This document shows, one piece after another, positions 1 to 64,000 of a DNA stretch of 64,000 nucleotides (positions are counted from its first letter, which is position 1; each line of letters opens with the position of its first letter). The translations under genes and the position numbers were made by a program. The stretch spans positions 61,740 to 125,739 of the forward strand of contig NIVC01001742.1 of NCBI GenBank assembly GCA_002269645.1, in the 5' to 3' direction. The notes beneath the pieces were generated by a model. It was not told the DNA's origin and did no database searches. It saw only the letters and a program-made list of their open reading frames with translations. This stretch comes from Macrostomum lignano (taxonomy: Eukaryota).

Positions 1-19
1 AGCTTTCTATTATTGGTGT

Positions 20-562
20 CCGATCCGCTCGCTACTCCGCATTCCTTTCCGCTCTCTACTCCGCATTCATTTCCGCTCTCTACTCACTCCGCATTTATTT
101 CCGCTCTCTACTCCGAATTTGCTTCCGCTCTCTACTCCGCATTCCTTTCCGCTCTCTACTCCGCATTTATTTCCGCTCTCTACTCCGAATTTGCTTCCGC
201 TCCCTACTCCGCATTTATTTCCGCTCTCTACTCCTCATTTCTTCCGCTCTCTACTCCGAATTTGCTTCCGCTCTCTACTCCGCATTCCTTTCCGCTCTCT
301 ACCCCTCATATCTTTCCGCTCTCTACCCCTCATATCTTTCCGCTCTCTACCCCTTATTTCTTTCCACTCTCTACTCCGCATTCCTTTCCGCTCTCTACTC
401 CGCATTCTTTTCCGCTCTCTACCCCCCATATCTTTCCGCTCTCTACTCCTCATTTCTTCCGCTCTCTACTCCTCATTTCTTCCGCTCTCTACTCCACATT
501 CCTTTCCGCTCTCTACCCCTCATATCTTTCCACTCTCTACTCCGTATTTTCTTCCGCCAAGT
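20..562. repeat. 24-bp minisatellite (ccgctctctactccgcattcattt-like), about 22 diverged copies
   Basis: Unit recurs with period 24 (e.g. 49 then 73); produces the PLSTPHSF-type ORFs. Confidence 0.9.
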
Positions 563-1447
563 GAACTGCGAGAAGAATTCGAACCCATGCCAAAGGAGGG
601 CATGTTTGGTGGGCCGCGGCCTTGTTAGAAAATCCCTCTAGGTCTGCTCCCCCAAGAGAGGAGAAAAGGTACTTCAATCCCAATTTCGTTGCCAAGTGTT
701 GGCCCGTTAGCTACTGAAGAACTTGAAGGGAAATCGCTTGGCTGAACTGTCTGTTCAAGGAGGCGGCACTAATGCCTCCTCGTGCGCTCTTGGCGTTAGA
801 AAAAGTTCGAGTGCCGGGGTTGGCGGCAGGGTAAAAACACAGATGCAGAACCCAGACTCTGCACCTGGCAACTCGGATTTTGAAAATAAAATTACGGTTC
901 CTGACCCGTGAAGAGAAATGCGGGAAACAGTTTAACAAAGTTTTCATCCTTCTCTGTGTGAAGGCGGCACTTGCAAGAACCGCAACGGGATATCGTAACG
1001 GACTCTATAATGAGCTGCTCCGGGCCCCCTCGATCCCCAAAGCCCCATTCGCCATGGACCACCGGGCTCGCGTCCAAAAGCAATTTTTTCCTATACTGTG
1101 CAATGCTGTGCAGTGGACAGCCGCACTGCTTGGCGGAGGGTATGAAGGAGGACATGGCTGGCAAATGCACCGCGACTGCGCATGATGAAGATGGGGAGAG
1201 GCTGCAGCTGAGACCCCGGCCTGCCTTCCTCTCACTCTCTGGAAGAAATTATATTTCGGCATGGATGCACTGCGCCTGTAGCCTTATTTACTGAGGCGTG
1301 CCACGGGCCTCGGCTCTGCGACTGCCAAGCTGCACCGACTTCGGCGTGTCGCTGGGAACCCCTCACTGCCCGGCTGCTCTGCTGCTAGCCGGAACCTCGA
1401 ATCAGCTCTGCTCGCACTGCTCCTGTCTTATCCTGTCAGTCTCGCCA

Positions 1448-1635
1448 CTCACTCACTCACTCACTCACTCACTCACTCACTCACTCACTCACTCACTCAC
1501 TCACTCACTCACTCACTCACTCACTCACTCACTCACTCACTCACTCACTCACTCACTCACTCACTCACTCACTCACTCACTCACTCACTCACTCACTCAC
1601 TCACTCACTCACTCACTCACTCACTCACTCACTCA
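1448..1635. repeat. (ACTC)n microsatellite
   Basis: Pure tetranucleotide run. Confidence 0.97.
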
Positions 1636-2589
1636 TACACGTCTGTGACGGACTGGGTCGAGTCAAGTTAGCTACAGGGTTTACATCGAGTTGTAAAAAA
1701 AGCATTGGTTTTTTGTTTGAAATGCTCAGATATATAAGGCAGATATGCTTGCGCAAAAATTTAAACTGGAGAAGTCTCCAAAAACAAAATAATGAGCACC
1801 AAATTTATCTAGGTCTCGACCTAATCTACCTGTCTTGATCCCACCTATTGCTCGAGGTCCGTTTGTTACAGGCATTAGATCGAGTTTTTTTGTTCAGCTA
1901 ATAAAACTAGATTGTGGATTTCGTAGAGAAAGTGAAATAACATTAAAAAAAACAGGATTGTGATCTAATAGAACTAAAATAACATTATTGGATTATGGCA
2001 AACACAAAAATTAATATTATAGACTTGAACAAAAGGTTTTTTATTTTAACAGGCCTTAATTATTGTATAAATAAGAGCGTTATTAGTGTTAATAATGAAC
2101 GGACAGTTATTAACTGCGAAACGTAACTTTGTACATAGAATTTGCTCAGAAGTTTATCAACTTCCCTAATGGAAGCAGATACGCTCGAGGTAACCGCCTC
2201 AAGTGAATCCGGTAGCCAATGTCTCAAGGAAGCGTTAATTTGAAACTGAGTCATTTTGTCCCTCGTAGAAATTGCGCGTACCAAATAGAAAGCCGGACGA
2301 AGCCCCTTGAAGCTCGTAAGTCAAGGCAGTATTGACGTCTCACCACGGCAGTCCCAGTTCATAACAGCCCTCGATTTTCGCTACTCATTATTTCGTCATC
2401 GTTCATTCGTTGGACGGCCGTCAGAAAATCTGCTGGAACCTTCTCCAGAAATAAAGCTGCTGGAATTTCATATTTTCCGTCCGCCAAAAATGGCCCCATC
2501 CTTTTCATCTCATTCTGGTTAATCGTTTGAAATGCGCATTTATTTCAATACTTGTGAAGCTCAGGACAACAAAAAAATTGAATTAGCAG

Positions 2590-3060
2590 AGAGCACCCGC
2601 TGCAGTCGCAGGGATGGGAACATTGGCTGCATTGGCCGGGACGGGAACATCAGATGCAGTGGCCGAGACGGAGACATTCACCACAGTCGCCGCGCTGATC
2701 TCCGGACTCTGGGCATTTTTCTTCTTCCTTTAATTTTTTTGGCCTGAAATTTTTGTATTAAAAACAGTCAGCGCCATCTAAAAAGAAATATTATCTGCTC
2801 AACACTTCTCCTGATGAAAGCAATCCAATTGAAACTTAGACACTCGAATAACATCGAGCTAGTCCTGGATTTAATGCTGAACAACCTCGATCGGATGCAC
2901 TCAGCACATGCCTGGCTGCCGGACAACATCGAGGCTGCTGATTTCATACACGCACACACACACAAACCTCGACCTATTCCGGGATTTATGCTGAATAACC
3001 GCAAAGAAATACACTCGACACATGCCTGGCTGCCGGACAACATCGAGGCTGCTGATTTCA

Positions 3061-3097
<37 letters not shown>

Positions 3098-4960
3098 CTC
3101 GACCTATTCCGGGATTTATGCTGAATAACCGCAAAGAAATACACACGACACATGCCTGGCTGCCGGACAACATCGAGGCTGCAGATTTCAGACACGCACA
3201 CACAAACCTCGACCTATTCCGGGACTTATGCTGAATCAAGGCTAAGAGATGCACTCGACACATGCCTGGCTGCCGGACAACGTTGAGGCTGCAGATTTCA
3301 GACACACACACACACACACACAAACCTCGACCTATTCTGGGATTTATGCTTAATAATCGCAAAGAAATACACGCGACACATGTCTGGCTGCCGGACAACA
3401 TCGAGGCTGCAGATTTCAGATACGCACACACACAAACCTCGACCTATTCCAGGACTTATGCTGAATAAACGCAAAGAGATGCACTCGACACATGCCTGGC
3501 TGCCGGACAACTTCGATGCTGCAGATTTCACACACATTATTTTATTTCCGTTGATATATGCTTTGATAAATTTCTTAAAAGTACATTGCCACGTTAAGCT
3601 AAAAAAGCACAAGAGCAAAGCTCAAAAAAAGAAGACTTTACTCAATTGATGCTCCTGATTTGTCGTACTAATCGTCTGGCCTGATTTGGATGACGTAGAG
3701 GCTGTGGAACGTTTGAACTAAGTCGCAGTTGCGGAGAAGAGGAATACTGGCTGCAGTGGCCGAGACGGTAAGATACGCTGCAGTCGCCAGGGAAGAAAAA
3801 TTTCCTGAAATTGCCGAGCCAGAAGCATCGTCTACAGTCGCGTGTAGGAACACCCAGTGCAGTCTCCGAGACGGGAACATCAGATGCCGTGGCCGAAACG
3901 GAGATATTCAAAACAGTCGCCGTGCCGATACCCGGAGTTTAGGCCTTTATTTTTTTCTTCGTCGTACTTTTGTCGGCCTGAAATATGTGATTTCGTGGTA
4001 ATCACAGTCAGCGCCAAGTAAATAGACATATTATCTACGAGTACTCAACACTTCTACTCGTTTTAATGAAAGCAATCCAATTGAAATTTAGACACTCTAA
4101 CATCGAGCTAGTCCTGGATTTAATGTTGAACAACGTCGATCAGATGCACTCAGCACATGATTGGCTGCCGGACAACATCGAGGCTGCAGATTTCAGACAC
4201 GCACACACAAACCTCAACCTATTCCGGGACTTATTCTGAATCAAGGCTAAGAGATGCACTCGACACATGCCTGGCTGCCGGACAACTTCGAGGCTGAAGA
4301 TTTCACGCACACTCATTTTATTCTTTTGGTCTGCGTTGATAAATTTCTTAAAAGTACATTGCTACGTTAAGCTAAAAAAGCACAAGAGCAAGGATCAAAA
4401 AAGAAAAGACTTTACTCACTTGATGCTCCTGAATTGTCGTACTAATCGTCTGGCCTGACATAGAGGACGACGTACACTCGTAGAGGCTGTGGGACGTTTG
4501 AAATGAGTTGCAGTCGCAGAAAAGGAATATTGGCTGCAGTGGCCGAGATGGGAACGTCATATGCAATCGCCGCGCTGATCTGTGGACTCTGGGCTTTTTT
4601 CTTCTTCCTCTAATTTTTTTCGGCCTGAAATATGTGATTTCGGTATTACAAACAGTCAGCGCCAAGTAAATACGAGCGTAGACATTATCTTCTCAACACT
4701 TCTCCTGATGAAAGCAATCCAATCGAAATTTAGACACTCTAACTAACATCGAGCTAGTCCTGGATTTAATGCTAAACAACCTCGATCAGATGCACTCAGC
4801 ACATGCCTGGCTGCCGGACAACATCGAGGCTGCAGATTTCAGACACGCACACACACACAAACCTCGACCTATTCCGGGACTTATGCTTAATAATCGCAAA
4901 GAAATACACGCGACACATGTCTGGCTGCCGGACAACATCGAGGCTGCAGATTTTACACAC
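2590..4960. repeat. Higher-order tandem repeat: three ~0.7-1.2-kb units containing a variable number of ~90-120-bp subunits with (CA)n
   Basis: Blocks recur in order at ~2590/3720/4500, ~2800/4050/4700 and ~3540/4315. The subunit catgcctggctgccggacaacatcgaggctgcagatttca occurs about 10 times. Confidence 0.85.
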
Positions 4961-5121
4961 ACACGCCTCGATTCTATCAGGATTTTTGCGGCAAAGTCAA
5001 CAGATTCTTAACGCTTTCTAGGCCTTTACTAAGTTAAGGGTGCCCTTAATTCCTCTGTACATGAGGCACATGGATTTGTTGTTTTAACGGAAATTTGACT
5101 CTTTCGAAAGTGAGTTCTTAC

Positions 5122-5275
5122 CAGGGGCGTAGCCAAGGGGGGGGGACACTGGGGACATGTCCCCCCTTAAAGGGGCGAAAATCTTTTATTGCCTTTGTAT
5201 TTTGCTTCCATCGCTAACATTGGAGACGGATTTAGGGCTCTGTCCCCCCTGACGTGAATCCTGGCTACGCGCCTG
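5122..5275. mobile_element. hAT-type MITE
   Basis: TIRs caggggcgtagcca / tggctacgcgcctg; 8-bp flanks gttcttac and attcttac (7/8). Confidence 0.75.
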
Positions 5276-6723
5276 ATTCTTACCTGATTTGTTTCACGAT
5301 ACGGTTTGGTCGTATGATTCGTCGTAGACCTACTGCACCTTGGAGGCAATTTATGCAGCAATTTTCGTGCACGTTTCGCTTGCAGCTCCCTTGTTTCTTA
5401 GTATCTATAATTTTAGGTGACAGATGTTCATTTTCAAAATATTATAAGGAATGGCAAAATGCCAAAAAATTTTCCAGAAATTTTATTATCAAAGGAACTT
5501 ACCGTCTGAAGCCTTCCCAATGCACAGAATAGTCAGACTCATACGCAGAGCAATTGATCCTGCACTTATGGCATTTCACAATGCCCAATGTATTGTGCCA
5601 CTTTTGGCGTGGAGTTGTATTTCTGTTTTTGTTTTGTTTTTTGGAGGGCATTCTAAGGCTGTCTGTGACTCTGTATGTAATTCTAAAGAATTCATGTAGC
5701 AACAATCGTAACAGTGCTTTACGTCGTAACTGCCTTGCCTTTGGCCCTGCTTTCAATGCGGACCTTCTAAAATCTTACACCGACTTAATGCGAGCGCATA
5801 TATCGAGGCTCAGGGGTATCAGGGTATAAAGCTGTTCATGTACACTCACACTCACACTCTGGCCTCCGCGATGCTATTGGCTGGCGCAGGTGAGGCATAG
5901 CAAATGGAAAGAAAGGGAGGGAAAGAGTTTCACTCTATTTTTAGCTCGAGGCAAGCCTGGTTTGTTTACTTAGCTTTGGTTGAGGGCAGCAGTAATAGGA
6001 CTGGATTAGCTGCAGCCTGTAAGATAAATTATAAGGTTTAGCTAAATGACCTGTCTTTAGCTTTATTTCGTCAAATGCATAATTGCATGATTGATTACGC
6101 TCGGAGTCATCCAATCTTCCCTTTTGTGCTATTTATGATTTGCATCTACAGACTCCAAAGCACAGTTAGTGCCAAGTTGCTATAAATTATAGATTAGACA
6201 CAAACGCTAGCAGTCATTCGACAAGAAATACTTAGACTAAAAAAACTGACTATCGAGTACTTTTGTCACTAAAATCAGTTTCATGCTGGAAACTTGGTGC
6301 AATTTCTATTTGGTGTCAGTGTCGAGGCATAGAAATGACCCAGCAAGTACATCATGGCATCTAAGTTACATTAGAGCTAGAAATTAGCTGCATTTCACAT
6401 ACTCAAATATGCAAAGCAGGATACATTCGATACTCAAAGTGAGTATGTTTTCCAGGAAATAGCTGTAGGATTAGCTCGATGGGTAAAAAACTCGACCTAA
6501 TCTACGGTGCTGTGTATTCTGTCCAGGAAACTTTTGGGATGTCCTGACCCTTCAAGGGCTACTTAAAAGTAGCCACTAAGGCATAAAAAGCTTTATTTTG
6601 AAAAATCATCTCAACAGGAGAGCGGGAAAATTAGCCTCGATCTAATACCTCGATTTTAAAATAACCTCGAACAAGCCGTGACTTCCAACTTGCAGAGTAT
6701 CGACCTAATCCGGCACAGATAAA

Positions 6724-6862
6724 CACACTCACTCACTCGCTACTCACTCACTCACTCACTCACTTACTCGCTACTCACTCGCTACTCACTCACTCACTCA
6801 CTCACTTACTCGCTACTCACTCGCTACTCACTCACTCACTCACTCACTCACTAGCTAACTCA
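6724..6862. repeat. Interrupted (ACTC)n microsatellite
   Basis: ACTC run with gct interruptions. Confidence 0.9.
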
Positions 6863-7311
6863 CTTCAGTGTTTTGCAATTTTCTCTTTCACAAATTTTTT
6901 CCACTCCAAGCCGCACTTTCAATCTGGCCCTGTTGAGACGAGCATCGAGATCGCAGTTAATCTGGGGTGCAGCACCCCAGAGCAGGCCAATCAACCCTGT
7001 CGATTATCTATCTTGAATCAATCGCTCGCATTTTGGTGAATTTGCTCCACTCTGACTCGCTGTACAACCAACAACTTGCTTTGCGGCTGTCTCACTCCAT
7101 ATCTCTCTCCCCCGCCCACTCTGTCAGCCAGTAATATCATCAGCCACACACTTCTCCAGCGAGCAGCCGATGAAAATACGATAATGACCCGATTGAATGT
7201 AAGCGAACACATGCAGCTCCTAATAGGGCGAGTGTCTCAAGTGCCATGGCACTATTGATTCCACTGGGCCAGGGACCTCCGCGTGCCCGGATTGGAATGG
7301 GGCGTAGCTAA

Positions 7312-7375
7312 AGTTTTTGGGCGCCAGCACCGGGGGCGCCAGCACCGGGGGCGCCAGCACCGGGGGCGCCAGCAT
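7312..7375. repeat. 15-bp GC-rich tandem repeat (ggcgccagcaccggg), about 4 copies
   Basis: Direct inspection. Confidence 0.85.
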
Positions 7376-7420
7376 TTGAAATCAATAAGAAACAATCCTA
7401 CTCGCAGATGCGCAGTCCAG

Positions 7421-7450
7421 GTTATAAAAAAGGGTCCCTGACCAGTTCGT
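7421..7450 (+). promoter_or_regulatory. Possible TATA-box core promoter
   Basis: gttataaaaagg followed about 20 nt later by ccagtt (Inr-like); no downstream gene identified. Confidence 0.25.
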
Positions 7451-7934
7451 GCTCCAAGCGACAGACAGCAACAACAACGGCACTTTATTAGCAACCGAAG
7501 GTGAATTGAATTGATTGATCGATCGCTTTTTTTCAGTGGCGCCGGAGCCGCCACAAATGAAGAGAGGCTGAAGCAGGGGGAGATGCGGGCAGAGGAGATA
7601 CAGAGCCGGGGGCAAGACAGCCAGAGCTCTATAGAAAGTGCAGAGCTGATTGAAAGCAGAAAGAAAGCAACAGCAATTGGGGCGGCCTTCAAGAAGTTTA
7701 GCTCATACGCTCATAGTTTTCATCTGTCCACCGAGTTTGGACTTTTTATTGGCAATTTTTTCCGCGCAGTTCATTAGCAGGACCCCAGCTGCCTGGTCTC
7801 GGGAAGGTTATTAAGTTTATTAACTGCTCCGCATGGATACCGCTGTATTGATCTGGCAGGGAAGGAATGTCCGACATTCGCCAAGTAGCGAACTGGCACT
7901 TTACTGACCTTCGCTCATTTGAGTTGAAAATCTG

Positions 7935-8305
7935 TCTGACATCCCACTGAGACTCTACTGACATCCCACCGAGACTCTACTGACATCCCACTGAGACTCT
8001 ACTGACATCCCACCGAGACTCTACTGACATCCCACTGAGACTCTACTGACATCCCACCGAGACTCTACTGACATCCCACTGAGACTCTACTGACATCCCA
8101 CTGAGACTCTACTGACATCCCACTGAGACTCTACTGACATCCCACTGAGACTCTACTGACATTCCACTGAGACTCTACTGACATCCCACTGAGACTCTAC
8201 TGACATCTCAATGAGACTCTACTGACATCCCCCGGAGACTCTACTGACATCTCCCGGAGACTCTACTGACATCCCACAGAGACTCTACTGACATCCCACA
8301 GAGAC
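7935..8305. repeat. 22-bp minisatellite (ctgacatcccactgagactcta)
   Basis: Period 22, about 16 copies. Confidence 0.93.
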
Positions 8306-8309
8306 ATTT

Positions 8310-8530
8310 AGGTAATTAGTTGGTCATTTTGGTAATCAGTTGGTCATTTTGGTAATCAGTTGGTCATTTCAGTGCTCAATCGGTCATTTTGGTACTCAGT
8401 TGGTCATTTTGGTACTCAGTTGGTCATTCTGGTACTCAGTTGGTCATTTTGGTAATCAGTTGGTCATTTTGGTAATCAGTTGGTCATTTTGGTAATCAGT
8501 TGGTCATTTTGGTAATCAGTTGGTCATTTT
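8310..8530. repeat. 20-bp minisatellite (ttggtcattttggtaatcag)
   Basis: Period 20, about 11 copies, abutting the previous array. Confidence 0.92.
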
Positions 8531-8954
8531 TTTAATCAATAATTTGTTCTGGAGCCCTTACGATCATTTGATTCGATGGACTGTTTCAGCCATGCTTCGC
8601 CTAACAGCACACTAACTACGGGAACACGATTAGGGAATCGTGGCAGTATCTCGCCCCCACCCCATCCCCAATGTTGATTCTCGATTGAGTGGTAATCGGA
8701 TTACAGACACTGTTAAATGCTAGTCGGTCATGAGTCCGTGCTCACAGAGAACTAACCTGGAATTATTCCTTGTAAAAAGAGGCTTATTTTAGTTGGGAAT
8801 TTTTTCTTCTAATTCCCTGAATAGGCAATGCTAACTTTGCTTTCGTGATTCAGCCTTGTTATTCAAGGTTAGAGTTTTTACATGCCTTATTTACAAGGCT
8901 CATGTAGCCACCGATTTGTACTTTGGTATTATAATATTAATTCGCCTTCGGTTC

Positions 8955-9565
8955 CACACACTTCAGCTACGGACACCCTACACACTTCAGCTACGGACAC
9001 CCCACACACTTCAGCTACGGACACCCACACACTTCAGCTACGGACACCCACACACTTCAGCCATGGACACCCCACACACTTCAGCTACGGACACCCCACA
9101 CACTTCAGCTATGGACACCCCACACACTTCAGCTATGGACACCCCACACACTTCAGCTATGGACACCCACACACTTCAGCTATGGACACCCCACACACTT
9201 CAGCTATGGACACCCCACACACTTCAGCTATGGACACCCACACACTTCAGCTACGGAGACCCACACCTCATCAACGGACACCCCACACACTTCAGCTACG
9301 GACACCCCACACACTTCAGCTATGGACACCCACACACTTCAGCTACGGAGACCCACACCTCATCTACGGACACCCCACACACTTCAGTCACGGACACCCC
9401 AAACACTTCAGCCACGGACACCCCACAGACTTCAGCTACGGAGACCCACACCTCATCTACGGACACCCCACACCTCATCTACGGACATCCCACACCTCAT
9501 CTACGGACACCCACACCTCATCTACAGACACCCCACACTTCAGCTATACGGACACCCCACATACC
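8955..9565. repeat. 23/24-bp minisatellite (acacttcagctacggacacccc)
   Basis: Tandem copies; source of ORFs 8856-9698 and 8882-9685. Confidence 0.92.
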
Positions 9566-10440
9566 TCATCCGCCTCAGTCCAATCAATTTCTTCAAGTCC
9601 TCATCTTACCCAGCATCGGCAGGCCTTGCCCTCACGCACCCGATGCAATCTCCTCAGCCTCCAAAAGTACACAACTCCAACTTAAAGTTAATAGTTGAAT
9701 AACCATAACTTTTTTAGAAATGACCGCCGCAATTTCCTCCAATCATCCCCTCAGCTCTAGTAAAATAAACACAAACTGCATTACGCGTAGACGCTTCCCA
9801 GGGCAACATCCGTCCGTCCATCAACTCAGCGTGCGAATAAATCAGATTCCACTCCCAAACTCTAAGGCTAGTAAATAAGGACGGCCTTCCCAGCCCCATT
9901 TAAATAGCAAAAGCAGTTAACAAGCAGAAACTTCAGAGAGCAGATCTCTGAGAGGTGGATTGGTCATTGATTGACAGGTTTATCATTCTATCCATCCATC
10001 TTTCTATTCAGGCAAGAAAACAGGGAGTCCCAGCGGGTATCGTGGCAGATTCCAATCACTGCTCAGACAGGCAGTGGCAGCGCTCAGACACTTCCTGCTG
10101 GATTATCGCCCAGCTGGTTAAGCTCTCGTACTTCTTTCTCAAGGCTTCTCCCCGCCTCTTGCATTTTTCTAACCATAAGACAAGCCTGAATCCCGACCTA
10201 GAAAAAAAGCAGCCTAATCCACGAGGAAGTTCCAATCCAATAGCAATTTTTCTTTTTCATGAAGTAAAAAGAATCTAGAAAATAAAACTAAAATAGCTTA
10301 GCTTAACAAGGAAGCGTTGGAATTAGCAGCCTGTATTTAGAGAGTGCATAAAGTTGCACAGCTATTGCCTTTTTTCTAAGAATCCGCTTTGACTAAATTT
10401 TAGAAAAAACTTACACTTTACTGCGCTTAGTGATTAAACT

Positions 10441-10795
10441 CTGCGCTTGTTCACACACCTTGGCGCTTGTTCACACACCTTGGCGCTTGTTCACACACCT
10501 TGGCGCTTGTTCACACACCTTGCCGCTTGTTCACACACCTTGCCGCTTGTTCACACACCTTGCTGCTTGTTCACACACCTTGCCGCTTGTTCACACACCT
10601 TGGCGCTTGTTCACACACCGTGGCACTTGTTCACACCTTGGCTCTTGTCCACACAACTTGGCGCTTGTTCACACACCTTGGCGCTTGTTCACACCTTGGT
10701 GCTTGTTCACACACCTTGGCGCTTGTTCACACACCTTGGTGCATGTTCACACCTTGGTGCGTGTTCACACCTTGGTGCGTGTTCACCCCTTGGTG
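10441..10795. repeat. 20/18-bp minisatellite (cttgttcacacaccttggcg)
   Basis: Tandem copies. Confidence 0.92.
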
Positions 10796-11448
10796 CTAAA
10801 ACTCGACTCATTTATACCTCCGAAAAAGAAGAATCCGAAAAAATCCGGCTATTGGACGAGTTGCATCTTTCAAAATGACTGTTTCCCTCCTCCACGCTTC
10901 GATGCGCTACCAGACAGCGCGCCCCAACTTATTATTTCCCCTGAATCCCACCTGAAAAAATCTTTTCCTTCAAGTCAACATCCGCTTTGACAGCTGCCTC
11001 CCTCCCAGCCTCAACCATGGAGACTCTTGAAGGAGCAACTGGAGTGTGTCCCGGTTTCTCCCCAGAATCATCATCATATTTTCTTACTAGAGCTTTCTTA
11101 CTCTTCTGTCTTATTTCAAGACTGAATGAGCAGGGAATTCTGGTCAAGGATCAACTACAATCGACCTCCTGACGATTTAAAATTCAACGCCGTTGTACAC
11201 CCTGTGTGATCGTGTGTGTGAGTGCGGGAGTGGGGAGTTTTGGGAAGTTTTCACTCCGATCCAGATTTTGGCTTAGTCCTCCTTGGCTCGAAGTGGCTCT
11301 GGCCTCCTCTCTCCCTCCAGTCACCCGCTGACAGGTTTATTACCATTCATGTCACCGGCTTCTCAATATAGCTCCATATTCCAATTTTTGGCATGTCCCC
11401 ATGCGAAGGACGGCCGACCTAGGAGCAGTGAATAGAGGGAATTGATGA

Positions 11449-12411
11449 GCATTATCATATAGACTATCGTTTTTTAATGCATTTTTTAATGAAGCTGTTA
11501 AGTCACGATAAATTGCCATTGATTATGAGCGAGAAATTCACTGTTTTTTATTAATTTAAGCAACAAGAACTTTAACAGGAAACAGATCGAGGATATAGCA
11601 AAGCAAACGAATACCAAAGTATTTAATTTTCGACAGTTAAGACTTATAAGTACGAGCTATATATTCTTTGTTAGAAGTTGAACGTGCACCCATCGAAGAG
11701 GCAGTTGGCAAACATCGGCTGTTGCACACTTCGCATGTCAACTTGAGCTTGCTGCTTAAGTAAAAGAACCTTAAAAATTCGGCCAAGCGACTGTCACTGA
11801 TCACGCTCACATCCACAGCACCATGCTTCTTTAAAAACTCCACGAACATTTTGCCATACAGAAACATTTGTTCTCGTGTAGTGCTCGGCAGTGATTCCAG
11901 TTCGACAACATCCATCGCACTGGGTAAATCAGATGGTTCTGGAAGCTCGACACTAGAAACCGCAGCGGCCTCATCAGCCGTCTCGATTTTAGACAGGTAG
12001 TCGATAAAATCTCCAAGAATTTCATCGGAACTGTGGTTCACGGCGCTCAGTTCACTCAGAAAATCTAGTTCAGTAGACGAGACGCCATCTAAACTGTCGA
12101 CCGGTAGGTTTTTCCAGTTGATAAGAGGCATTTTTAATTCGATTTCTCTCGCTTCTTGCTTCTAGTTCTTAACTTCCTAACAGACTTCATGGTCGAGCTT
12201 TTCTTTTAGAGAACTGTATTCTAAAACATTGTCTATGGTCCGATTAGAGGGGGCTCTGCCCCCACAGCCCCGCAAGGAAGCTGCGCTCCCTTGACCCTGC
12301 TCACTGCCGAGCCAATATCTATGGCACGAAGACACTGCAGCGTTACTTAATGGCGTGGCTTAATGGCGTTACATAATGATCAACCGAAAACGCTAGTCTA
12401 TATGATAATGC
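11449..12411 (-). mobile_element. Crypton-like (tyrosine recombinase) element remnant with inverted termini
   Basis: gcattatcatatagacta (11449-11466) is the exact reverse complement of tagtctatatgataatgc (12394-12411); encloses ORF 11637-12131. Confidence 0.5.
11637..12131 (-). pseudogene. Truncated Crypton/DUF3504-type tyrosine recombinase, N-terminal core-binding part only
   Basis: LPSTTREQ...KMFVEFLKKHG...SRLAEFLRFFY matches the T..T...F..FL...G...L..FL..FY pattern of Crypton/ZMYM/KCTD1-type YR N-domains; no catalytic R-H-R-Y domain follows. Confidence 0.55.
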
Positions 12412-12417
12412 GACTAT

Positions 12418-12509
12418 GTCTATGGTTTCAGAATTAAATAATGATCAGCAGTCACTCGTGGCTTTGCCACTCGTGACTGTGATCATTATCCAAGTCTGAA
12501 ACCATAGAC
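12418..12509. repeat. ~92-bp imperfect palindrome (cruciform-capable), Crypton-end-like
   Basis: Arms gtctatggtttcaga / tctgaaaccatagac are perfect over 15 bp; inner gtcactcgtggc-ttt-gccactcgtgac. Confidence 0.8.
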
Positions 12510-12711
12510 TTAATCTACCATTAATATATGCTAGAATTACTGTATTCTTTATTTTCTTGAAGCTGTCAGGTGCAGCGTGAATCAAGCGACGCACTAACAA
12601 AAGTGCAAACAGATGAGGTGAAGTTTCAGAACAGTTTTATCTCACAACTTTTATCTTAAGCTACCGGTGTGACTCACCGTCTCACTGTCTCATTCTATCT
12701 CCCTGCTTGTA

Positions 12712-14600
12712 TAACAGTTTATCTCACAGTTTATCTCACAGTTTATCTCACCGTTCATCTCCCAGTTTATCTCACAGTTTATCTCACAGTTTATCTCACC
12801 GTTCATCTCCCAGTTTATCTCACAGTTTATCTCACAGTTTATCTCACCGTTCATCTCCCAGTTTATCTCACAGTTTATCTCACAGTTTTTCTCACAGTTT
12901 ATCTCACAGTTTTTCTCACAGTTTATCTCACAGTTTTTCTCACAGTTTATCTCACAGTTTTTCTCACAGTTTATCTCACAGTTTTTCTCACAGTTTATCT
13001 CACAGTTTTTCTCACAGTTTATCTCACAGTTTTTCTCACCGTTCATCTCCCAGTTTATCTCATAGTTTATCTCACCGTTTATCTAACATTTTATTTCACT
13101 GTTCATCTCACCGTTTATCTAACATTTTATCTCACTGTTCATCTAACCGTTTATCTAACATTTTATCTCACTGTTCATCTAACCGTTTATCTAACATTTT
13201 ATCTCACTGTTCATCTCACCGTTTATCTAACATTTTATCTCACTGTTCATCTAACCGTTTATCTAACATTTTATCTCACTGTTCATCTAACCGTTTATCT
13301 AACATTTTATCTCACTGTTCATCTAACCGTTTATCTAACATTTTATCTCACTGTTCATCTAACCGTTTATCTAACATTTTATCTCACTGTTCATCTAACC
13401 GTTTATCTAACATTTTATCTCACTGTTCATCTAACCGTTTATCTAACATTTTATCTCACTGTTCATCTCACCGTTTATCTAACATTTTATCTCACTGTTC
13501 ATCTAACCGTTTATCTAACATTTTATCTCACTGTTCATCTAACCGTTTATCTAACATTTTATCTCACTGTTCATCTAACCGTTTATCTAACATTTTATCT
13601 CACTGTTCATCTCACCGTTTATCTAACATTTTATCTCACTGTTCATCTCCCAGTTTATCTCATAGTTTATCTCACCGTTTATCTAACATTTTATCTCACT
13701 GTTCATCTCACCGTTTATCTAACATTTTATCTCACTGTTCATCTAACCGTTTATCTAACATTTTATCTCACTGTTCATCTAACCGTTTATCTAACATTTT
13801 ATCTCACTGTTCATCTAACCGTTTATCTAACATTTTATCTCACTGTTCATCTAACCGTTTATCTAACATTTTATCTCACTGTTCATCTCCCAGTTTATCT
13901 CATAGTTTATCTCACCGTTTATCTAACATTTTATCTCACTGTTCATCTCACCGTTTATCTAACATTTTATCTCACTGTTCATCTAACCGTTTATCTAACA
14001 TTTTATCTCACTGTTCATCTAACCGTTTATCTAACATTTTATCTCACTGTTCATCTAACCGTTTATCTAACATTTTATCTCACTGTTCATCTAACCGTTT
14101 ATCTAACATTTTATCTCACTGTTCATCTAACCGTTTATCTAACATTTTATCTCACTGTTCATCTAACCGTTTATCTAACATTTTATCTCACTGTTCATCT
14201 CACCGTTCATCTAACATTTTATCTCACTGTTCATCTCACCGTTCATCTAACATTTTATCTCACTGTTCATCTAACCGTTTATCTAACATTTTATCTCACT
14301 GTTCATCTAACCGTTTATCTAACATTTTATCTCACTGTTCATCTAACCGTTTATCTAACATTTTATCTCACTGTTCATCTCACCGTTCATCTAACATTTT
14401 ATCTCACTGTTCATCTCACCGTTCATCTAACATTTTATCTCACTGTTCATCTCACCGTTTATCTAACATTTTATCTCACTGTTCATCTCCCAGTTTATCT
14501 CACAGTTTTTCTCACTGTTTATCTCATAGTTTTTCTCACAGTTTTCTCACAGTTTATCTCACAGTTTATCTCACCGTTTATCTTACCGTTTATCTCACCG
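12712..14600. repeat. 12-bp minisatellite (tttatctcacag) with a central 36-bp higher-order unit
   Basis: Outer 12-mers; inner 36-mer ctcactgttcatctaaccgtttatctaacattttat, about 40 copies. Confidence 0.95.
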
Positions 14601-15339
14601 TTTAGCTTACTGTTTATGGAGAGATTTTATCTCTATGTTTAATCACATTTCATCTTACGGTCTTGCCGTATCCCCAACTCCTTGTCAACCATATAAAAAA
14701 TTTATGCTGAAAGCAGCTTGCACGTGCAACCTTTCCCTAATTAATCTGCACTTCTAATTCAATGCTAATTTTTTAATCGAAGCACTACTACCATTCGAAA
14801 ATCGTTAACATCCTTTTTTCAATCGAGAAATCCAATTCATTCATCTCATCATCAGCAGTGCCGGGGGATTCGTCAGAGCTGTGCCCCCCCCCAGATTTAC
14901 GATCTGAGAGTATCCGGGATAGTGATAATTCGCACTATGGTTAATCCTCACGCCTACAGCAGATAGATGAATTGTGTTGCTAGGCGAGTCCGGGGAGACC
15001 AGCCGCCGGGGACAAAAAGATGTTCTTCCCCTCCTCTCTGCAATTTTCCCCCATGCCAGCCGCGCTCAGAAATATGAGACGGTTGGGGGATCATTTAGGC
15101 TGAATAAGCCGGCGATAGGATTTCAGAGCGTTGCGGGGAAAATGACCGACCGACTGACCGCTCCGCTGCTCGAGCTGCAGCCTGATGCTCACAATTTTCA
15201 TTGACGAGAGCGGGCACAGATCTTCATCTGATTCTCTTCATCAGGAGTCCCTGTGCGGCGCAGAAACCAATGAAGAGGAACCCGCGCTCTCTCCAATGTG
15301 TGCTCAGATTGCAGCGAGACTGCGAATAGCATGGCTTAT

Positions 15340-15622
15340 CTCAGTTCTCACCCTCTGCCTGTCTCATCCTCTGCCTGTCTCACCCTCTGCCTGTCTCACC
15401 CTCTGCCTGTCTCACCCTCTGCCTGTCTCACCCTCTGCCTGTCTCACCCTCTGCCTGTCTCACCTTCTGCCTGTCTCATCCTCTGCCTGTCTCACCCTCT
15501 CACTGTCTCACCCTCTGCCTGTCTCACCCTCTGCCTGTCTCACCCTCTGCCTCTCCCTGTCTTATTCTCTTTCTGTCTCATTTTCTTCCTGTCTTACTCT
15601 CTCTCTCTCTTAGCTCTCTCTT

Positions 15623-15667
<45 letters not shown>
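15340..15667. repeat. 16-bp minisatellite (ctgcctgtctcaccct) decaying into (CT)n
   Basis: Direct inspection. Confidence 0.9.
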
Positions 15668-15668
<1 letters not shown>

Positions 15669-16164
15669 GCACACCCGGTCCAGTTGACTCGCACTGTTCA
15701 AGCCTCACCTCTGACCCGCTGCACACGCTCCCGGATAGCGTACGGGCTGGAATTTCTTTCCGAACGATACGGACTGCGATTAGAAATCAGCCAAAAATAT
15801 CTGATATTCGTGTCTGTATGATTGAGAGAAAATGTTAAAAGCCATCTATAATTTCTATTCGAGTCTCATCCGGCAACTGACAAGCGGATTATGAATAAGT
15901 TTTTCTTACCTAGAAATCTTAGAAATTTTCGAAAATGAAAAAAGTAGCCGAACAGCCTCGATACTCGCTCGCACATCCGGGGACGCACAGTTGTAGCATT
16001 CTGGGCTCGGGTTCATTCTTAATCTGGTTTAAATCTTCTTTTTCAAAGCATTGCATACGCTCGTAGAGTCGCTCGGACTATAATTTGAAGTGCTGATAAT
16101 AGCTACTGATAAACACAAAATTGATGTATCATTATAAGCACTCAGTTGGTACTGGTAAACAAAC

Positions 16165-16860
16165 TAATAGTGCTGATAAACACACAATCGTTATGGATAA
16201 ACACACAATCGTTATGGATAAACACACAATCGTTATTGATAAACACAATCGGTACTGATAAACACACAATCGTTTTGGATAAACACACAATCGGTACTGA
16301 TAAACACACAATCGTTTTGGATAAACACACAATCGGTACTGATAAACACACAATCGTTTTGGATAAACACACAATCGGTACTGATAAACACACAATCGTT
16401 TTGGATAAACACACAATCGGTACTGATAAACACACAATCGTTTTGGATAAACACACAATCGTTTTGGATAAACACACAATCGTTATGGATAAACACACAA
16501 TCGTTATGGATAAACACACAATCGTTACTGATAAACACACAATCGTTATGGATAAACGCACAATCGTTATGGATAAACACACAATCGTTACTGATAAACA
16601 CACAATCGTTATGGATAAACACACAATCGTTACTGATAAACACACAATCGTTATGGATAAACACACAATCGTTACTGATAAACACACAATCGTTATGGAT
16701 AAACACACAATCGTTACTGATAAACACACAATCGTTATGGATAAACACACAATCGTTATGGATAAACACACAATCGTTACTGATAAACACACAATCGTTA
16801 TGGATAAACGCACAATCGTTATGGATAAACACACAATCGTTACGGATAAACAAACAATTG
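16165..16860. repeat. 21-bp minisatellite (gataaacacacaatcgttatg) with 42-bp alternation
   Basis: Period 21, about 33 copies. Confidence 0.95.
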
Positions 16861-17479
16861 GTGCTGTTAGAAATTTATCCAGTACAAATAAACACAACTG
16901 CAATTTGAGTAGTCAGACAGTTGAGTCATAAAAAATAAGGGCCACAAAACTCTATAAACCAGCAATTTTACAGGTCAGCTTCATCCGTCACTGTAACAGG
17001 AAATTTGTAGTTAAACCAGAAACGCAAGACGCGAGAAGCAAAGAACTGATGAGTCAAACAATACTAAAAAAGGATATTCCCAATGCAAAAGTAGGTGCTA
17101 ATTTTGAGTTAGAGACAAGGCCAAAGATGAAGAGGAATGCCCTAAGGATGGAAAGAGCTCCACAGTGCATCTGGGTTGAGGACGGCTGGCATGCAGATCT
17201 GTGCAGTGTGGCCGTGCTCATTTATCAAGCCAACACAGTAGTTACGATCTAGGAGAGGAATGAAATAACATCCTTCTTTTCATCTCGGTATATCTTACAA
17301 TAAGTACATGATGTGTCAGTTGAAGTCCGCAAACTTTCACATTAAATATTGATAGACATTTCTGACGATTTGCAATTCAAGTGCAGAGCAAACTGATCTT
17401 TAGCTTTAGTCAACAAGTTTGGGTCTGATTGGCCTTCAAATTGTTATGTTTTGTTTGCCTGCCTTTGATTTCGTCTGTA

Positions 17480-17597
17480 ACTGTCTGTCTGTGTCTGTCA
17501 GTGTCTCTCTGTGTGTCTGTTTTTGTGTCCGTCTGTGTGTCTGTCAGTGTGTCTGTTTGTGTGTCTGTGTCTGTCTGTGTGTCTGTTTGTGTGTCTG

Positions 17598-17640
<43 letters not shown>

Positions 17641-17795
17641 ATGTCTGTCTGTCTGTCTGTTTGACTGTCTGTCTGTCTGTCTCTGTCTGTTTGTCTTTCT
17701 GTCTGTCTGTCTGTCTGTCTTTCTTTCTGTCTGTCTGTCTTTCTGTCTGTCTGCCTGCCTGTCTCTCTCTCTGTCTGTCTGTGTGTCTGTCTGTG

Positions 17796-17860
<65 letters not shown>

Positions 17861-17900
17861 GCCTGACTGTCTGTCTGTCTGTCTGCCTGTCTGTCTGTCA
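17480..17900. repeat. (TGTC)n / (TG)n microsatellite
   Basis: Direct inspection. Confidence 0.95.
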
Positions 17901-18539
17901 GTCGCTAATTGAATCATTAGTCAATGAGTTACTGGTAAAAGAAACAATCGAAAGCATAGGAAATTCAAACCTTTAACCAGCGCGTGCAGTTCTCCGCTCT
18001 GATTTTTCCCTCGATTTTGCCGTCTCATCTGGCGTTCACGGGGCCAGTGGGAAAATTGCAGAGAGCAGCAATCTGGCATCGGAACACAGACAATGCGGAT
18101 GCTGGGAGAGGGAAGGTGAAAATTAGATTACCTACTAGAGGCAGAAGTTTGCGGCTGGGAGATCGCCCCCGCAGGCAGTGGAGGTGGCCGGCCGCGGACA
18201 GGGCAGAGTTAGTTAGCAGCTAATTGACCAAGGTCTATGAGGCTTGGGCTGCGGCAGTTCCAAATACCTGAGACCGGATGAAGCCCTAATTATCTGCTGC
18301 CGGGATGCTGGGACGCCAGCGCTCAAGCCTAGGCATTTGTACAGCCCCCGATGATGAATGCAATAATAGAAAGTTGTGCGTTTGAGTAAACAGAGAGCAA
18401 TATACTTTCACTGATTTCATTTCTTCACTGAGTGACACAGAATAAGATAATTTTATTAGTGCTACTTGATTGTTCAATTATTGATTGACGACTGTGGCGA
18501 TTTTTAGCAATGCAGCGAAACGAACCTGTAAATTCTAGA

Positions 18540-19400
18540 TGATAATAGTGGCGCTCAATCTAAATGATAGTGGATTAGTAGCGCCAAGTCTAAATGATAG
18601 TGGCGCCCAATCTAAATGACAGTAGCGCCAAGTCTAAATGATTTTGGCGCTAATTCTAAGAGAGTAGCGCCAAATCTAAATGATAGTGGCGCCCAATCTA
18701 AATGATAGTAGCGCCAAGTCTACATGTAAATGATATTGGCGCCAAGTCTAAATGATAGTAGCGCCAAGTCTAAATGATAGTAGCGCCAAGTCTAAATGAT
18801 GGTGGCGCCAAGTCTAAATGATAGTGGCGCCAAGTCTAAATGATAGTAGCGCCAAGTCTAAATGATGGTGGCGCCAAGTCTAAATGATAGTGGCGCCAAG
18901 TCTAAATGATAGTAGCGCCAAGTCTAAATGATAGTAGCGCCAAGTCTAAATGATGGTGGCGCCAAGTCTAAATGATAGTGGCGCCAAGTCTAAATGATGG
19001 TGGCGCCAAGTCTAAATGATTGTATCGCCAAGTCTAAATGATTGTAGCCCCCAATTCAAAATGATAGTGGCGCCAAATCTAAACGATAATGACGCCAAGT
19101 CTAAATGATTTGATGAAATCAAATTTTGATGAATCAGATTTTGATGAAGTCTTGATGAAAATGACGCAAATTAAAAATTATTGCGGCGCCAAGTCTAAAA
19201 GATGGTGGTGCCAAGTCTAAATGATGGTGGCGCCAAGTCTAAATGATGGTGGCGCCAAGTCTAAATGATGGTGGCGCCAAGTCTAAATGATAGTGGCGCC
19301 AAGTCTAAATGATAGTGGCGCCAAGTCTAAATGATAATGGCGCCAAGTCTAAATGGTGGTGGCGCCAAGTCTAAATGACAGTGGCGCCAAGTCTAAACGC
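18540..19400. repeat. 22-bp minisatellite (agtggcgccaagtctaaatgat)
   Basis: Period 22 (18739, 18761); two blocks separated by ~100 bp of unique sequence. Confidence 0.93.
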
Positions 19401-19757
19401 ACAGCAGTAGACTTCGGCGCTGCTAGCATTCTCAAACTGGGACAAAATAATTAGAAGTACACAAAATTAATTTACTAAACTCAAAAGCTGCCCAATGCAA
19501 ATTCATAAGTTTTCTTTTTATTTTATGCATTGGTATAGTGGTATCAGATTGTAGTTACGAGCTAGTTGTCAGGCAGTCTTATTTCGTGTTAAGCAGCGAA
19601 AAAAAGCCCGGCAACAGGACCGAGCGAAACTACAGAATGTACTTTTGATACAAGCAAAACAACTATAGGCTGTGTGCTGGTCGCAGATGAGCAAATGACA
19701 ATGAATAACACGCAGGTTTTAGTAGCTCTGATGAGTAAAATAAATAACTCGAAAAAA

Positions 19758-20860
19758 GATTGATAATTGAGAAACAGGGATTGATAATTGAGAAACAGGG
19801 ATTGATAATTGAGAAACAGGGATTGATAATTGAGAAACAGGGATTGATAATTGAGAAACAGGGATTGATAATTGAGAAACAGGGATTGATAATTGAGAAA
19901 CAGGGATTGATAATTGAGAAACAGGGATTGATAATTGAGAAACAGGGATTGATAATTGAGAAACAGGGATTGATAATTGAGAAACAGGGATTGATAATTG
20001 AGAAACAGGGATTGATAATTGAGAAACAGGGATTGATAATTGATAAACAGGGATTGATAATTGAGAAACAGGGATTGATAATTGAGAAACAGGGATTGAT
20101 AATTGAGAAACAGGGATTGATAATTGAGAAACAGGGATTGATAATTGAGAAACAGGGATTGATAATTGAGAAACAGGGATTGATAATTGATAAACAGGGA
20201 TTGATAATTGAGAAACAGGGATTGATAATTGAGAAACAGGGATTGATAATTGAGAAACAGGGATTGATAATTGAGAAACAGGGATTGATAATTGAGAAAC
20301 AGGGATTGATAATTGAGAAACAGGGATTGATAATTGAGAAACAGGGATTGATAATTGAGAAACAGGGATTGATAATTGAGAAACAGGGATTGATAATTGA
20401 GAAACAGGGATTGATAATTGAGAAACAGGGATTGATAATTGAGAAACAGGCATTGATAATTGAGAAACAGGGATTGATAATTGAGAAACAGGGATTGATA
20501 ATTGAGAAACAGGCATTGATAATTGAGAAACAGGGATTGATAATTGAGAAACAGGGATTGATAATTGAGAAACAGGGATTGATAATTGAGAAACAGGGAT
20601 TGATAATTGAGAAACAGGGATTGATAATTGAGAAACAGGGATTGATAATTGAGAAACAGGGATTGATAATTGAGAAACAGGCATTGATAATTGAGAAACA
20701 GGGATTGATAATTGAGAAACAGGGATTGATAATTAAGAAACAGGGATTGATAATTGAGAAACAGGGATTGATAATTGAGAAACAGGGATTGATAATTGAG
20801 AAACAGGGATTGATAATTGAGAAACAGGCATTGATAATTGAGAAACAGGGATTGATAATT
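19758..20860. repeat. 21-bp highly homogeneous minisatellite (gattgataattgagaaacagg)
   Basis: About 52 near-identical copies; source of the LIIEKQG ORF. Confidence 0.96.
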
Positions 20861-21124
20861 GTTTCAGATGTTTGAGAAGCAGGACAATTGAGAAATTATT
20901 GAATAGAGGTGCCGTTACAATTGCAATTAATGCCAAAATTTAAAAGGCTGAAAATGTTGATATTCTGAACAGAGAGTTGCTAAAATTACAAGCACGAGTG
21001 ACAGATAAAATCAAAAACTTTGATTAAACTTAGAATAAGCTGTACCATAAGCTTCCAGTGACTTGTACACGTGCGAAGCAGTCAGACAAGACAACAACTC
21101 AATCGATGCAGTCCTAGAAGGAAA

Positions 21125-22405
21125 TCACAACTGACTGTCGGCAATGGAGTACCTGTTGCCCAGGCCTCCGCCGGTGCCACCGCCCCCGATTCGACACCCC
21201 TGGGTAAACGGATCGCCGCCGTTTAGGCCGGCGTCTCCAGCTCGACGCCTGGCGAACGAGCGTCGGCACAGCCGGTCCAGCCGCAGCAGCTTGTTGAAAG
21301 CGTGCCGGAATTCCCGATTGAAAAAGGCGTAAATAAGCGGATTCAGCGAGGAGTTGAAGTAGCCAATCCAGAATAGAATTTCGACCAGAACCTCCGGGTA
21401 GGGGCAGGAGCGGCACACGGCCTGGGTGATGGTGTACCAGCTGAAGAAGGGCACCCAGCAGGCGATGAAGCAGCCCATGATGATGCCGAGAGTCTTAGCG
21501 GCTTTGTGCTCGCGTTTCATTCGACGACGGTCTCGATGGTTGCTAGGAGTGGATTGCTCGGAGCGCAGTTGCTGCTGCAGTTGCTGCTGCTGACCGCTTG
21601 ATGATGGGACGCAGCTGTTTGCTTCGAGCAGAGGCTTAGCAGAGCAGCCAGTCTCCGCGCTCTGCACCAGCTTCTGCATCTTGTAGATCTCCTTCTCCTG
21701 CTTGTGCGCCTCGCCGTAGATTCTAGCGTAGACGAAGGTCATTGTGACGCAGGGGATCCAGAAGGACACGGTAGAAGAGATCAGGGCGTAGACTCGGTTG
21801 ACTTCAAACACGCACAGGGTCGGGTTTAGCCTGGACTGGCGCAGACTCTCCGAGGTTGTGTAAATTCCCGTGTGTACAGGTATGTAGGAGATTAACAACG
21901 AGGCTAACCAGCTGAAGCAGATCATCAGACTGACTCGGCGCCGGGACATTCGACGTTCGTACTCGAACGGATCCATGATGGCGATGTAGCGATCGGTGCC
22001 GATGCAGCACAAGTGCAAGGTGGACGCCGTGCTGAAGAAAACGTCATTAGAATTAAAAACGTTGCACAGAACTCGGCCCAGAGGCCAGCGACCGCCGACG
22101 ATCTGCATGGCGTTGAACGGCATTACTAGCAGGGCTACGAGAAAGTCGGCGCAAGCCAGCGAAACGATGAAAGCGTTTGTCACTACAATGCGCAGCCGAC
22201 GGAACTTCAGAACGGCAACAATGACCAGCGCATTGCCGGCCAGAGCTAGCACTATTATTATGGTCATCAAGGTTGCCTTGACAACCGAAAGAGCAACGGA
22301 GTTTTCGACGGAATCGGAGTCGTCAGAGACGTTACTGGCACTACAGCTAGAGTTGTAGGCCCAAGAAGCGCTGCCTTTCAAATAATCGGAGCAGTTGGTC
22401 GGCAT
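21125..22405 (-). CDS. Class A aminergic GPCR, beta-adrenergic-like octopamine receptor (OctbetaR-like), intronless, 426 aa
   Basis: 7 TMs; TM1 GN, TM2 SLACAD, TM3 NDVFFSTAS..HLCCI.DRY with D3.32, TM5 SSTVSFWIP, TM6 REHKAAKTLGIIMG..CWVPFF, TM7 NSSLNPLIY; N-terminal sequons. Confidence 0.9.
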   Translation of the reverse strand: MPTNCSDYLKGSASWAYNSSCSASNVSDDSDSVENSVALSVVKATLMTIIIVLALAGNALVIVAVLKFRRLRIVVTNAFIVSLACADFLVALLVMPFNAMQIVGGRWPLGRVLCNVFNSNDVFFSTASTLHLCCIGTDRYIAIMDPFEYERRMSRRRVSLMICFSWLASLLISYIPVHTGIYTTSESLRQSRLNPTLCVFEVNRVYALISSTVSFWIPCVTMTFVYARIYGEAHKQEKEIYKMQKLVQSAETGCSAKPLLEANSCVPSSSGQQQQLQQQLRSEQSTPSNHRDRRRMKREHKAAKTLGIIMGCFIACWVPFFSWYTITQAVCRSCPYPEVLVEILFWIGYFNSSLNPLIYAFFNREFRHAFNKLLRLDRLCRRSFARRRAGDAGLNGGDPFTQGCRIGGGGTGGGLGNRYSIADSQL

Positions 22406-23044
22406 TCTGGTAACTTAAAAAACTCTCAAAAAATCCAAGAACCGATCAGTCATTTTTCGTAATGCCGGTTGGAAAATTGTAGATTTTCAACTGGATCGCG
22501 GCCTGCTCCGTATATGTTAGTCACGGCTCTACGCGGAACCCAACGAATCCACAATGATTGGACGGCTCAGCTGCTGAACCAATTAGATCGCTCGACTGCA
22601 GTTCGTCATTGCAGAGGGAAAGTTCTCTTCCTCTCAGAACAAAATCCTCCTTATCTGGCAGGGGATTTTGTCCCAATCCTGTCAAATTTTGTTGTTTTTC
22701 TTTGCCGAGGAGATCAAATGGCTATCTATAGCTTATACGCTTGTCAGAATGAAATATATAGCTTTGAACTCGAAGTGACCGATAATTCATTCGAGCCCTA
22801 TGATGCTCCGAGGCTGCGCACACACTCTACCTGCGGTTAGAGGACTACGGGCAGAGATGGCGACTCGTAAATTAAGCTGGCTAAATCTCGGCAACCATAG
22901 CTAGGAGCTCCGTTAGCGTAGCAACACAACAATATTTTATGCTACTGCTAGCTGTTTATCATTTGTGCTTCTCTTACACGCACATCAGTTCGCTGCAGAA
23001 TAATCTGCTGGAGTGCAAGATAAAATACCGTCCTTGCGTTGGAC

Positions 23045-23370
23045 CAGATAGAACTCTGCCAGCTGTACAAGATGGAAGTCTGCCATCTGTACAAGGTACA
23101 ACTCTGTCGACTGTACAAGATAGAATTTTGGCCATCTATACAAGATAGGATCGGACTCTGTCAACTCTACAAGATAAAACTCTGCCAGCTGTACAAGATA
23201 AGAGTCTGCCATCTGTACAAGATGGAACTCTGCCAGCTGTACAAGATAAGAACTTTTGCCAGCTGTACAAGGTACAACTCTGCCGACTGTATAAGATAGA
23301 AATTTTGCCTGCTGTACAGGATAGGATCGGACTCTGTCATCTGTACCAGATGGAACTCTGCCAGTTGTAC
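23045..23370. repeat. Degenerate ~22-bp tandem repeat (aactctgccagctgtacaagat)
   Basis: Recurring ctgtacaagat core. Confidence 0.8.
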
Positions 23371-24169
23371 AAAATACAGCAAGGTTTGCTGTATAGAACA
23401 CAGCACAAATTCTAGTATCCAAAATTATGATTGCTTTGTACCGCAAGTAAAGTTTGCTGGCACTTTATCTCGTACAGCCTCACAGAATTTCAATGTTTTT
23501 GTGTTGGAGCAAGACAAAAATGTTTTTAAAAACAAAGCGCAAAAAAGCCAAGTAAACAATAAAAGCTCGCCTATCCGAGCCTCAGAGAGGTGAAAATCGA
23601 TACCACTGGGAGGAAATTGATCCTATAAAAGTGAAAAAGGAATTAAAGATTCTCCAGAGCTCAAGGTAAAAAAATTCCAATTACTTAAAGCCCAATCAAT
23701 AAGTCTCAGCTGCATGGTTCAAGCCAGCTCAAGGTAAGCAGGCACTCCACCAAGGCTTAGTATTAAAAGCTATAAATCTAGGACTGCCACTCCGGAATAA
23801 AAATTGACTTCTTCCAACCGATGGAGAAAGCAAACTGCATTGCCAGAGCAGGGAGAATTCTCCCCATTGCTCCTAATATTTCTCCCACCTGAACTGGCCC
23901 AGAAGCGGGCCAAACGAAAGGAAATGAAAGCAAAAAAATTGAATATGCCATGCAGTCACGAAGGCAGGGGGCGGTGCAGGCAGGCTATATTTCACTGCTT
24001 GTCTCTGCCGGCCGGCACCAGGGATGCAGTTGCGCCAAAGAAATTTAACTGCAAAAGTCTCAAGTTGAAGATGAATTCGGTTATATATTAACTAAGATTT
24101 AAGAGACTCCGATACTCTTATACAGACAAAATTGAGGCCAATATAAGCGAGCCGTGTCTGCCAGCCTTC

Positions 24170-24590
24170 AAAAGACAATAAGGCGCCATGTCTAAAAGAC
24201 AATAAGGCGCCATGTCTAAAAGACAATAAGGCGCCATGTCTAAAAGACAATAAGGCGCCATGTCTAAAAGACAATAAGGCGCCATGTCTAAAAGACAATA
24301 AGGCGCCATGTCTAAAAGACAATAAGGCGCCATGTCTAAAAGACAATAAGGCGCCATGTCTAAAAGACAATAAGGCGCCATGTCTAAAAGACAAGGCGCC
24401 ATGTCTAAAAGGCAATAAGGCGCCATGTCTAAAAGACAATAAGGCGCCATGTCTAAAAGGCAATAAGGCGCCATGTCTAAAAGACAATAAGGCGCCATGT
24501 CTAAAAGACAATAAGGCGCCATGTCTAAAAGACAATAAGGCGCCATGTCTAAAAGACAATAAGGCGCCATGTCTAAAAGACATTGAGGCG
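24170..24590. repeat. 24-bp minisatellite (aaagacaataaggcgccatgtcta)
   Basis: About 17 copies. Confidence 0.95.
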
Positions 24591-25220
24591 CTAAACTGTC
24601 AAATAACGTAGCAATTAATAGGAATGACTTCGGTCTCCCAGTGGTTTGATAAAATGAAACAAAACGCATTTTTTGACAAATGTATGAATATCATTAGCTA
24701 CTCAAGTGTGTATTGTATATAAATAATTTTAGTGAAGGTTATAGTATCAATTTGTACAATAAGCAGTGTTAGTTTTCATGTACTCGTATAACAATATTAC
24801 TCAAGTTGTAATCAAACTTTAGTGTTGACAAATTTAACAGCTTTTGCTCATGATTTTGCAGCAAAAAATAATAATAAAAGGCAGACAAGAAGAAGCAATG
24901 ACAAAGAAGAGAACCTAATATTAAAATACAGAGTAAAGAACAGAATGGAAATGAGCTGAGAAAAACTACAAGCGGACAGCGAGACAGAGAAAGGGGTAGA
25001 AAAGTGGCGGCGTTTTAAATAAAAAAACAATACAAATCCGTAAATTCGCGTCCGCATTAGCCTACTAATAATGTGAGAACTCAGTAGCACAATTGGGACA
25101 GGGCAATTTGATTTATATAATTTTTGTTAGAGTACAATAATAAAGTTAAGTTAGGTTAAGCAAAAACACGGAGAAACACACCGAGGTTAAAGTTAGACAC
25201 CAGCTAGATAAAGTCTGTTA

Positions 25221-25369
25221 TTAGTAGAACCGCTTCCTATTCTCTTCCTGCTTAGTGTAGTAAAAATAAAGGCCAACAATAACTGCAGCGATGCCAATGA
25301 GAGAGAACAGGATGAGCAGGAAGATGCGAAACCCGTTCCAGCGACTGGGCACGGGTTGGTCCACGTGCT
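25221..25369 (-). CDS. LMAN2: VIP36/VIPL-like lectin, exon 6 (TM and cytosolic tail)
   Basis: HVDQPVPSRWNGFRIFLLILFSLIGIAAVIVGLYFYYTKQEENRKRFY*; acceptor ccctcag, phase 1 matching exon 5; KRFY C-terminus typical of LMAN2/LMAN2L. Confidence 0.9.
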
Positions 25370-25424
25370 CTGAGGGCCAGTGGGGTGCGGAATTCGAAAA
25401 TCAAAATCTTCTTCTTGAGCGACA

Positions 25425-25453
25425 TCGTCACACAACCGGCGATACGTACGCAG

Positions 25454-25496
<43 letters not shown>

Positions 25497-25670
25497 AGTG
25501 CACAGCGGCCCTAACTTTGTTTATCGTTAGGCATGTACACTTCACTGTGCCTTGGGGGTTGGCCCTCAAGCTGGGCGTTAATTGCACGAGCAGAGCCAAG
25601 CCGAGATTCCAATTTAGCCCCCAAATCAAAGTGACTGCACTTGGAATCGAGCCTGGGCCGCTGACACATA
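25425..25670 (-). mobile_element. tRNA-derived SINE, same family as 31113-31433
   Basis: Reverse-complement similarity to 31150-31390, including B-box ggctcgattcc; (GT)n inside. Confidence 0.8.
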
Positions 25671-25814
25671 AGAAGGCATTCTAAGGGGTGTCTTAAGACA
25701 TAACGTATATATATGCCTTTCTATGGGTGTTTAGGGGCATGAGCAAGTCGAGTACACAACTGTCTTGTGTTAGCTGCATATAATTGAATTTTGAAAGCAA
25801 AATGTTTCACCAAC

Positions 25815-25893
25815 CTCTCTCGGGCTCCGAGGCCTCCGCTGATGGCTCAATATTCCTGTAGTCGGTAGTCAGATCCCGAATATCTGAGGATCT
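25815..25893 (-). CDS. LMAN2: VIP36-like lectin, exon 5
   Basis: RSSDIRDLTTDYRNIEPSAEASEPER; ag/gt borders; 79 nt (phase 0 to 1) links exons 4 and 6; IEPS motif as in LMAN2. Confidence 0.8.
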
Positions 25894-25944
25894 CTGTCAA
25901 AAGTGTATAAGAGGCATGCTGAGGGAAATCATTTTATAGAGATT

Positions 25945-26400
25945 CTGAGCAGATGAGAGAATCTCATGTAGAGATTTTGAGCAGATGGGAGAATCTCATG
26001 CAGAGATTCTGATCAGATGGGAGAATCTCATGCAGAGATTCTGATCAGATGGGAGAATCTCATGCAGAGATTCTGATCAGATGGGAGAATCTCATGCAGA
26101 GATTCTGATCAGATGGGAGAATCTCATGCAGAGATTCTGATCAGATGGGAGAATCTCATGCAGAGATTCTGACCAGATGGGAGAATCTCATGCAGAGATT
26201 CTGACCAGATGGGAGAATCTCATGTAGAGATTTTGAGCAGATGGGAGAATCTCATGCAGAGATTCTGATCAGATGGGAGAATCTCATGCAGAGATTCTGA
26301 TCAGATGGGAGAATCTCATGCAGAGATTCTGACCAGATGGGAGAATCTCATGCAGAGATTCTGACCAGATGGGAGAATCTCATGCAGAGATTCTGAGCAG
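25945..26400. repeat. 32-bp minisatellite with internal hairpin
   Basis: agatgggagaatctcatgcagagattctgatc, about 14 copies. Confidence 0.93.
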
Positions 26401-26494
26401 TGAAAAATCTCAGAGAGTTTTCAAGGAGAAGGCAAAAGTGTTCTGAATAAATATCTATAAAAAGAAACTCGGCAAAAAGCCCGAAAATGCTTAC

Positions 26495-26635
26495 CTTCGG
26501 ATAGTCAACCTCGTAGATTTTGATGGAGAGCAGATCGTGATTATCAGACAAATCCCCAGTCATAGCGCTGGCCCCAAAAATGAAATGAGTTGGCAGGCGA
26601 ACGTTGGTTACTCGAAGACAGCGCTGCCACATTCC
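26495..26635 (-). CDS. LMAN2: VIP36-like lectin, exon 4
   Basis: GMWQRCLRVTNVRLPTHFIFGASAMTGDLSDNHDLLSIKIYEVDYPK; caacag acceptor, gtaag donor. Confidence 0.93.
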
Positions 26636-26974
26636 CTGTTGAAAAAAAACACGAAAATTGGGCACGCATTTACTTCTCAATACTACTTAGTTAGTAGTCA
26701 GGTATGTTATTTTACTTACAACGCTTTTTAATAACGAATTAAAATTAATTCCAAACAAAACACGATGTAATTTACAGAGTTTTGGAATTTACAAACAATA
26801 TTACGCTGCACTATCTTTAAGTATAGATAGACTAGCCACTCTATGGCCTTACAATTATTGCAAGAAAATACTGTTTGCCTATGAAAATGCACAATTAATT
26901 AATTTTGTTATTGAAACTATATACATACTACTATTAAGAACAAACCAAGGCGAGGCTTACTGGGGTATTTGCTG

Positions 26975-27710
26975 AGATTTCAAGGCCTATGGGGGAATTG
27001 CTGAGATGTCAAGGCCTATGGGGGAATTGCTGAGATGTCAAGGCTGAGGGGGGAATTGCTGAGATGTCAAGGCTGAGGGGGAATTGCTGAGAAGTCAAGG
27101 CTGAGGGGGAATTGCTGAGATGTCAAGGCCTATGGGGGGAATTGCTGAGATGTCAAGGCCTATGGGGGGAATTGCTGAGATGTCAAGGCTGAGGGGGGAA
27201 TTGCTGAGATGTCAAGGCTGAGGGGGGAATTGCTGAGATGTCAAGGCTGAGGGGGGAATTGCTGAGATGTCAAGGCTGAGGGGGGAATTGCTGAGATGTC
27301 AATGCTAACCGGGGGAATTGCTGAGAAGTCTAGGTTGACGGGGGAATTGCTGAGATGTCAAGGCTGACGGGGGGGATTGCTGAGATGTCAAGGCTGACGG
27401 GGGGAATTGCTGAGATGTCAAGGCTGACGGAGGGAATTGCTGAGATATCAAGGCTGACGGAGGGAATTGCTGAGATGTCAAGGCTGACGGGGGGAATTGC
27501 TGAGATGTAAGGCTGACTGGGGAATTGCTGAGATGTCAAGGCTGACGGGGGAATTGCTGAGATGTCAAGGCCTATGGGGGGAATTGCTGAGATGTCAAGG
27601 CTGAGGGGGGAATTGCTGAGATGTCAAGGCTGAGGGGGGAATTGCTGAGATGTCAATGCTAACCGGGGGAATTGCTGAGAAGTCTAGGTTGACGGGGGGG
27701 AATTGCTGTG
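26975..27710. repeat. ~30-bp minisatellite with G-runs (gaattgctgagatgtcaaggctgagggggg)
   Basis: About 24 copies. Confidence 0.93.
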
Positions 27711-27809
27711 TTGTCACGGCTTAGAGGTCAGAAGTTTAAGATGCAGTTTATTCAACATTTTTATTCCATTCTTTGCTGGCTCCTTAACGGGAGGATTGCT
27801 AGCACAAAC

Positions 27810-28107
27810 CTTATTGTCAATATCGGTAGACACGGTCAGCACATTGTCAACGTAGCTAATAGCAGCCAAAGTGTCATGATCCCGATTGCGAAATTTCGCT
27901 GTACAACCCGCCAACTGCGAATGGGTGCCGTCGCGGTCGTGATCGTAACTATGGCTACCGTTGCTAACCATAGCCGATATGTAGGGATGATCGTGGCTAT
28001 GCGGGCCGTTGTGATTGCTGTAGGTGTCAAAGAATACGCCTAGGCCGCGGAACTGGTCCTGGTTGCCGAATACTGGGCCCGCAAACCGGTTGCTGGGGTC
28101 CACGTAC
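27810..28107 (-). CDS. LMAN2: VIP36-like lectin, exon 3 (carbohydrate-binding core)
   Basis: GPVFG..DQFRGLGVFFDTY.N...HPYISAMVSNGS.SYDH.RDG...LAGCTAKFRNRDHDT; splice phases fit both neighbours. Confidence 0.95.
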
Positions 28108-28134
28108 CTGCGGAATGACAGCGGTTTTTGGGCG

Positions 28135-28580
28135 ATTTTCATGGTGGGTTGGGGGCGATCCTCATGGTGGTTTGGGGGCGATCCTTATGGTGGGTTGGGG
28201 ACGATTCTCATGGTGGTTTGGGGGCGATTCTTATGGTGGGTTGAGGACGATTCTCATGGTGGTTTGGGGGCGATCCTTATGGTGGGTTGAGGACGATTCT
28301 CATGGTGGTTTGGGGGCGATCCTCATGGTGGGTTGGGGCGATTCTTATGGTGAGTTAGGGCGATTCTTATAGTGGGTTAGGGGCGATTCTCATAATGGGT
28401 TGGGGCGATTCTTATGGTTGGTGGGGGGCGATACTCATAATGGGTTGGGGCGATTCTTATGGGGGGTTGGGAGCGATTCTCATGGTGGGTTGGGAGCAAT
28501 TCTTGTGGTGGGTTGGGGGAGATTCTCATGGCGGGTCGGGGCGATTCTTAGGGCGGGTGGGGGCGATTCTTATGGTCGAA
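28135..28580. repeat. ~26-bp G-rich minisatellite (gggcgattctcatggtgggttg)
   Basis: Tandem diverged copies. Confidence 0.88.
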
Positions 28581-28713
28581 CGGATCTTGAATGAATACTT
28601 TGGTTTCTGAGTTATGGAAGAGCCTAAACGATAGCCTATACGAGAACGAGTGTATGAGTTTTTGAACAAATTCGATAGACAATATGTTTATCTTTTTCAA
28701 TTAGAATAACCTT

Positions 28714-29016
28714 CCCGATGAAAACGGTACCTAGGCCAAGAATCGTTCCAGAGTCACGTGCATCACTACATGAATTAGAATCGAATTTCGTATTTATAGA
28801 CTCTTAGACGACTTTTTTGCGACTCTTTCGAGAGTACACTTCTGCAACTCACGTGATGCGTTCGTGACTCAGCAGTCGCCTCTTCCGTCGCATTCATTAA
28901 CAGTTGTTTGAGTCGTTAAAAAAGTCACAGGAGTTGCCCCAGTGTTGCTAGAGTCACTACTAATTTGTTTACAATGACTACTTAGCAATTCTTGTCCCGG
29001 TAACGTTTTCAACGGG
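28714..29016. mobile_element. MITE with CCCG termini, CMC/EnSpm-like
   Basis: TIR cccgatgaaaacggtacc vs reverse complement cccgttgaaaacgttacc (16/18); TT on both flanks; body similar to 53628-54095 and 56304-56715. Confidence 0.65.
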
Positions 29017-29070
29017 TTTAATCAATGCACCTAATAGACTAAAAGCTACAAATATCAAATGAAATTCTAC

Positions 29071-29257
29071 CAGAATGCAAAGCCGTCGCCAAACAGATTG
29101 CTAGCAGATCCGTGCACTCGAAAGTGCAGATGAGCCTCCCAATTGCGCATAGTAACTGGGGTGGTGCACCAGACAGAGCCAGACTGAGACGCTGTATCCG
29201 AGGTCATGCGAACATACTCGGATGTTATCAATGTGGTGCCGCCAAAATCCCATGAGC
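29071..29257 (-). CDS. LMAN2: VIP36-like lectin, exon 2
   Basis: SWDFGGTTLITSEYVRMT...GSVW...WE.HLHFRVHG...LFGDGFAFW; phase 1 in, phase 2 out. Confidence 0.95.
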
Positions 29258-30062
29258 CTTGACAGTTTAATGTCAAATTTACAAACTAATTATTAGTCAA
29301 GTTTGAGACAAAGTCCAAGAATATAGAAAGTCCACACTAGCCAGCTAGTATTAGTACACAAAACTTATTTCAAGAAGTATTCATCTTAATTTAAAGAATA
29401 GAGTTTCGAAAATGAGATATTTACCTACTGAATTAGGCAATGCTATATAATTCTATAGATAATTCTATTATCAATATATCAATACACAATATAAGATCAA
29501 TATACACTTAGCAAAAAAACTTTTGTATTACTATTTATATTTTTATACTAAAATATTATTTTTTATACTTTTGGGATTTGAGCTAGGCTTAATTTAGGCT
29601 TCAAATACAAATATATAGAACATAGTGACAAACTTTATAAATAAATATCATAATCTTACAGAATTTGGGAGAAACAAATTACAAAATAGTGAAAGATTAA
29701 CAATTAATGGTAGGTCTATATCCATAGTCTATAGTGACATTGGCAACTAAACAGGGTAATAATAGGTCAACTAGAACAATTAGGTTGCTATATGCCTTCC
29801 ATGGAAACAGGCACCACTAGACAAACTCCTCCAAATGGCTATCAAACAGTGGCCTGAAGGTACTTTCCATGTCTTAAAAAAACTTTGCTTTGGCATCTGC
29901 CAATGTCTTTTCAAAGCAATTGGAGTGACCCTAAAGGTTGTTTGGGTCTACAAAGTTGAGATAGTGGTTAATAGCCAGATGATTTGGCAATTAATTGAAT
30001 TCTTATCACTAGAGATTGACTATGATTTTTTCTGTATGATTTGTTTTATCATGTTTAGTGTT

Positions 30063-30356
30063 CATACATGCGCAACAGTCGGCCGAGTCGGCCGATCCGG
30101 CTGACTGATTTGGCGGCCAACCAAGAAAGTCGCAAAAATGCCCACCCAAAAAATTCCTAAGTAGTACTAAGTAGCTGACGAGGCATTTTGGCTTAATAAG
30201 ACAGTTATAGTTACTCCTGCCGTTTACCCGAGGTTGCGTTAAATTTGCTTTACGGTTTTTTCACATGTAAGTCGCATTTTTGGCCAAAAACAATGTCGCA
30301 TTTTGTTAAAAACTAAGTCGCACGGCCGACCGAATTTTGGAGGTTGTGCATGTATG
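30063..30356 (-). mobile_element. hAT MITE carrying a 28S rRNA-like core (copy A)
   Basis: TIR catacatgcgcaac / gttgtgcatgtatg; perfect 8-bp TSD ttagtgtt; 28S-like segment at 30166-30229 on the minus strand. Confidence 0.85.
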
Positions 30357-31112
30357 TTAGTGTTTGACCATATTTCTTTGTGTTGCACTGATTTGTTGCA
30401 ATTTTGGTTAGCTTTTCATTTTCACAATAACTTTCTACCTTAGTCAATGTAATAAAGGAAATCAACTGGATTTATGTAACAATTTCTAATACTTATTTTA
30501 TTGTTAAAAGTAAGGTTTAATTCATGAAATTCATGAATCATGATTGGCAAAAGACTACATGATTTTTTTTTCCTTGTGATCATAATTTTTGTGATTATGA
30601 CCATGATCATGATCAATCCCTACTTATCACTAGTCTATGATTATTCTTATGCTACAAGGGACACTTCAAAGTTTTTAGCTATACCTCTGCTATTTGTCAT
30701 ATTAGCTTAAATTTTGACAGGCTTACAGAACAATATATGTGACTATGAAAGATAAAATTTCAAATAAATATCTTGCAGCATTCAGTCACTAGAGCCAGAT
30801 AACTTAAGCACCTCTGCCAATTTTCCAGTGGAGCTCATAGAACTGAATTGGGAGCACTTTTGTGCCATGATCTTTTATTATTATCGCAGCAGCCTTGATT
30901 GCCACCAATGCTACAATAGGCTATCAGCAGCTTTTGCAGAAGCTGCTTTCTTGCTTGCAACTGTCAACAACTGGCTCTACAAGTTTTGTCATGGCCAAGA
31001 CTTGTTGGAAGATAAGGAGCATACAAGCCAACCTTCAATTGTCACAATACTAAAACAGTGGCTTGTATCCACCAGCTAGTAGAAACTGACAGGTGGATAA
31101 CCTACAAGGAGA

Positions 31113-31433
31113 AGGGGCCATAGCCCAGTGGTCTAGCGCAGGCTTTGGTGTGCCAGCAACCCAGGCTCGATTCCAAGTGCAGTCACATTAATTTGGGGCT
31201 GAATTGGAATCTCGGCTTGGTTCTGCTTGAGCAATTAATGGCCTTGAGAGCCAACCCCCCAAGGCGCAGTGAAGTGTATATGCCTAACGATAATATAAAG
31301 TTAGGGCCGCTGTACACTCCTGTGTGAGTGTGTGCCTGCTCAGGGGAGTCGGCAGAATGGGTAGTAATGCCTCTCACCGGTTGTGTGCCTATGTGCCTAG
31401 GTACACACAACCCCCCTGCCTCTAATAAAATAA
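31113..31433 (+). mobile_element. Full-length tRNA-derived SINE
   Basis: A-box tagcccagtgg (31121), B-box ggctcgattcc (31164), aataaaataaa tail, 14-bp TSD aacctacaaggaga (31099-31112 / 31434-31447). Confidence 0.9.
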
Positions 31434-31814
31434 AACCTACAAGGAGATTGAGGCATCCCTAGGCATCAATTTGCCGCAATTGCCAAAATCCTTCATGACC
31501 ACATCAGCTTGTGCAAGCTGACCAGTCATTAGGTGCCTATCTGCTAGGGCATGAAATAGGCCAAGGTCAATTGGTACCATCAGATGCTACAAAAATATAG
31601 CAATAGAGCATCAAAGGCAGTTACCAACATTGTGACATCTGACAAGACTTGGGTATATTGCTACAAGCCAAAGTGTAAATGCCAGTCACAGGTGTGGACA
31701 TTTCTAAACAAGGTGCAACCAACAAAGGTTGTGCAAGGCAGGAGTATTAGCAAGCAAATGGTTGCACCTTTTTTCTGTTGCTCAGGTCATATGGCAATTG
31801 TGCAGCTGCTAAAC

Positions 31815-34409
31815 CATGGGTCCCCAACCTGCGGCCCGCGGGCCGCATGCGGCCCGCGAGCCCTTTTTGTGCGGCCCGCGGCACCTTCCAGTAGTTTGCA
31901 TTACATGCGGCCCGCCGAGTCTATCACTGGATTTCACTGCGGCCCCCGAAAATGTTAAAGTTTTCCTAGCTGTGGGGGTTGGGGGTAAGGGCTCTACTGC
32001 CTCTCTCTCTCTCATGAAAGCTAGTTTAGTTCAGTCGATATTTTCTCTCCCCCACAGTGCGCTGATTCAACCTCCGCTGATTCAACCCCTCACCGCTTCA
32101 AACCTCTCTCTCCATATCTGGCTACGCATGCGTGGGGGAAGGGGGAGTGACGCACAACACAACCCCCCACTTTCCCTCCCCCCGCACTAGTATATTCTCG
32201 CTAGCAGTTTATTGGCTGCTTCTTTCTCACTGTACAATGAAACGGCCTGACGGGTCTGCGGCCCAAAGCCTCGCTGGGGTGGCATTTCGTCTCTAGTCCA
32301 GCCCATAGTTCTTGTAACCAATAGAAACTTATCGATTTTTCTTCTACACCCTTTTTCATGGGTGTACATTGTTTATTGGCCCTTAAATGCCAGTAGAGTT
32401 CCTTAAAATGGTGGACCAGTAGCAAGGAGTAACTCTATAACTCAGTAACTCTATAGTTCCAGATGGCACACGCTGCAAAAAAGAGGAAGATCGCGGAGGA
32501 GAAGCGCTCCTTTAATGCCGACTGGTGTCAGTTCTTTTTCGTGGAGCGCAAGGGGAAGCCGCTGTGTGTCATCTGCCAGGAGACGACCGCCGTATGCAAG
32601 GAGTTCAATGTGAAGCGGCACTTCACCACGAACCATGCCAAGTTTGTGGACATGCCGGAGGACAAGCGCAAGACTGAGTTCACTCGCTTGGCAGCCAACT
32701 TGGACCGGCAGAATGCCCTCTTTAAAAAGCCTGTGAATCTGGCTCAATCTGCCGCAATCCGCAACACGCGCGCCAGCTACCGAGTTGCCCACCTGGTAGC
32801 GACCCAGCTAAAGCCCTTCACCGACGGGGCATTTGTAAAGGAGTGCATGATGGCCGCTGTAGAGGAAGTCTGCCCAGAAAAAAAGGATCTCTTCACCAAC
32901 ATCAGCCTCTCTGCTTCCACCATCACTCGCCGCATTGAAGAGATGGCAATCGACATTCGTTCAACGCTTAAGCAGCGCTGCCACAGTGCACGTTTCTTCT
33001 CCATTGCCCTCGACGAGTCTACCGACGTCAAGGACACAGCTCAGCTCGCCATCTTCTTTCGTGGCGTCACGGACACCTTTGACGTAGTGGAAGAATTCGT
33101 CCGGCTGATGCCGATGCAAGGAACCACCACTGGTGCCGACATCCTGCAGTGCGTGCTAAAGTTGGTGCAGGAATTCGAGCTGGATCTATCACGCCTGTGT
33201 GCCATTACCACTGACGGTGCACCTGCCATGGTTGGGCCAACCAAGGGCTTTGCTTCCCTCCTGGTAAAGCACTGCCGGGACCAGGGACATATGCAGGACA
33301 TCATGCGCATCCACTGCATCGTACACCAAGAAGTCCTCTGTGCAAAGTCGACCACCATAACGTCCGTTATGGGCGTCGTGGTGAAGGCGGTGAATTTTGT
33401 GCTAGCTCGGGCCCTGAATCACCGCCAGTTCCGGGACTTGCTGTCAGAGGCCAAAGCACAGTATGGGGACCTTCTCTATTACTGTGAGGTGCGCTGGCTC
33501 AGCCGCGGGAAGATGCTGCAAAGAGTCTTCGATCTGAGGGAGGAGCTAGCCGACTTCTTGGATTCAAAGGGAGCTGCTGTCCAGGAGTTCACTGACCCAG
33601 CGTGGGTGCAAGACCTCGCCTTCCTTGTTGACCTGACTGGGCACCTCAACACCCTGAACACCCAGCTGCAAGGCCGTGGCGTCCTTGTGCCAGACATGAT
33701 AAACAAGATCAAGGCATTCGAGACCAAGCTCAGGCTGTGGGAAGCACAGATAAAGAATCGAGAGCTCACACACTTTCCCAACCTTGCAACTTTCGAGCTG
33801 ACTAATTCAGCTGCCCAGAAGTACGCTGACGCCCTTTCGGACCTGAGGGACGAGTTCGCCAACCGCTTCTCGGAGTTGCGAGCGAATTCAATGGAGCTGA
33901 AGCTATTCAGCAGCCCTTTCGACCTGGATGCTGATGAAGTGCCTGCCAATCTGCAGATGGAGCTCATTGAGCTTCATTGTTCTGACGAGCTCAAAGCAAA
34001 GTTCGGCTGCACCTCCCCAATGGGATTTTGGAGCCAGGGCATCAAGCCTGCTGACTTTCCAGGCCTCGTCCTACACGCCACGAAGATTGCTGCCATGTTT
34101 GGTTCTACATACGCATGTGAACAGCTCTTCAGCCGAATGAAGCTGACCAAGAGCAAAACTAGAGCGCAGTTGACTGACGGCCACCTCGAAGATGCACTGC
34201 TGCTCGCTGTTTCGTCGATCAAGCCAAATGTTGAACTGCTGTCGAAGGATAAGGAGCACCAGCCATCTCATTGATTTTGTTTGACATTTGGAAATGGACA
34301 TTTTTGCTTGGTTTTGTGTATTTCATGTTTTGTGTATTAGCATGCGGCCCGCACACACCAAGCCAGTTGTCAATGCGGCCCGCCGCCCATAGAAGGTTGG
34401 GGACCCCTG
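31815..34409 (+). mobile_element. Full-length autonomous hAT transposon, Buster/SPIN/Charlie group
   Basis: 16-bp TIRs catgggtccccaacct / aggttggggacccctg; perfect 8-bp TSD tgctaaac with central TA; subterminal gcggccc motifs. Confidence 0.95.
32463..34274 (+). CDS. hAT (Buster/SPIN, GTF2IRD2-like) transposase, 603 aa, intact and intronless
   Basis: N-terminal C2H2/BED-like finger (CVIC...HFTTNH); catalytic ALDEST, TTDGA, HCIVH, EVRW, YACEQLFS. Confidence 0.95.
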   Translation: MAHAAKKRKIAEEKRSFNADWCQFFFVERKGKPLCVICQETTAVCKEFNVKRHFTTNHAKFVDMPEDKRKTEFTRLAANLDRQNALFKKPVNLAQSAAIRNTRASYRVAHLVATQLKPFTDGAFVKECMMAAVEEVCPEKKDLFTNISLSASTITRRIEEMAIDIRSTLKQRCHSARFFSIALDESTDVKDTAQLAIFFRGVTDTFDVVEEFVRLMPMQGTTTGADILQCVLKLVQEFELDLSRLCAITTDGAPAMVGPTKGFASLLVKHCRDQGHMQDIMRIHCIVHQEVLCAKSTTITSVMGVVVKAVNFVLARALNHRQFRDLLSEAKAQYGDLLYYCEVRWLSRGKMLQRVFDLREELADFLDSKGAAVQEFTDPAWVQDLAFLVDLTGHLNTLNTQLQGRGVLVPDMINKIKAFETKLRLWEAQIKNRELTHFPNLATFELTNSAAQKYADALSDLRDEFANRFSELRANSMELKLFSSPFDLDADEVPANLQMELIELHCSDELKAKFGCTSPMGFWSQGIKPADFPGLVLHATKIAAMFGSTYACEQLFSRMKLTKSKTRAQLTDGHLEDALLLAVSSIKPNVELLSKDKEHQPSH

Positions 34410-35025
34410 TGCTAAACTAACGCATAGTGACTATGGTCTAGTATACTACATGTAGTGTCTGTTTGGTATAGGTCATTCATAGCCTAAGCAAAATACATCC
34501 AAAGTTAGATGCCTAAGGCTTGACACTACATTAAGACAATATGGAGCTCTTATATAGCTCAGGCAACATGGCAGTTTCTGCAGACTCTGGGACTATAGCT
34601 GACTAGTCACTTGCCATACTTGCCTAATCTAGCATTATGTGACTTTTGACTATAGAAGAAGCTATTGATATATTCGAAAAGATTGCTCCAAGTGGAACCA
34701 CTGCTTTGTCATTGGGTTTAAAAGGATGAGGTGCTACATCTAAGCTAGTGTAAAATACTTTAAGAAGCTATGAAAATTTTAGCTTCATAGCTGCTTCTGT
34801 TCAGATATAGCTAAAAACTTTTGTAGTGCCTTTTGTACCTATACATAGTTGTCTACAAACTAATCATGACAATATTTTGCTGCTGAAAGTACATGGCTAG
34901 TTGGCCTAAACATACAATCATATATTAATATTGCTTATTTGCAGAGGTAGCATTTTATGATTATAAAATTGTTAGCAATAATAAGGAGTTACAACATTGT
35001 TAACTAGTTCTAGATCATACATATG

Positions 35026-35175
35026 CAACCTTGGGAATCACTTGGCTATTTCTATTGGCAACACACATATGTAAGTCACTATTGGCTGAGAGTAGTCACG
35101 TGACTACTATTCTATCCAATAGCAACTTACATGTGTGTGTTGCCAATAGAAACAGCTGGGTGAATCCCTAGGTTG
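35026..35175. mobile_element. Palindromic ~150-bp MITE (copy 1)
   Basis: caaccttggga...tccctaggttg foldback centred on gtcacgtgac; second copy at 55754-55913. Confidence 0.8.
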
Positions 35176-36719
35176 TCCCTAAGCATGTTCTAGATCATAT
35201 AATTTCTTTGGATTATGCAATTCATTCATTGTTATAATAGTTGTAAATGCAATAGAGGTTTCCATGCCTATGATTTTCAATGCCTAGTATTTTGGTATCC
35301 TAGATTGCTTTTCTGTGTCCTAGTTTATAACACTTTTGGAAGTGATATATATAATAGGATTTCTTAATGTACAACAAGGGTACTTGCTATTTTTCAGTAT
35401 ATATTGGTATATATCTTGGTGTATATGACATAATATAATAGAAACACTATCAATGATATTTTTTAGTCCTAGTATACAAATGAGTTTCTATAATTTTTCT
35501 CTTACTAGACCTAGTATATACTATTATAGAATCCAAACTATAGGGGCTCACTTTCTATATTTTATATCAATTCTAATTTATAATCTAGATACAAAAAAGC
35601 AAACTGGAGTACCAAAATGCTAGGCACCAATAAGCACAGGCACTGATCTATAGATTGACAGTTTATAGGTACTCTAAAAAACCAAATACATTACTTATAG
35701 GCTATGTAAAGTTTCAAATCATCAATTTTGTAATGATACTATTAGACAAATACCAGTTGTTTGACCCCCAAACCATTTTGGCTATGGACATTTTGCCTCT
35801 AGACCATTCTGCCCATAGTCTGTTTCACTCATAAACCTGTTTGGCTATATAGTATAGGCATTTTGGCCAAAAAAGGATCATATAATTTAAAGATATAGTC
35901 ATACTTGTATCTTTATTTTCTTTTTTAATGCTAATTTTTAGTTTTAATGTATAATAAAATATGATCTAAATTGCTACTATAACAATTGAATTGTGTTTTT
36001 GGCTATTGCATTTTTTTTGCAATTGTGAATTATTATGAGTTTTTTTAAGTCAGTCCTTTTGAAAGTGTGACAATCAAAGCCAATTTGAACAATCAAAGGG
36101 CGAAATCCAAAAACGTGGGATAAAGTGGTAAAACAAATCTGCGGACTTTGAATGGAAGGTAATGTATCGGAAAAAGCATTTTAGAAGACAGGTAAGTCTT
36201 TAAAAAAGTTCAGGATACAAACTTTCATTTTGTATTTGAATAAACGAGTAAAACCACTAAAAAAGCATTTTTTAAAGTGTGTGTTGACACCTTTGCAATT
36301 TTTTTCACTTTTTTTGCAAATAAACAATTAATTATAGGACTTTTCAGCCTCAAATTAAGGCTAATTTTTGCTTTTGCTTACAAAGGAGAAATAATTCTAT
36401 GTTTTACTTTTTTTTTTTTAAAAAGAACAAGCAGTTCAAAAGATTTTGAACTTTTTCTAAAACCACCTAAACTCTCAAAAACTCGATACTAACTCAAAGT
36501 GCAAACTTTGCCAGCAAACCTTTTTCTTCCAAAGTAAGTATACCACCTATTTCTTGTTGCAAAATAATCTTTAAGATGTCTTCTTTGATTTAAGTATTGA
36601 CTTGTATGGTATTTTTTCATAAATAGGCCCATATTCAAGCTTTAAAAATTTCAGTCAAAAACTTTGGACCACATAATGTAAATCCGGATTACAAATCAAA
36701 TGCATCCTGTAGACGAAGT

Positions 36720-37400
36720 AAGCAATGAAATATAAACTTACAGTTAAATATGCATCATTGCGGCATGTATGCAAGAAAAAAAGATTTTTCTTGATAGGTA
36801 TTATAGAAGCTGAGAAAAATGCAATTTTCCAATCCTTATGGGAATTCTAATGTGTTACCTGGCTTCCAAAGTAAGCGCTTACTGTAAGCTTATTAAGCAA
36901 CCAGGTATCATGAAACTTCACTTAAATGTGTATCATTGCGGCATGTATGCAGGAAAAAAGAATTCTTGATAGGTATTGTAGAAGCTAAGAAAAATGTGAT
37001 TTTCCAATCTTTATGGGAATTCTAATGTGTTACCCGGCTTCCAAAGTAAGCGCTTACTATAAGCTTATTAAGCAACTAGGTATCATGAAACTTCACTTAA
37101 ATGTGTATCATTGCAGCATGTATGCAGGAAAAAAAGAATTTCTCAAATTGCTTCAGTAGAAGCCAAGTAAAATGCAATTTTCCAATCCTTATGGGAATTC
37201 CAATGTGTTACCTGGCTTCCAAATCAGATGCTTACTGTATGCATATTAATCAATGAAGAACAATGAAATTACACTTAAATATGTATAATTACAGCATATA
37301 TTCAGAAAAAAAGAATTTCTCAAGTCGTTTCAGTAGAAGCTGAGTAAAATGCAATTTTCTCATCCTTACAGAAATTGGTATGCTTAAAAAGAAACTTATG
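36720..37400. repeat. ~178-bp diverged tandem repeat, about 3.7 copies
   Basis: Anchor tg(c/t)atcattgc(g/a)gcatgtatgca at ~36750, 36929 and 37105, degenerate at ~37282. Confidence 0.85.
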
Positions 37401-37500
37401 TTGAATGCAGTATTTATTGCAGACGAACTCTAAAAAATACACATTGTCATAGTAACAAAAATGATAAACAAATAAACTCTCAAAAGAATTCTCAAAAGAA

Positions 37501-37830
37501 CTCTCAAGGTTTTCTAGGCTTGTTATGGGTTTGAGGCTTTCTCCTCCCCAATTTTGTTTGCTCTATGGTTGTGTTTTCTGTGTGATGGCCAAATAATTTG
37601 TTATAGTTTCATCTCTTAATGTACAACTATTGACCAGACTGAACCCATTTGTCTATTGCCATGTACAGTTTTTGATTTTCTCTATTTAAGTATACTGAAC
37701 TGTGAATCATGAGTGCAAGCCCTGAAGATGACCGCTTGTGTCGAAACGCGTTGGCTATTATAATAATTTCTTATATGTTGGTGTTGGCCTTCGTTTCTCT
37801 ATTATTTATTAAATAAGCATCGCTACCAGA
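37501..37830 (+). mobile_element. Penelope-like element pLTR remnant
   Basis: Contains the ctgaagatg...cgaaacgcgtt hammerhead signature; flanked by 11-bp direct repeat tctcaaaagaa (37490-37500 / 37831-37841). Confidence 0.65.
37718..37756 (+). ncRNA. Minimal type I hammerhead ribozyme (PLE-associated)
   Basis: Stem I agcc/ggct; core CUGAAGA plus U; stem II GAC/GUC with 7-nt loop; GAAA; palindromic stem III AACGCGUU; GUU cleavage triplet. Confidence 0.75.
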
Positions 37831-38354
37831 TCTCAAAAGAATGTTAAATATGTAGTAAAATTTTAGAAATTAATAGTAAAGAATACTTAAAGTTAATGAA
37901 TACATTATTAGAGCTTTTTTTATCATTTTTATTAGTAGTTATTTTAGTTGTAATTTAATTTACCATTTTAACAAATCATCTTATTAAAGATAAGACAATA
38001 CATTATTGATTTTTGCTTTTATATATGTTTGCAATTTTTTTATAGCTTTATAGCTTTCAAGTCGCCAAAAACTAAAATTTCAAAAAATTTGCCCCCGATT
38101 TTTGGATTTCGCCAGAGGGTGAGATAAGAAAAGGTTTCAGTTACAAGCAAGGTAAAGCTAGAAATACTAAAAGAATAAGATTTGTCACCAAAATTGAAAA
38201 TCAAAGCACAATATTTAAAACTGTAAAGTTTAGACAATGGTCTATGGCCAAAATGACCAGTTACTTACAGGCTACTAGACTAATGATTTTTATATTTAAT
38301 TTCAATTAGATAAAGTTGAAAAATAAAAATAAAATATATTAATAGGCTTATAAG

Positions 38355-41300
38355 TAGGCTGTCCAATGAGATTTTGAAAGTAAGAAATAATCTGCTAATC
38401 TAACAATAAAACATTATAGAGGATGTTTGTAGCATTCCAAAAAAACTTCACTCATGAAAATTGAACTAGTAATAAAAAAGTTATAACGATTTTTGTGTTT
38501 AAAAATTTGAACTTTTTAGATGACAAAAATACATTACAATCTGGTTCATTTTTTCGTTCTGGAAAGAATTTTTTGTGTTTAAATAAACATAACTTTCTTA
38601 TTTTTGGCAAGAAATTATTGGCTCTGGTGTCATTTGAAAAAAGAAATTGTTTTCATTTTTTGTGATATATTTGTCATTGTCTATTTATAGAGATATCATT
38701 GGATTTTGTAAAAGAATTCTTAAAAAATATAAAAATACAAGCTACCGGATGCATGATTTTTTTATTCAAACATGGAAAACTTAAAAAATATGGAAGATAT
38801 ACTCTCACTATTTTGTCCTTGTGTTAAGAACATGTATATTAAATATTACATAAAGTTTTTCTGAGAATTAATTATCTAGAGAAAAGATATTGTTGTTTTA
38901 TTCATTTCTATATATAATTAATTTGTACCTTTACTGCACAAATGTATATATTTGACTTTAATCTTTATTATCTCATTAAGTTCTAATATAGGGTACCTAT
39001 GCTATGTAATGTATTTTATTCTTAGTTTACTAGGGAATGATAAATATTATAAAATGTTTTTATCAATTATATTTATATTGCACAACACTAGTTTTGTTGG
39101 CAAAGGCCAATACACTTTTTCATGAACATGGATTTTCAGCCTTCTCATTCAAAGTTAAAATGGCATCATCTTCAAAAGATCGCCTTGTGGTCATTTCAAA
39201 TCAAAGGGCCATCCATTTTTTCGAAAAGGCGAGAAGTAAAAATGAAACAGGCGTTGCTATCGCAACTCGCCTGCTTCGTGCAATGGGGCTCATTTCGGTG
39301 AGCCTTAGTGACAAGTGCAAAGAGGCTCTTCTGCGAAAGGTCCGCCATTGCAAGAAGAAGGCACAAGATTTGTACAGAGATCACAAGCGCGAACTGAAGT
39401 CTGGCAAGCTTCATTCGTCTTATGATGCCTTTCTTGAAGCCAGCTTTGATGTGCCTCAAGTACTTCTCCAAGAGGTGCAGCATTTTGTAGGGAAAAGGCT
39501 GCCAGCTGAGCCCGAACAAGTGGATGATCTTGACATGGGCGACGCTGAAGCTGATCTGCTTCCTAGCACAGATCGCATTCACCAGCAGGCCTCATCCGCT
39601 ATGTCAGTTGAGGAGCAAACTGGCGTCCAGGCAGCTCTGTCGGACATCAATTCCGACCTCCAATGGCAGCTGCGTCAGAAGGAACAGCAGCTCCACGCCC
39701 TGCATTGCCGTCTTGCCAAACGACCTAGTGCCGGCTTTTATACTCGGCAGCTCCAAACTCTGCAATCGAAAGTTGATAGTTCGAAGAAGAAGGTGCAGCA
39801 GCTGCTGCAGGAGAATCTGCGTCAGCGCGAAACGATTTGCGAGCTTCGAGCCCAGGTCAGACAGCATGACCGACAAAGCGTGTCCCAGCAGAGCTTGAAG
39901 CAGAAAGTCGGTGAGCTGCAACGCGAGATTCGCGAGCTCCACAGCAGTCTGGACCAGGTGTCGATCTCTCTGGAGGGGGCGGAGAAAGGCAACTTGATTT
40001 CGACGAAGGAGAACCGCCCCAGAGGAGGACTGCAATACAGTAACCAGGTATGAGATACTTATAAGTTCAATACAATAGTCAATAGCTATAAATTTTATGT
40101 ATGCTATTCTCTATTTTCTTATCAGTATTGTTCTACTTTTGCTGCTACATGTAGTAAAACTAAAATCGAATTTCGAAATTGAACTTTAACTAGGTAATTG
40201 AAACCTGCGTAAAGCTCGTTCTCGACTGCCATGTCCCAGTCCGATATGTGTCCCCGTGCATCCAGCATGTCCTTGCGGGGTTCACATCCTTTGATTCGAA
40301 GTCAATGGAGCTGCCGTCTAAGTCGCTGATTGCTAGCTGTGCATTCAGCGTCGGAAACTGTCTGGCGAAGGCTAGTGGGATGGACAAAACCCTGGCAGTC
40401 ACACAGACAGATCAGCCACTCACGCTGATGACCGACGGCACGTCAAAGAAGGGTCGGCATTACGCTGAGTACCAGGTGAGTTGGAGATGAATGGAGACCT
40501 GCAAAATGCGTGTACATGTACATGGAATAAAATAATTTCCTCGTTTCAATAAAGCCAAGGCATCAAGTTTTCCTAAAGAGTCAGAATAAAAAAATTGGTT
40601 GCATTTTACAGATTGACCTCGGCTCAGCTGACAACCGCCATGTTGGCCTGTCTCTGCGAGAAGTGGAAGGCGGCACCGCGGAAACGTACCTTCGCGAGTT
40701 GGACACCTCTATCGATGAACTTGTAGACACCTTCTGCGCACTAACTTTGGAAGGCAGTGAAGAGGAGCGCCAGAAGATGAAGTACAACGTGATGATGCGC
40801 CTAAAATTTCTGATGACAGATCGCCACGTCGTTAACAAGAGCCTTCAGGTAAGAAATTGAAATATTTGAAGCAAATAAATATATAAATTATAAAAATTTT
40901 GATTATTTACAGAACTAGCGTACTTTTCTACCGCCACCTCACCTGCATCTACGCGTCTACGCAACTCAGGTTCTTCTGAACGACATGCACTCTCAACTGG
41001 CCGGTGAACACGGAAAGGCGCCGCCTCCTCCTGTTGTATCGCTCTTCTGCGGCATGCATGTCATTGTAAACTTGGCTGGTACCGTGGATAAGGGACTGTT
41101 CGACTATGAGAAATGTGCCACGTCTGAGCTAATCGGTTCCGCTGCAATTGGGGGCTTTCGTCCATCAAAGTCAGAGTCAGGTACTCAGCGTCTTATTCGT
41201 ACAACGTGCAAGGCTTTTCATAAGCTGGGAAACGAGCAATGCGGTGTTGCCATGCCATTCGAGTCCTTCCTGGCGTCGAAAGGTGCGCCCAGCTTCCGGA

Positions 41301-44215
41301 TGGAAGACTTTCGCGGTAATCGACTGTACGTCATTTTTCCAAATGGCGGTTATGTCTACCGGCAGAAGGATCTCCTACTGGCCTTTCTGTCGGAATACCA
41401 CTGTAGCAACCGCCTGCTTCTCGCGGTCGAAGCAGACCTCAAATCTGCAATCCTGTTGGCCGGATGCCGTGCTCTGGGCTTGCTCGACCTGTTGCTCATT
41501 CGTCCTCTCTGGTTTCTGCTTCGGGACTCCCGCGTGACCCTAATCGACATGAATGAGCGATATGAGACTGCCTGCAGTTGGCTCCAGCAAATGACATCGG
41601 CTGAGACGGTTGTCCCGACTGCAGAGCTGGAGGGCCCATTTCCGGAGCTTTCCGGTGTTGTGCTTCAGGATGATGATGCATGGGCTTCGTGGGAGTCGCT
41701 GACTTCAGACGAGGTATCTGCGGAGACTAGTCTTGTCGGTCAAGCGCTCAAGGTCAGATATTTTATGTTATTTGCTTAGTCTGGTCACACTTTAATTTAC
41801 AGTACTGTAGTGTACAATGAAGCAGATATACAATTACATGTATCTATTTGAAGTAAAATAACCCATTTTTCATACCCAGGTTCTATGCGCCCATTGTCTT
41901 GTGCTGCTTCAGCGGGAAGTTGCTGATCACCTACAAGGAGGTCGTCTGCGAGATCTGTCTGCCGAGGACACGGCAGCAGCTGCTCAGGCACCAAAAGACA
42001 ATGTAGCTGGAGAGCGGATGTTCGCTGTTTTGGACTACACGGTGCATGGCAAGCCGAACATGAGGCATTTGGCACGCGAGTCAGCTGTTCTTTTCAGCCA
42101 GAACTGCACTGCTGAGTGGCTGGAAACAAAGTCACAGCGCGAAAAACAGCTGATCATGTCGCGGGCCCGAGTCATGGCACCAACCATGGAGAAGCGCGCG
42201 CGCACTTCCGCAGAATTTGTTCGTCGCAGACGTCAGGAGCTATTGCACGACAAGATGCTGGAGAAGCAGCGCAAGCAGGAGCTACGGGCGTCCACTCTGC
42301 AAAATGCCATTGTTGGCATCGAGGCATTCGGTGGCATGTGGCGTAGTGCAGATGACGTGGACAGTCAGCTGGCAGCCTTGTCACCTGCTGAGCATGAGCA
42401 AGCATTAAAAGCTCAGCTCCGGCTCCACAAGGCAACGAGTATGTCCCTATAGCAGAAAAAAATTTATTTACGCATGGAGAATGTTAAGACTTAGGAAAAT
42501 ATTTAGATTTATTTATCAATTCTTTTTTAGAGATTGTCCTACCAAAGGACAAAGTCCACTTGCTGAATTTTTCAGCAGGTGGTGTGTGCTTTTCAACTGC
42601 ACAGCTCCGTGAAAATTTGTGCGAGGTGCTGGGCATTCTGGCACAGACCCCCCAGCAGAACGAGGATGGTCAGCGCACAGCTTCAGTTGCCATGGACTTG
42701 CTGGCCATCCGTGAGGAGCGGGTCAGCACAGTCATCCAAGCCATCTTGGCAAAGGGTGCTAGACAACCTGCTGCTCCCAGGCCAGGCACTGATGCTGACA
42801 GTGGACGATTAGGTCGTGGACGAGGTCGTGGGATGCACAGAGGCGCATCCAATGGTCGCGGACGCAGCCAAAGTTTGTCGCGGTCACGAGGCAGATGTAT
42901 GCATCGTGGGAGTCAATCTGCTAGGCCATCAGCATCAGCCAATTTTGACCACCTCCTCCTAGCTGGCATGCCACGCCTTTGCGATGATCAGCAAATTGAA
43001 ATGCGGTTTCTGTATGTCGATGAAGATGATAAGGAAGAGGAGTATGAAGAGTGGAATTCAGGGCGCATTATTGAGCAGCTTCCTACACTTGGCATCTGCC
43101 ACGACGTGTTCGATTTGCTGTTCTTGGTAGAGTTCAATGACTTCGAAGGGGAGGAATTCGAATACGACTTGTATCGTGACTGGATTGGTGGAGACCTGCG
43201 CCTCCTGTGGAAGTTTATTTAGTGACTTAGTGTCTTGTTTACATTTTCATACAATGTACATGCATCTATGCATATACTATCATTGACAATAATGATTGCA
43301 TTTGCCTTTGGTCAATGGTTAAAAAGAAATGGAAGTAAATTTACTTCTATATTAGGCAGATTGGAAAGAGAAGATGAAGAAATCAACATTTTTTCGAAAA
43401 CAGCATATTTATAAGTATATGTATGCATTTCTACGCAAAAAAATATTTTTTCTACTAAGTAATATATAAGTAGTATGTGCATATTTAGGATCAAAGCATG
43501 AAATCCAGCTTGCGGTATGCATGGTAATGGCTATGAGTAGCTCAAAAAGTTCACCCCCTTATAATTAATTCATTTTCAGCAAAAAAACTTCTGCCGAATA
43601 TAAATTAGAATAGTAAGAAGCAATATCTGCTTTTCAATGGAGATTTACATGTATTTTGATGGTCTACAAAATATACAATAACTATGTTGCGGGAAAAGCA
43701 ACTTACAAAATTCTTTCTGCATGTAATTACTGGTATGCATATCTTTCTAAGAAAAAAGTCAAATTGCTTGCCGATGTGAAGGAAACCTGATTATTTTTGT
43801 ATCAAATTCTTTCAATTGCGATACAGGTGTACAGGAAAAACTTTTTTTCCTTGAAATATTCTAAAAATATAAATTAGAATGTTTACTTTCATACTTATAC
43901 TATCCTTTTTGTTAAAAACGGGTTTTTAAATCTTTAAATTTAGATTTTGTGAAAGCAGTTTTTTCATAAAAAATCAACCAAAAAGGAAAAAACACGAAAA
44001 GTATATTATTTTCAGTTAACAAATAATCACACAAGGATTAATAATTTTACTTGGGGTTTGGCCAGATTAAAGAGTTTTTTTTCTTCTTTTCAGTGTATAT
44101 TTCAGCAGTTCTGTACACACAATACTTTATCCAAAATTTGAAATCAAAGTTGACACTATTTTGTAACTTTTTACGATTTTGTTGACAAACTTTTGTTATC
44201 ACATTGGACAGCTTA
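38355..44215 (+). mobile_element. Full-length 5.86-kb hAT-related (hATm/hATw-like) DNA transposon
   Basis: TIRs taggctgtccaatgagat vs reverse complement taagctgtccaatgtgat (16/18); 7-bp TSD ttataag (38348-38354 / 44216-44222); encloses a spliced transposase. Confidence 0.85.
39160..43222 (+). CDS. Spliced DDE transposase, ~1146 aa, with C-terminal Spindlin-like Tudor domain. Predicted exons 39160-40047, 40194-40475, 40612-40848, 40970-41752, 41880-42438, 42531-43222
   Basis: Five GT-AG introns with compatible phases and no stop codons; motifs LMTDGTS (D), LMTDRH (D), FCGMH (CxxH), GNRL, NVAGERMF (E); N-terminal coiled coil; no BED finger seen. Confidence 0.82.
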
Positions 44216-44606
44216 TTATAAGTTAATTTTTCATAGGCCTTATATTATATAGTATTATATATAAAGAAAAAACTAAATTCAAAAAAAGTTAATAAAAAAG
44301 ATTACTTTATATCCATGGCTCAACTCATTTCTCCTTTATTTATTATAGGGCCTAAATTTTAAAGTTCAATTATAATGTCTTATTTATTGTTATACAAAGC
44401 CTAAGGCTTATTTAGATCTAGAACTATATATTTAGTTTAGAATGAGTTTAGCTCAACAAATAGGCTTAGACTAGGCCCTATGTAAATATAGGCCTTTGAA
44501 CCTTAAACTTATTTATAAATTGTATGTGTCTACATTATTACAAGTTTACTAAGACCATGATGGTATATGCTACCAAAAAGCTTACAAAAAAAATAAAACA
44601 ACTTAC

Positions 44607-44823
44607 CATGGTATGGCTTTGATAGTGAATATTCCTTTTTTAAGAAAAATGATTTTGCACCTTCCATAGATGCAGCTTCCCCATCTTCTAGGAACTCAGC
44701 AAGTGCTGATGATATAGCAAGTAGGCCTATAAATACAGTCAAGAAAATAGACCTAGAAAACAAAGGCTGTTTGTAAAATAAGTCAGAGAATAGGCCTGAG
44801 CTGATAAAAACTGACATTTTCAT
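44607..44823 (-). CDS. LMAN2: VIP36-like lectin, exon 1 (signal peptide; start codon uncertain)
   Basis: IFLTVFIGLLAISSALA signal-like segment, then FLKKEYSLSKPYH G (human LKREHSLIKPYQG); donor gtaagt, phase 1 joining exon 2. Confidence 0.85.
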
Positions 44824-47219
44824 TATAAAATTAAAGCAGAACAAAATAAATATTGATAAGCTTAGCCTATACTCTGTCCGTCTTGACTTCTAGCAAAACT
44901 AGGCCTAGTCAGCAAATGTATAACAATTATAATACCAGTCAGTTACACGCCAAACAAATTGCATAAATCGCGCAAAATCTCAATATAGTTAAAGGCCTAT
45001 ATTAAACACTCCGGTGTAGGGCGAAAGCATGCGTGTGCACATGCTATCTTTTTCGCGGTTAATAACGACAGCAATTTAAAACACTATTTACTTTGAGGTA
45101 CATATCTGTATGACACAAATTATACAAGTGTATGTTTTTACAAATAAAAAATGATACTTATTTTACTTAATAAGTACTGTGAAGTCTTAAGCTTGGTTAC
45201 ATTATTTGATTAATCTTCGAAATAATTTTCGTTTTCGTTTCGCGTGTACTGGAACTAGGCATGTTAGATATCGCATTGTTACTTAGCATATCGCGTGTCG
45301 GATCTTCAATCGCTATGTTGCAGCCTAAGGGGCACTTAATGATTGCGCCTATGATTAGACTATCGTACCATTTTATATTCTAGTAGTAATAAAAATAGTA
45401 GTTGGTAACTTTATGTATTAATTGTCAATGATATTAATAATATTAATGGTAATCATTCCATAATAATTAATAATAATCATCACGAGCAGTCTAGTAATAA
45501 TTGGCGAATTAACTATCTATGGGCTAGCCTATGACATACTCCAAGGCTAGTTCTAATTAAGCCTATAATAGTAAACTAGGCCAACAACATGTCTTACCTA
45601 TATTATATTGTAGGACATGAGTTCTAGAAAAAACTATAATGTGTTTCTAGATAGATATTTTAGAATGGATATTTGATTAATAATACTAGCATTAGGAAGT
45701 CCCATGACTTGTCAATAGCCCTAATAGGATGCAGGCAAATTTTGGCAATAAATAGATTTGGCAATATAAATTTATCATATACAAATTTTGCAAAAAAGCA
45801 AATTTGGCAATAAGTCTTATTTTTTAACTAAATTTAAAGCAAAATACATGTATTATTTTCTTAAACTGCTCTTGAAACTTGTATTCTATAGTAAAACATT
45901 TGTTTAACTAAATATAATAGACATTATAACTTTTACTTAAATAGTTTAGGCCTAACTTTTAGGAATAAACAAACATTTTTGGAAAGCAAAAAATAAGTAA
46001 AAGATGGGCCTAAAAAACTTAATTCTAAAGGAAAGATAATATACATTGACTAATACCATGTAGAGATGTCAATTCCAGTTAACCGGTTAACCTAAAAAAC
46101 TAGTTTTGGCCCCAAAAACTGAGTTTTCAATAACTGGTTTATTTGGTCCAGTTTTGGTCTAATTTTTGCACATCTAAATTATTTTGTTAACAATTTTTTG
46201 CATTTTATTTTATAAACAAGTGTAAATGCCATTATTTTCCTATCATTTTAGGTATACGGCCTTAGTAAATATGACTATTTTTCTAAATCATTAAAAACAT
46301 CTTTGTGCCTGCATAAATAAATCTTTTATACCGTTAATAGTAAATCTTAGTATCATTTAGTAGCCTACAGTATAATCTAGTGATCCTTTTGTTTAAACGC
46401 GTACGCCATATTGATTGTGTTTTCTATATAAGCAAAAGAATATATCAAGAAAAGGAATAACCTGCTTTGTCCGCTGAGACCTCCGCTAGTCTAGTTATTC
46501 AGCGGTTGTAACTGAACATTGTTCTAAAATAGCTCAGTCTTAGTCATTTAAAGGCGCGAAGCTTGTATAGTTAGAAGTGTTCAATACTTCTCTTCCCCCT
46601 ATTCCCCGCTCCCAGGACATTCGGTCCTACCCCCGAGTATTGCCTCTTCCCCTTCTCCCAGCGGAACTGGCGCCCACCTCTTCTGCCTTTCCCCCCTTTT
46701 TAGTGGACAGTCTGTCTGCTCAGGTGTACAGCCTTATTCACTCAGACGTACAGTCTGCCCCGGCATCCTCACCCCCCAACCCTTCCTTGTAGAAATTTCC
46801 CACATTTATTAGGTAGATTGCCTTCTTATCTAATGCTGTATTAGATGGTCAGTCTACTCATGCCAGCATTCCCTATTAGTGTTTAGAAATTCCCCATTAG
46901 TGCGATTTTCCCAGGCAACTCTGATCCATTGCGAAGCCCTTAATTCCCATTCCCCATCTACATTCCCCGGACTGAGAAGAAGAATTGTGTCTTGCCGCTC
47001 GGACATACCATGCCACCAGGAGCAACCTACGGCTTACTCCTGTTAGTAGTTAAAATTGCGAAGTTCGCCCCAAATCCTGAGAAACTCCCAAGAATTCCCG
47101 GTAAACCCTACAACAGTTAGTGTCAGCAATAAGGATAAACTCCCCTCCCCCACAACCCCTACGACAACTTGGTAGCTAAGCAGTGGGATTCTTAAACAGA
47201 GAGCCAGGAGCCCTATAAC

Positions 47220-47496
47220 CATACATGCGCAACCCCCTGATTTTGCACTGGCCATGCGACTTACTTTTTGACCAAAAATGCGACTTACCTGCAAAAGAAA
47301 CCCTATAGCAACATTAACGCAATTTTGGGTAAACGGCAGGAGTAACTATGACTGTCTTGTAAGGGCTAAATGCCTCGTCATCTAATTAGTACTACGTCTA
47401 TATTCTTTGGGGTGAGCATTTTTGCGACTTACCCCTGGTCCACCACAATTTACAGTGGCCAGATCGGCCAGGTCGGCCAACAGTTGTGCATGTATG
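47220..47496 (+). mobile_element. hAT MITE carrying a 28S rRNA-like core (copy B)
   Basis: Same TIRs as 30063-30356; perfect 8-bp TSD cctataac; 28S-like segment at 47327-47390. Confidence 0.87.
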
Positions 47497-48573
47497 CCTA
47501 TAACACAAGCTAAGATTTCATATTGCAATTTATTTTTGTATCATTATATTGCACATTATAATTAATATAAACGATTTTTACCTAAGATTTATATTTATTC
47601 AACCATAATTTACAAATTATGAATCATGATTTGTAGATAATAAAATTTGTATTATGCAAAGGAATAGGGCCTAATCTAATGCTCATATTGGGCCATTCCA
47701 TATAATTATAGTCATAACATGACAGACTATTTTTACTTATAAAATGAAATCTAATAATAGAATATACTAAACCAATATTTTGAATAAAATATTATTTTGT
47801 CAAGAATATGTTTATAAAGTTTCATATAGATATCATCATTAGTATAGATGCTATTAAACCTTGAATGGCACTTATGGTCGTAACAACAGGATTTTTGACA
47901 TATAGAAACTAAAAGGTAAAAGTCTTATAACATTTTTCATTTTTGATATTTTGCAATAATTTTTTTTAATTTGACTAAGAACATCTTTAGAAGTCATACT
48001 CTTTTATTAAAATATATAATCTCAAAAAGGCAACAAAGATACAAAAGAAAAGGCAGCCTTATGGTTATAACATATTTTTTTCTGTCAATTCAGTAACTTT
48101 GAGGTACTATTATATTAAAAATATAATAGATTATATGGTTGCTAATGTTTTTATCTGATGATGCAAGTACTATAATTTTATATATAGTTTTTTTAACCTT
48201 CTAAAGCTTTCTATTTGTTTTTAAAAGGTACATAAACTTAATGATATCTTTTGCTTAGAAAATGTCCAATTTTTTACAAAAATAACTTTTTGCCAATTGA
48301 TAACATACTAATCCAACATTTTATCTTTTTTTTCTTAGATTGTATACATTACATATAAAAAAGATTTGGTAAAAAAATGGCTGATAAGGCAATGACAAGC
48401 AAAAATATTGACTTCTATTTTCCAAATATGTCCATCTTATATGGAATGGGCCTAAGAAAACAATTAGCAACTTTCTCCAAGCATAATACTTCATATGCAT
48501 TCCTTGGCTCAATACCCCAATATAATAAAGCTTTTTCTTACTGTCTTCAGCATTTACTTGCAGCCTCAGCACC

Positions 48574-48969
48574 ATGGCTAGGCCTGGAAAGCAGCGGCAA
48601 TGCTCTCTAGCACTCATATTGTGCACTGCAGTCTATTTAGCAGTCAGTCTGCTTGCCAAATTCGCTGACCTGCCACCCACAGTACTCGCTACTATACTGA
48701 TTGGCTACTTTTTCGTCATAACACAAATTACATTCCTTCTTACTGCCATTGACAGATGTCGAGCCAGAAATGGTGGATGGCGAGTCAGCAAACATGTCCT
48801 GTTTGTCTGTTCCTTCTACGGAGGTGCTCTCGGGCTGATTCTAGCAATGAAATTATGTTGTCACAAGACCTCAAATGAAAAAAGATTTTATAATCGTTCG
48901 CTAGTTTTTGTGCCACTCAATGCTATGTGGGTGCTTGTAATACAGCATTACATAATAGAAATTTATTAA
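48574..48969 (+). CDS. DUF1294/YsdA-like membrane protein, paralog 1 (131 aa)
   Basis: IDRCRARNGGWRVSKHVLFVCSFYGGALGLILAMKLCCHKT fits the DUF1294 pattern DK..A...WR.PE..L.....GG..G...AM....HKT. Confidence 0.75.
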   Translation: MARPGKQRQCSLALILCTAVYLAVSLLAKFADLPPTVLATILIGYFFVITQITFLLTAIDRCRARNGGWRVSKHVLFVCSFYGGALGLILAMKLCCHKTSNEKRFYNRSLVFVPLNAMWVLVIQHYIIEIY

Positions 48970-49021
48970 GGTTATGACACAGAGTAAATTAAAGTTTAAA
49001 ATACTTTTTTATATGCATCTT

Positions 49022-49274
49022 CCCGCTGGGAAAAAATTGCAGCGACGACAGGTTGATGACAACAAGTTGACGACAAGTCACCCTGTCGTCGCCGTGGCAG
49101 TCGACCAATCGGAGGCCGATAGAAAGCTGACAGCGAAGCGCATTTGGAAGCGCGCATTTACTTGAAAAAAATCATACTTATTTTCGTAAATCGATAGTAA
49201 ATCGACAGGGCTGTCGTCTCTAGCCTGTCGTCGCCTGTCGTAACCGTGTCAGTGCTGCAATTTTTCCCAGCGGG
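49022..49274. mobile_element. MITE with CCCG termini, CMC/EnSpm-like
   Basis: TIR cccgctgggaaaaa(a)ttgcagc; TT on both flanks. Confidence 0.75.
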
Positions 49275-49599
49275 TTGTTGTTTGTATCAGCCTTTATTGA
49301 ATAAAAAGCTGTTGAAACCCGCGGATTTTGAACGCGGGGAATTCCAATCCCCAGAACTATTTTTGCATGTATTCTGAAATCTGAGTCCATACTCAAAAAA
49401 AGTTGTTAATAGTTGGTAGGATAGAGGTAAACATAAAATGGAGTACATTCGTGTAAAATTAGGATTTGAAGCAAACATTTGATATTGTTGGCTGGGGCCT
49501 GGGATGCTGCGCAGAATGTCGGGCAATGTCTGTCTGACTCTTAAAGCATGCATTGGCAAACTCTGGCCTCTGCCTCTGACTCTCCCTACGTCCTTTGGA

Positions 49600-50160
49600 T
49601 TCTTTGAAACTTATATCTTCTCTTCTATTTCCTCTCTTATCTCTTGTCTCTCGTCCCTCGTCTCTCGTCTCTCTTCTCATCTCTTCCTTTTTTCTTTTCT
49701 CCTCTCTCCTTACTCCCCTCTTCTCTCGTATCCTCCCTCATCTCTCTTCTTTCATCTCTCCTATCTCATCTCTTCTCTCTACTTTTCTTTCTCCATTCCT
49801 CTCCTCTCTCCTCTCTTCTCTCCCGTCTGCTCTCTCATCTCTCTTTTCTCCTCTTTTATCTCTTCTCATTTCTCTTTGCTCTCTACTCTCTTCTCTCTCC
49901 CCTCTTTTCATTCCTCACTCTCCCTCTCTCAACACTTTCCTCTTCTCTCCTCTCAACTCTCTCCTATGTACCCGTACCCTCTTATCTCAACTCTTTCCTC
50001 GTTTTCTCTCTGTCCTCTCATCTCTTCTCTTCTTTCCTCTCTCCTCTCTCCCCTCTTCTCTCGTCTCTTCCCTCACCTCTCTTCTCTCTCGTCTTTGCTT
50101 TCTTATCTCTCCTTTCTCTTCTTTAATATTTTCCCTTATCTCTTCTCATTTCTCTCTGCT

Positions 50161-50204
<44 letters not shown>

Positions 50205-50245
50205 TCTCTCTCTTCTCCTCTCTACTCTCTTCCCTCTCCTTTTTT
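49600..50245. repeat. Polypyrimidine (CT-rich) low-complexity tract
   Basis: Almost only C/T on the plus strand. Confidence 0.92.
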
Positions 50246-50257
50246 GCACTTTTAAGT

Positions 50258-50384
50258 AAGAAGACTTGAGTCTAGGAAATTTTAAGGTAGCCTAAGACAT
50301 TCTCCGTAGTGAGTTTATGGTGGGTGTAAAATTTGGTTTAATTTGGTTGAGCGGTTTGGGAGTCCATAGCGATCAAATTTGTAC

Positions 50385-50453
<69 letters not shown>

Positions 50454-50475
50454 GTTTAGATTTTTATATGTATAG
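50258..50475 (+). mobile_element. Lep1/HINE-like non-autonomous Helitron with (ACAG)n
   Basis: aggtagccta...aaatttgg...ttggttgagcggttt...(acag)n...ttttatatgtataga layout typical of these elements. Confidence 0.65.
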
Positions 50476-51665
50476 AAAAAACGACTCATTTTTTAAATCT
50501 AAAATTAGTTTGTATGATGAATTTCTGTATTCCTCTCGCTAGTATTTCTAGCCTTGCTTATATATTTGCTGACTGTTTTTTGAAAATATCTATTTTGATG
50601 AAATTTAGCTGTCAACTTTTTACCTTTTAACAGAATTTTTTTCTTTTTTTCATTATCATAACTCAACGATATTTGAAGCATGAAAATATAAAACTCATCT
50701 TGAAGAGAATTTTTCCATCCAAAGTAACTTTGAGCTTCACTATTCAATATTTTTGCAATGGCGCAATGGCTACTAGATATTGTTGTCATTCAAAATCTGC
50801 AGTCTTTGGTTACTGGATTTATACTTATTGTCTATCACTCTGGCGAAGTTGGCCCTGACTTGCAATTCTCCAGTCTAAGTTTCTGTATCATCAGCAGTTC
50901 AATCTGCTATTTCTAGGTTAACAGCCACATTAACACTTCCTTTCTGCAAAATTTGGCTGATTATTTATTCTCGGTGTAACCTAGAATAGATGCACGAATT
51001 ATCTCAACCTTAATTATTAAAATTTCAGTTTGTAATAAGAATTTAAAGTCCAATTAACAAACACTGTTAATGAATAGTAGACAAAAAAGTAGACAACAAT
51101 TGGCCAGTTTTTCGGGCATAACTACGAGCTACAAACTATATTAGTAACCGAAATCCTGACATTTTTACCACTAACTGTTAAATAGCAACCAGCAACTTTT
51201 TTGTTTGCTCATCTTAATTTACAGTGTATTGTAGGCTAGACGCTAATTTCATCTAGTGAACTACAAATTCCAATTCGAAATGCTAAACTACATTTTTTCA
51301 TCTAGACTACTATACTGGTTTCCTATAAAAAATGTTTTAGCAGGACGGGAAGCTATCTCATCTTCTAGGCTTCAGCATTCCAAATGAACCAATTGTTTGT
51401 TTCGTCTGAGGTGGCACTCAAAAGTGTCTTTTCTCAACTGAATTTATCCTTAGCAAAAACCCATTTAGCGCTATACAAAATGTTCAATTTTGGCTAAATT
51501 TGTGCAGACAATAAAACTATAACCGCCAATTTTGAGTCCACCTCAAACAAAACAGATACTTACACATACTTCATTTTGTATCATTTGTTTCACACAAGTA
51601 TTTGCGTTACTAATAAACTAACCACCCTACCTAAATTGCATGCATGCCAAGTCAGTCTACTAAGC

Positions 51666-52331
51666 ATGGCCTGCTGCCAACCCGGAACCTGCTGCCAGTG
51701 CTCCATACTCTTGATCCTGTTCACCGGAATTTTTGTCACAGTCGCTGTTTTTGCCAAGTTTGCTGGTTTGTCCCACGTTGGCCTGGCTGTTCTACTTGGC
51801 GTCTACTTTGGCTTTCAGACACTTGTCGCATTTCTTCTGACCATGTTTGATAAATGCCAGGCAGAATCGGATGGTTGGCGTGTCACTGAACTGCTCTTGT
51901 ATCTGTGCGCCTTTTACTGCGGCTTCATTGGCGTCACCGTAGCTATGATAATCTGCTGGCACAAGGTTTGCAAGCGCGAATTTGTCTTTCCCTTGTTAAC
52001 TTTTGTGCCGATCAATGCTGCTTGGCTACTGATTGCTTTCTTAGTAGTTCCTATCAGTCTTCCCAGCTCTCTGTTCGTGACCAATGCTACAAATGCTATC
52101 AATGCTACTGCTCTCCTTGACAATGCTAAAAATGCTGTTCATCATATCAATGCTACTGCTCTCTTTGACAATGCTACAAATGCTATCAATGCTACTGCTC
52201 TCCTTGACAATGCTACAAATTCTATCAATGCTACTGCTCTCCTTGACAATGCTACAAATGCTGTTCATCATATCAATGCTACTGGTGTCCTTGGCAGCCT
52301 AGTTGCTCACATTTTCCCCACCGCCGGATAG
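51666..52331 (+). CDS. DUF1294-like membrane protein, paralog 2 (221 aa, NAT-repeat tail)
   Basis: DKCQAESDGWRVTE..LYLCAFYCGFIG..AM..CWHK; paralogous to 55130 and 57202; conserved ctactaagcATGGCC start context. Confidence 0.82.
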   Translation: MACCQPGTCCQCSILLILFTGIFVTVAVFAKFAGLSHVGLAVLLGVYFGFQTLVAFLLTMFDKCQAESDGWRVTELLLYLCAFYCGFIGVTVAMIICWHKVCKREFVFPLLTFVPINAAWLLIAFLVVPISLPSSLFVTNATNAINATALLDNAKNAVHHINATALFDNATNAINATALLDNATNSINATALLDNATNAVHHINATGVLGSLVAHIFPTAG

Positions 52332-52792
52332 AAGGAGACATTAACCTTGAACTGATAGTGCCAAATTTCATGTGTTTCAACTCGAGTTGGAAAGTTTTAT
52401 TGCAGCAACTTTACAGCTGAATTTTACTATTTAATGTCATATTATTCGATCAAGTTTAACCTGTTTACACAATTTACTGTATGCTACTTCAACATCGATT
52501 GATTCGAATAAATCCAATAAGGTTTGATGTTTTGGAAAATTTTAGAATCTTTACATAACAAATCTGTTATAAAAATGTTTTATAATTTTTTTAATTTAGG
52601 TTTTATTTTAAGCGTACGGATTTTGTGTTCTCAAAAAAGCTACGTTTGAACTTAAATGTCTTTTTCTGAAGCTTTACGCAAACCCTAATTAATATACGCT
52701 TGGCTCGTATCTTCTGTACTCTAATCTTTGAATACACAAACTGTTTTGACTCTGATTTCTTTTATTTCACATTAATAGCCTATTAGTAATAA

Positions 52793-53580
52793 GCTAGCAA
52801 TCTAGTGCCCCCTTCCGGGCGCCCAATAAGCAAGGAACAAAAATTATTCATGCAAATCCATTAAGAAGCATGAATCAATTCCTTCTTCAGTTTTATAAAT
52901 CACCTTATTCGAGTAAAATTGTCACGGAGAATGATATTTGCTATGAATATCTTTTTTTCTTAAAGTAACAAAGATAACAGGCATTCTCCCTAGCAAGCAT
53001 CCTCCAGATAGCAAGCATCCCCCCAAATACAATTGCAAGCATCCCCACAAGTAGCAAGCATCCCCCCCCCCCCAAATACAATAGCGAGCATCCCCCCAGA
53101 TAGCAAGCACCCCCCAAAAACAATAGCGAGCATCCCCCAGATAGCAAGCACCCCCCAAAAACAATAGCGAGCATCCCCCAGATAGCAAGCACCCCCCAAA
53201 AACAATAGCGAGCATCCCCCAGATAGCAAGCACCCCCCAGAAACAATAGCGAGCATCCCCCAGATAGCAAGCATCCCCCCCAATACAATAGCAAGCACCC
53301 CTCAATACAATAGCAAGCACCCCCAAATACAATAGCAAGCATCCCCCCAATACAATAGCAAGTATCCCCCAAATACAATAGCAAGCATCCCCCCAATACA
53401 ATAGCAAGCACCCCCCAAATACAATAGCGAACATCCCCCAGATAGCAAGCATCCCCGAAATACAATAGCAAGCATCCCCCAAATACAATAGCAAGCATCC
53501 CCCAAATACAATAGCAAGCATCCCCCCAGATAGCAAGCATCCCCCAAATACAATAGCAAGCATCCCCCCAGATAGGAAGC
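52793..53580 (-). mobile_element. Unit-specific ~790-bp insert with agcaagcatccccc minisatellite, possibly Helitron-like
   Basis: Absent at the homologous spot (~56260) of the next unit; minus-strand gcccggaagggggc hairpin followed by actag. Confidence 0.35.
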
Positions 53581-53627
53581 AAGAGTAGGTCTGTACTGAA
53601 TACAAAATACCGAAATACTCTTAATAT

Positions 53628-54095
53628 CCCGCCCATGTTTGTAACAAGCCGTAACTGTGACAAGAATCGCAAAAAACTCACGACACTAGTGACTCTAGCG
53701 ACTCTGGGATAACTCTTCTCACTTGTTAGCGTCTTAAAACTACTGCAATGCGACAGAGACTAACTAGCTGTATTTATAACAGTTAAATAGAGCTGTTATA
53801 AATGCGAAATGTGTGCGATTATTTTTCATAAAGTGACGCTGATGCGCTTTTGACGCAACTCAGTGATTCTACAGCGACTGTGGCACACCTCAGATGAGAC
53901 TCAACGGCCCCAGAGCCATTATACCTACAGAAGCGCCCCAGAGTCGCAGACAATTAAAAACCGCTTAAGTTTACTCTTGAATTTTACCGTGACATCTTGT
54001 CCTCTTAGAGTCGCCTAGAGTCACTTATTTCCTATTCTACCTGTTTTACCTGCAACGACTCTGGGACACTTCTTGGCCTAAGTATACGCAGATGT
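53628..54095 (-). mobile_element. One-end-truncated relative of the 28714 MITE
   Basis: Shared gtgactctagcgactctggg and gactctgggacacttcttggcctaag segments. Confidence 0.6.
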
Positions 54096-55129
54096 ACGAG
54101 CTATTCGGACATTCTTGGCCACTCACTGTCATCTTACAACCGGCCACTTTTTCGTCTACTTTCAGTTTACAGTGTAACTAGTTCAGACTAGACGCCAAGT
54201 GCTTTTGATTCTCTATAAAAATTTCTTAGTGAGACAGCAAGTTCTCTGCTTTGTTGTTAAACGGGATTGGAATTCGGGGCAACCCGCGGATCAGCCCAGA
54301 GAAGGGCTCTGCCGCTGGATTTTGTAGGGGGCCCTACTACCAAGGGCTGAAGCCCGAGAGGCCCAGATTGGGACCAGAACTCAAGGCCTGGTAAAGCCTT
54401 ATTGGATGCTACTACGAGCATCGTAACCCAAGCCTATAGACTAAGACACCGCCAACCCACAGTGCCACAAGGGCATTTCACTACCCGGCTCTAATAAGCT
54501 TGGAATATCTGAGTAGCGGTCCGAGAGCGGAAAGACCCGAGTCTACGGAAAAGGCTAAGTTATTGGAGCGAGTCTGGACAGCTTATTGCGATGGGCGAGT
54601 CTCCCATCAGGTGGCCAAGAACCTCTCCTATAGGGCTGCGAGCCTCAAAGCTTTTTCAGTATCCAGCTCTAATAAGCCCAGGCCAAGGGGTTGGTGAGGA
54701 GCACAAGGAGCAAAGGGACCACCGGACTCAGCCGGTTTTCCCCGATTCGGGACGAACTCATTCTTCAGGACACCAATCCACTGAGAGTGATGGGAGCCGA
54801 GACACAAGAAGCATAAATTCAAAGACTGAATGGCTACAAGGCCGGGATAAAACACAAAGCTAAAAGTGTGTATTTCGTTTAAGGTAGCACCCATAAGTGT
54901 CAGTTTTCTTAACCAAATTTGTTTATAGCAGAACTTCCATTTAGTGCTATACAAAATAGTCATTTTTGGCTAAATTTGTGCAGAAAGTAAAACTATAGCG
55001 ACCAATTTTGAGTGCAGCTCAAACAAAACAGATACTTACTTCATTTTGTGTCATTTGTTTCATACCAGTACTTGCTTTACTAATAATTTGCGGCCCTACT
55101 GAAATTCCAGCAAAATCTGTCTACTAAGC

Positions 55130-55669
55130 ATGGCCTGCTGCAAACCCGGAACCTGCTGCCAGTGCTCCATACTCTTGGCCCTGTTCACCGGAGTTTTTGT
55201 CACAGTCGCTGTTTTTGCCAAGTTCGCTGGTTTGTCCCACAATGAGCTGGCTGTTCTACTTGGCGTCTACTTTGGCTTTCAGACGCTTCTCGCATTTATC
55301 CTCACTTCCATTGATAAATGCCAGGCACAATCGGGAGGGTGGCGTGTTGCAAAAGCGGCCTTGTATCTGTGCGCATTTTACTGCGGCTTCCTTGGCGTCA
55401 TCTTAGCCATGCTAATTTGCTGGCACAAGGTTAAAAAGTGCGAATTCGTCACCTGTTTGCTAATTTTTGTGCCGATCAATGCTGCTTGGCTACTGATTGC
55501 TTTCTTAGTAGTTCCGATCGGTCTTCCTGGCTCTCTGGTCATGACCAATGCTACAAATGCTACAGATGCTATCAATGCTACTGCTCTCCTTGACAATGCT
55601 GAAAATGCTGTACATCATATCAATGCTTCTGGTGTCCTATTTGCTCACATTTTCCCCGCCGCCGGATAG
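55130..55669 (+). CDS. DUF1294-like membrane protein, paralog 3 (179 aa)
   Basis: DKCQAQSGGWRVAK..LYLCAFYCGFLG..AM..CWHKVKK. Confidence 0.85.
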   Translation: MACCKPGTCCQCSILLALFTGVFVTVAVFAKFAGLSHNELAVLLGVYFGFQTLLAFILTSIDKCQAQSGGWRVAKAALYLCAFYCGFLGVILAMLICWHKVKKCEFVTCLLIFVPINAAWLLIAFLVVPIGLPGSLVMTNATNATDAINATALLDNAENAVHHINASGVLFAHIFPAAG

Positions 55670-55753
55670 AAAGAGACATTAACTTTGAATTGATAGTTTC
55701 AACTCGAGTTGAAAATTTTTTTGAAAAATTGAAAAAAAAATTACCATGTTTGT

Positions 55754-55913
55754 GCGCAACCTTGGGATTCACCCGGCCGTTTCTATTGGCAACACACACA
55801 TGTATGTCGCTATTGGACAGAATAGTAGTCACGTGACTGCTCTCAGCCAATAGCGACTTACATGTGTGTGTGTGTTGCCAATAGAAACGGCCGAGTGATT
55901 CCCAAGGTTGCGC
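55754..55913. mobile_element. Palindromic MITE (copy 2)
   Basis: gcgcaaccttggga...tcccaaggttgcgc foldback; absent at the homologous position after paralog 2. Confidence 0.82.
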
Positions 55914-56303
55914 GCGTATTTTAGTTTAACCTATTTACAAAATTTACTGTATGCTGCTTCAACATCGACTGATCCGAATAAATCCAATAATGTTTAATGT
56001 TTTGGACGATTTTAGAATCTTTACATAACAAGTGTTTGTTACAAAATAGTTTAATTCTTTTTAAAATTTGGATCCTATTTTAAGCATACGGATTTTGTGT
56101 TCTCAAAAAAGCTACGTTTGAACTTTAATGTCTGTTAAGATTTACGCAAACCCTAATTAATATACGCTTGGCTCGTATCTTCTGTACTCTAATATTTGAA
56201 TACACAAAAATGTTTTGACTCTGATTATTTTTATTCAATATATTGATAGCCTTTTGGTAATAAGAGTAGCTCTGGACTTGGAATACAAAATTATTCATAA
56301 TTT

Positions 56304-56715
56304 CCCGCCCATATTTTTAACAAGCCGTAACGGTGATAAAAATCACAATTCACTAGTGACTCTAGCGACTCTGGGACAACTCTTGTCACTTGGTAACGTC
56401 TCAAACGACTGCAATGCGATGGAGAGGCGACTGTTGAGGGCAACTTGAGGCACAAACGCGAAAAAGCTATCCAAGAGTCGTGAGCGCTTAACTGCACGCC
56501 TCAGATAAGACTCTACGTCTCCAGAGTCGTTATACATGCAGAAGCGCGCCAGAGTCGTTTCAGAGTCGCAGACAATAAAACGCCTCAAGTTGACTCTCGA
56601 CTTTTACTGTGACATCTGGTCCTTTTAGAGTCGTCTAGAGTCACTTCCTTCCAATTTCACCTGTGTTACCTGCAACGAGTCAACGACTCTGGGACGCTTC
56701 TTGGCCTAAGTATTC
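56304..56715 (-). mobile_element. One-end-truncated relative of the 28714 MITE, duplicated with the gene unit
   Basis: Colinear with 53628-54095. Confidence 0.6.
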
Positions 56716-57201
56716 AGACGTACGCGCTATTCGGACATTCTTGGCCACTCACTGTGAACTGACAACCGGCCACTTTTGGTCTACTTTTAATTTACAGTGT
56801 AGCTAGTTTAAACAAGACGCTAAGTTCTTTTGGTTCCCTATTAAAATGCCGTAGTAAGATGGGAATTTCTCTGCTTTTAGCACTAAATTCCCAATACGAG
56901 CGTATCTCATTTTCCAGACTTCGTAGTTCCAAATGAAGCAAAGGTGTGTGTTCCGTTTGAGGTAGCACCCATAAATGTATCTTTCGTAATTTGTTTATAG
57001 CAAACTCAATTTAGTGCTTTATACAAAATGGTCGATTTTGGCTATAAATACATGCAGAAAATGCAACTATAAGCACAAATTCGAGTCCAACCTCAAACAA
57101 AACCAATACTTGCTTCATTTAGTATCATTTGTTACTATATAATTTCTTTACTAATAAAGTACGGCCCTACTGAAATGCATGTTCCAGTCAGTCTACTAAG
57201 C

Positions 57202-57714
57202 ATGGCCTGCTGCAAACCCGGAACCTGCTGCCAGTGCTCCATACTCGTGGTCCTGTTCACCGGAATTTTCGTCACAGTTGCTATTGTTGGCAAGTTTGCT
57301 GGTTTGTCACACAATGAGCTGGCCATTCTACTTGGTGTCTACTTTGGCTTTCAGACACTTTTCACATTTATCCTCACTTTCATTGATAAATCTCAGTCGG
57401 AATCGGGAGGTTGGCGCGTTGCAGAAGCGGCCCTGTATCTGTGCGCCTTTTACTGCGGCTTCCTCGGCATCATCTTAGCTATGATAATTTGCTGTCACAA
57501 GGTTAGAAAGGGCGAGTTTATCATCTGCTTGCTAATTTTTGTGCCGATCAATGCTGCTTGGCTACTGATTGCTTTCTTAGTAGTTCCAATCGGTCTTCCC
57601 GGCTCGCTGGTCATGACGAATGCTACAAATGCTATCAATGCTACTGCACTCATTGATAGCCTATTCGTTCACATTCTCCGTCCGGCCGGATGGAATGAGA
57701 CAACCTTGAATTGA
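57202..57714 (+). CDS. DUF1294-like membrane protein, paralog 4 (170 aa)
   Basis: DKSQSESGGWRVAE..LYLCAFYCGFLG..AM..CCHKVRK. Confidence 0.85.
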   Translation: MACCKPGTCCQCSILVVLFTGIFVTVAIVGKFAGLSHNELAILLGVYFGFQTLFTFILTFIDKSQSESGGWRVAEAALYLCAFYCGFLGIILAMIICCHKVRKGEFIICLLIFVPINAAWLLIAFLVVPIGLPGSLVMTNATNAINATALIDSLFVHILRPAGWNETTLN

Positions 57715-60194
57715 TGATGTCAGTAGGTAACTTGGGTTAGAAAGTTTTTGAGACAGTTGTACGGTGGAATCATTCGAGCAAATTTACCTATTTAAGCGGA
57801 ATTACTGTTTAACACTTCGATTTTTTTACTATTCTAATCGATTTGAAAGCAAAAAAATTTTAAATCTTCAAGTTTTTATTCTAAGTCGTTTTTCTGGTGG
57901 TAAAGTTGAATTGATTTTGGCTCATTTTAAGCGTATGGTGTATGGTGCAAGGATAATACTTTACTTGAACTTTTTGTTTTTTCTTTGAGAAAACATATAT
58001 GTATTAAAACAAGTACTCTGTTACAGAGATAAACAAAAAGTAATCTGTTAATCCTTGAATAGTAAAAATTTGAATCTGACTTTGTTTTGGTTTAATAAAA
58101 TTGATAGCTTATCTTATTGCTTCTTGGCCTAGGTACCGTTTCCATCAGGTAGTAAAATACTTCTACAGTTACTAGGCACTGAATTGCTTATCAATATAGT
58201 GTTTGAGTCTCGACTATTAGACTACCCGGTGTGTACATGCCACGATTAGAAGGGACGTTTTCATTTAAGACTGCAAATCCAAAACAGCGAGCTCTGTTGT
58301 GTAAGGCTCCCATTCGTGTTAGCGCGGTTTTTGCCTCAGTAGCTATAAGTTGTTTGTTGGCTGATAAGTTGAATATGCAGTAAATTCTGCATCGACTCGC
58401 CACTCAGATTGATTACGGTCCCAGACATTTAAAAGCTGCGTCGTTTCCGTCGCACAACATCCAATTGGTGCATTTACGTTAAGTCCATGCCAATCTGTGC
58501 GCATCGACCTCGCATTTGGCTATACCTTCCTAAAAAGTTCACAGTTTGGCACTTTGCTTACAAAAATGTTTGAGTCGACTATTAGACTAGCGTGTGTAAT
58601 GCCCACGATTAGAAGCCTTTTTTGACTGCAAAAAACAGCGAGCTCTGTTTTTTATCCTTTTAGCCCCGTTGTGGCTTTGCTGTACTTTATAGTTTCGATG
58701 TAATAAATAGCATTAAGCTGGTGGTACTAACGACTGCAAGGTATCAGGACCCACCTGGCATGTTCCAGTCGTTAGAAGTTGGCTAGATAGTTGATGGCGT
58801 TTTCTCATTGACTCGCCAGCTTCGCATAATGCCGCAACCTGACGACGAGACAACACACTTCCAAGCTTGATTGGTCCCGGCAGTTTCGTCAACAACAGTC
58901 TCTGCGGTTTTTCCAATTGCAGTTGCTTCCTGATAATAAAATGAATCTACTCGCACTGAGTTAAGCCTATTTTTTGGTCATGTCTATGGCTCAAAAATGT
59001 GTTACCTTTGGGTTCGGCGTGCGCATGGCAAGAAAAATTGCTAGTTGCTCCAAAAATGAAACGCAAGGCACTGGCGTATTGCCGCGCTGCGTTATTACCG
59101 CGCATACTTATAGCAGGAATGCTTCCCTTCTACCATGATTGTCATTTTGCTTATACATGAAACTGCTGTCAGCAGTCGAATGTGGATGTTGTCATGCATG
59201 TGTTTTGCTTTAAATGAAACAGTTATCAACCTGTTGTGAAGCTCCAACTCTTAAGCCCTCAAGTTCCTTCGTTTTGACCATAATGGGAGTGCACTCAACT
59301 TTGATGTTTTGAAAGCTTACATGTATGGTGATTTCGTGATTAAGCTGACACGAAAATGACAATACATCACTTTTGCTACCTATTTTTAGATCGTTTGACA
59401 CATCCATGTTCGTTCACGCTACTAACCAAAGAGTAGTTGCAAAAATCTAAACAAGAGTGAACTATCTAGGGTTATAGTATCTGTGCTCTCTTCTTCATCC
59501 CCGATCTAATATGTATATGCATGTTGATTTTGGACTTCGCGTTGCTAAACCTCTCTGTAATGATTTTGTATCGAAATGGGATGATTTATGACGACATCGT
59601 CTCACAACCAGTATGCACTGAGGCGATTCTGCCACTCATTCCGCTGAAGCTCGATCCTGAGAACATAAAAGCGCGTCAATACTGTACGCAGACATGCTCA
59701 CACAGGGTGTTGCCCCCTTGGTGCTGGCGCCCTTGGATACTGCAAACAAATGATTACTCGTTTTGTATGTATGAGTATTAAAGTGACACTGAAAAAACTG
59801 GAGGATCTTAATATGGTACGCTCATATTTTCTACACAGCTCTCATTTTTACCTAATCAATCCACTTCAAGCAACTAAGCAACAGGTATTCTTTTCTGTTG
59901 CCTGTTATGTACGCGGTAGTTGCATCAGATTAAAAATTAAAAGTGAAAATTTAAAATGAAACGTATTTATACAGTGAAAGAAATTTGTCGTCTCCTTCCT
60001 TGCGTCTAGTCCTCGCTTTCCTCTACTCTTCTTTTTTTCTTCTTGGTTTTCTACTAGCTATAGACTACTGAATTTGACTCTAGGTCAGTCAAACAAGGGA
60101 TATCACATCCATGGCCAAGCCAATGAATGCAGCCCTCAGCCACTCTGTCGACCAAATAAATGAATCCATGGGGGTGATACCATATACGTATTCC

Positions 60195-60420
60195 CCAGTT
60201 GGTCGCGGCCATAGACTACAGAAACGTATTTATATCAAGTTGGTCGCGGCCATAGACTAGATAAACGTATTTATATCAAGTTGGTCGCGGCCATAGACTA
60301 GAGAAACGTATTTATTCCCCAGCTGGTCGCGGCCATAGACTACAGAAACGTATTTATTCCCAGCTGGTCGCGGCCATAGACTACAGAAACGTATTTATTC
60401 ACCAGTTAGTCGCGGCCACG
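60195..60420. repeat. ~41-bp tandem repeat (agttggtcgcggccatagactacagaaacgtatttat...), 5-6 copies
   Basis: Direct inspection. Confidence 0.88.
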
Positions 60421-62294
60421 GTAAATGAAACAAAGCAGGAAATCGCTTATATTCAATATTAAACTGAGCACAATCGGCAGCTTTTATTTGCGTAAAATGA
60501 AGGCTGTATTAACGATTAGTAGATATCCAACTTAATAAACACGTTTATTGATTGTTCTCGTATAGAAAAACAATTTATTCAATATAAATATATAATATAT
60601 TATTTTGAATGTCTAAAAGCATGCTACAGGAAACGTCGGTATTAGTGTTTTTTGTAACTTTCGGAGTGCTTGCACGGGTGTCGGGTGGATACACGACAAA
60701 ACAAATTTTAGCTAAGTAATTATAGCTAGCCAGAGAGCCAGAGTCTAATTAATGAAAGCGAACATAAAGCAAAGGTTATCGTTGCGAGGATTTGTAGCGA
60801 TATGTTTGGTAACTAAGCTATTCTGAATAGAAAAAAAACAATGTGCATCGCGAAGAGCATTTATAGCATCCTTGTATCGGACTCAACGGAGTAGTGTCTA
60901 GCAGAAACAGTGAAAGTTGAAAAAATCGACCTCTGTCTCGCAAATATTGCAGCCGATCGCCACCTACTTAAAAAAAAAACTAAACCATTCCGAAAAGCAG
61001 AACTTTTCTTTTCAAATAGAACGCGAATTAATTCACTTACAGTAGTACTAATCAGTAGTGACAAGGCGGTGCAACAGCGGCGCAACATTGGTCAACTTTA
61101 TCGCGAACAGTCGATATTAAAAAATCAACACAGGTACCTTCTTCAGTACAATTGCAAGCTTAAACATGTAAACAAACACACACACACACACCAGCACAAG
61201 TTGCAAGCCTGAGGAAGGGACTGGTCTAACGAAAGACTGTACGCAACTGAGCTCAAAGAAATGCTGCGCTTTGTATTGGATCTCCGTGTTGTTTAGACGG
61301 ACGTAGTATTGGTATTCTTCATTATTTTAATGACTCGATGATTTATAAATGGAAGTGGCACTTCACACTTCTCAGAGCTCAGTCCGCACTTTTTAAAACA
61401 CTTTTGTCTTCAATTAGCTGGTCATCTTGTGGAATGCAACAACCCTTGAATTCCGATAGCTGGAGGTCGTTTTGATGAATTCTATTTATGGTTTATGACA
61501 GTGCGTGTTGAGGAACTGCTAAATATTCTATGTTTATATATAGTAGAATGTTGTTTATAATAAATACTTAACAACAGGAGATATGGGGGCAGCTGGGCGA
61601 AGGGCAAGGCACAAGCTGAAAAGCGAGCCAATACTGCTGAATGATACGAGTTAGTCAAAAGTATATCAAAGGTTTCACAAACAATTGAAAAAAAATTAGA
61701 TAGATTTTTGTTAAAACTGCAGTTTCTCAAAATTAACTTCACTAACAAGCTTATCTGTTGCTAGTGTGTTCATGGGTTTGAAATAATTCACGTCTAAAGG
61801 TTTAGCGTATTAAAATGTGGGTCGTTAGGATTGATTTGAACTTTAAAAAACATAATTCGAAAAAGTTCTGCAACCATGCAGAAGCGTAAGTATGTGCCAG
61901 AAATGTGTGCAAAAGCAAATTCTCGTAAGTTAGACAACAACCACAAAAATAGGCTTACAATTAACAGGTTGTGCTGCTCAAAAAAGGATAATTCCCGGGA
62001 GTGCTAAATGAGCGTATGTACTTTGCTAGCCAGATGATAATAAGCGATAAAAAAGCAACAATATGCTCTGCTGAAAATCTGCATGATATCGGGCCAAGGA
62101 TCATAGGGATGTGTTAGCCACGGTGATGGTGGTCGATCAATCAAATCTATTAGTAAAACTTGTCTTGCAAAATGAGTTGATAAATATTGAATGCGTTGCA
62201 TAGTCTAGTAAATTTCTCTTTGGAAGAAACTATTCGTCCTCCCAATATGTTTTTGAGTTACTGCCGAAAAACAATATTTGCACAACCATCCTAT

Positions 62295-62438
62295 GGGGTT
62301 GTAGCCTATTGGTATATAGCGTACGACTCACGACTGAAAGGTCGGGGGTTCGATTCTCGACTCAACACCCGGAACGATTTGTGTCCTTGTGTCCAATAGG
62401 GGTAGTTGTAATCGCTTATTTATTATTTATTAGTTATT
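62295..62438 (+). mobile_element. Short tRNA-derived SINE or tRNA-like retrocopy
   Basis: A-box tagcctattgg, B-box ggttcgattct, (tta/ttta) tail, possible TSD atcctat (62288-62294 / 62439-62445). Confidence 0.6.
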
Positions 62439-62535
62439 ATCCTATCCCAAAAATAGTCGTTAAATTAAACTAGCTAATAAAATTCTGCAGAACATTTCCC
62501 AACACCCCAATTGCAGATCGATATGGTGAAGCCGC

Positions 62536-62680
62536 TTATTCGTCCTCCTTGCCTCGCTTGATGTTATTGACGAATTTGTTATAATCGAGTTTGCCAGCCG
62601 TGATGGGGGCCTCCTTCCAGGTCTGACGGATCTCGTCGTCGGTGAAATTGTCGCCCATGTTCTTCATCAGGTCGCGGAAG
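62536..62680 (-). CDS. Myosin regulatory light chain, last exon
   Basis: FRDLMKNMGDNFTDDEIRQTWKEAPITAGKLDYNKFVNNIKRGKEDE*; phase-2 join. Confidence 0.95.
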
Positions 62681-62902
62681 CTGTGAATGGATTTTTTTCA
62701 GTGCTTGTAAGACGTTTTTTGTTTGAATGAAAAAGGGGATTTCAAATTGGAAGAATAGTTGACCCCAAAATCTCATAGTGCTCATTGTCCGACGGCTGAC
62801 GACCGAGAGACGCGTACATATGCATGTGAGCGCACTCAAATATCGATTTCTCATCGAATTTCTATAGGTAGTTGAGTTCTAAAATCATCTTTAGCTACTC
62901 AC

Positions 62903-63159
62903 TACTCCTCGTCCAAGGAGCCAGTGTTGGCATCGTCGAACATCTTGAACGCGTTGCGCAGCGCGTCCTCGGAGTCTGAGCCGGTCAAGCGTTCACCGAA
63001 AATCTGCAGAAACATCGTGAAGTTCAGCGGTCCCGGTGACTCCTTCAGCATCTCCTGGAGCTCCTTGTCCGATGGCTGACGACCGAGAGACGCGTACATG
63101 TCCTTTAGGTCCTCCATGTCGATGAAGCCGTCGCGATTCTGGTCGATCATGGTGAACGC
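62903..63159 (-). CDS. Myosin regulatory light chain, EF-hand exon
   Basis: [18 protein letters not shown]...[21 protein letters not shown]. Confidence 0.96.
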
Positions 63160-63372
63160 CTGGAAAAATTTTGATCAAAAAGGTGCATAATATGCAGCTA
63201 ATCTACTTTCAGTAGATGATATGCAAAATCTACTCCCGGGCTTCGAATTCGGCAGTAGACACGATTTTGAACTTTTCTGCAGTTTTACGGGCTACCGGTT
63301 CGTCATAGAATTTTATAGCATTTCGAATGCCTGCGCAAATTTCGGATTGAATCAAAAGTATCAGACGCTCAC

Positions 63373-63456
63373 CTCTTTGAACTCCTGCACCTGCTGCTGC
63401 GGAAAGGCGGCGAATACGTTTGATGTGGCTCTCTGGGCCCGCTTGCCTTCTTTCTT
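63373..63456 (-). CDS. Myosin regulatory light chain, N-terminal exon (ATG exon lies beyond the window)
   Basis: KKEGKRAQRATSNVFAAFPQQQVQEFKE, containing the RATSNVF phosphorylation motif; 84 nt, ag/gt borders. Confidence 0.95.
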
Positions 63457-63479
63457 CTGAAAGAGACGATGGAAAGTGT

Positions 63480-63985
<506 letters not shown>

Positions 63986-64000
63986 TATCTGTCTATCTAT

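Follow-up and report, generated by a model that had tools for sequence, protein, structure and literature searches.

Transposon enzymes that carry chromatin readers provide the clearest natural cases of integration steered by chromatin marks, and the best known of these readers are chromodomains and PHD fingers. Spindlins are readers of a different kind, built from three repeats packed against one another; the second Tudor domain of SPIN1 (Tudor 2) reads H3K4me3. Reader domains fused to transposon proteins have already been published, including hAT with Chromo in sponge and transposon proteins with PHD (bioRxiv 10.1101/2021.11.30.470311), and targeting by chromodomains has been demonstrated (Gao et al. 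2008, cited by that preprint). Spin/Ssty lies outside the reader families surveyed there, and Macrostomum is not found in the accessible part of its supplementary files.

The locus described here lies in a window of 64,000 nucleotides, the whole stretch of DNA that was analysed. It holds a DNA transposon whose transposase ends in what is probably a distant, divergent, single-copy Spin/Ssty-type Tudor-like domain. In common with the integrases of the chromoviruses (Ty3/gypsy) and with the hAT-Chromo fusion, the inserting enzyme would carry a small reader of the Royal-family type at its C terminus, and the logic proposed for both is tethering to marked chromatin. The two systems differ in the type of reader and in the enzyme, a DNA transposase here as opposed to a retroviral-type integrase. 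Furthermore, whereas targeting has been demonstrated for chromodomains, for the transposon domain it is a proposal from sequence.

A complete transposon with recent copies

A complete cut-and-paste DNA transposon of 5,861 bp spans positions 38355-44215 of the window, which contains a single copy of it. Its ends are as follows.

38348..38354, no strand, left copy of the target-site duplication, TTATAAG; the same 7-mer lies directly outside both inverted repeats
38355..38370, + strand, left terminal inverted repeat TAGGCTGTCCAATGAG; 14 of 16 positions pair with 44200-44215
44200..44215, - strand, right terminal inverted repeat, reverse complement TAAGCTGTCCAATGTG; pairs with the left repeat
44216..44222, no strand, right copy of the target-site duplication, TTATAAG; matches the left copy

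The 16-bp inverted repeats start with TAGGCTGTCCA and are flanked on both sides by the perfect 7-bp duplication; the left repeat differs by one base from its M. lignano equivalent, TAGGCTGTCCAGTGAG. Four M. lignano copies (L001-L004) of around 7.29 kb each are found at different loci, with inverted repeats that match at 15 of 16 positions. L001 is 99.9% identical to both L002 and L003, an identity that stops exactly at the inverted repeats, and the flanks and neighbouring genes of these three copies are unrelated. L004 occupies a fourth locus and has the same termini and length. The four copies differ in their flanks, and each is bounded by its own perfect 7-bp duplication (CCTATAA, GTATAAT, ATTTTAT and ATTAAGG), giving 7 bp in all five insertions when the window element is included. 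A duplication of 8 bp was considered and rejected, as L003 and L004 each lack an eighth matching base on either side.

Inverted repeats with target-site duplications, together with near-identical copies at unrelated loci, are the marks of class II cut-and-paste elements. The element of the window is a real, complete, autonomous DNA transposon with recent mobility in Macrostomum-type flatworms, and the same three lines of evidence establish that its protein is the transposase of a mobile element, as the initial annotation of this DNA had proposed. With 99.9% identity between the M. lignano copies compared, and an open reading frame that is intact in at least one of them, the element may still move, which makes it a candidate endogenous transgenesis vector for M. 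lignano.

Gene structure and layout of the transposase

The transposase gene is the sole long open reading frame between the inverted repeats. It consists of six exons separated by five introns, all GT-AG, and encodes 1146 amino acids with no internal stops.

39160..40047, + strand, exon 1, aa 1-296; open reading frame and GT donor, with a start that aligns with the M. lignano start MDRL
40194..40475, + strand, exon 2, aa 297-390; AG/GT borders; candidate catalytic D377 (codon 40434-40436) in LTLMTDGTS
40612..40848, + strand, exon 3, aa 391-469; candidate catalytic D460 (codon 40819-40821) in FLMTDRHVVNK
40970..41752, + strand, exon 4, aa 470-730; CxxH motif C496/H499 (41048-41059); LFCGMHVIVNL invariant
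41880..42438, + strand, exon 5, aa 731-917 (last codon split); candidate catalytic E775 (codon 42012-42014) in NVAGERMF
42531..43222, + strand, exon 6, aa 917-1146 and stop; acceptor ttcttttttag; helical segment, RG-rich linker and C-terminal domain
42803..42910, + strand, RG/RGG-rich linker GRLGRGRGRGMHRGASNGRGRSQSLSRSRGRCMHRG; RG runs at the equivalent place in P0137 and P0005
42983..43219, + strand, C-terminal Spin/Ssty-like (putative Tudor-like) domain; hhalign against Spin/Ssty repeats and family conservation

Besides an N-terminal region, exon 1 encodes a predicted long coiled coil (about aa 150-285), and its only Pfam matches are weak and of the coiled-coil type. Exon 4 carries, in addition to the CxxH motif, most of the long insert that separates the second D from the E, and exon 5 is followed at 42439 by the phase-1 donor GTATGT. 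The protein begins with its N-terminal region and predicted coiled coil; then come a core with D377, D460, C496-x-x-H499 and E775, a helical segment, the RG-rich linker and, last, a C-terminal domain of ~75 amino acids. Aligned subfamily members share 35-60% identity with the window protein and retain the D, D, CxxH and E motifs. D377 is invariant among the aligned family members, the D460 motif is invariant in all four subfamilies (the 35%-identical P0005 included), and E775 is shared by P0137, P0003 and the window protein. We infer that D377, D460 and E775 are the catalytic residues.

Positions 42983-43207 of the + strand translate in frame to DDQQIEMRFLYVDEDDKEEEYEEWNSGRIIEQLPTLGICHDVFDLLFLVEFNDFEGEEFEYDLYRDWIGGDLRLL, after which come WKFI and, at 43220-43222, the stop codon; the 75-residue peptide on which the initial annotation was built is indeed the end of the six-exon gene. 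The fusion recurs in another copy: an intact, in-frame M. lignano homolog (P0137/PAA87338.1) has the RG-rich linker and C-terminal domain as in the window protein, and the two proteins share the position of the last intron (aa 925 in PAA87338.1). The GenBank annotation of PAA87338.1 derives from a genome-guided RNA-seq transcriptome assembly (PMC5730564), and it is in this gene model that the predicted joining of the tail exon to the catalytic exons is seen. Between the window protein and the homolog, the C-terminal domain is 60% identical with no gaps, compared with 34% for the adjoining linker. The C-terminal module belongs to the transposase and has been conserved with it. The opposing view, that the tail peptide lies outside the transposase as an adjacent host exon, an artefact of the gene model or a domesticated gene of the host, draws on the several M. 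lignano family models that are chimeric or frameshifted (P0001 with an out-of-frame tail, P0003 and P0133 as fusions). It is, nevertheless, highly improbable: in the window, as in those M. lignano copies that were examined, the inverted repeats enclose the tail exon, PAA87338.1 and PAA94379.1 both carry it in frame, its intron position and the domain that it encodes are conserved, and the element with its target-site duplications is found at several unrelated loci. The presence of inverted repeats and target-site duplications led us to reject a host or domesticated gene.

Relationship to known transposon superfamilies

The initial annotation had described the transposase as hAT-like, and the window offers a direct comparison in the form of a canonical hAT element at 31815-34409, which has a perfect 8-bp target-site duplication, TGCTAAAC. 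With the hAT superfamily (Hermes, Ac, Buster) the element described here shares short inverted repeats beginning TAG/CAG and, by inspection, the order D, D, CxxH, long insert and E-R-x-F. The spacing of these motifs is also near to that of the in-window hAT open reading frame, with 36 residues from the second D to the C and 315 from the second D to the E, as against 34 and 302. It differs from hAT elements in its target-site duplication (7 bp in five of five insertions versus the 8 bp of the in-window hAT), in having no clear counterpart of the RW tryptophan, and in a gene with five introns that encodes an N-terminal coiled coil and a putative Tudor-like tail.

At E<=10, no BED, DUF4371, DUF659 or hAT-dimerisation domain of Pfam was matched by the whole protein, its core segments or its homologs, nor was any Pfam transposase family matched by the whole protein, the C-terminal domain, the four family members or the core segments. 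Hermes was absent from a profile search of the PDB. Profile-profile comparison (hhalign) of the catalytic core with the in-window hAT open reading frame returned a P value of 0.26, with catalytic motifs that were not co-aligned, and local, extended local (low -mact) and global modes all ended without similarity. Hermes chains took ranks 2, 4 and 6, and lower ones, in a Foldseek search, but these matches, made with a model of pLDDT 47, were non-significant (E 0.03-1.7, TM about 0.1). Membership of the hAT superfamily is therefore not supported, and the element is an unclassified transposon family rather than a typical hAT. Its placement in a superfamily matters for the classification of transposons.

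The P superfamily offers another point of reference. Its target-site duplications are reportedly 7-8 bp long, and transposases of the P-element/THAP9 type have an N-terminal DNA-binding region, a coiled coil and a split RNase-H-like core that holds a large insert. The element shares this range of duplication lengths and a similar domain layout. However, the window protein matches neither the P-element nor the THAP9 family of Pfam, no P-element transposase structure is among the 50 Foldseek matches listed, and the inverted repeat is unlike the P-element type.

Similarity of the C-terminal domain to spindlins

The similarity of the C-terminal domain to spindlins emerges when profiles are compared. 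An alignment of four family members, run with hhalign against a Spin/Ssty profile built from vertebrate spindlins only, gave a score of 32.1 over 48 columns (probability 83%, P 8.9e-6). None of 200 column shuffles reached this score (mean 10.5, sd 2.4, maximum 19.8), and the reversed family alignment scored 14.6. When columns were shuffled in blocks, the real score was reached by 0 of 100 shuffles with six-column blocks and by 2 of 100 with ten-column blocks, from which it follows that much of the Spin/Ssty signal sits in two local motifs. The window sequence alone gave an hhalign probability of just 9%. With a home-made Spin-repeat HMM the window domain scored 7.7 bits and the M. lignano domain 15.8 bits, and these two, out of three members, beat all of 1000 composition-matched shuffles. 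Against a whole spindlin, hhalign places the domain on Tudor 2, with GKAVEHMF aligned with DQQIEMRF. This reproduces the alignment drawn by eye in the initial annotation, in which the SPIN1 sequence is correct (262 of 262 residues match PDB 7e9m_A). BLASTP against SPIN1 reached only an E value of 0.03, for that one comparison.

The alignment to SPIN1 Tudor 2 (Spin/Ssty, PF02513) is colinear over about 48-60 columns and brings together I-E-x-x-F in strand 1, E-W-x-G-x-[IV] in strand 2, [FY]-x-[IV]-x-[FY] in strand 3, and Y-x-L-x-x-D-[YW]-x-x-G-D-L-R-[IL] in strand 4 and the tail. In contrast to the Spin/Ssty repeats, the transposon domain has an acidic insert, DEDDKEEEY, between strands 1 and 2, and a 7-residue insert before strand 3. 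Three tandem repeats characterize spindlin proteins, which are free-standing readers, whereas the transposon protein has one repeat, preceded by the RG-rich linker and fused to a transposase.

Searches with single sequences or against existing collections were empty of spindlins. PF02513 had zero matches at E<=10 among the window domain and the four family members, and spindlin was absent from the results of phmmer and profile hmmsearch against the PDB, whether the C-terminal domain or the full-length family was used. A word-indexed protein search with the domain matched nothing, and an exhaustive HMMER search of 1.84 billion representatives matched a single protein, a fragment that belongs to this family and comes from M. 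lignano. With tblastn no further copy of the domain was located, neither in the rest of the window nor in other parts of the protein, and a literature search for spindlin or Ssty with transposase found nothing relevant. The proposed Spin/Ssty assignment thus stands at the level of remote profile similarity and fails at that of Pfam and of PDB sequence searches; the domain is probably a distant and divergent member.

Candidate aromatic cage and predicted fold

The cage of SPIN1 consists of F141, W151, Y170 and Y177, with D184 as a pocket residue (PMC8213585), which agrees with the initial annotation. Alignment to SPIN1 yields the following candidates in the window protein.

43007-43009, + strand, F1076, candidate cage residue
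43052-43054, + strand, W1091, candidate cage residue
43133-43135, + strand, F1118, candidate cage residue
43157-43159, + strand, F1126, candidate cage residue
43163-43165, + strand, Y1128, nearby candidate residue
43178-43180, + strand, D1133, nearby candidate residue

By alignment, F1076, W1091 and F1118 correspond to F141, W151 and Y170 and are invariant in the family, in which the W, the F of VEF and the F of xRF of the domain do not vary. The position of Y177 is variable (F, V, F), being F1126 in the window protein and V in the M. lignano homolog. Y1128 and D1133, the counterparts of Y179 and D184, are both conserved in the family, such that the aromatics shared with SPIN1 are those at the F141, W151, Y170 and Y179 positions, accompanied by D at that of D184. 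For the cage that had been called intact, alignment gives invariant aromatic counterparts at three positions and a variable residue at the fourth.

Both predicted structures were of low confidence and too poor for a comparison of folds. AlphaFold2 gave a pLDDT of 46.8 for the window domain alone (single sequence) and of 46.7 for the intact M. lignano homolog, modelled from a 9-row alignment with the window exons, with values of about 44-51 over the domain. Spindlin sequences were kept out of this alignment because their inclusion would have made the test of fold circular. The strands of both low-confidence models fall on the segments aligned to SPIN1 strand motifs, at what we take to be the strand positions of SPIN1. 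Foldseek with the model of pLDDT 46.7 gave no significant match.

Possible function of the C-terminal domain

We propose that the domain is probably a Spin/Ssty-type Tudor-like β-barrel that keeps the aromatic positions which, in SPIN1 Tudor 2, cage the methylated side chain. Such a barrel could tether the transposase or transpososome to a methylated chromatin ligand, for example H3K4me3-like or methyl-arginine marks, and tethering would in turn bias the site or the timing of integration, the role that chromodomains have in the integrases of chromoviruses. Taken as a whole, a complete transposon with a transposase that is tethered in this way is the best explanation of the locus, and we consider it about an even bet; the ligand and any targeting by the domain are suggested by analogy. 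A more ambitious version is rather unlikely. It would hold that the element represents a new DDE lineage, with a 7-bp duplication and no Pfam-detectable transposase domain, that is active in M. lignano and in which the single Spin/Ssty Tudor domain, possibly with the RG-rich linker, reads H3K4me3- or methyl-arginine-type marks and so directs integration. The idea that the element captured its reader from the host, also put forward in the initial annotation, is not upheld, the donor gene not having been found.

If true, a spindlin-type reader on a DNA transposase would add a new class of reader, and possibly a new mark, and would provide a natural, chromatin-guided DNA transposase. M. lignano is amenable to transgenesis, and a mobile element would make targeting directly testable. 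As Pfam misses the family, domain-based surveys (bioRxiv 10.1101/2021.11.30.470311) would overlook it, and more such fusions may exist.

Two other accounts of the domain have to be weighed against histone-mark reading, and the C-terminal domains of other transposases, which serve in multimerization or DNA-end binding, suggest one of them. Here the spindlin similarity would be convergent or spurious and the domain a small β domain specific to the family, with such a role and no reading of chromatin. Every sequence-to-profile and sequence-to-sequence search was negative, as this account would have it; the occasional ten-column block shuffles that equal the hhalign score and the low confidence of both AlphaFold models point the same way, and the confinement of matches among the 1.84 billion representatives to the same family means that there is no bridge to spindlins. 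We nonetheless think it improbable given the P value of the profile alignment, its colinearity over four strands and the terminal Y-x-L-x-x-D-x-x-x-G-D-L-R-[IL] motif, the invariant aromatics at three cage positions, and the two of three members that outscore all their shuffles against the Spin-repeat HMM.

The other account keeps the barrel and changes its ligand. RG repeats are standard substrates for arginine methylation and are bound by canonical Tudor domains, and Tudor 1 of SPIN1 reads H3R8me2a. In place of a histone mark, the domain might then bind RG repeats with methylated arginine, either in the transposase's own linker, leading to self-association or autoinhibition, or in host RG-proteins such as PIWI and Sm, which would link the transposase to the piRNA pathway or shield it from it; M. 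lignano is described as having an active PIWI/piRNA system (PMC4604429). We doubt this account, since the profile aligns best with Tudor 2 of SPIN1, which reads methyl-lysine, and not with Tudor 1, and P0006 and P0003, both fragmentary models, have no RG run before the remnant of the domain. What speaks for it is the RG/RGG-rich stretch directly upstream of the domain, which P0137 and P0005 have in common with the window protein despite the poor conservation of the rest of the linker.

The transposon and its gene

The peptide DDQQIEMRF...GDLRLL, placed at 42983-43207 by the initial annotation, matches the translation of the window (+ strand) exactly. It is followed by WKFI and a stop codon and forms the C-terminal end of a six-exon gene.

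Exons of the window gene
39160-40047, +, exon 1
40194-40475, +, exon 2
40612-40848, +, exon 3
40970-41752, +, exon 4
41880-42438, +, exon 5
42531-43222, +, exon 6, containing the 42983-43207 peptide

All five introns have GT-AG borders, and exon assembly gives an open frame of 1146 aa. The 42438/42531 junction proposed earlier is the sole frame-keeping option, with a good pyrimidine tract before the acceptor.

Two M. lignano loci with the same encoded protein are 99.9% identical across exactly 7.3 kb, their flanks being unrelated, and the ends of this block are 16-bp inverted repeats, TAGGCTGTCCAGTGAG / reverse complement TAGACTGTCCAGTGAG. A one-base variant of this repeat flanks the window gene (38355-38370 and 44200-44215) and was also recovered as pair I7 of a blind repeat scan. 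The 7 bases directly outside both inverted repeats are identical in all five insertions examined, namely that of the window and those of four copies of a related element at other M. lignano loci (L001 to L004).

Target-site duplications
Window insertion, TTATAAG
L001, CCTATAA
L002, GTATAAT
L003, ATTTTAT
L004, ATTAAGG

An eighth matching base is ruled out at either side of the duplication in L003 and L004. Because of the inverted repeats and matching flanks, the window element is a complete cut-and-paste transposon of 5,861 bp; its only long ORF, which is conserved, is the six-exon gene. The proposal that this is a mobile element is strongly supported, and the near-identical M. lignano copies at unrelated loci indicate recent mobility.

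The M. lignano copies adjoin PARG, TCP-1 or other genes, or sit within a kinase-gene intron (L002). In two of the four, 2-4 kb separate the left end from the annotated boundary, on its start side, of a neighboring gene on the minus strand (PARG for L001, TCP-1 for L003), four copies being far too few to judge promoter-proximal targeting.

Relationship to hAT transposons

The element had been described as hAT-like. The motifs behind this description are real and conserved (LMTD377GTS, FLMTD460RHVVNK, FC496GMH499VIVNL, and NVAGE775RMF, window numbering), and their spacing is close to that of a textbook hAT in the same window (31815-34409), used as an internal control: 36 versus 34 aa from the second D to C, and 315 versus 302 aa from the second D to E. 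However, the target-site duplication is 7 bp as opposed to 8 bp, hAT-related Pfam families gave no match to the window protein at E<=10, and hhalign against the control ORF returned P 0.26, with the catalytic motifs not co-aligned; the hAT assignment is not supported. Hermes was absent from the matches of the family profile in a PDB search. Foldseek, run with a low-confidence model, placed Hermes chains at ranks 2, 4, 6, and below (E 0.03-1.7, TM ~0.1), a hint rather than a result. The element would seem to work like a hAT-type DDE transposon, but two tests that define hAT membership were negative.

The in-window hAT is itself complete and canonical (31807-34417 with flanks), with inverted repeats CATGGGTCCCCAACCT / reverse complement CAGGGGTCCCCAACCT, also given as CAKGGGTCCCCAACCT, and a perfect 8-bp duplication, TGCTAAAC. 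Its intact, intronless ORF (32463-34274, 603 aa) has clear D, D, CxxH, RW, and E motifs and weak Pfam matches, both below gathering score, to DUF4371 (E 9e-5) and the BED-like 'Spin-doc zinc-finger' PF18658 (E 5e-5). The latter family is named for SPIN-DOC, a partner of Spindlin.

Conservation of the C-terminal tail

Homologs of the window protein were found in M. lignano only, at 35-60% identity, in several subfamilies and many gene models. The same fusion occurs in frame in two intact proteins, PAA87338.1 (P0137, 1158 aa) and PAA94379.1, in which RG repeats are followed by ...RIEMLFAYVDED...EEWNAGYIIRQVP...FLVEFDDFPGKPVPYDLYRDYIRGDLRIL. Over 1150 residues, P0137 and the window protein share 57% identity, and their last introns occupy equivalent codons (aa 925 in P0137, 916/917 in the window protein). 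The annotated protein of L001 (P0001) loses the frame just ahead of the RG-rich linker, with the domain still present and 58% identical to that of the window. Its tail is out of frame owing to a one-base shift, located at 13900-14200 of NIVC01003597.1 and found also in L002, between ...SKASGPPAAS and the linker. The shift reflects either a genuine inactivating mutation common to two copies or a PacBio assembly indel error; L003 and L004 are in frame.

Genome-guided RNA-seq assemblies, purged of transcripts that overlapped annotated repeats, underlie the M. lignano GenBank annotation (PMC5730564). In M. lignano the exon 5/6 junction therefore probably has transcript support, and the family had evidently escaped repeat annotation.

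Compared with P0137, the window protein is most conserved in its catalytic core (70% identity), followed by the C-terminal domain (60%, gap-free) and the helical segment (52%); identity falls to 38-45% in the N-terminus and 34% in the linker.

The tail is a module under constraint, and probably a folded one.

Resemblance to Spindlin

The initial annotation likened this module to Tudor 2 of human SPIN1, using a sequence that matches PDB 7e9m, and named Pfam PF02513 as a check. No family member matches PF02513 at E<=10, and PDB sequence and profile searches with the domain returned no spindlin. BLASTP against SPIN1 gave two short pieces (E 0.03 and 0.065), and exhaustive HMMER searching across 1.84 billion representatives turned up one further family member and nothing else. 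The likeness itself stood in profile comparison: hhalign of the four-member family alignment against a Spin/Ssty repeat alignment, made from the three repeats of each of 28 non-redundant vertebrate spindlins, scored 32.1 (P 8.9e-6, probability 83%). When whole spindlin was the target, the match fell on Tudor 2, reproducing the earlier alignment, with GKAVEHMF paired with DQQIEMRF and a 15-letter SPIN1 stretch with YDLYRDWIGGDLRLL. Column shuffles (200) had a mean of 10.5, sd 2.4, and maximum of 19.8, and reversing the alignment gave 14.6; the real score was reached by 0/100 block shuffles of six columns and by 2/100 of ten columns. With a Spin-repeat HMM, the window and M. lignano domains each exceeded 1000/1000 shuffles; for the fragment P0006, 28/1000 shuffles scored as high or higher.

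Two AlphaFold models (pLDDT 46.8 and 46.7, low confidence) have strands on the segments aligned to the SPIN1 strands. The SPIN1 cage comprises F141/W151/Y170/Y177, in a pocket also lined by H139, Y179, and D184 (PMC8213585). By alignment, the counterparts F1076, W1091, and F1118 are invariant across the family, and Y1128 and D1133 are conserved; the fourth, F1126, is V in M. lignano. The domain, a single repeat, is probably a remote Spin/Ssty homolog, and its candidate aromatic cage is plausible.

Possible roles of the module

The conserved module follows an RG-rich linker and shows kinship, at the profile level, to a methyl-mark reader. We propose that the ORF encodes a DDE transposase whose C-terminal module would adopt a Tudor-like barrel fold containing an aromatic cage and, by binding a methylated ligand, would tether the transpososome. 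The likeliest class of ligand would be a methylated histone tail, which would skew integration much as chromodomains do in chromoviruses. Methyl-arginine in RG repeats, whether of the protein's own linker or of host PIWI/Sm proteins, is a serious alternative, in which case the module would serve self-assembly or an interaction with small-RNA silencing, not site choice. It is also possible that the resemblance to Spindlin is convergent, the module being a family-specific multimerization or DNA-binding domain; the empty PF02513 and PDB searches favor this reading, and the profile match and the invariant aromatic residues at three cage positions speak against it.

Fusions of readers to transposons are established, in chromovirus integrases and in Chromo, PHD, and TUDOR fusions across eukaryotes, among them hAT plus Chromo in a sponge (bioRxiv 10.1101/2021.11.30.470311). 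Spin/Ssty is not among the families of that survey and Macrostomum is absent from its accessible supplementary files, and our literature search found no paper tying spindlin-type domains to transposases. The fusion would thus be a variant of a known theme, a new type of reader in an unclassified, Pfam-invisible family. The homology is remote and the concept has precedents; of practical appeal are copies that look recently active in an animal capable of transgenesis.

Other features of the window

Minisatellites of 16-41-bp period pack the window (1-29000, 52991-53581, 60189-60418, and 63479-64000), examples being 12712-14617 (53 copies of a 36-bp period) and 19758-20861 (52 copies of a 21-bp period, 98% matches). 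Long artifactual ORFs in several frames and false Pfam matches (FtsL, DUF3659) result from these arrays, which probably also explain the strong compositional skews between strands. Between such arrays lies a single-exon 426-aa ORF (21125-22405, -) of the rhodopsin GPCR family (Pfam 7tm_1, E 3.7e-65). Three ORFs, all +, look like a local duplication: 51576-52331 (251 aa) and 55130-55669 (179 aa) match DUF1294 (E 1e-13 to 1e-14), and 57175-57714 (179 aa) has the length of the second. The transposon is a 43-48% GC island beside 30%-GC DNA, in which a 175-178-bp satellite (36734-37368, 3.6 copies) lies ~1 kb to its left.

What the first reader, a model, noticed from the sequence alone, without database searches (positions are those of the whole stretch)
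48574..57714. Tandem array of four intronless DUF1294/YsdA-like genes in an animal genome
Seen: four co-oriented single-exon ORFs share D[KR]...WRV...GG/CG..G..AM..HK. Paralogs 2-4 sit in duplicated ~1.5-3-kb units with conserved upstream and downstream DNA; paralog 1 is much more diverged. Known: DUF1294 is a function-unknown family described mainly from bacteria and archaea, with some eukaryotic members. Inference: possible horizontal acquisition followed by local amplification and diversification, forming a small uncharacterised membrane-protein system. Neighbouring spliceosomal genes and TEs argue against contamination.
Basis: partly seen in the sequence, partly recalled or inferred. Interest (0 to 1): 0.72.

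Follow-up and report, generated by a model that had tools for sequence, protein, structure and literature searches.

The report
Flatworm tandem DUF1294 membrane-protein genes
Four neighbouring genes in the flatworm Macrostomum lignano encode small membrane proteins of the uncharacterised DUF1294 family; their nearest relatives are jellyfish proteins, not bacterial ones, so this is a local gene-family expansion rather than a recent bacterial gene transfer.

Summary
Four co-oriented, uninterrupted ORFs (48574-48969, 51666-52331, 55130-55669, 57202-57714) all match Pfam DUF1294 at 49-56 bits (cutoff 25). Copies 2-4 lie in duplicated 3.5-kb and 2.1-kb DNA units; copy 1 is old (43-47% identity).

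The window is Macrostomum lignano. Two NCBI gene models equal copies 3 and 4 exactly, and a second collinear copy of the locus keeps all four ORFs.

The recent-HGT reading is not supported.
- The nearest relatives outside Macrostomum are Rhopilema esculentum (jellyfish) proteins and jellyfish-like host contigs.
- They share an extra Cys-rich N-terminus plus helix, and the characters C-x-H-K and N-x-x-W. These occur in 19/19 flatworm and jellyfish-type proteins against 1/163 other hits.
- Prokaryote-like proteins reach at most about 41% identity over the core.

Copies 3 and 4 have RNA-based gene models starting near spliced-leader acceptor motifs and are under purifying selection (omega 0.25-0.31). 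Copy 1 evolves at the neutral rate. No copy 1- or copy 2-like protein appeared in the protein searches, which suggests they lack public models.

Copies 2-4 carry a C-terminal tail built from a 39-nt coding minisatellite rich in N-glycosylation sequons.

The biochemical function remains unknown; no solved structure matches. This is a modestly interesting variant of a known family.

The parts
48574..48969 (+). Copy 1 (W1): 131-aa DUF1294 protein. It is the old, divergent paralog and has no glycan-sequon tail.
   Evidence: The ORF is. Pfam gives 55.9 bits. It is 43-47% identical to copies 2-4. Between the two loci omega is about 2.2, and the CDS diverges by 6.3%, the same as its flanks at 5.7-6.4%. 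No copy 1-like protein was found in the protein databases.
48558..48563 (+). TTGCAG acceptor preceded by a polypyrimidine tract, 10 nt upstream of the copy 1 ATG. A second candidate, CTTCAG, lies 23 nt upstream.
   Evidence: The motifs were found. They match the published M. lignano spliced-leader acceptor motif [T/C]TNCAG (PMC8629364). TTGCAG is conserved in L001.
51440..51665 (+). Conserved upstream block of copy 2 (putative promoter/outron). It contains a TACTAAT branch-point-like motif but no [T/C]TNCAG acceptor.
   Evidence: The alignment of all upstream regions is.
51666..52331 (+). Copy 2 (W2): 221-aa DUF1294 protein with the longest sequon-repeat tail.
   Evidence: The tail holds 9 N-x-S/T sequons, against 2.55 expected from shuffling the tail (P = 0.0004). 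No copy 2-like protein was found in the databases.
52082..52262 (+). Coding minisatellite inside the copy 2 tail. The unit is 39 nt (13 aa, NATNAINATALLD-like), present about 4.4 times.
   Evidence: Tandem Repeats Finder. The homeologous copy L2 is 26 aa shorter in this region and stays in frame.
54916..55129 (+). Conserved upstream block of copy 3, including TACTAAT and the TTCCAG acceptor at 55105-55110, 19 nt before the ATG.
   Evidence: NCBI model P0318 starts (KICLLS-M...) immediately after this acceptor.
55130..55669 (+). Copy 3 (W3): 179-aa DUF1294 protein, identical to NCBI M. lignano model P0318.
   Evidence: Purifying selection: omega 0.25 against L3 (P = 1.6e-4). In the AF2 model the core blocks have pLDDT 82-93. 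The tail holds 4 sequons (P = 0.0012).
55546..55638 (+). Shorter version of the sequon-repeat region in the copy 3 tail.
   Evidence: (family D5).
56990..57201 (+). Conserved upstream block of copy 4, with a TTCCAG acceptor at 57182-57187, 14 nt before the ATG.
   Evidence: Model P0320 starts 18 nt before the ATG, so it begins near this motif but not exactly at it.
57202..57714 (+). Copy 4 (W4): 170-aa DUF1294 protein, identical to NCBI M. lignano model P0320.
   Evidence: The CDS diverges by 1.0% from L4, against 2.5-4.6% in its flanks. Omega against W3 is 0.31 (P = 1.7e-5).
51354..58121 (+). Segmentally duplicated region holding copies 2-4. Three collinear units start about 3470 and 2072 bp apart. 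Unit 2 is enlarged by an inserted minisatellite.
   Evidence: Direct-repeat families D3 and D6-D15. Cross-matches between units in the comparison with L001.

Best explanation
This is a lineage-specific tandem expansion, in the nuclear genome of Macrostomum lignano, of an animal-type subfamily of the DUF1294 (YsdA-like) small membrane proteins.

Shown:
- All four copies are bona fide DUF1294 genes.
- Copy 1 is old. Copies 2-4 arose recently by duplication of 2.1-3.5-kb units that carried their upstream control region with them.
- The whole array exists in at least two homeologous or haplotypic versions, with all ORFs intact.
- Copies 3 and 4 have transcript-derived gene models and evolve under purifying selection.
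- Copy 1 evolves at the neutral rate. No copy 1- or copy 2-like protein appeared in the protein searches.

Shown by comparison: the closest relatives outside Macrostomum are jellyfish proteins with the same architecture. That architecture is a Cys-rich N-terminus, an extra N-terminal helix, then the DUF1294 core carrying C-x-H-K and N-x-x-W. The array was therefore not seeded by a recent bacterial transfer into the flatworm.

Inferred mechanism of expression: the genes are matured by spliced-leader trans-splicing at [T/C]TNCAG acceptors 10-19 nt before the ATG. Copies 3 and 4 are probably cut from one polycistronic transcriptional unit.

Inferred protein design:
- The N-terminal cysteine cluster faces the cytosol and is a candidate palmitoylation site.
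- Helix 0 and helix 1 cross the membrane.
- The two conserved cationic loops (D-K...W-R and H-K) both face the cytosol. This makes the GG-containing helix 2 re-entrant.
- Helix 3 then exits the membrane.
- The K/R-free tail lies on the luminal or extracellular side, where its sequon repeats become N-glycosylated. Tail length changes through slippage of the 39-nt coding minisatellite.

The biochemical activity of the DUF1294 core is unknown. My best guess is a cytosolic-face site that binds an anionic ligand, either a lipid head group or a nucleic acid. The guess rests on the cationic conserved loops and on bacterial fusions to cold-shock domains.
For: Family membership and array structure.

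Species and second locus:
- The window is collinear with M. lignano NIVC01000010.1.
- All four ORFs are intact there.
- P0318 and P0320 are identical to copies 3 and 4.

Expression:
- The Mlig_3_7 gene models derive from RNA-seq. Their boundaries were set at mapped spliced-leader and poly(A) sites (PMC5730564).
- The acceptor motif is [T/C]TNCAG (PMC8629364). It is present at copies 1, 3 and 4.
- Models P0001, P0002 and P0318 start directly after the motif.
- A shared name prefix denotes one transcriptional unit: Mlig005746.g1 is CPSF73-like, while Mlig005746.g3 is a DUF1294 protein. L3 and L4 are Mlig029919.g1 and .g3.

Selection: W3/L3 omega 0.25 (P = 1.6e-4); W3/W4 omega 0.31 (P = 1.7e-5); pooled copies 2-4 omega 0.39 (P = 3.6e-4).

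Affinity to animal proteins:
- P0163 and P0203 are from Rhopilema esculentum.
- C-x-H-K plus N-x-x-W occurs in 14/14 Macrostomum and 5/5 jellyfish-type proteins, against 1/163 others.
- W3 and P0008 are reciprocal best cross-group hits.
- hhalign, flatworm against jellyfish profile: 122 of 130 columns, E = 4e-27, score 155, covering the N-terminus and helix 0.
- hhalign, flatworm against prokaryote profile: 85 columns, score 101.
- Only 17 of 1.84 billion representatives reach E <= 1e-10.

Tail: sequon enrichment against shuffles of the tail itself, P = 0.0004-0.02. The membrane core of copies 2-4 has no sequon, and the tail has no K/R.

Topology:
- Four hydrophobic segments; helices 9-32, 37-67, 75-97 and 104-127 in the model.
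- Both loops are net positive across 187 homologs: +2.6 and +3.5.
- Cold-shock-domain fusions place two TM segments before the DK motif.
- In the one tandem-domain protein where both motifs could be located cleanly (P0007), two TM segments separate HK(1) from DK(2).
Against: - The deep phylogeny is unresolved. In the 92-column NJ tree the flatworm-plus-jellyfish grouping has essentially no bootstrap support, and all-Macrostomum monophyly reaches only 0.53.
- The jellyfish profile is as similar to the prokaryote profile (score 162) as to the flatworm one. The link therefore rests on architecture and two discrete characters.
- Similarity restricted to the N-terminal 40 residues is not significant on its own (E about 0.06, against 0.3 for the reversed-sequence control).
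- I did not see spliced-leader reads. Trans-splicing and the polycistron are inferred from model boundaries and naming.
- Copy 4's model does not begin exactly at its acceptor motif, and copy 2 has no such motif.
- The gap from the copy 3 stop to the copy 4 acceptor is about 1.5 kb, above the 1-kb repeat-adjusted operon threshold used in PMC8629364.
- The re-entrant topology is inference. DSSP on the model shows helix 2 as a nearly continuous 23-residue helix with one break at G86, which equally fits a full span. I could not inspect coordinates.
- A second tandem-domain protein, the chytrid P0097, showed only one detected TM segment between HK(1) and DK(2), which does not fit the same-side argument.
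- GC3 of the four genes (0.39-0.53) is lower than in two neighbouring ORFs (0.68-0.71). With two comparators this is uninformative.
- No functional data exist for any DUF1294 protein in the searchable literature.
Confidence: 0.7

Rival explanations
1. One reading: a bacterial DUF1294 gene entered the Macrostomum lineage by horizontal transfer, became fixed, and was then amplified locally into this array.
For: - The family is overwhelmingly prokaryotic. The named hits outside the animal-type group are bacterial or archaeal.
- The genes have uninterrupted coding sequences.
- No other bilaterian protein appeared among the best hits.
- DUF1294 is listed as an HGT candidate in Dictyostelium (PMC3188802).
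- GC3 is lower than in two neighbouring ORFs.
Against: - The nearest relatives are jellyfish proteins with the same extra N-terminal helix, Cys-rich start and two derived characters.
- An unlinked, deeply diverged second M. lignano group exists: P0004, Mlig005746.g3 and related models.
- The best prokaryote-like hits score at most 77 bits, with about 41% identity at most over 77-89 aa, and there is no coherent donor clade.
- Scans of GTDB species genomes found nothing close, though the patterns used were narrow.
- The jellyfish-like homologs are also single-exon, so lacking introns is not specific to the flatworm.
Confidence: 0.1
2. The animal-type gene reached the macrostomorph lineage from a medusozoan cnidarian (or the reverse) by animal-to-animal transfer. 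This would explain its presence in jellyfish and Macrostomum but apparently not in most other animals.
For: - The distribution is patchy. Published Pfam counts show DUF1294 in Hydra, Clytia, Aurelia and Morbakka but not in Nematostella or Acropora (PMC7642931).
- Flatworm and jellyfish proteins share derived characters.
- From my own knowledge, not tested here: some macrostomorph flatworms (Microstomum) prey on Hydra and retain its nematocysts, which gives an ecological route.
Against: - Identity is only 30-40%, so any transfer would be very old and indistinguishable from vertical descent with losses.
- The tree gives no support for nesting one group inside the other.
- I did not check which subtype the Hydra, Clytia and other cnidarian genes belong to.
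- Other flatworm and spiralian genomes were not searched at DNA level.
Confidence: 0.05
3. Only part of the array is functional. Copy 1, and possibly copy 2, are unexpressed relics on the way to becoming pseudogenes. The 'array of four genes' is really two working genes plus two decaying duplicates.
For: - Copy 1 between the two loci shows 22 non-synonymous against 3 synonymous changes (omega about 2.2). This is not different from neutrality (P = 0.11) and is incompatible with omega = 0.25 (P = 6e-6).
- Its CDS diverges as fast as its flanks.
- No copy 1- or copy 2-like protein appeared in searches of 5.8 billion and 1.84 billion clusters, although both would have scored far above the hits listed.
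- Copy 2 lacks the [T/C]TNCAG acceptor.
- W2/L2 omega is 0.56, not significantly below 1.
Against: - Both copies keep intact ORFs in both loci, and the only indels are in frame.
- Copy 1 keeps every invariant family residue and a conserved acceptor motif.
- With 25 substitutions, survival of an ORF by chance is plausible (roughly one in three by my estimate), so intactness is weak evidence either way.
- An omega above 1 could instead reflect positive selection.
- Missing gene models may reflect low or tissue-restricted expression, or multi-mapping reads.
Confidence: 0.3
4. Contamination or assembly artefact: the DUF1294 ORFs come from a bacterial contaminant or a mis-assembly.
For: None beyond the mainly prokaryotic distribution of the family.
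Against: - The same four-gene locus occurs on a 2.39-Mb scaffold and on a 125.7-kb contig, and copy 4 also on a 73.8-kb contig, of the M. lignano assembly, with collinear flanks.
- A rhodopsin-type GPCR and a hAT-like ORF lie in the window, and an EF-hand gene lies in the flank.
- Flatworm splice acceptors are present.
- The proteins have eukaryote-style sequon tails.
Confidence: 0.01

Closest known systems
Pfam PF06961 / DUF1294 (B. subtilis YsdA-type small membrane proteins of bacteria and archaea)
   Same: - The core is shared: helix 1 ending in D-K, a W-R-[IV]-x-E loop, a GG..G helix, an [RC]-H-K-[TV]-x-K-x-x-F loop, and a third helix.
- All four window proteins exceed the Pfam gathering score.
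- The profile-profile match to named prokaryotic members is E = 2e-17 over 85 columns.
- Function is unknown in both.
   Different: - The flatworm proteins have an additional N-terminal Cys-rich segment plus a transmembrane helix.
- They carry Cys instead of Phe/Leu before H-K, and an N-x-x-W motif in the last helix.
- Copies 2-4 have a 40-91-aa N-glycosylation-sequon tail.
- They are nuclear genes with apparent spliced-leader acceptors, not operon genes next to infC-rpmI-rplT or fusions to cold-shock domains.
Jellyfish DUF1294 proteins (Rhopilema esculentum EP00795_P000698 and P015546; related proteins P0059 and P0008 on 0.43-1.8-Mb host-like contigs)
   Same: - Same overall architecture, aligned end to end (122/130 columns, E = 4e-27).
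- The N-terminus starts M-C / M-A-C-C with further cysteines.
- An extra helix 0, C-x-H-K and N-x-x-W are all present.
- The coding sequences are single-exon.
- One Rhopilema paralog has a sequon (NSS) in its short tail.
   Different: - Identity is only 30-40%.
- The two jellyfish-like loci examined hold a single copy within 20 kb, not a tandem array.
- There is no minisatellite-encoded sequon tail.
- The jellyfish proteins remain much closer to the prokaryotic consensus.
Spliced-leader trans-spliced operons of M. lignano (Wudarski et al. 2017; Ustyantsev and Berezikov 2021)
   Same: - The genes are co-oriented and adjacent.
- [T/C]TNCAG acceptors sit just before the ATG.
- Gene models begin there.
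- L3 and L4 carry the name prefix of one transcriptional unit.
   Different: - The spacing of about 1.5-2.8 kb exceeds the typical 100-bp to 1-kb repeat-adjusted operon distance.
- Each young copy also duplicated about 230 bp of upstream sequence, which could act as its own promoter.
- I did not examine spliced-leader reads.

Membership tests
DUF1294 (Pfam PF06961) | Score above the curated Pfam gathering threshold (25 bits) | tested here: met
   The four proteins score 55.9, 49.0, 53.9 and 55.9 bits, covering profile positions 2-55 of 55 (3-52 for copy 1).
DUF1294 (Pfam PF06961) | Conserved motif set: D-K after helix 1, W-R loop, G..G helix, H-K loop followed by F | tested here: met
   D62, R72, L78, G86, G89, H99, K100 and F106 are invariant across 28 flatworm, jellyfish and prokaryotic sequences; K63 is nearly invariant. 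The same columns are invariant among the four window copies.
DUF1294 (Pfam PF06961) | Three hydrophobic helices forming the core | tested here: met
   Hydropathy peaks at residues 40-58, 78-96 and 110-128, plus an extra one at 12-30. AF2 helices span 37-67, 75-97 and 104-127, with core-block pLDDT of 82-93.
Horizontally acquired (bacterium-to-animal) gene | Closest relatives are prokaryotic rather than from other animals | tested here: not met
   - The best cross-group matches are jellyfish-type proteins, and they are reciprocal.
- The profile-profile score is 155 against jellyfish and 101 against prokaryotes.
- Derived characters are shared by 19/19 flatworm and jellyfish-type proteins, against 1/163 others.
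Horizontally acquired (bacterium-to-animal) gene | Gene tree nests the animal genes within a donor clade with support | tested here: inconclusive
   An NJ tree with 300 bootstraps on 92 columns gives no support for nodes deeper than the Macrostomum clade. No ML software was available.
Horizontally acquired (bacterium-to-animal) gene | Physically integrated in host chromosome (not contamination) | tested here: met
   The locus is collinear on multi-hundred-kb to Mb M. lignano contigs. A GPCR, an EF-hand gene and a transposon-derived ORF flank it.
Horizontally acquired (bacterium-to-animal) gene | Absent from related animal lineages | tested here: inconclusive
   No other bilaterian protein appeared among the top hits. 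However, medusozoan cnidarians have the family. Other flatworm genomes could not be searched at DNA level with these tools.
SL trans-spliced gene / operon of M. lignano | [T/C]TNCAG acceptor at the mature 5' end | tested here: met
   TTGCAG lies 10 nt before the copy 1 ATG, TTCCAG 19 nt before copy 3, and TTCCAG 14 nt before copy 4. Copy 2 has none. Models P0318, P0001 and P0002 start right after the motif.
SL trans-spliced gene / operon of M. lignano | RNA-seq reads carrying the 35-nt spliced leader at that site | not testable with these tools
   Support is only indirect. The annotation pipeline (TBONE) cut gene boundaries at mapped spliced-leader sites.
SL trans-spliced gene / operon of M. 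lignano | Adjacent genes less than 1 kb apart (repeat-adjusted), or within one transcriptional unit | tested here: inconclusive
   - The distance from the copy 3 stop to the copy 4 acceptor is about 1.5 kb, including a MITE-like element of about 180 bp.
- L3 and L4 are named g1 and g3 of one unit, Mlig029919.
- The naming convention was checked on a single example.
N-glycosylated membrane protein | N-x-S/T sequons enriched in a segment predicted to be luminal or extracellular | tested here: met
   The tails of copies 2, 3 and 4 hold 9, 4 and 3 sequons, against 2.55, 0.69 and 0.82 in shuffled tails (P = 0.0004-0.02). The core of copies 2-4 has none, and the tail has no K/R.
N-glycosylated membrane protein | Demonstrated glycan attachment | not testable with these tools
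   This needs PNGase F or Endo H treatment, or mass spectrometry.

The most novel reading that the evidence does not exclude
An animal-type DUF1294 lineage is shared only by medusozoan cnidarians and macrostomorph flatworms. Two origins are possible. It could be an ancient metazoan gene lost from nearly all other animals, or it could have moved between cnidarian and flatworm, possibly through predation on cnidarians. In Macrostomum it has become a palmitoylated cell-surface glycoprotein. Its glycan-bearing tail varies in length through a coding minisatellite, which would suit a role at the animal-environment or animal-microbe interface.
Probability: 0.08. Interest if true: 0.65.

Novelty: new variant of a known kind. 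Interest (0 to 1): 0.35.

Why it matters
DUF1294 is a large family: about 2,900 cluster representatives matched at E <= 0.001. No member has a known function, and no solved structure is related by sequence or detectably similar in fold.

A genetically tractable animal carries expressed, selectively constrained copies. M. lignano has transgenesis and RNAi, so it offers a eukaryotic handle on the family.

The animal-type features narrow the topology and suggest concrete biochemical tests. These features are the cytosolic Cys cluster, the extra helix and the sequon tail.

For evolutionary genomics, the case is a caution. A 'bacterial' Pfam domain in intronless tandem genes looks like recent HGT. 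Once jellyfish homologs are found, it turns out to be an older, patchily retained animal lineage.

The 39-nt coding minisatellite that adds or removes N-glycosylation sequons is a tidy example of repeat-driven variation in a protein tail.

Tried and rejected
- **Trees.** The Biopython NJ bootstrap timed out. My first numpy NJ bootstrap was corrupted by NaN distances from saturated pairs, so I discarded its support values and repeated the run with capped distances.
- **N-terminal homology.** An HMM built only from the flatworm N-terminal 40 residues gave no significant hit. P0008 matched at the right place with E = 0.06, against 0.32 for the best reversed-sequence control. The N-terminal homology claim therefore rests on architecture and the end-to-end profile alignment, not on that test.
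- **Fold search.** A Foldseek search of the AF2 model against the PDB gave nothing below E = 3.
- **PDB sequences.** A profile search of PDB sequences gave zero hits at E <= 1.
- **NCBIfam.** The scan gave only noise far below cutoffs.
- **GTDB genomes.** The second matched 49 pattern sites, none confirmed by tblastn. The patterns were Macrostomum-specific, so this is a weak negative.
- **Literature.**
  - Searches for DUF1294, YsdA and PF06961 found no functional study.
  - The E. coli 'ysdA' papers among the YsdA hits concern tisAB. As far as I know that is unrelated; I did not open them.
  - Searches for Mlig029919 in main texts and in two supplement sets found no expression data.
- **Spurious hit.** P0005 (1232 aa, 9 matched stretches) is a translated repeat and was excluded from the analyses.
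- **Composition.** GC3 against two neighbouring ORFs was judged too thin to bear on HGT.
- **Donor site.** I considered a cis-spliced 5'-UTR intron in place of trans-splicing. A possible GT donor upstream of copy 3 is not conserved in copy 2, so I favour trans-splicing, but I cannot exclude the intron.

Full report

Yes. The region holds four co-oriented, stop-free ORFs: 48574-48969 (131 aa), 51576/51666-52331, 55130-55669 (179 aa) and 57175/57202-57714.

- Each ORF matches Pfam PF06961 (DUF1294) at 49-56 bits, against a gathering cutoff of 25, with E = 5e-15 to 7.5e-13.
- tblastn finds exactly four copies in the 64-kb window.
- Copy 1 is 43-47% identical to the others. Copies 2-4 are 82-84% identical over the 130-aa core.
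- Direct-repeat analysis shows collinear similarity upstream, inside and downstream of copies 2-4. Start-to-start spacing is about 3470 and 2072 bp.

The homologous start codons of copies 2 and 4 are the MACC ATGs at 51666 and 57202.

**2. Whose genome is it?**

It is Macrostomum lignano.

- The closest database proteins are M. lignano hypothetical proteins.
- The window is collinear at 86-96% identity with scaffold NIVC01000010.1 of assembly GCA_002269645.1.
- That second locus (L001) carries all four ORFs intact, in the same order.
- Two further NCBI M. lignano proteins, P0318 and P0320, come from a 125.7-kb contig. They are identical to copies 3 and 4, including the window's own residues upstream of the ATG.
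- The window is therefore M. lignano itself, and L001 is a homeologous or haplotypic copy. A third version of copy 4 exists on a 73.8-kb contig.
- This fits the published redundancy of that assembly (PMC5730564).
- A single-exon rhodopsin-type GPCR (21125-22405, minus strand; 220 bits) and a hAT-like ORF lie in the window. An EF-hand gene lies in the flank.

Contamination is excluded.

**3. Are the genes expressed, and how?**

The Mlig_3_7 gene models are RNA-derived. Transcriptional units were assembled from RNA-seq and cut into genes at experimentally mapped spliced-leader (SL) trans-splice sites and poly(A) sites (PMC5730564). The published SL acceptor motif is [T/C]TNCAG, placed at the outron/exon junction (PMC8629364).

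- Copy 1 has TTGCAG 10 nt before its ATG.
- Copy 3 has TTCCAG 19 nt before its ATG.
- Copy 4 has TTCCAG 14 nt before its ATG.
- Copy 2 has no such motif.
- Models P0318 (copy 3), P0001 (L3) and P0002 (L4) begin in the codon directly after that motif.
- The model for copy 4 (P0320) begins a few bases further upstream.
- About 230 bp upstream, including a TACTAAT branch-point-like motif, is conserved among copies 2-4 in both loci.

The names also point to co-transcription. L3 and L4 are named Mlig029919.g1 and .g3. Mlig005746.g1 is a CPSF73-like gene, while Mlig005746.g3 is a DUF1294 protein. A shared prefix therefore marks one transcriptional unit holding different genes. On that basis L3 and L4, and presumably copies 3 and 4 here, are probably cut from one precursor RNA.

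Two limits apply. I did not see the reads themselves, so this is inference from annotation. No copy 1- or copy 2-like protein turned up in either large protein search, although both would have scored far above the hits listed. I read that as no public model for them.

**4. Selection**

I computed Nei-Gojobori estimates with binomial tests.

| Comparison | omega | Test result |
|---|---|---|
| W3 vs L3 | 0.25 | purifying, P = 1.6e-4 |
| W3 vs W4 | 0.31 | purifying, P = 1.7e-5 |
| Copies 2-4 pooled, between loci | 0.39 | purifying, P = 3.6e-4 |
| W2 vs L2 | 0.56 | not significant |
| W1 vs L1 | about 2.2 | not different from neutral (P = 0.11); excludes omega 0.25 (P = 6e-6) |

- The W1/L1 comparison rests on 3 synonymous and 22 non-synonymous changes.
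- The copy 1 CDS diverges by 6.3% between loci, the same as its flanks (5.7-6.4%). The copy 4 CDS diverges by 1.0%, against 2.5-4.6% in its flanks.
- Copies 3 and 4 are constrained genes. Copy 1 shows no recent constraint, so it is either relaxed or under positive selection. Copy 2 is ambiguous.
- Gene conversion among copies 2-4 could blur the between-locus comparisons. dS between loci ranges from 0.008 to 0.145 across the array.

**5. Where do the genes come from?**

An exhaustive HMM search of 1.84 billion cluster representatives gave 2,933 hits at E <= 0.001 but only 17 at E <= 1e-10. Identification of the best hits:

- P0004 and its relatives are a second, unlinked M. lignano group.
- P0163 and P0203 are from the scyphozoan jellyfish Rhopilema esculentum.
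- P0059 and P0162 are similar to P0163 by eye. They come from 1.2-1.8-Mb high-coverage contigs.
- P0008 comes from a 430-kb gene-sparse contig.
- P0136 comes from a marine eukaryote transcript catalogue.
- P0097 comes from a chytrid fungus.

The jellyfish-type proteins have the same design as the flatworm ones.

- They share an M-C or M-A-C-C start with further cysteines, an extra N-terminal helix, and then the DUF1294 core.
- The character pair C-x-H-K plus N-x-x-W (last helix) occurs in 14/14 Macrostomum and 5/5 jellyfish-type proteins. It occurs in 1/163 of the remaining top hits.
- W3 and P0008 are reciprocal best cross-group hits.
- Profile-profile alignment of flatworm against jellyfish covers 122 of 130 columns end to end (E = 4e-27, score 155).
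- The same comparison against named prokaryotic members covers 85 columns (score 101).
- A profile of the jellyfish-type group separates its own members (136 bits or more) from everything else (87 bits or less).

Published Pfam counts report DUF1294 in Hydra, Clytia, Aurelia and Morbakka, but not in Nematostella or Acropora (PMC7642931).

The evidence against a firm flatworm-jellyfish clade should be stated plainly.

- The 92-column NJ tree supports copies 2-4 (0.97) and, weakly, all Macrostomum (0.53). Nothing deeper has support.
- N-terminal similarity alone is not significant.
- The jellyfish profile is as close to prokaryotes as to flatworms.

My conclusion is that the array was not seeded by a recent bacterial transfer into Macrostomum. 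It expands an older animal-type lineage shared at least with medusozoans. Whether eukaryotic DUF1294 ultimately came from bacteria remains open. It is listed as an HGT candidate in Dictyostelium (PMC3188802).

**6. What are the proteins like?**

The AF2 model of copy 3, built from a 28-sequence alignment, has mean pLDDT 74. The core blocks score 82-93. Helices span residues 9-32, 37-67, 75-85/87-97 and 104-127, and the tail is disordered. Hydropathy analysis gives the same four segments.

Copies 2-4 end in a 40-91-aa tail.

- The tail has no K or R.
- It holds 3-9 N-x-S/T sequons, significantly more than shuffles of the tail's own residues give (P = 0.0004-0.02).
- The membrane core of copies 2-4 has no sequon.
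- The tail is encoded by a 39-nt (13-codon) minisatellite. Its copy number differs between paralogs and between the two loci, always in frame.
- An unidentified eukaryote-like homolog (P0016) has four sequons towards its C-terminus, and one Rhopilema paralog has one in its tail.

For orientation I used bacterial relatives.

- Both conserved loops are strongly cationic across 187 homologs: mean net charge +2.6 and +3.5.
- Cold-shock-domain fusions usually place two hydrophobic segments between the cytoplasmic domain and the D-K motif.
- In the tandem-domain protein P0007, two segments separate the first H-K loop from the second D-K loop. The chytrid P0097 showed only one, which does not fit.

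Together with a luminal sequon tail, the simplest topology is as follows.

- The N-terminus is cytosolic, with a candidate palmitoylation cluster.
- Helices 0 and 1 span the membrane.
- Both cationic loops are cytosolic, with the GG helix re-entrant between them.
- Helix 3 spans the membrane.
- The tail lies outside.

This is inference. A four-span N-out/C-out topology is the alternative, and the model's nearly continuous helix 75-97 is compatible with it.

**7. Function**

No function is known for any DUF1294 protein.

- Literature searches found only genome-context mentions.
- No PDB sequence or fold matches.
- NCBIfam adds nothing.

My best guess is speculative. The conserved D, K, W-R, H and K residues may form a cytosolic-face site for an anionic ligand, either a lipid head group or a nucleic acid. 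That would be consistent with cold-shock-domain fusions in Proteobacteria.

**8. Verdict**

The family assignment, the tandem duplication and the non-contaminant status are all correct. The proposal of horizontal acquisition followed by amplification is not supported as a recent event.

The locus is a lineage-specific expansion of an animal-type DUF1294 variant, with a repeat-encoded glycosylation tail. Two copies are clearly functional and expressed, and one or two are doubtful.

It is a new variant of a known, function-unknown family. It is worth a note for people working on M. lignano or on DUF1294, but it is not a striking discovery. Interest: 0.35.

Noticed in passing
window 21125-22405 (- strand): A 426-aa uninterrupted ORF encodes a rhodopsin-family GPCR (Pfam 7tm_1, 220 bits). 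It is a second single-exon membrane-protein gene in the window.
   Followed up: partly
window 32463-34274 (+ strand): A 603-aa ORF has weak, sub-threshold matches to a Spin-doc-type zinc finger and DUF4371. This looks like a hAT/ZMYM-like transposase-derived gene or a transposon remnant in a GC-rich (53%) patch.
   Followed up: partly
window 55740-55920; related copies at window 35010-35189 and L001 10658-10839: A near-perfect palindrome of about 180 bp (a MITE or foldback-like element) sits just downstream of copy 3. It recurs elsewhere in the window and at the homologous place in the second locus.
   Followed up: partly
window 52991-53581: A C-rich minisatellite (23- and 41-nt units, about 14-26 copies) lies between copies 2 and 3. 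It accounts for part of the extra length of unit 2. It is present with a different copy number in L001 and creates long spurious ORFs on the minus strand.
   Followed up: partly
window 49616-50240 and 50385-50453: A 600-bp imperfect CT-rich microsatellite, followed by (ACAG)17, lies between copies 1 and 2. The CT tract generates three overlapping Ser/Leu-rich ORFs of 160-251 aa that are not genes.
   Followed up: no
window 48452-58121 vs 58667-64000, compared with L001: Divergence between the two copies of the locus is uneven. It is about 1% in the 3' flank but 2-8% across the DUF1294 array, and dS ranges from 0.008 (copy 4) to 0.145 (copy 3). This suggests gene conversion, recombination between homeologs, or locally elevated mutation in the array.
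   Followed up: partly
other M. lignano loci (P0004, P0152, P0153; Mlig005746.g3, Mlig005748.g1, Mlig029206.g1): A second, unlinked DUF1294 group in M. lignano has a roughly 50-aa N-terminal extension. Its gene shares a transcriptional-unit name with a CPSF73-like gene (Mlig005746.g1). An older UniProt model fuses it to a DUF862 protein.
   Followed up: partly
P0155 vs P0008 (L002 10001-10405; Logan contigs): A 167-aa variant of the 134-aa jellyfish-type protein P0008 continues past the genomic stop (…CYK|QASIF…). This hints at a 3' splice variant or an allele without the stop.
   Followed up: no
window 12669-14642 (+ strand): This is the longest ORF in the window (657 aa) and has no Pfam match. 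The region has strongly negative GC and AT skew, so the ORF may be repeat-derived rather than a gene.
   Followed up: no
P0005 (ENA, 1232 aa): This was one of the top-scoring hits in the exhaustive search. It is a translated tandem repeat (nine matched stretches to profile positions 3-54), not a DUF1294 protein. It is a false positive driven by Cys/Leu-rich repeats.
   Followed up: yes
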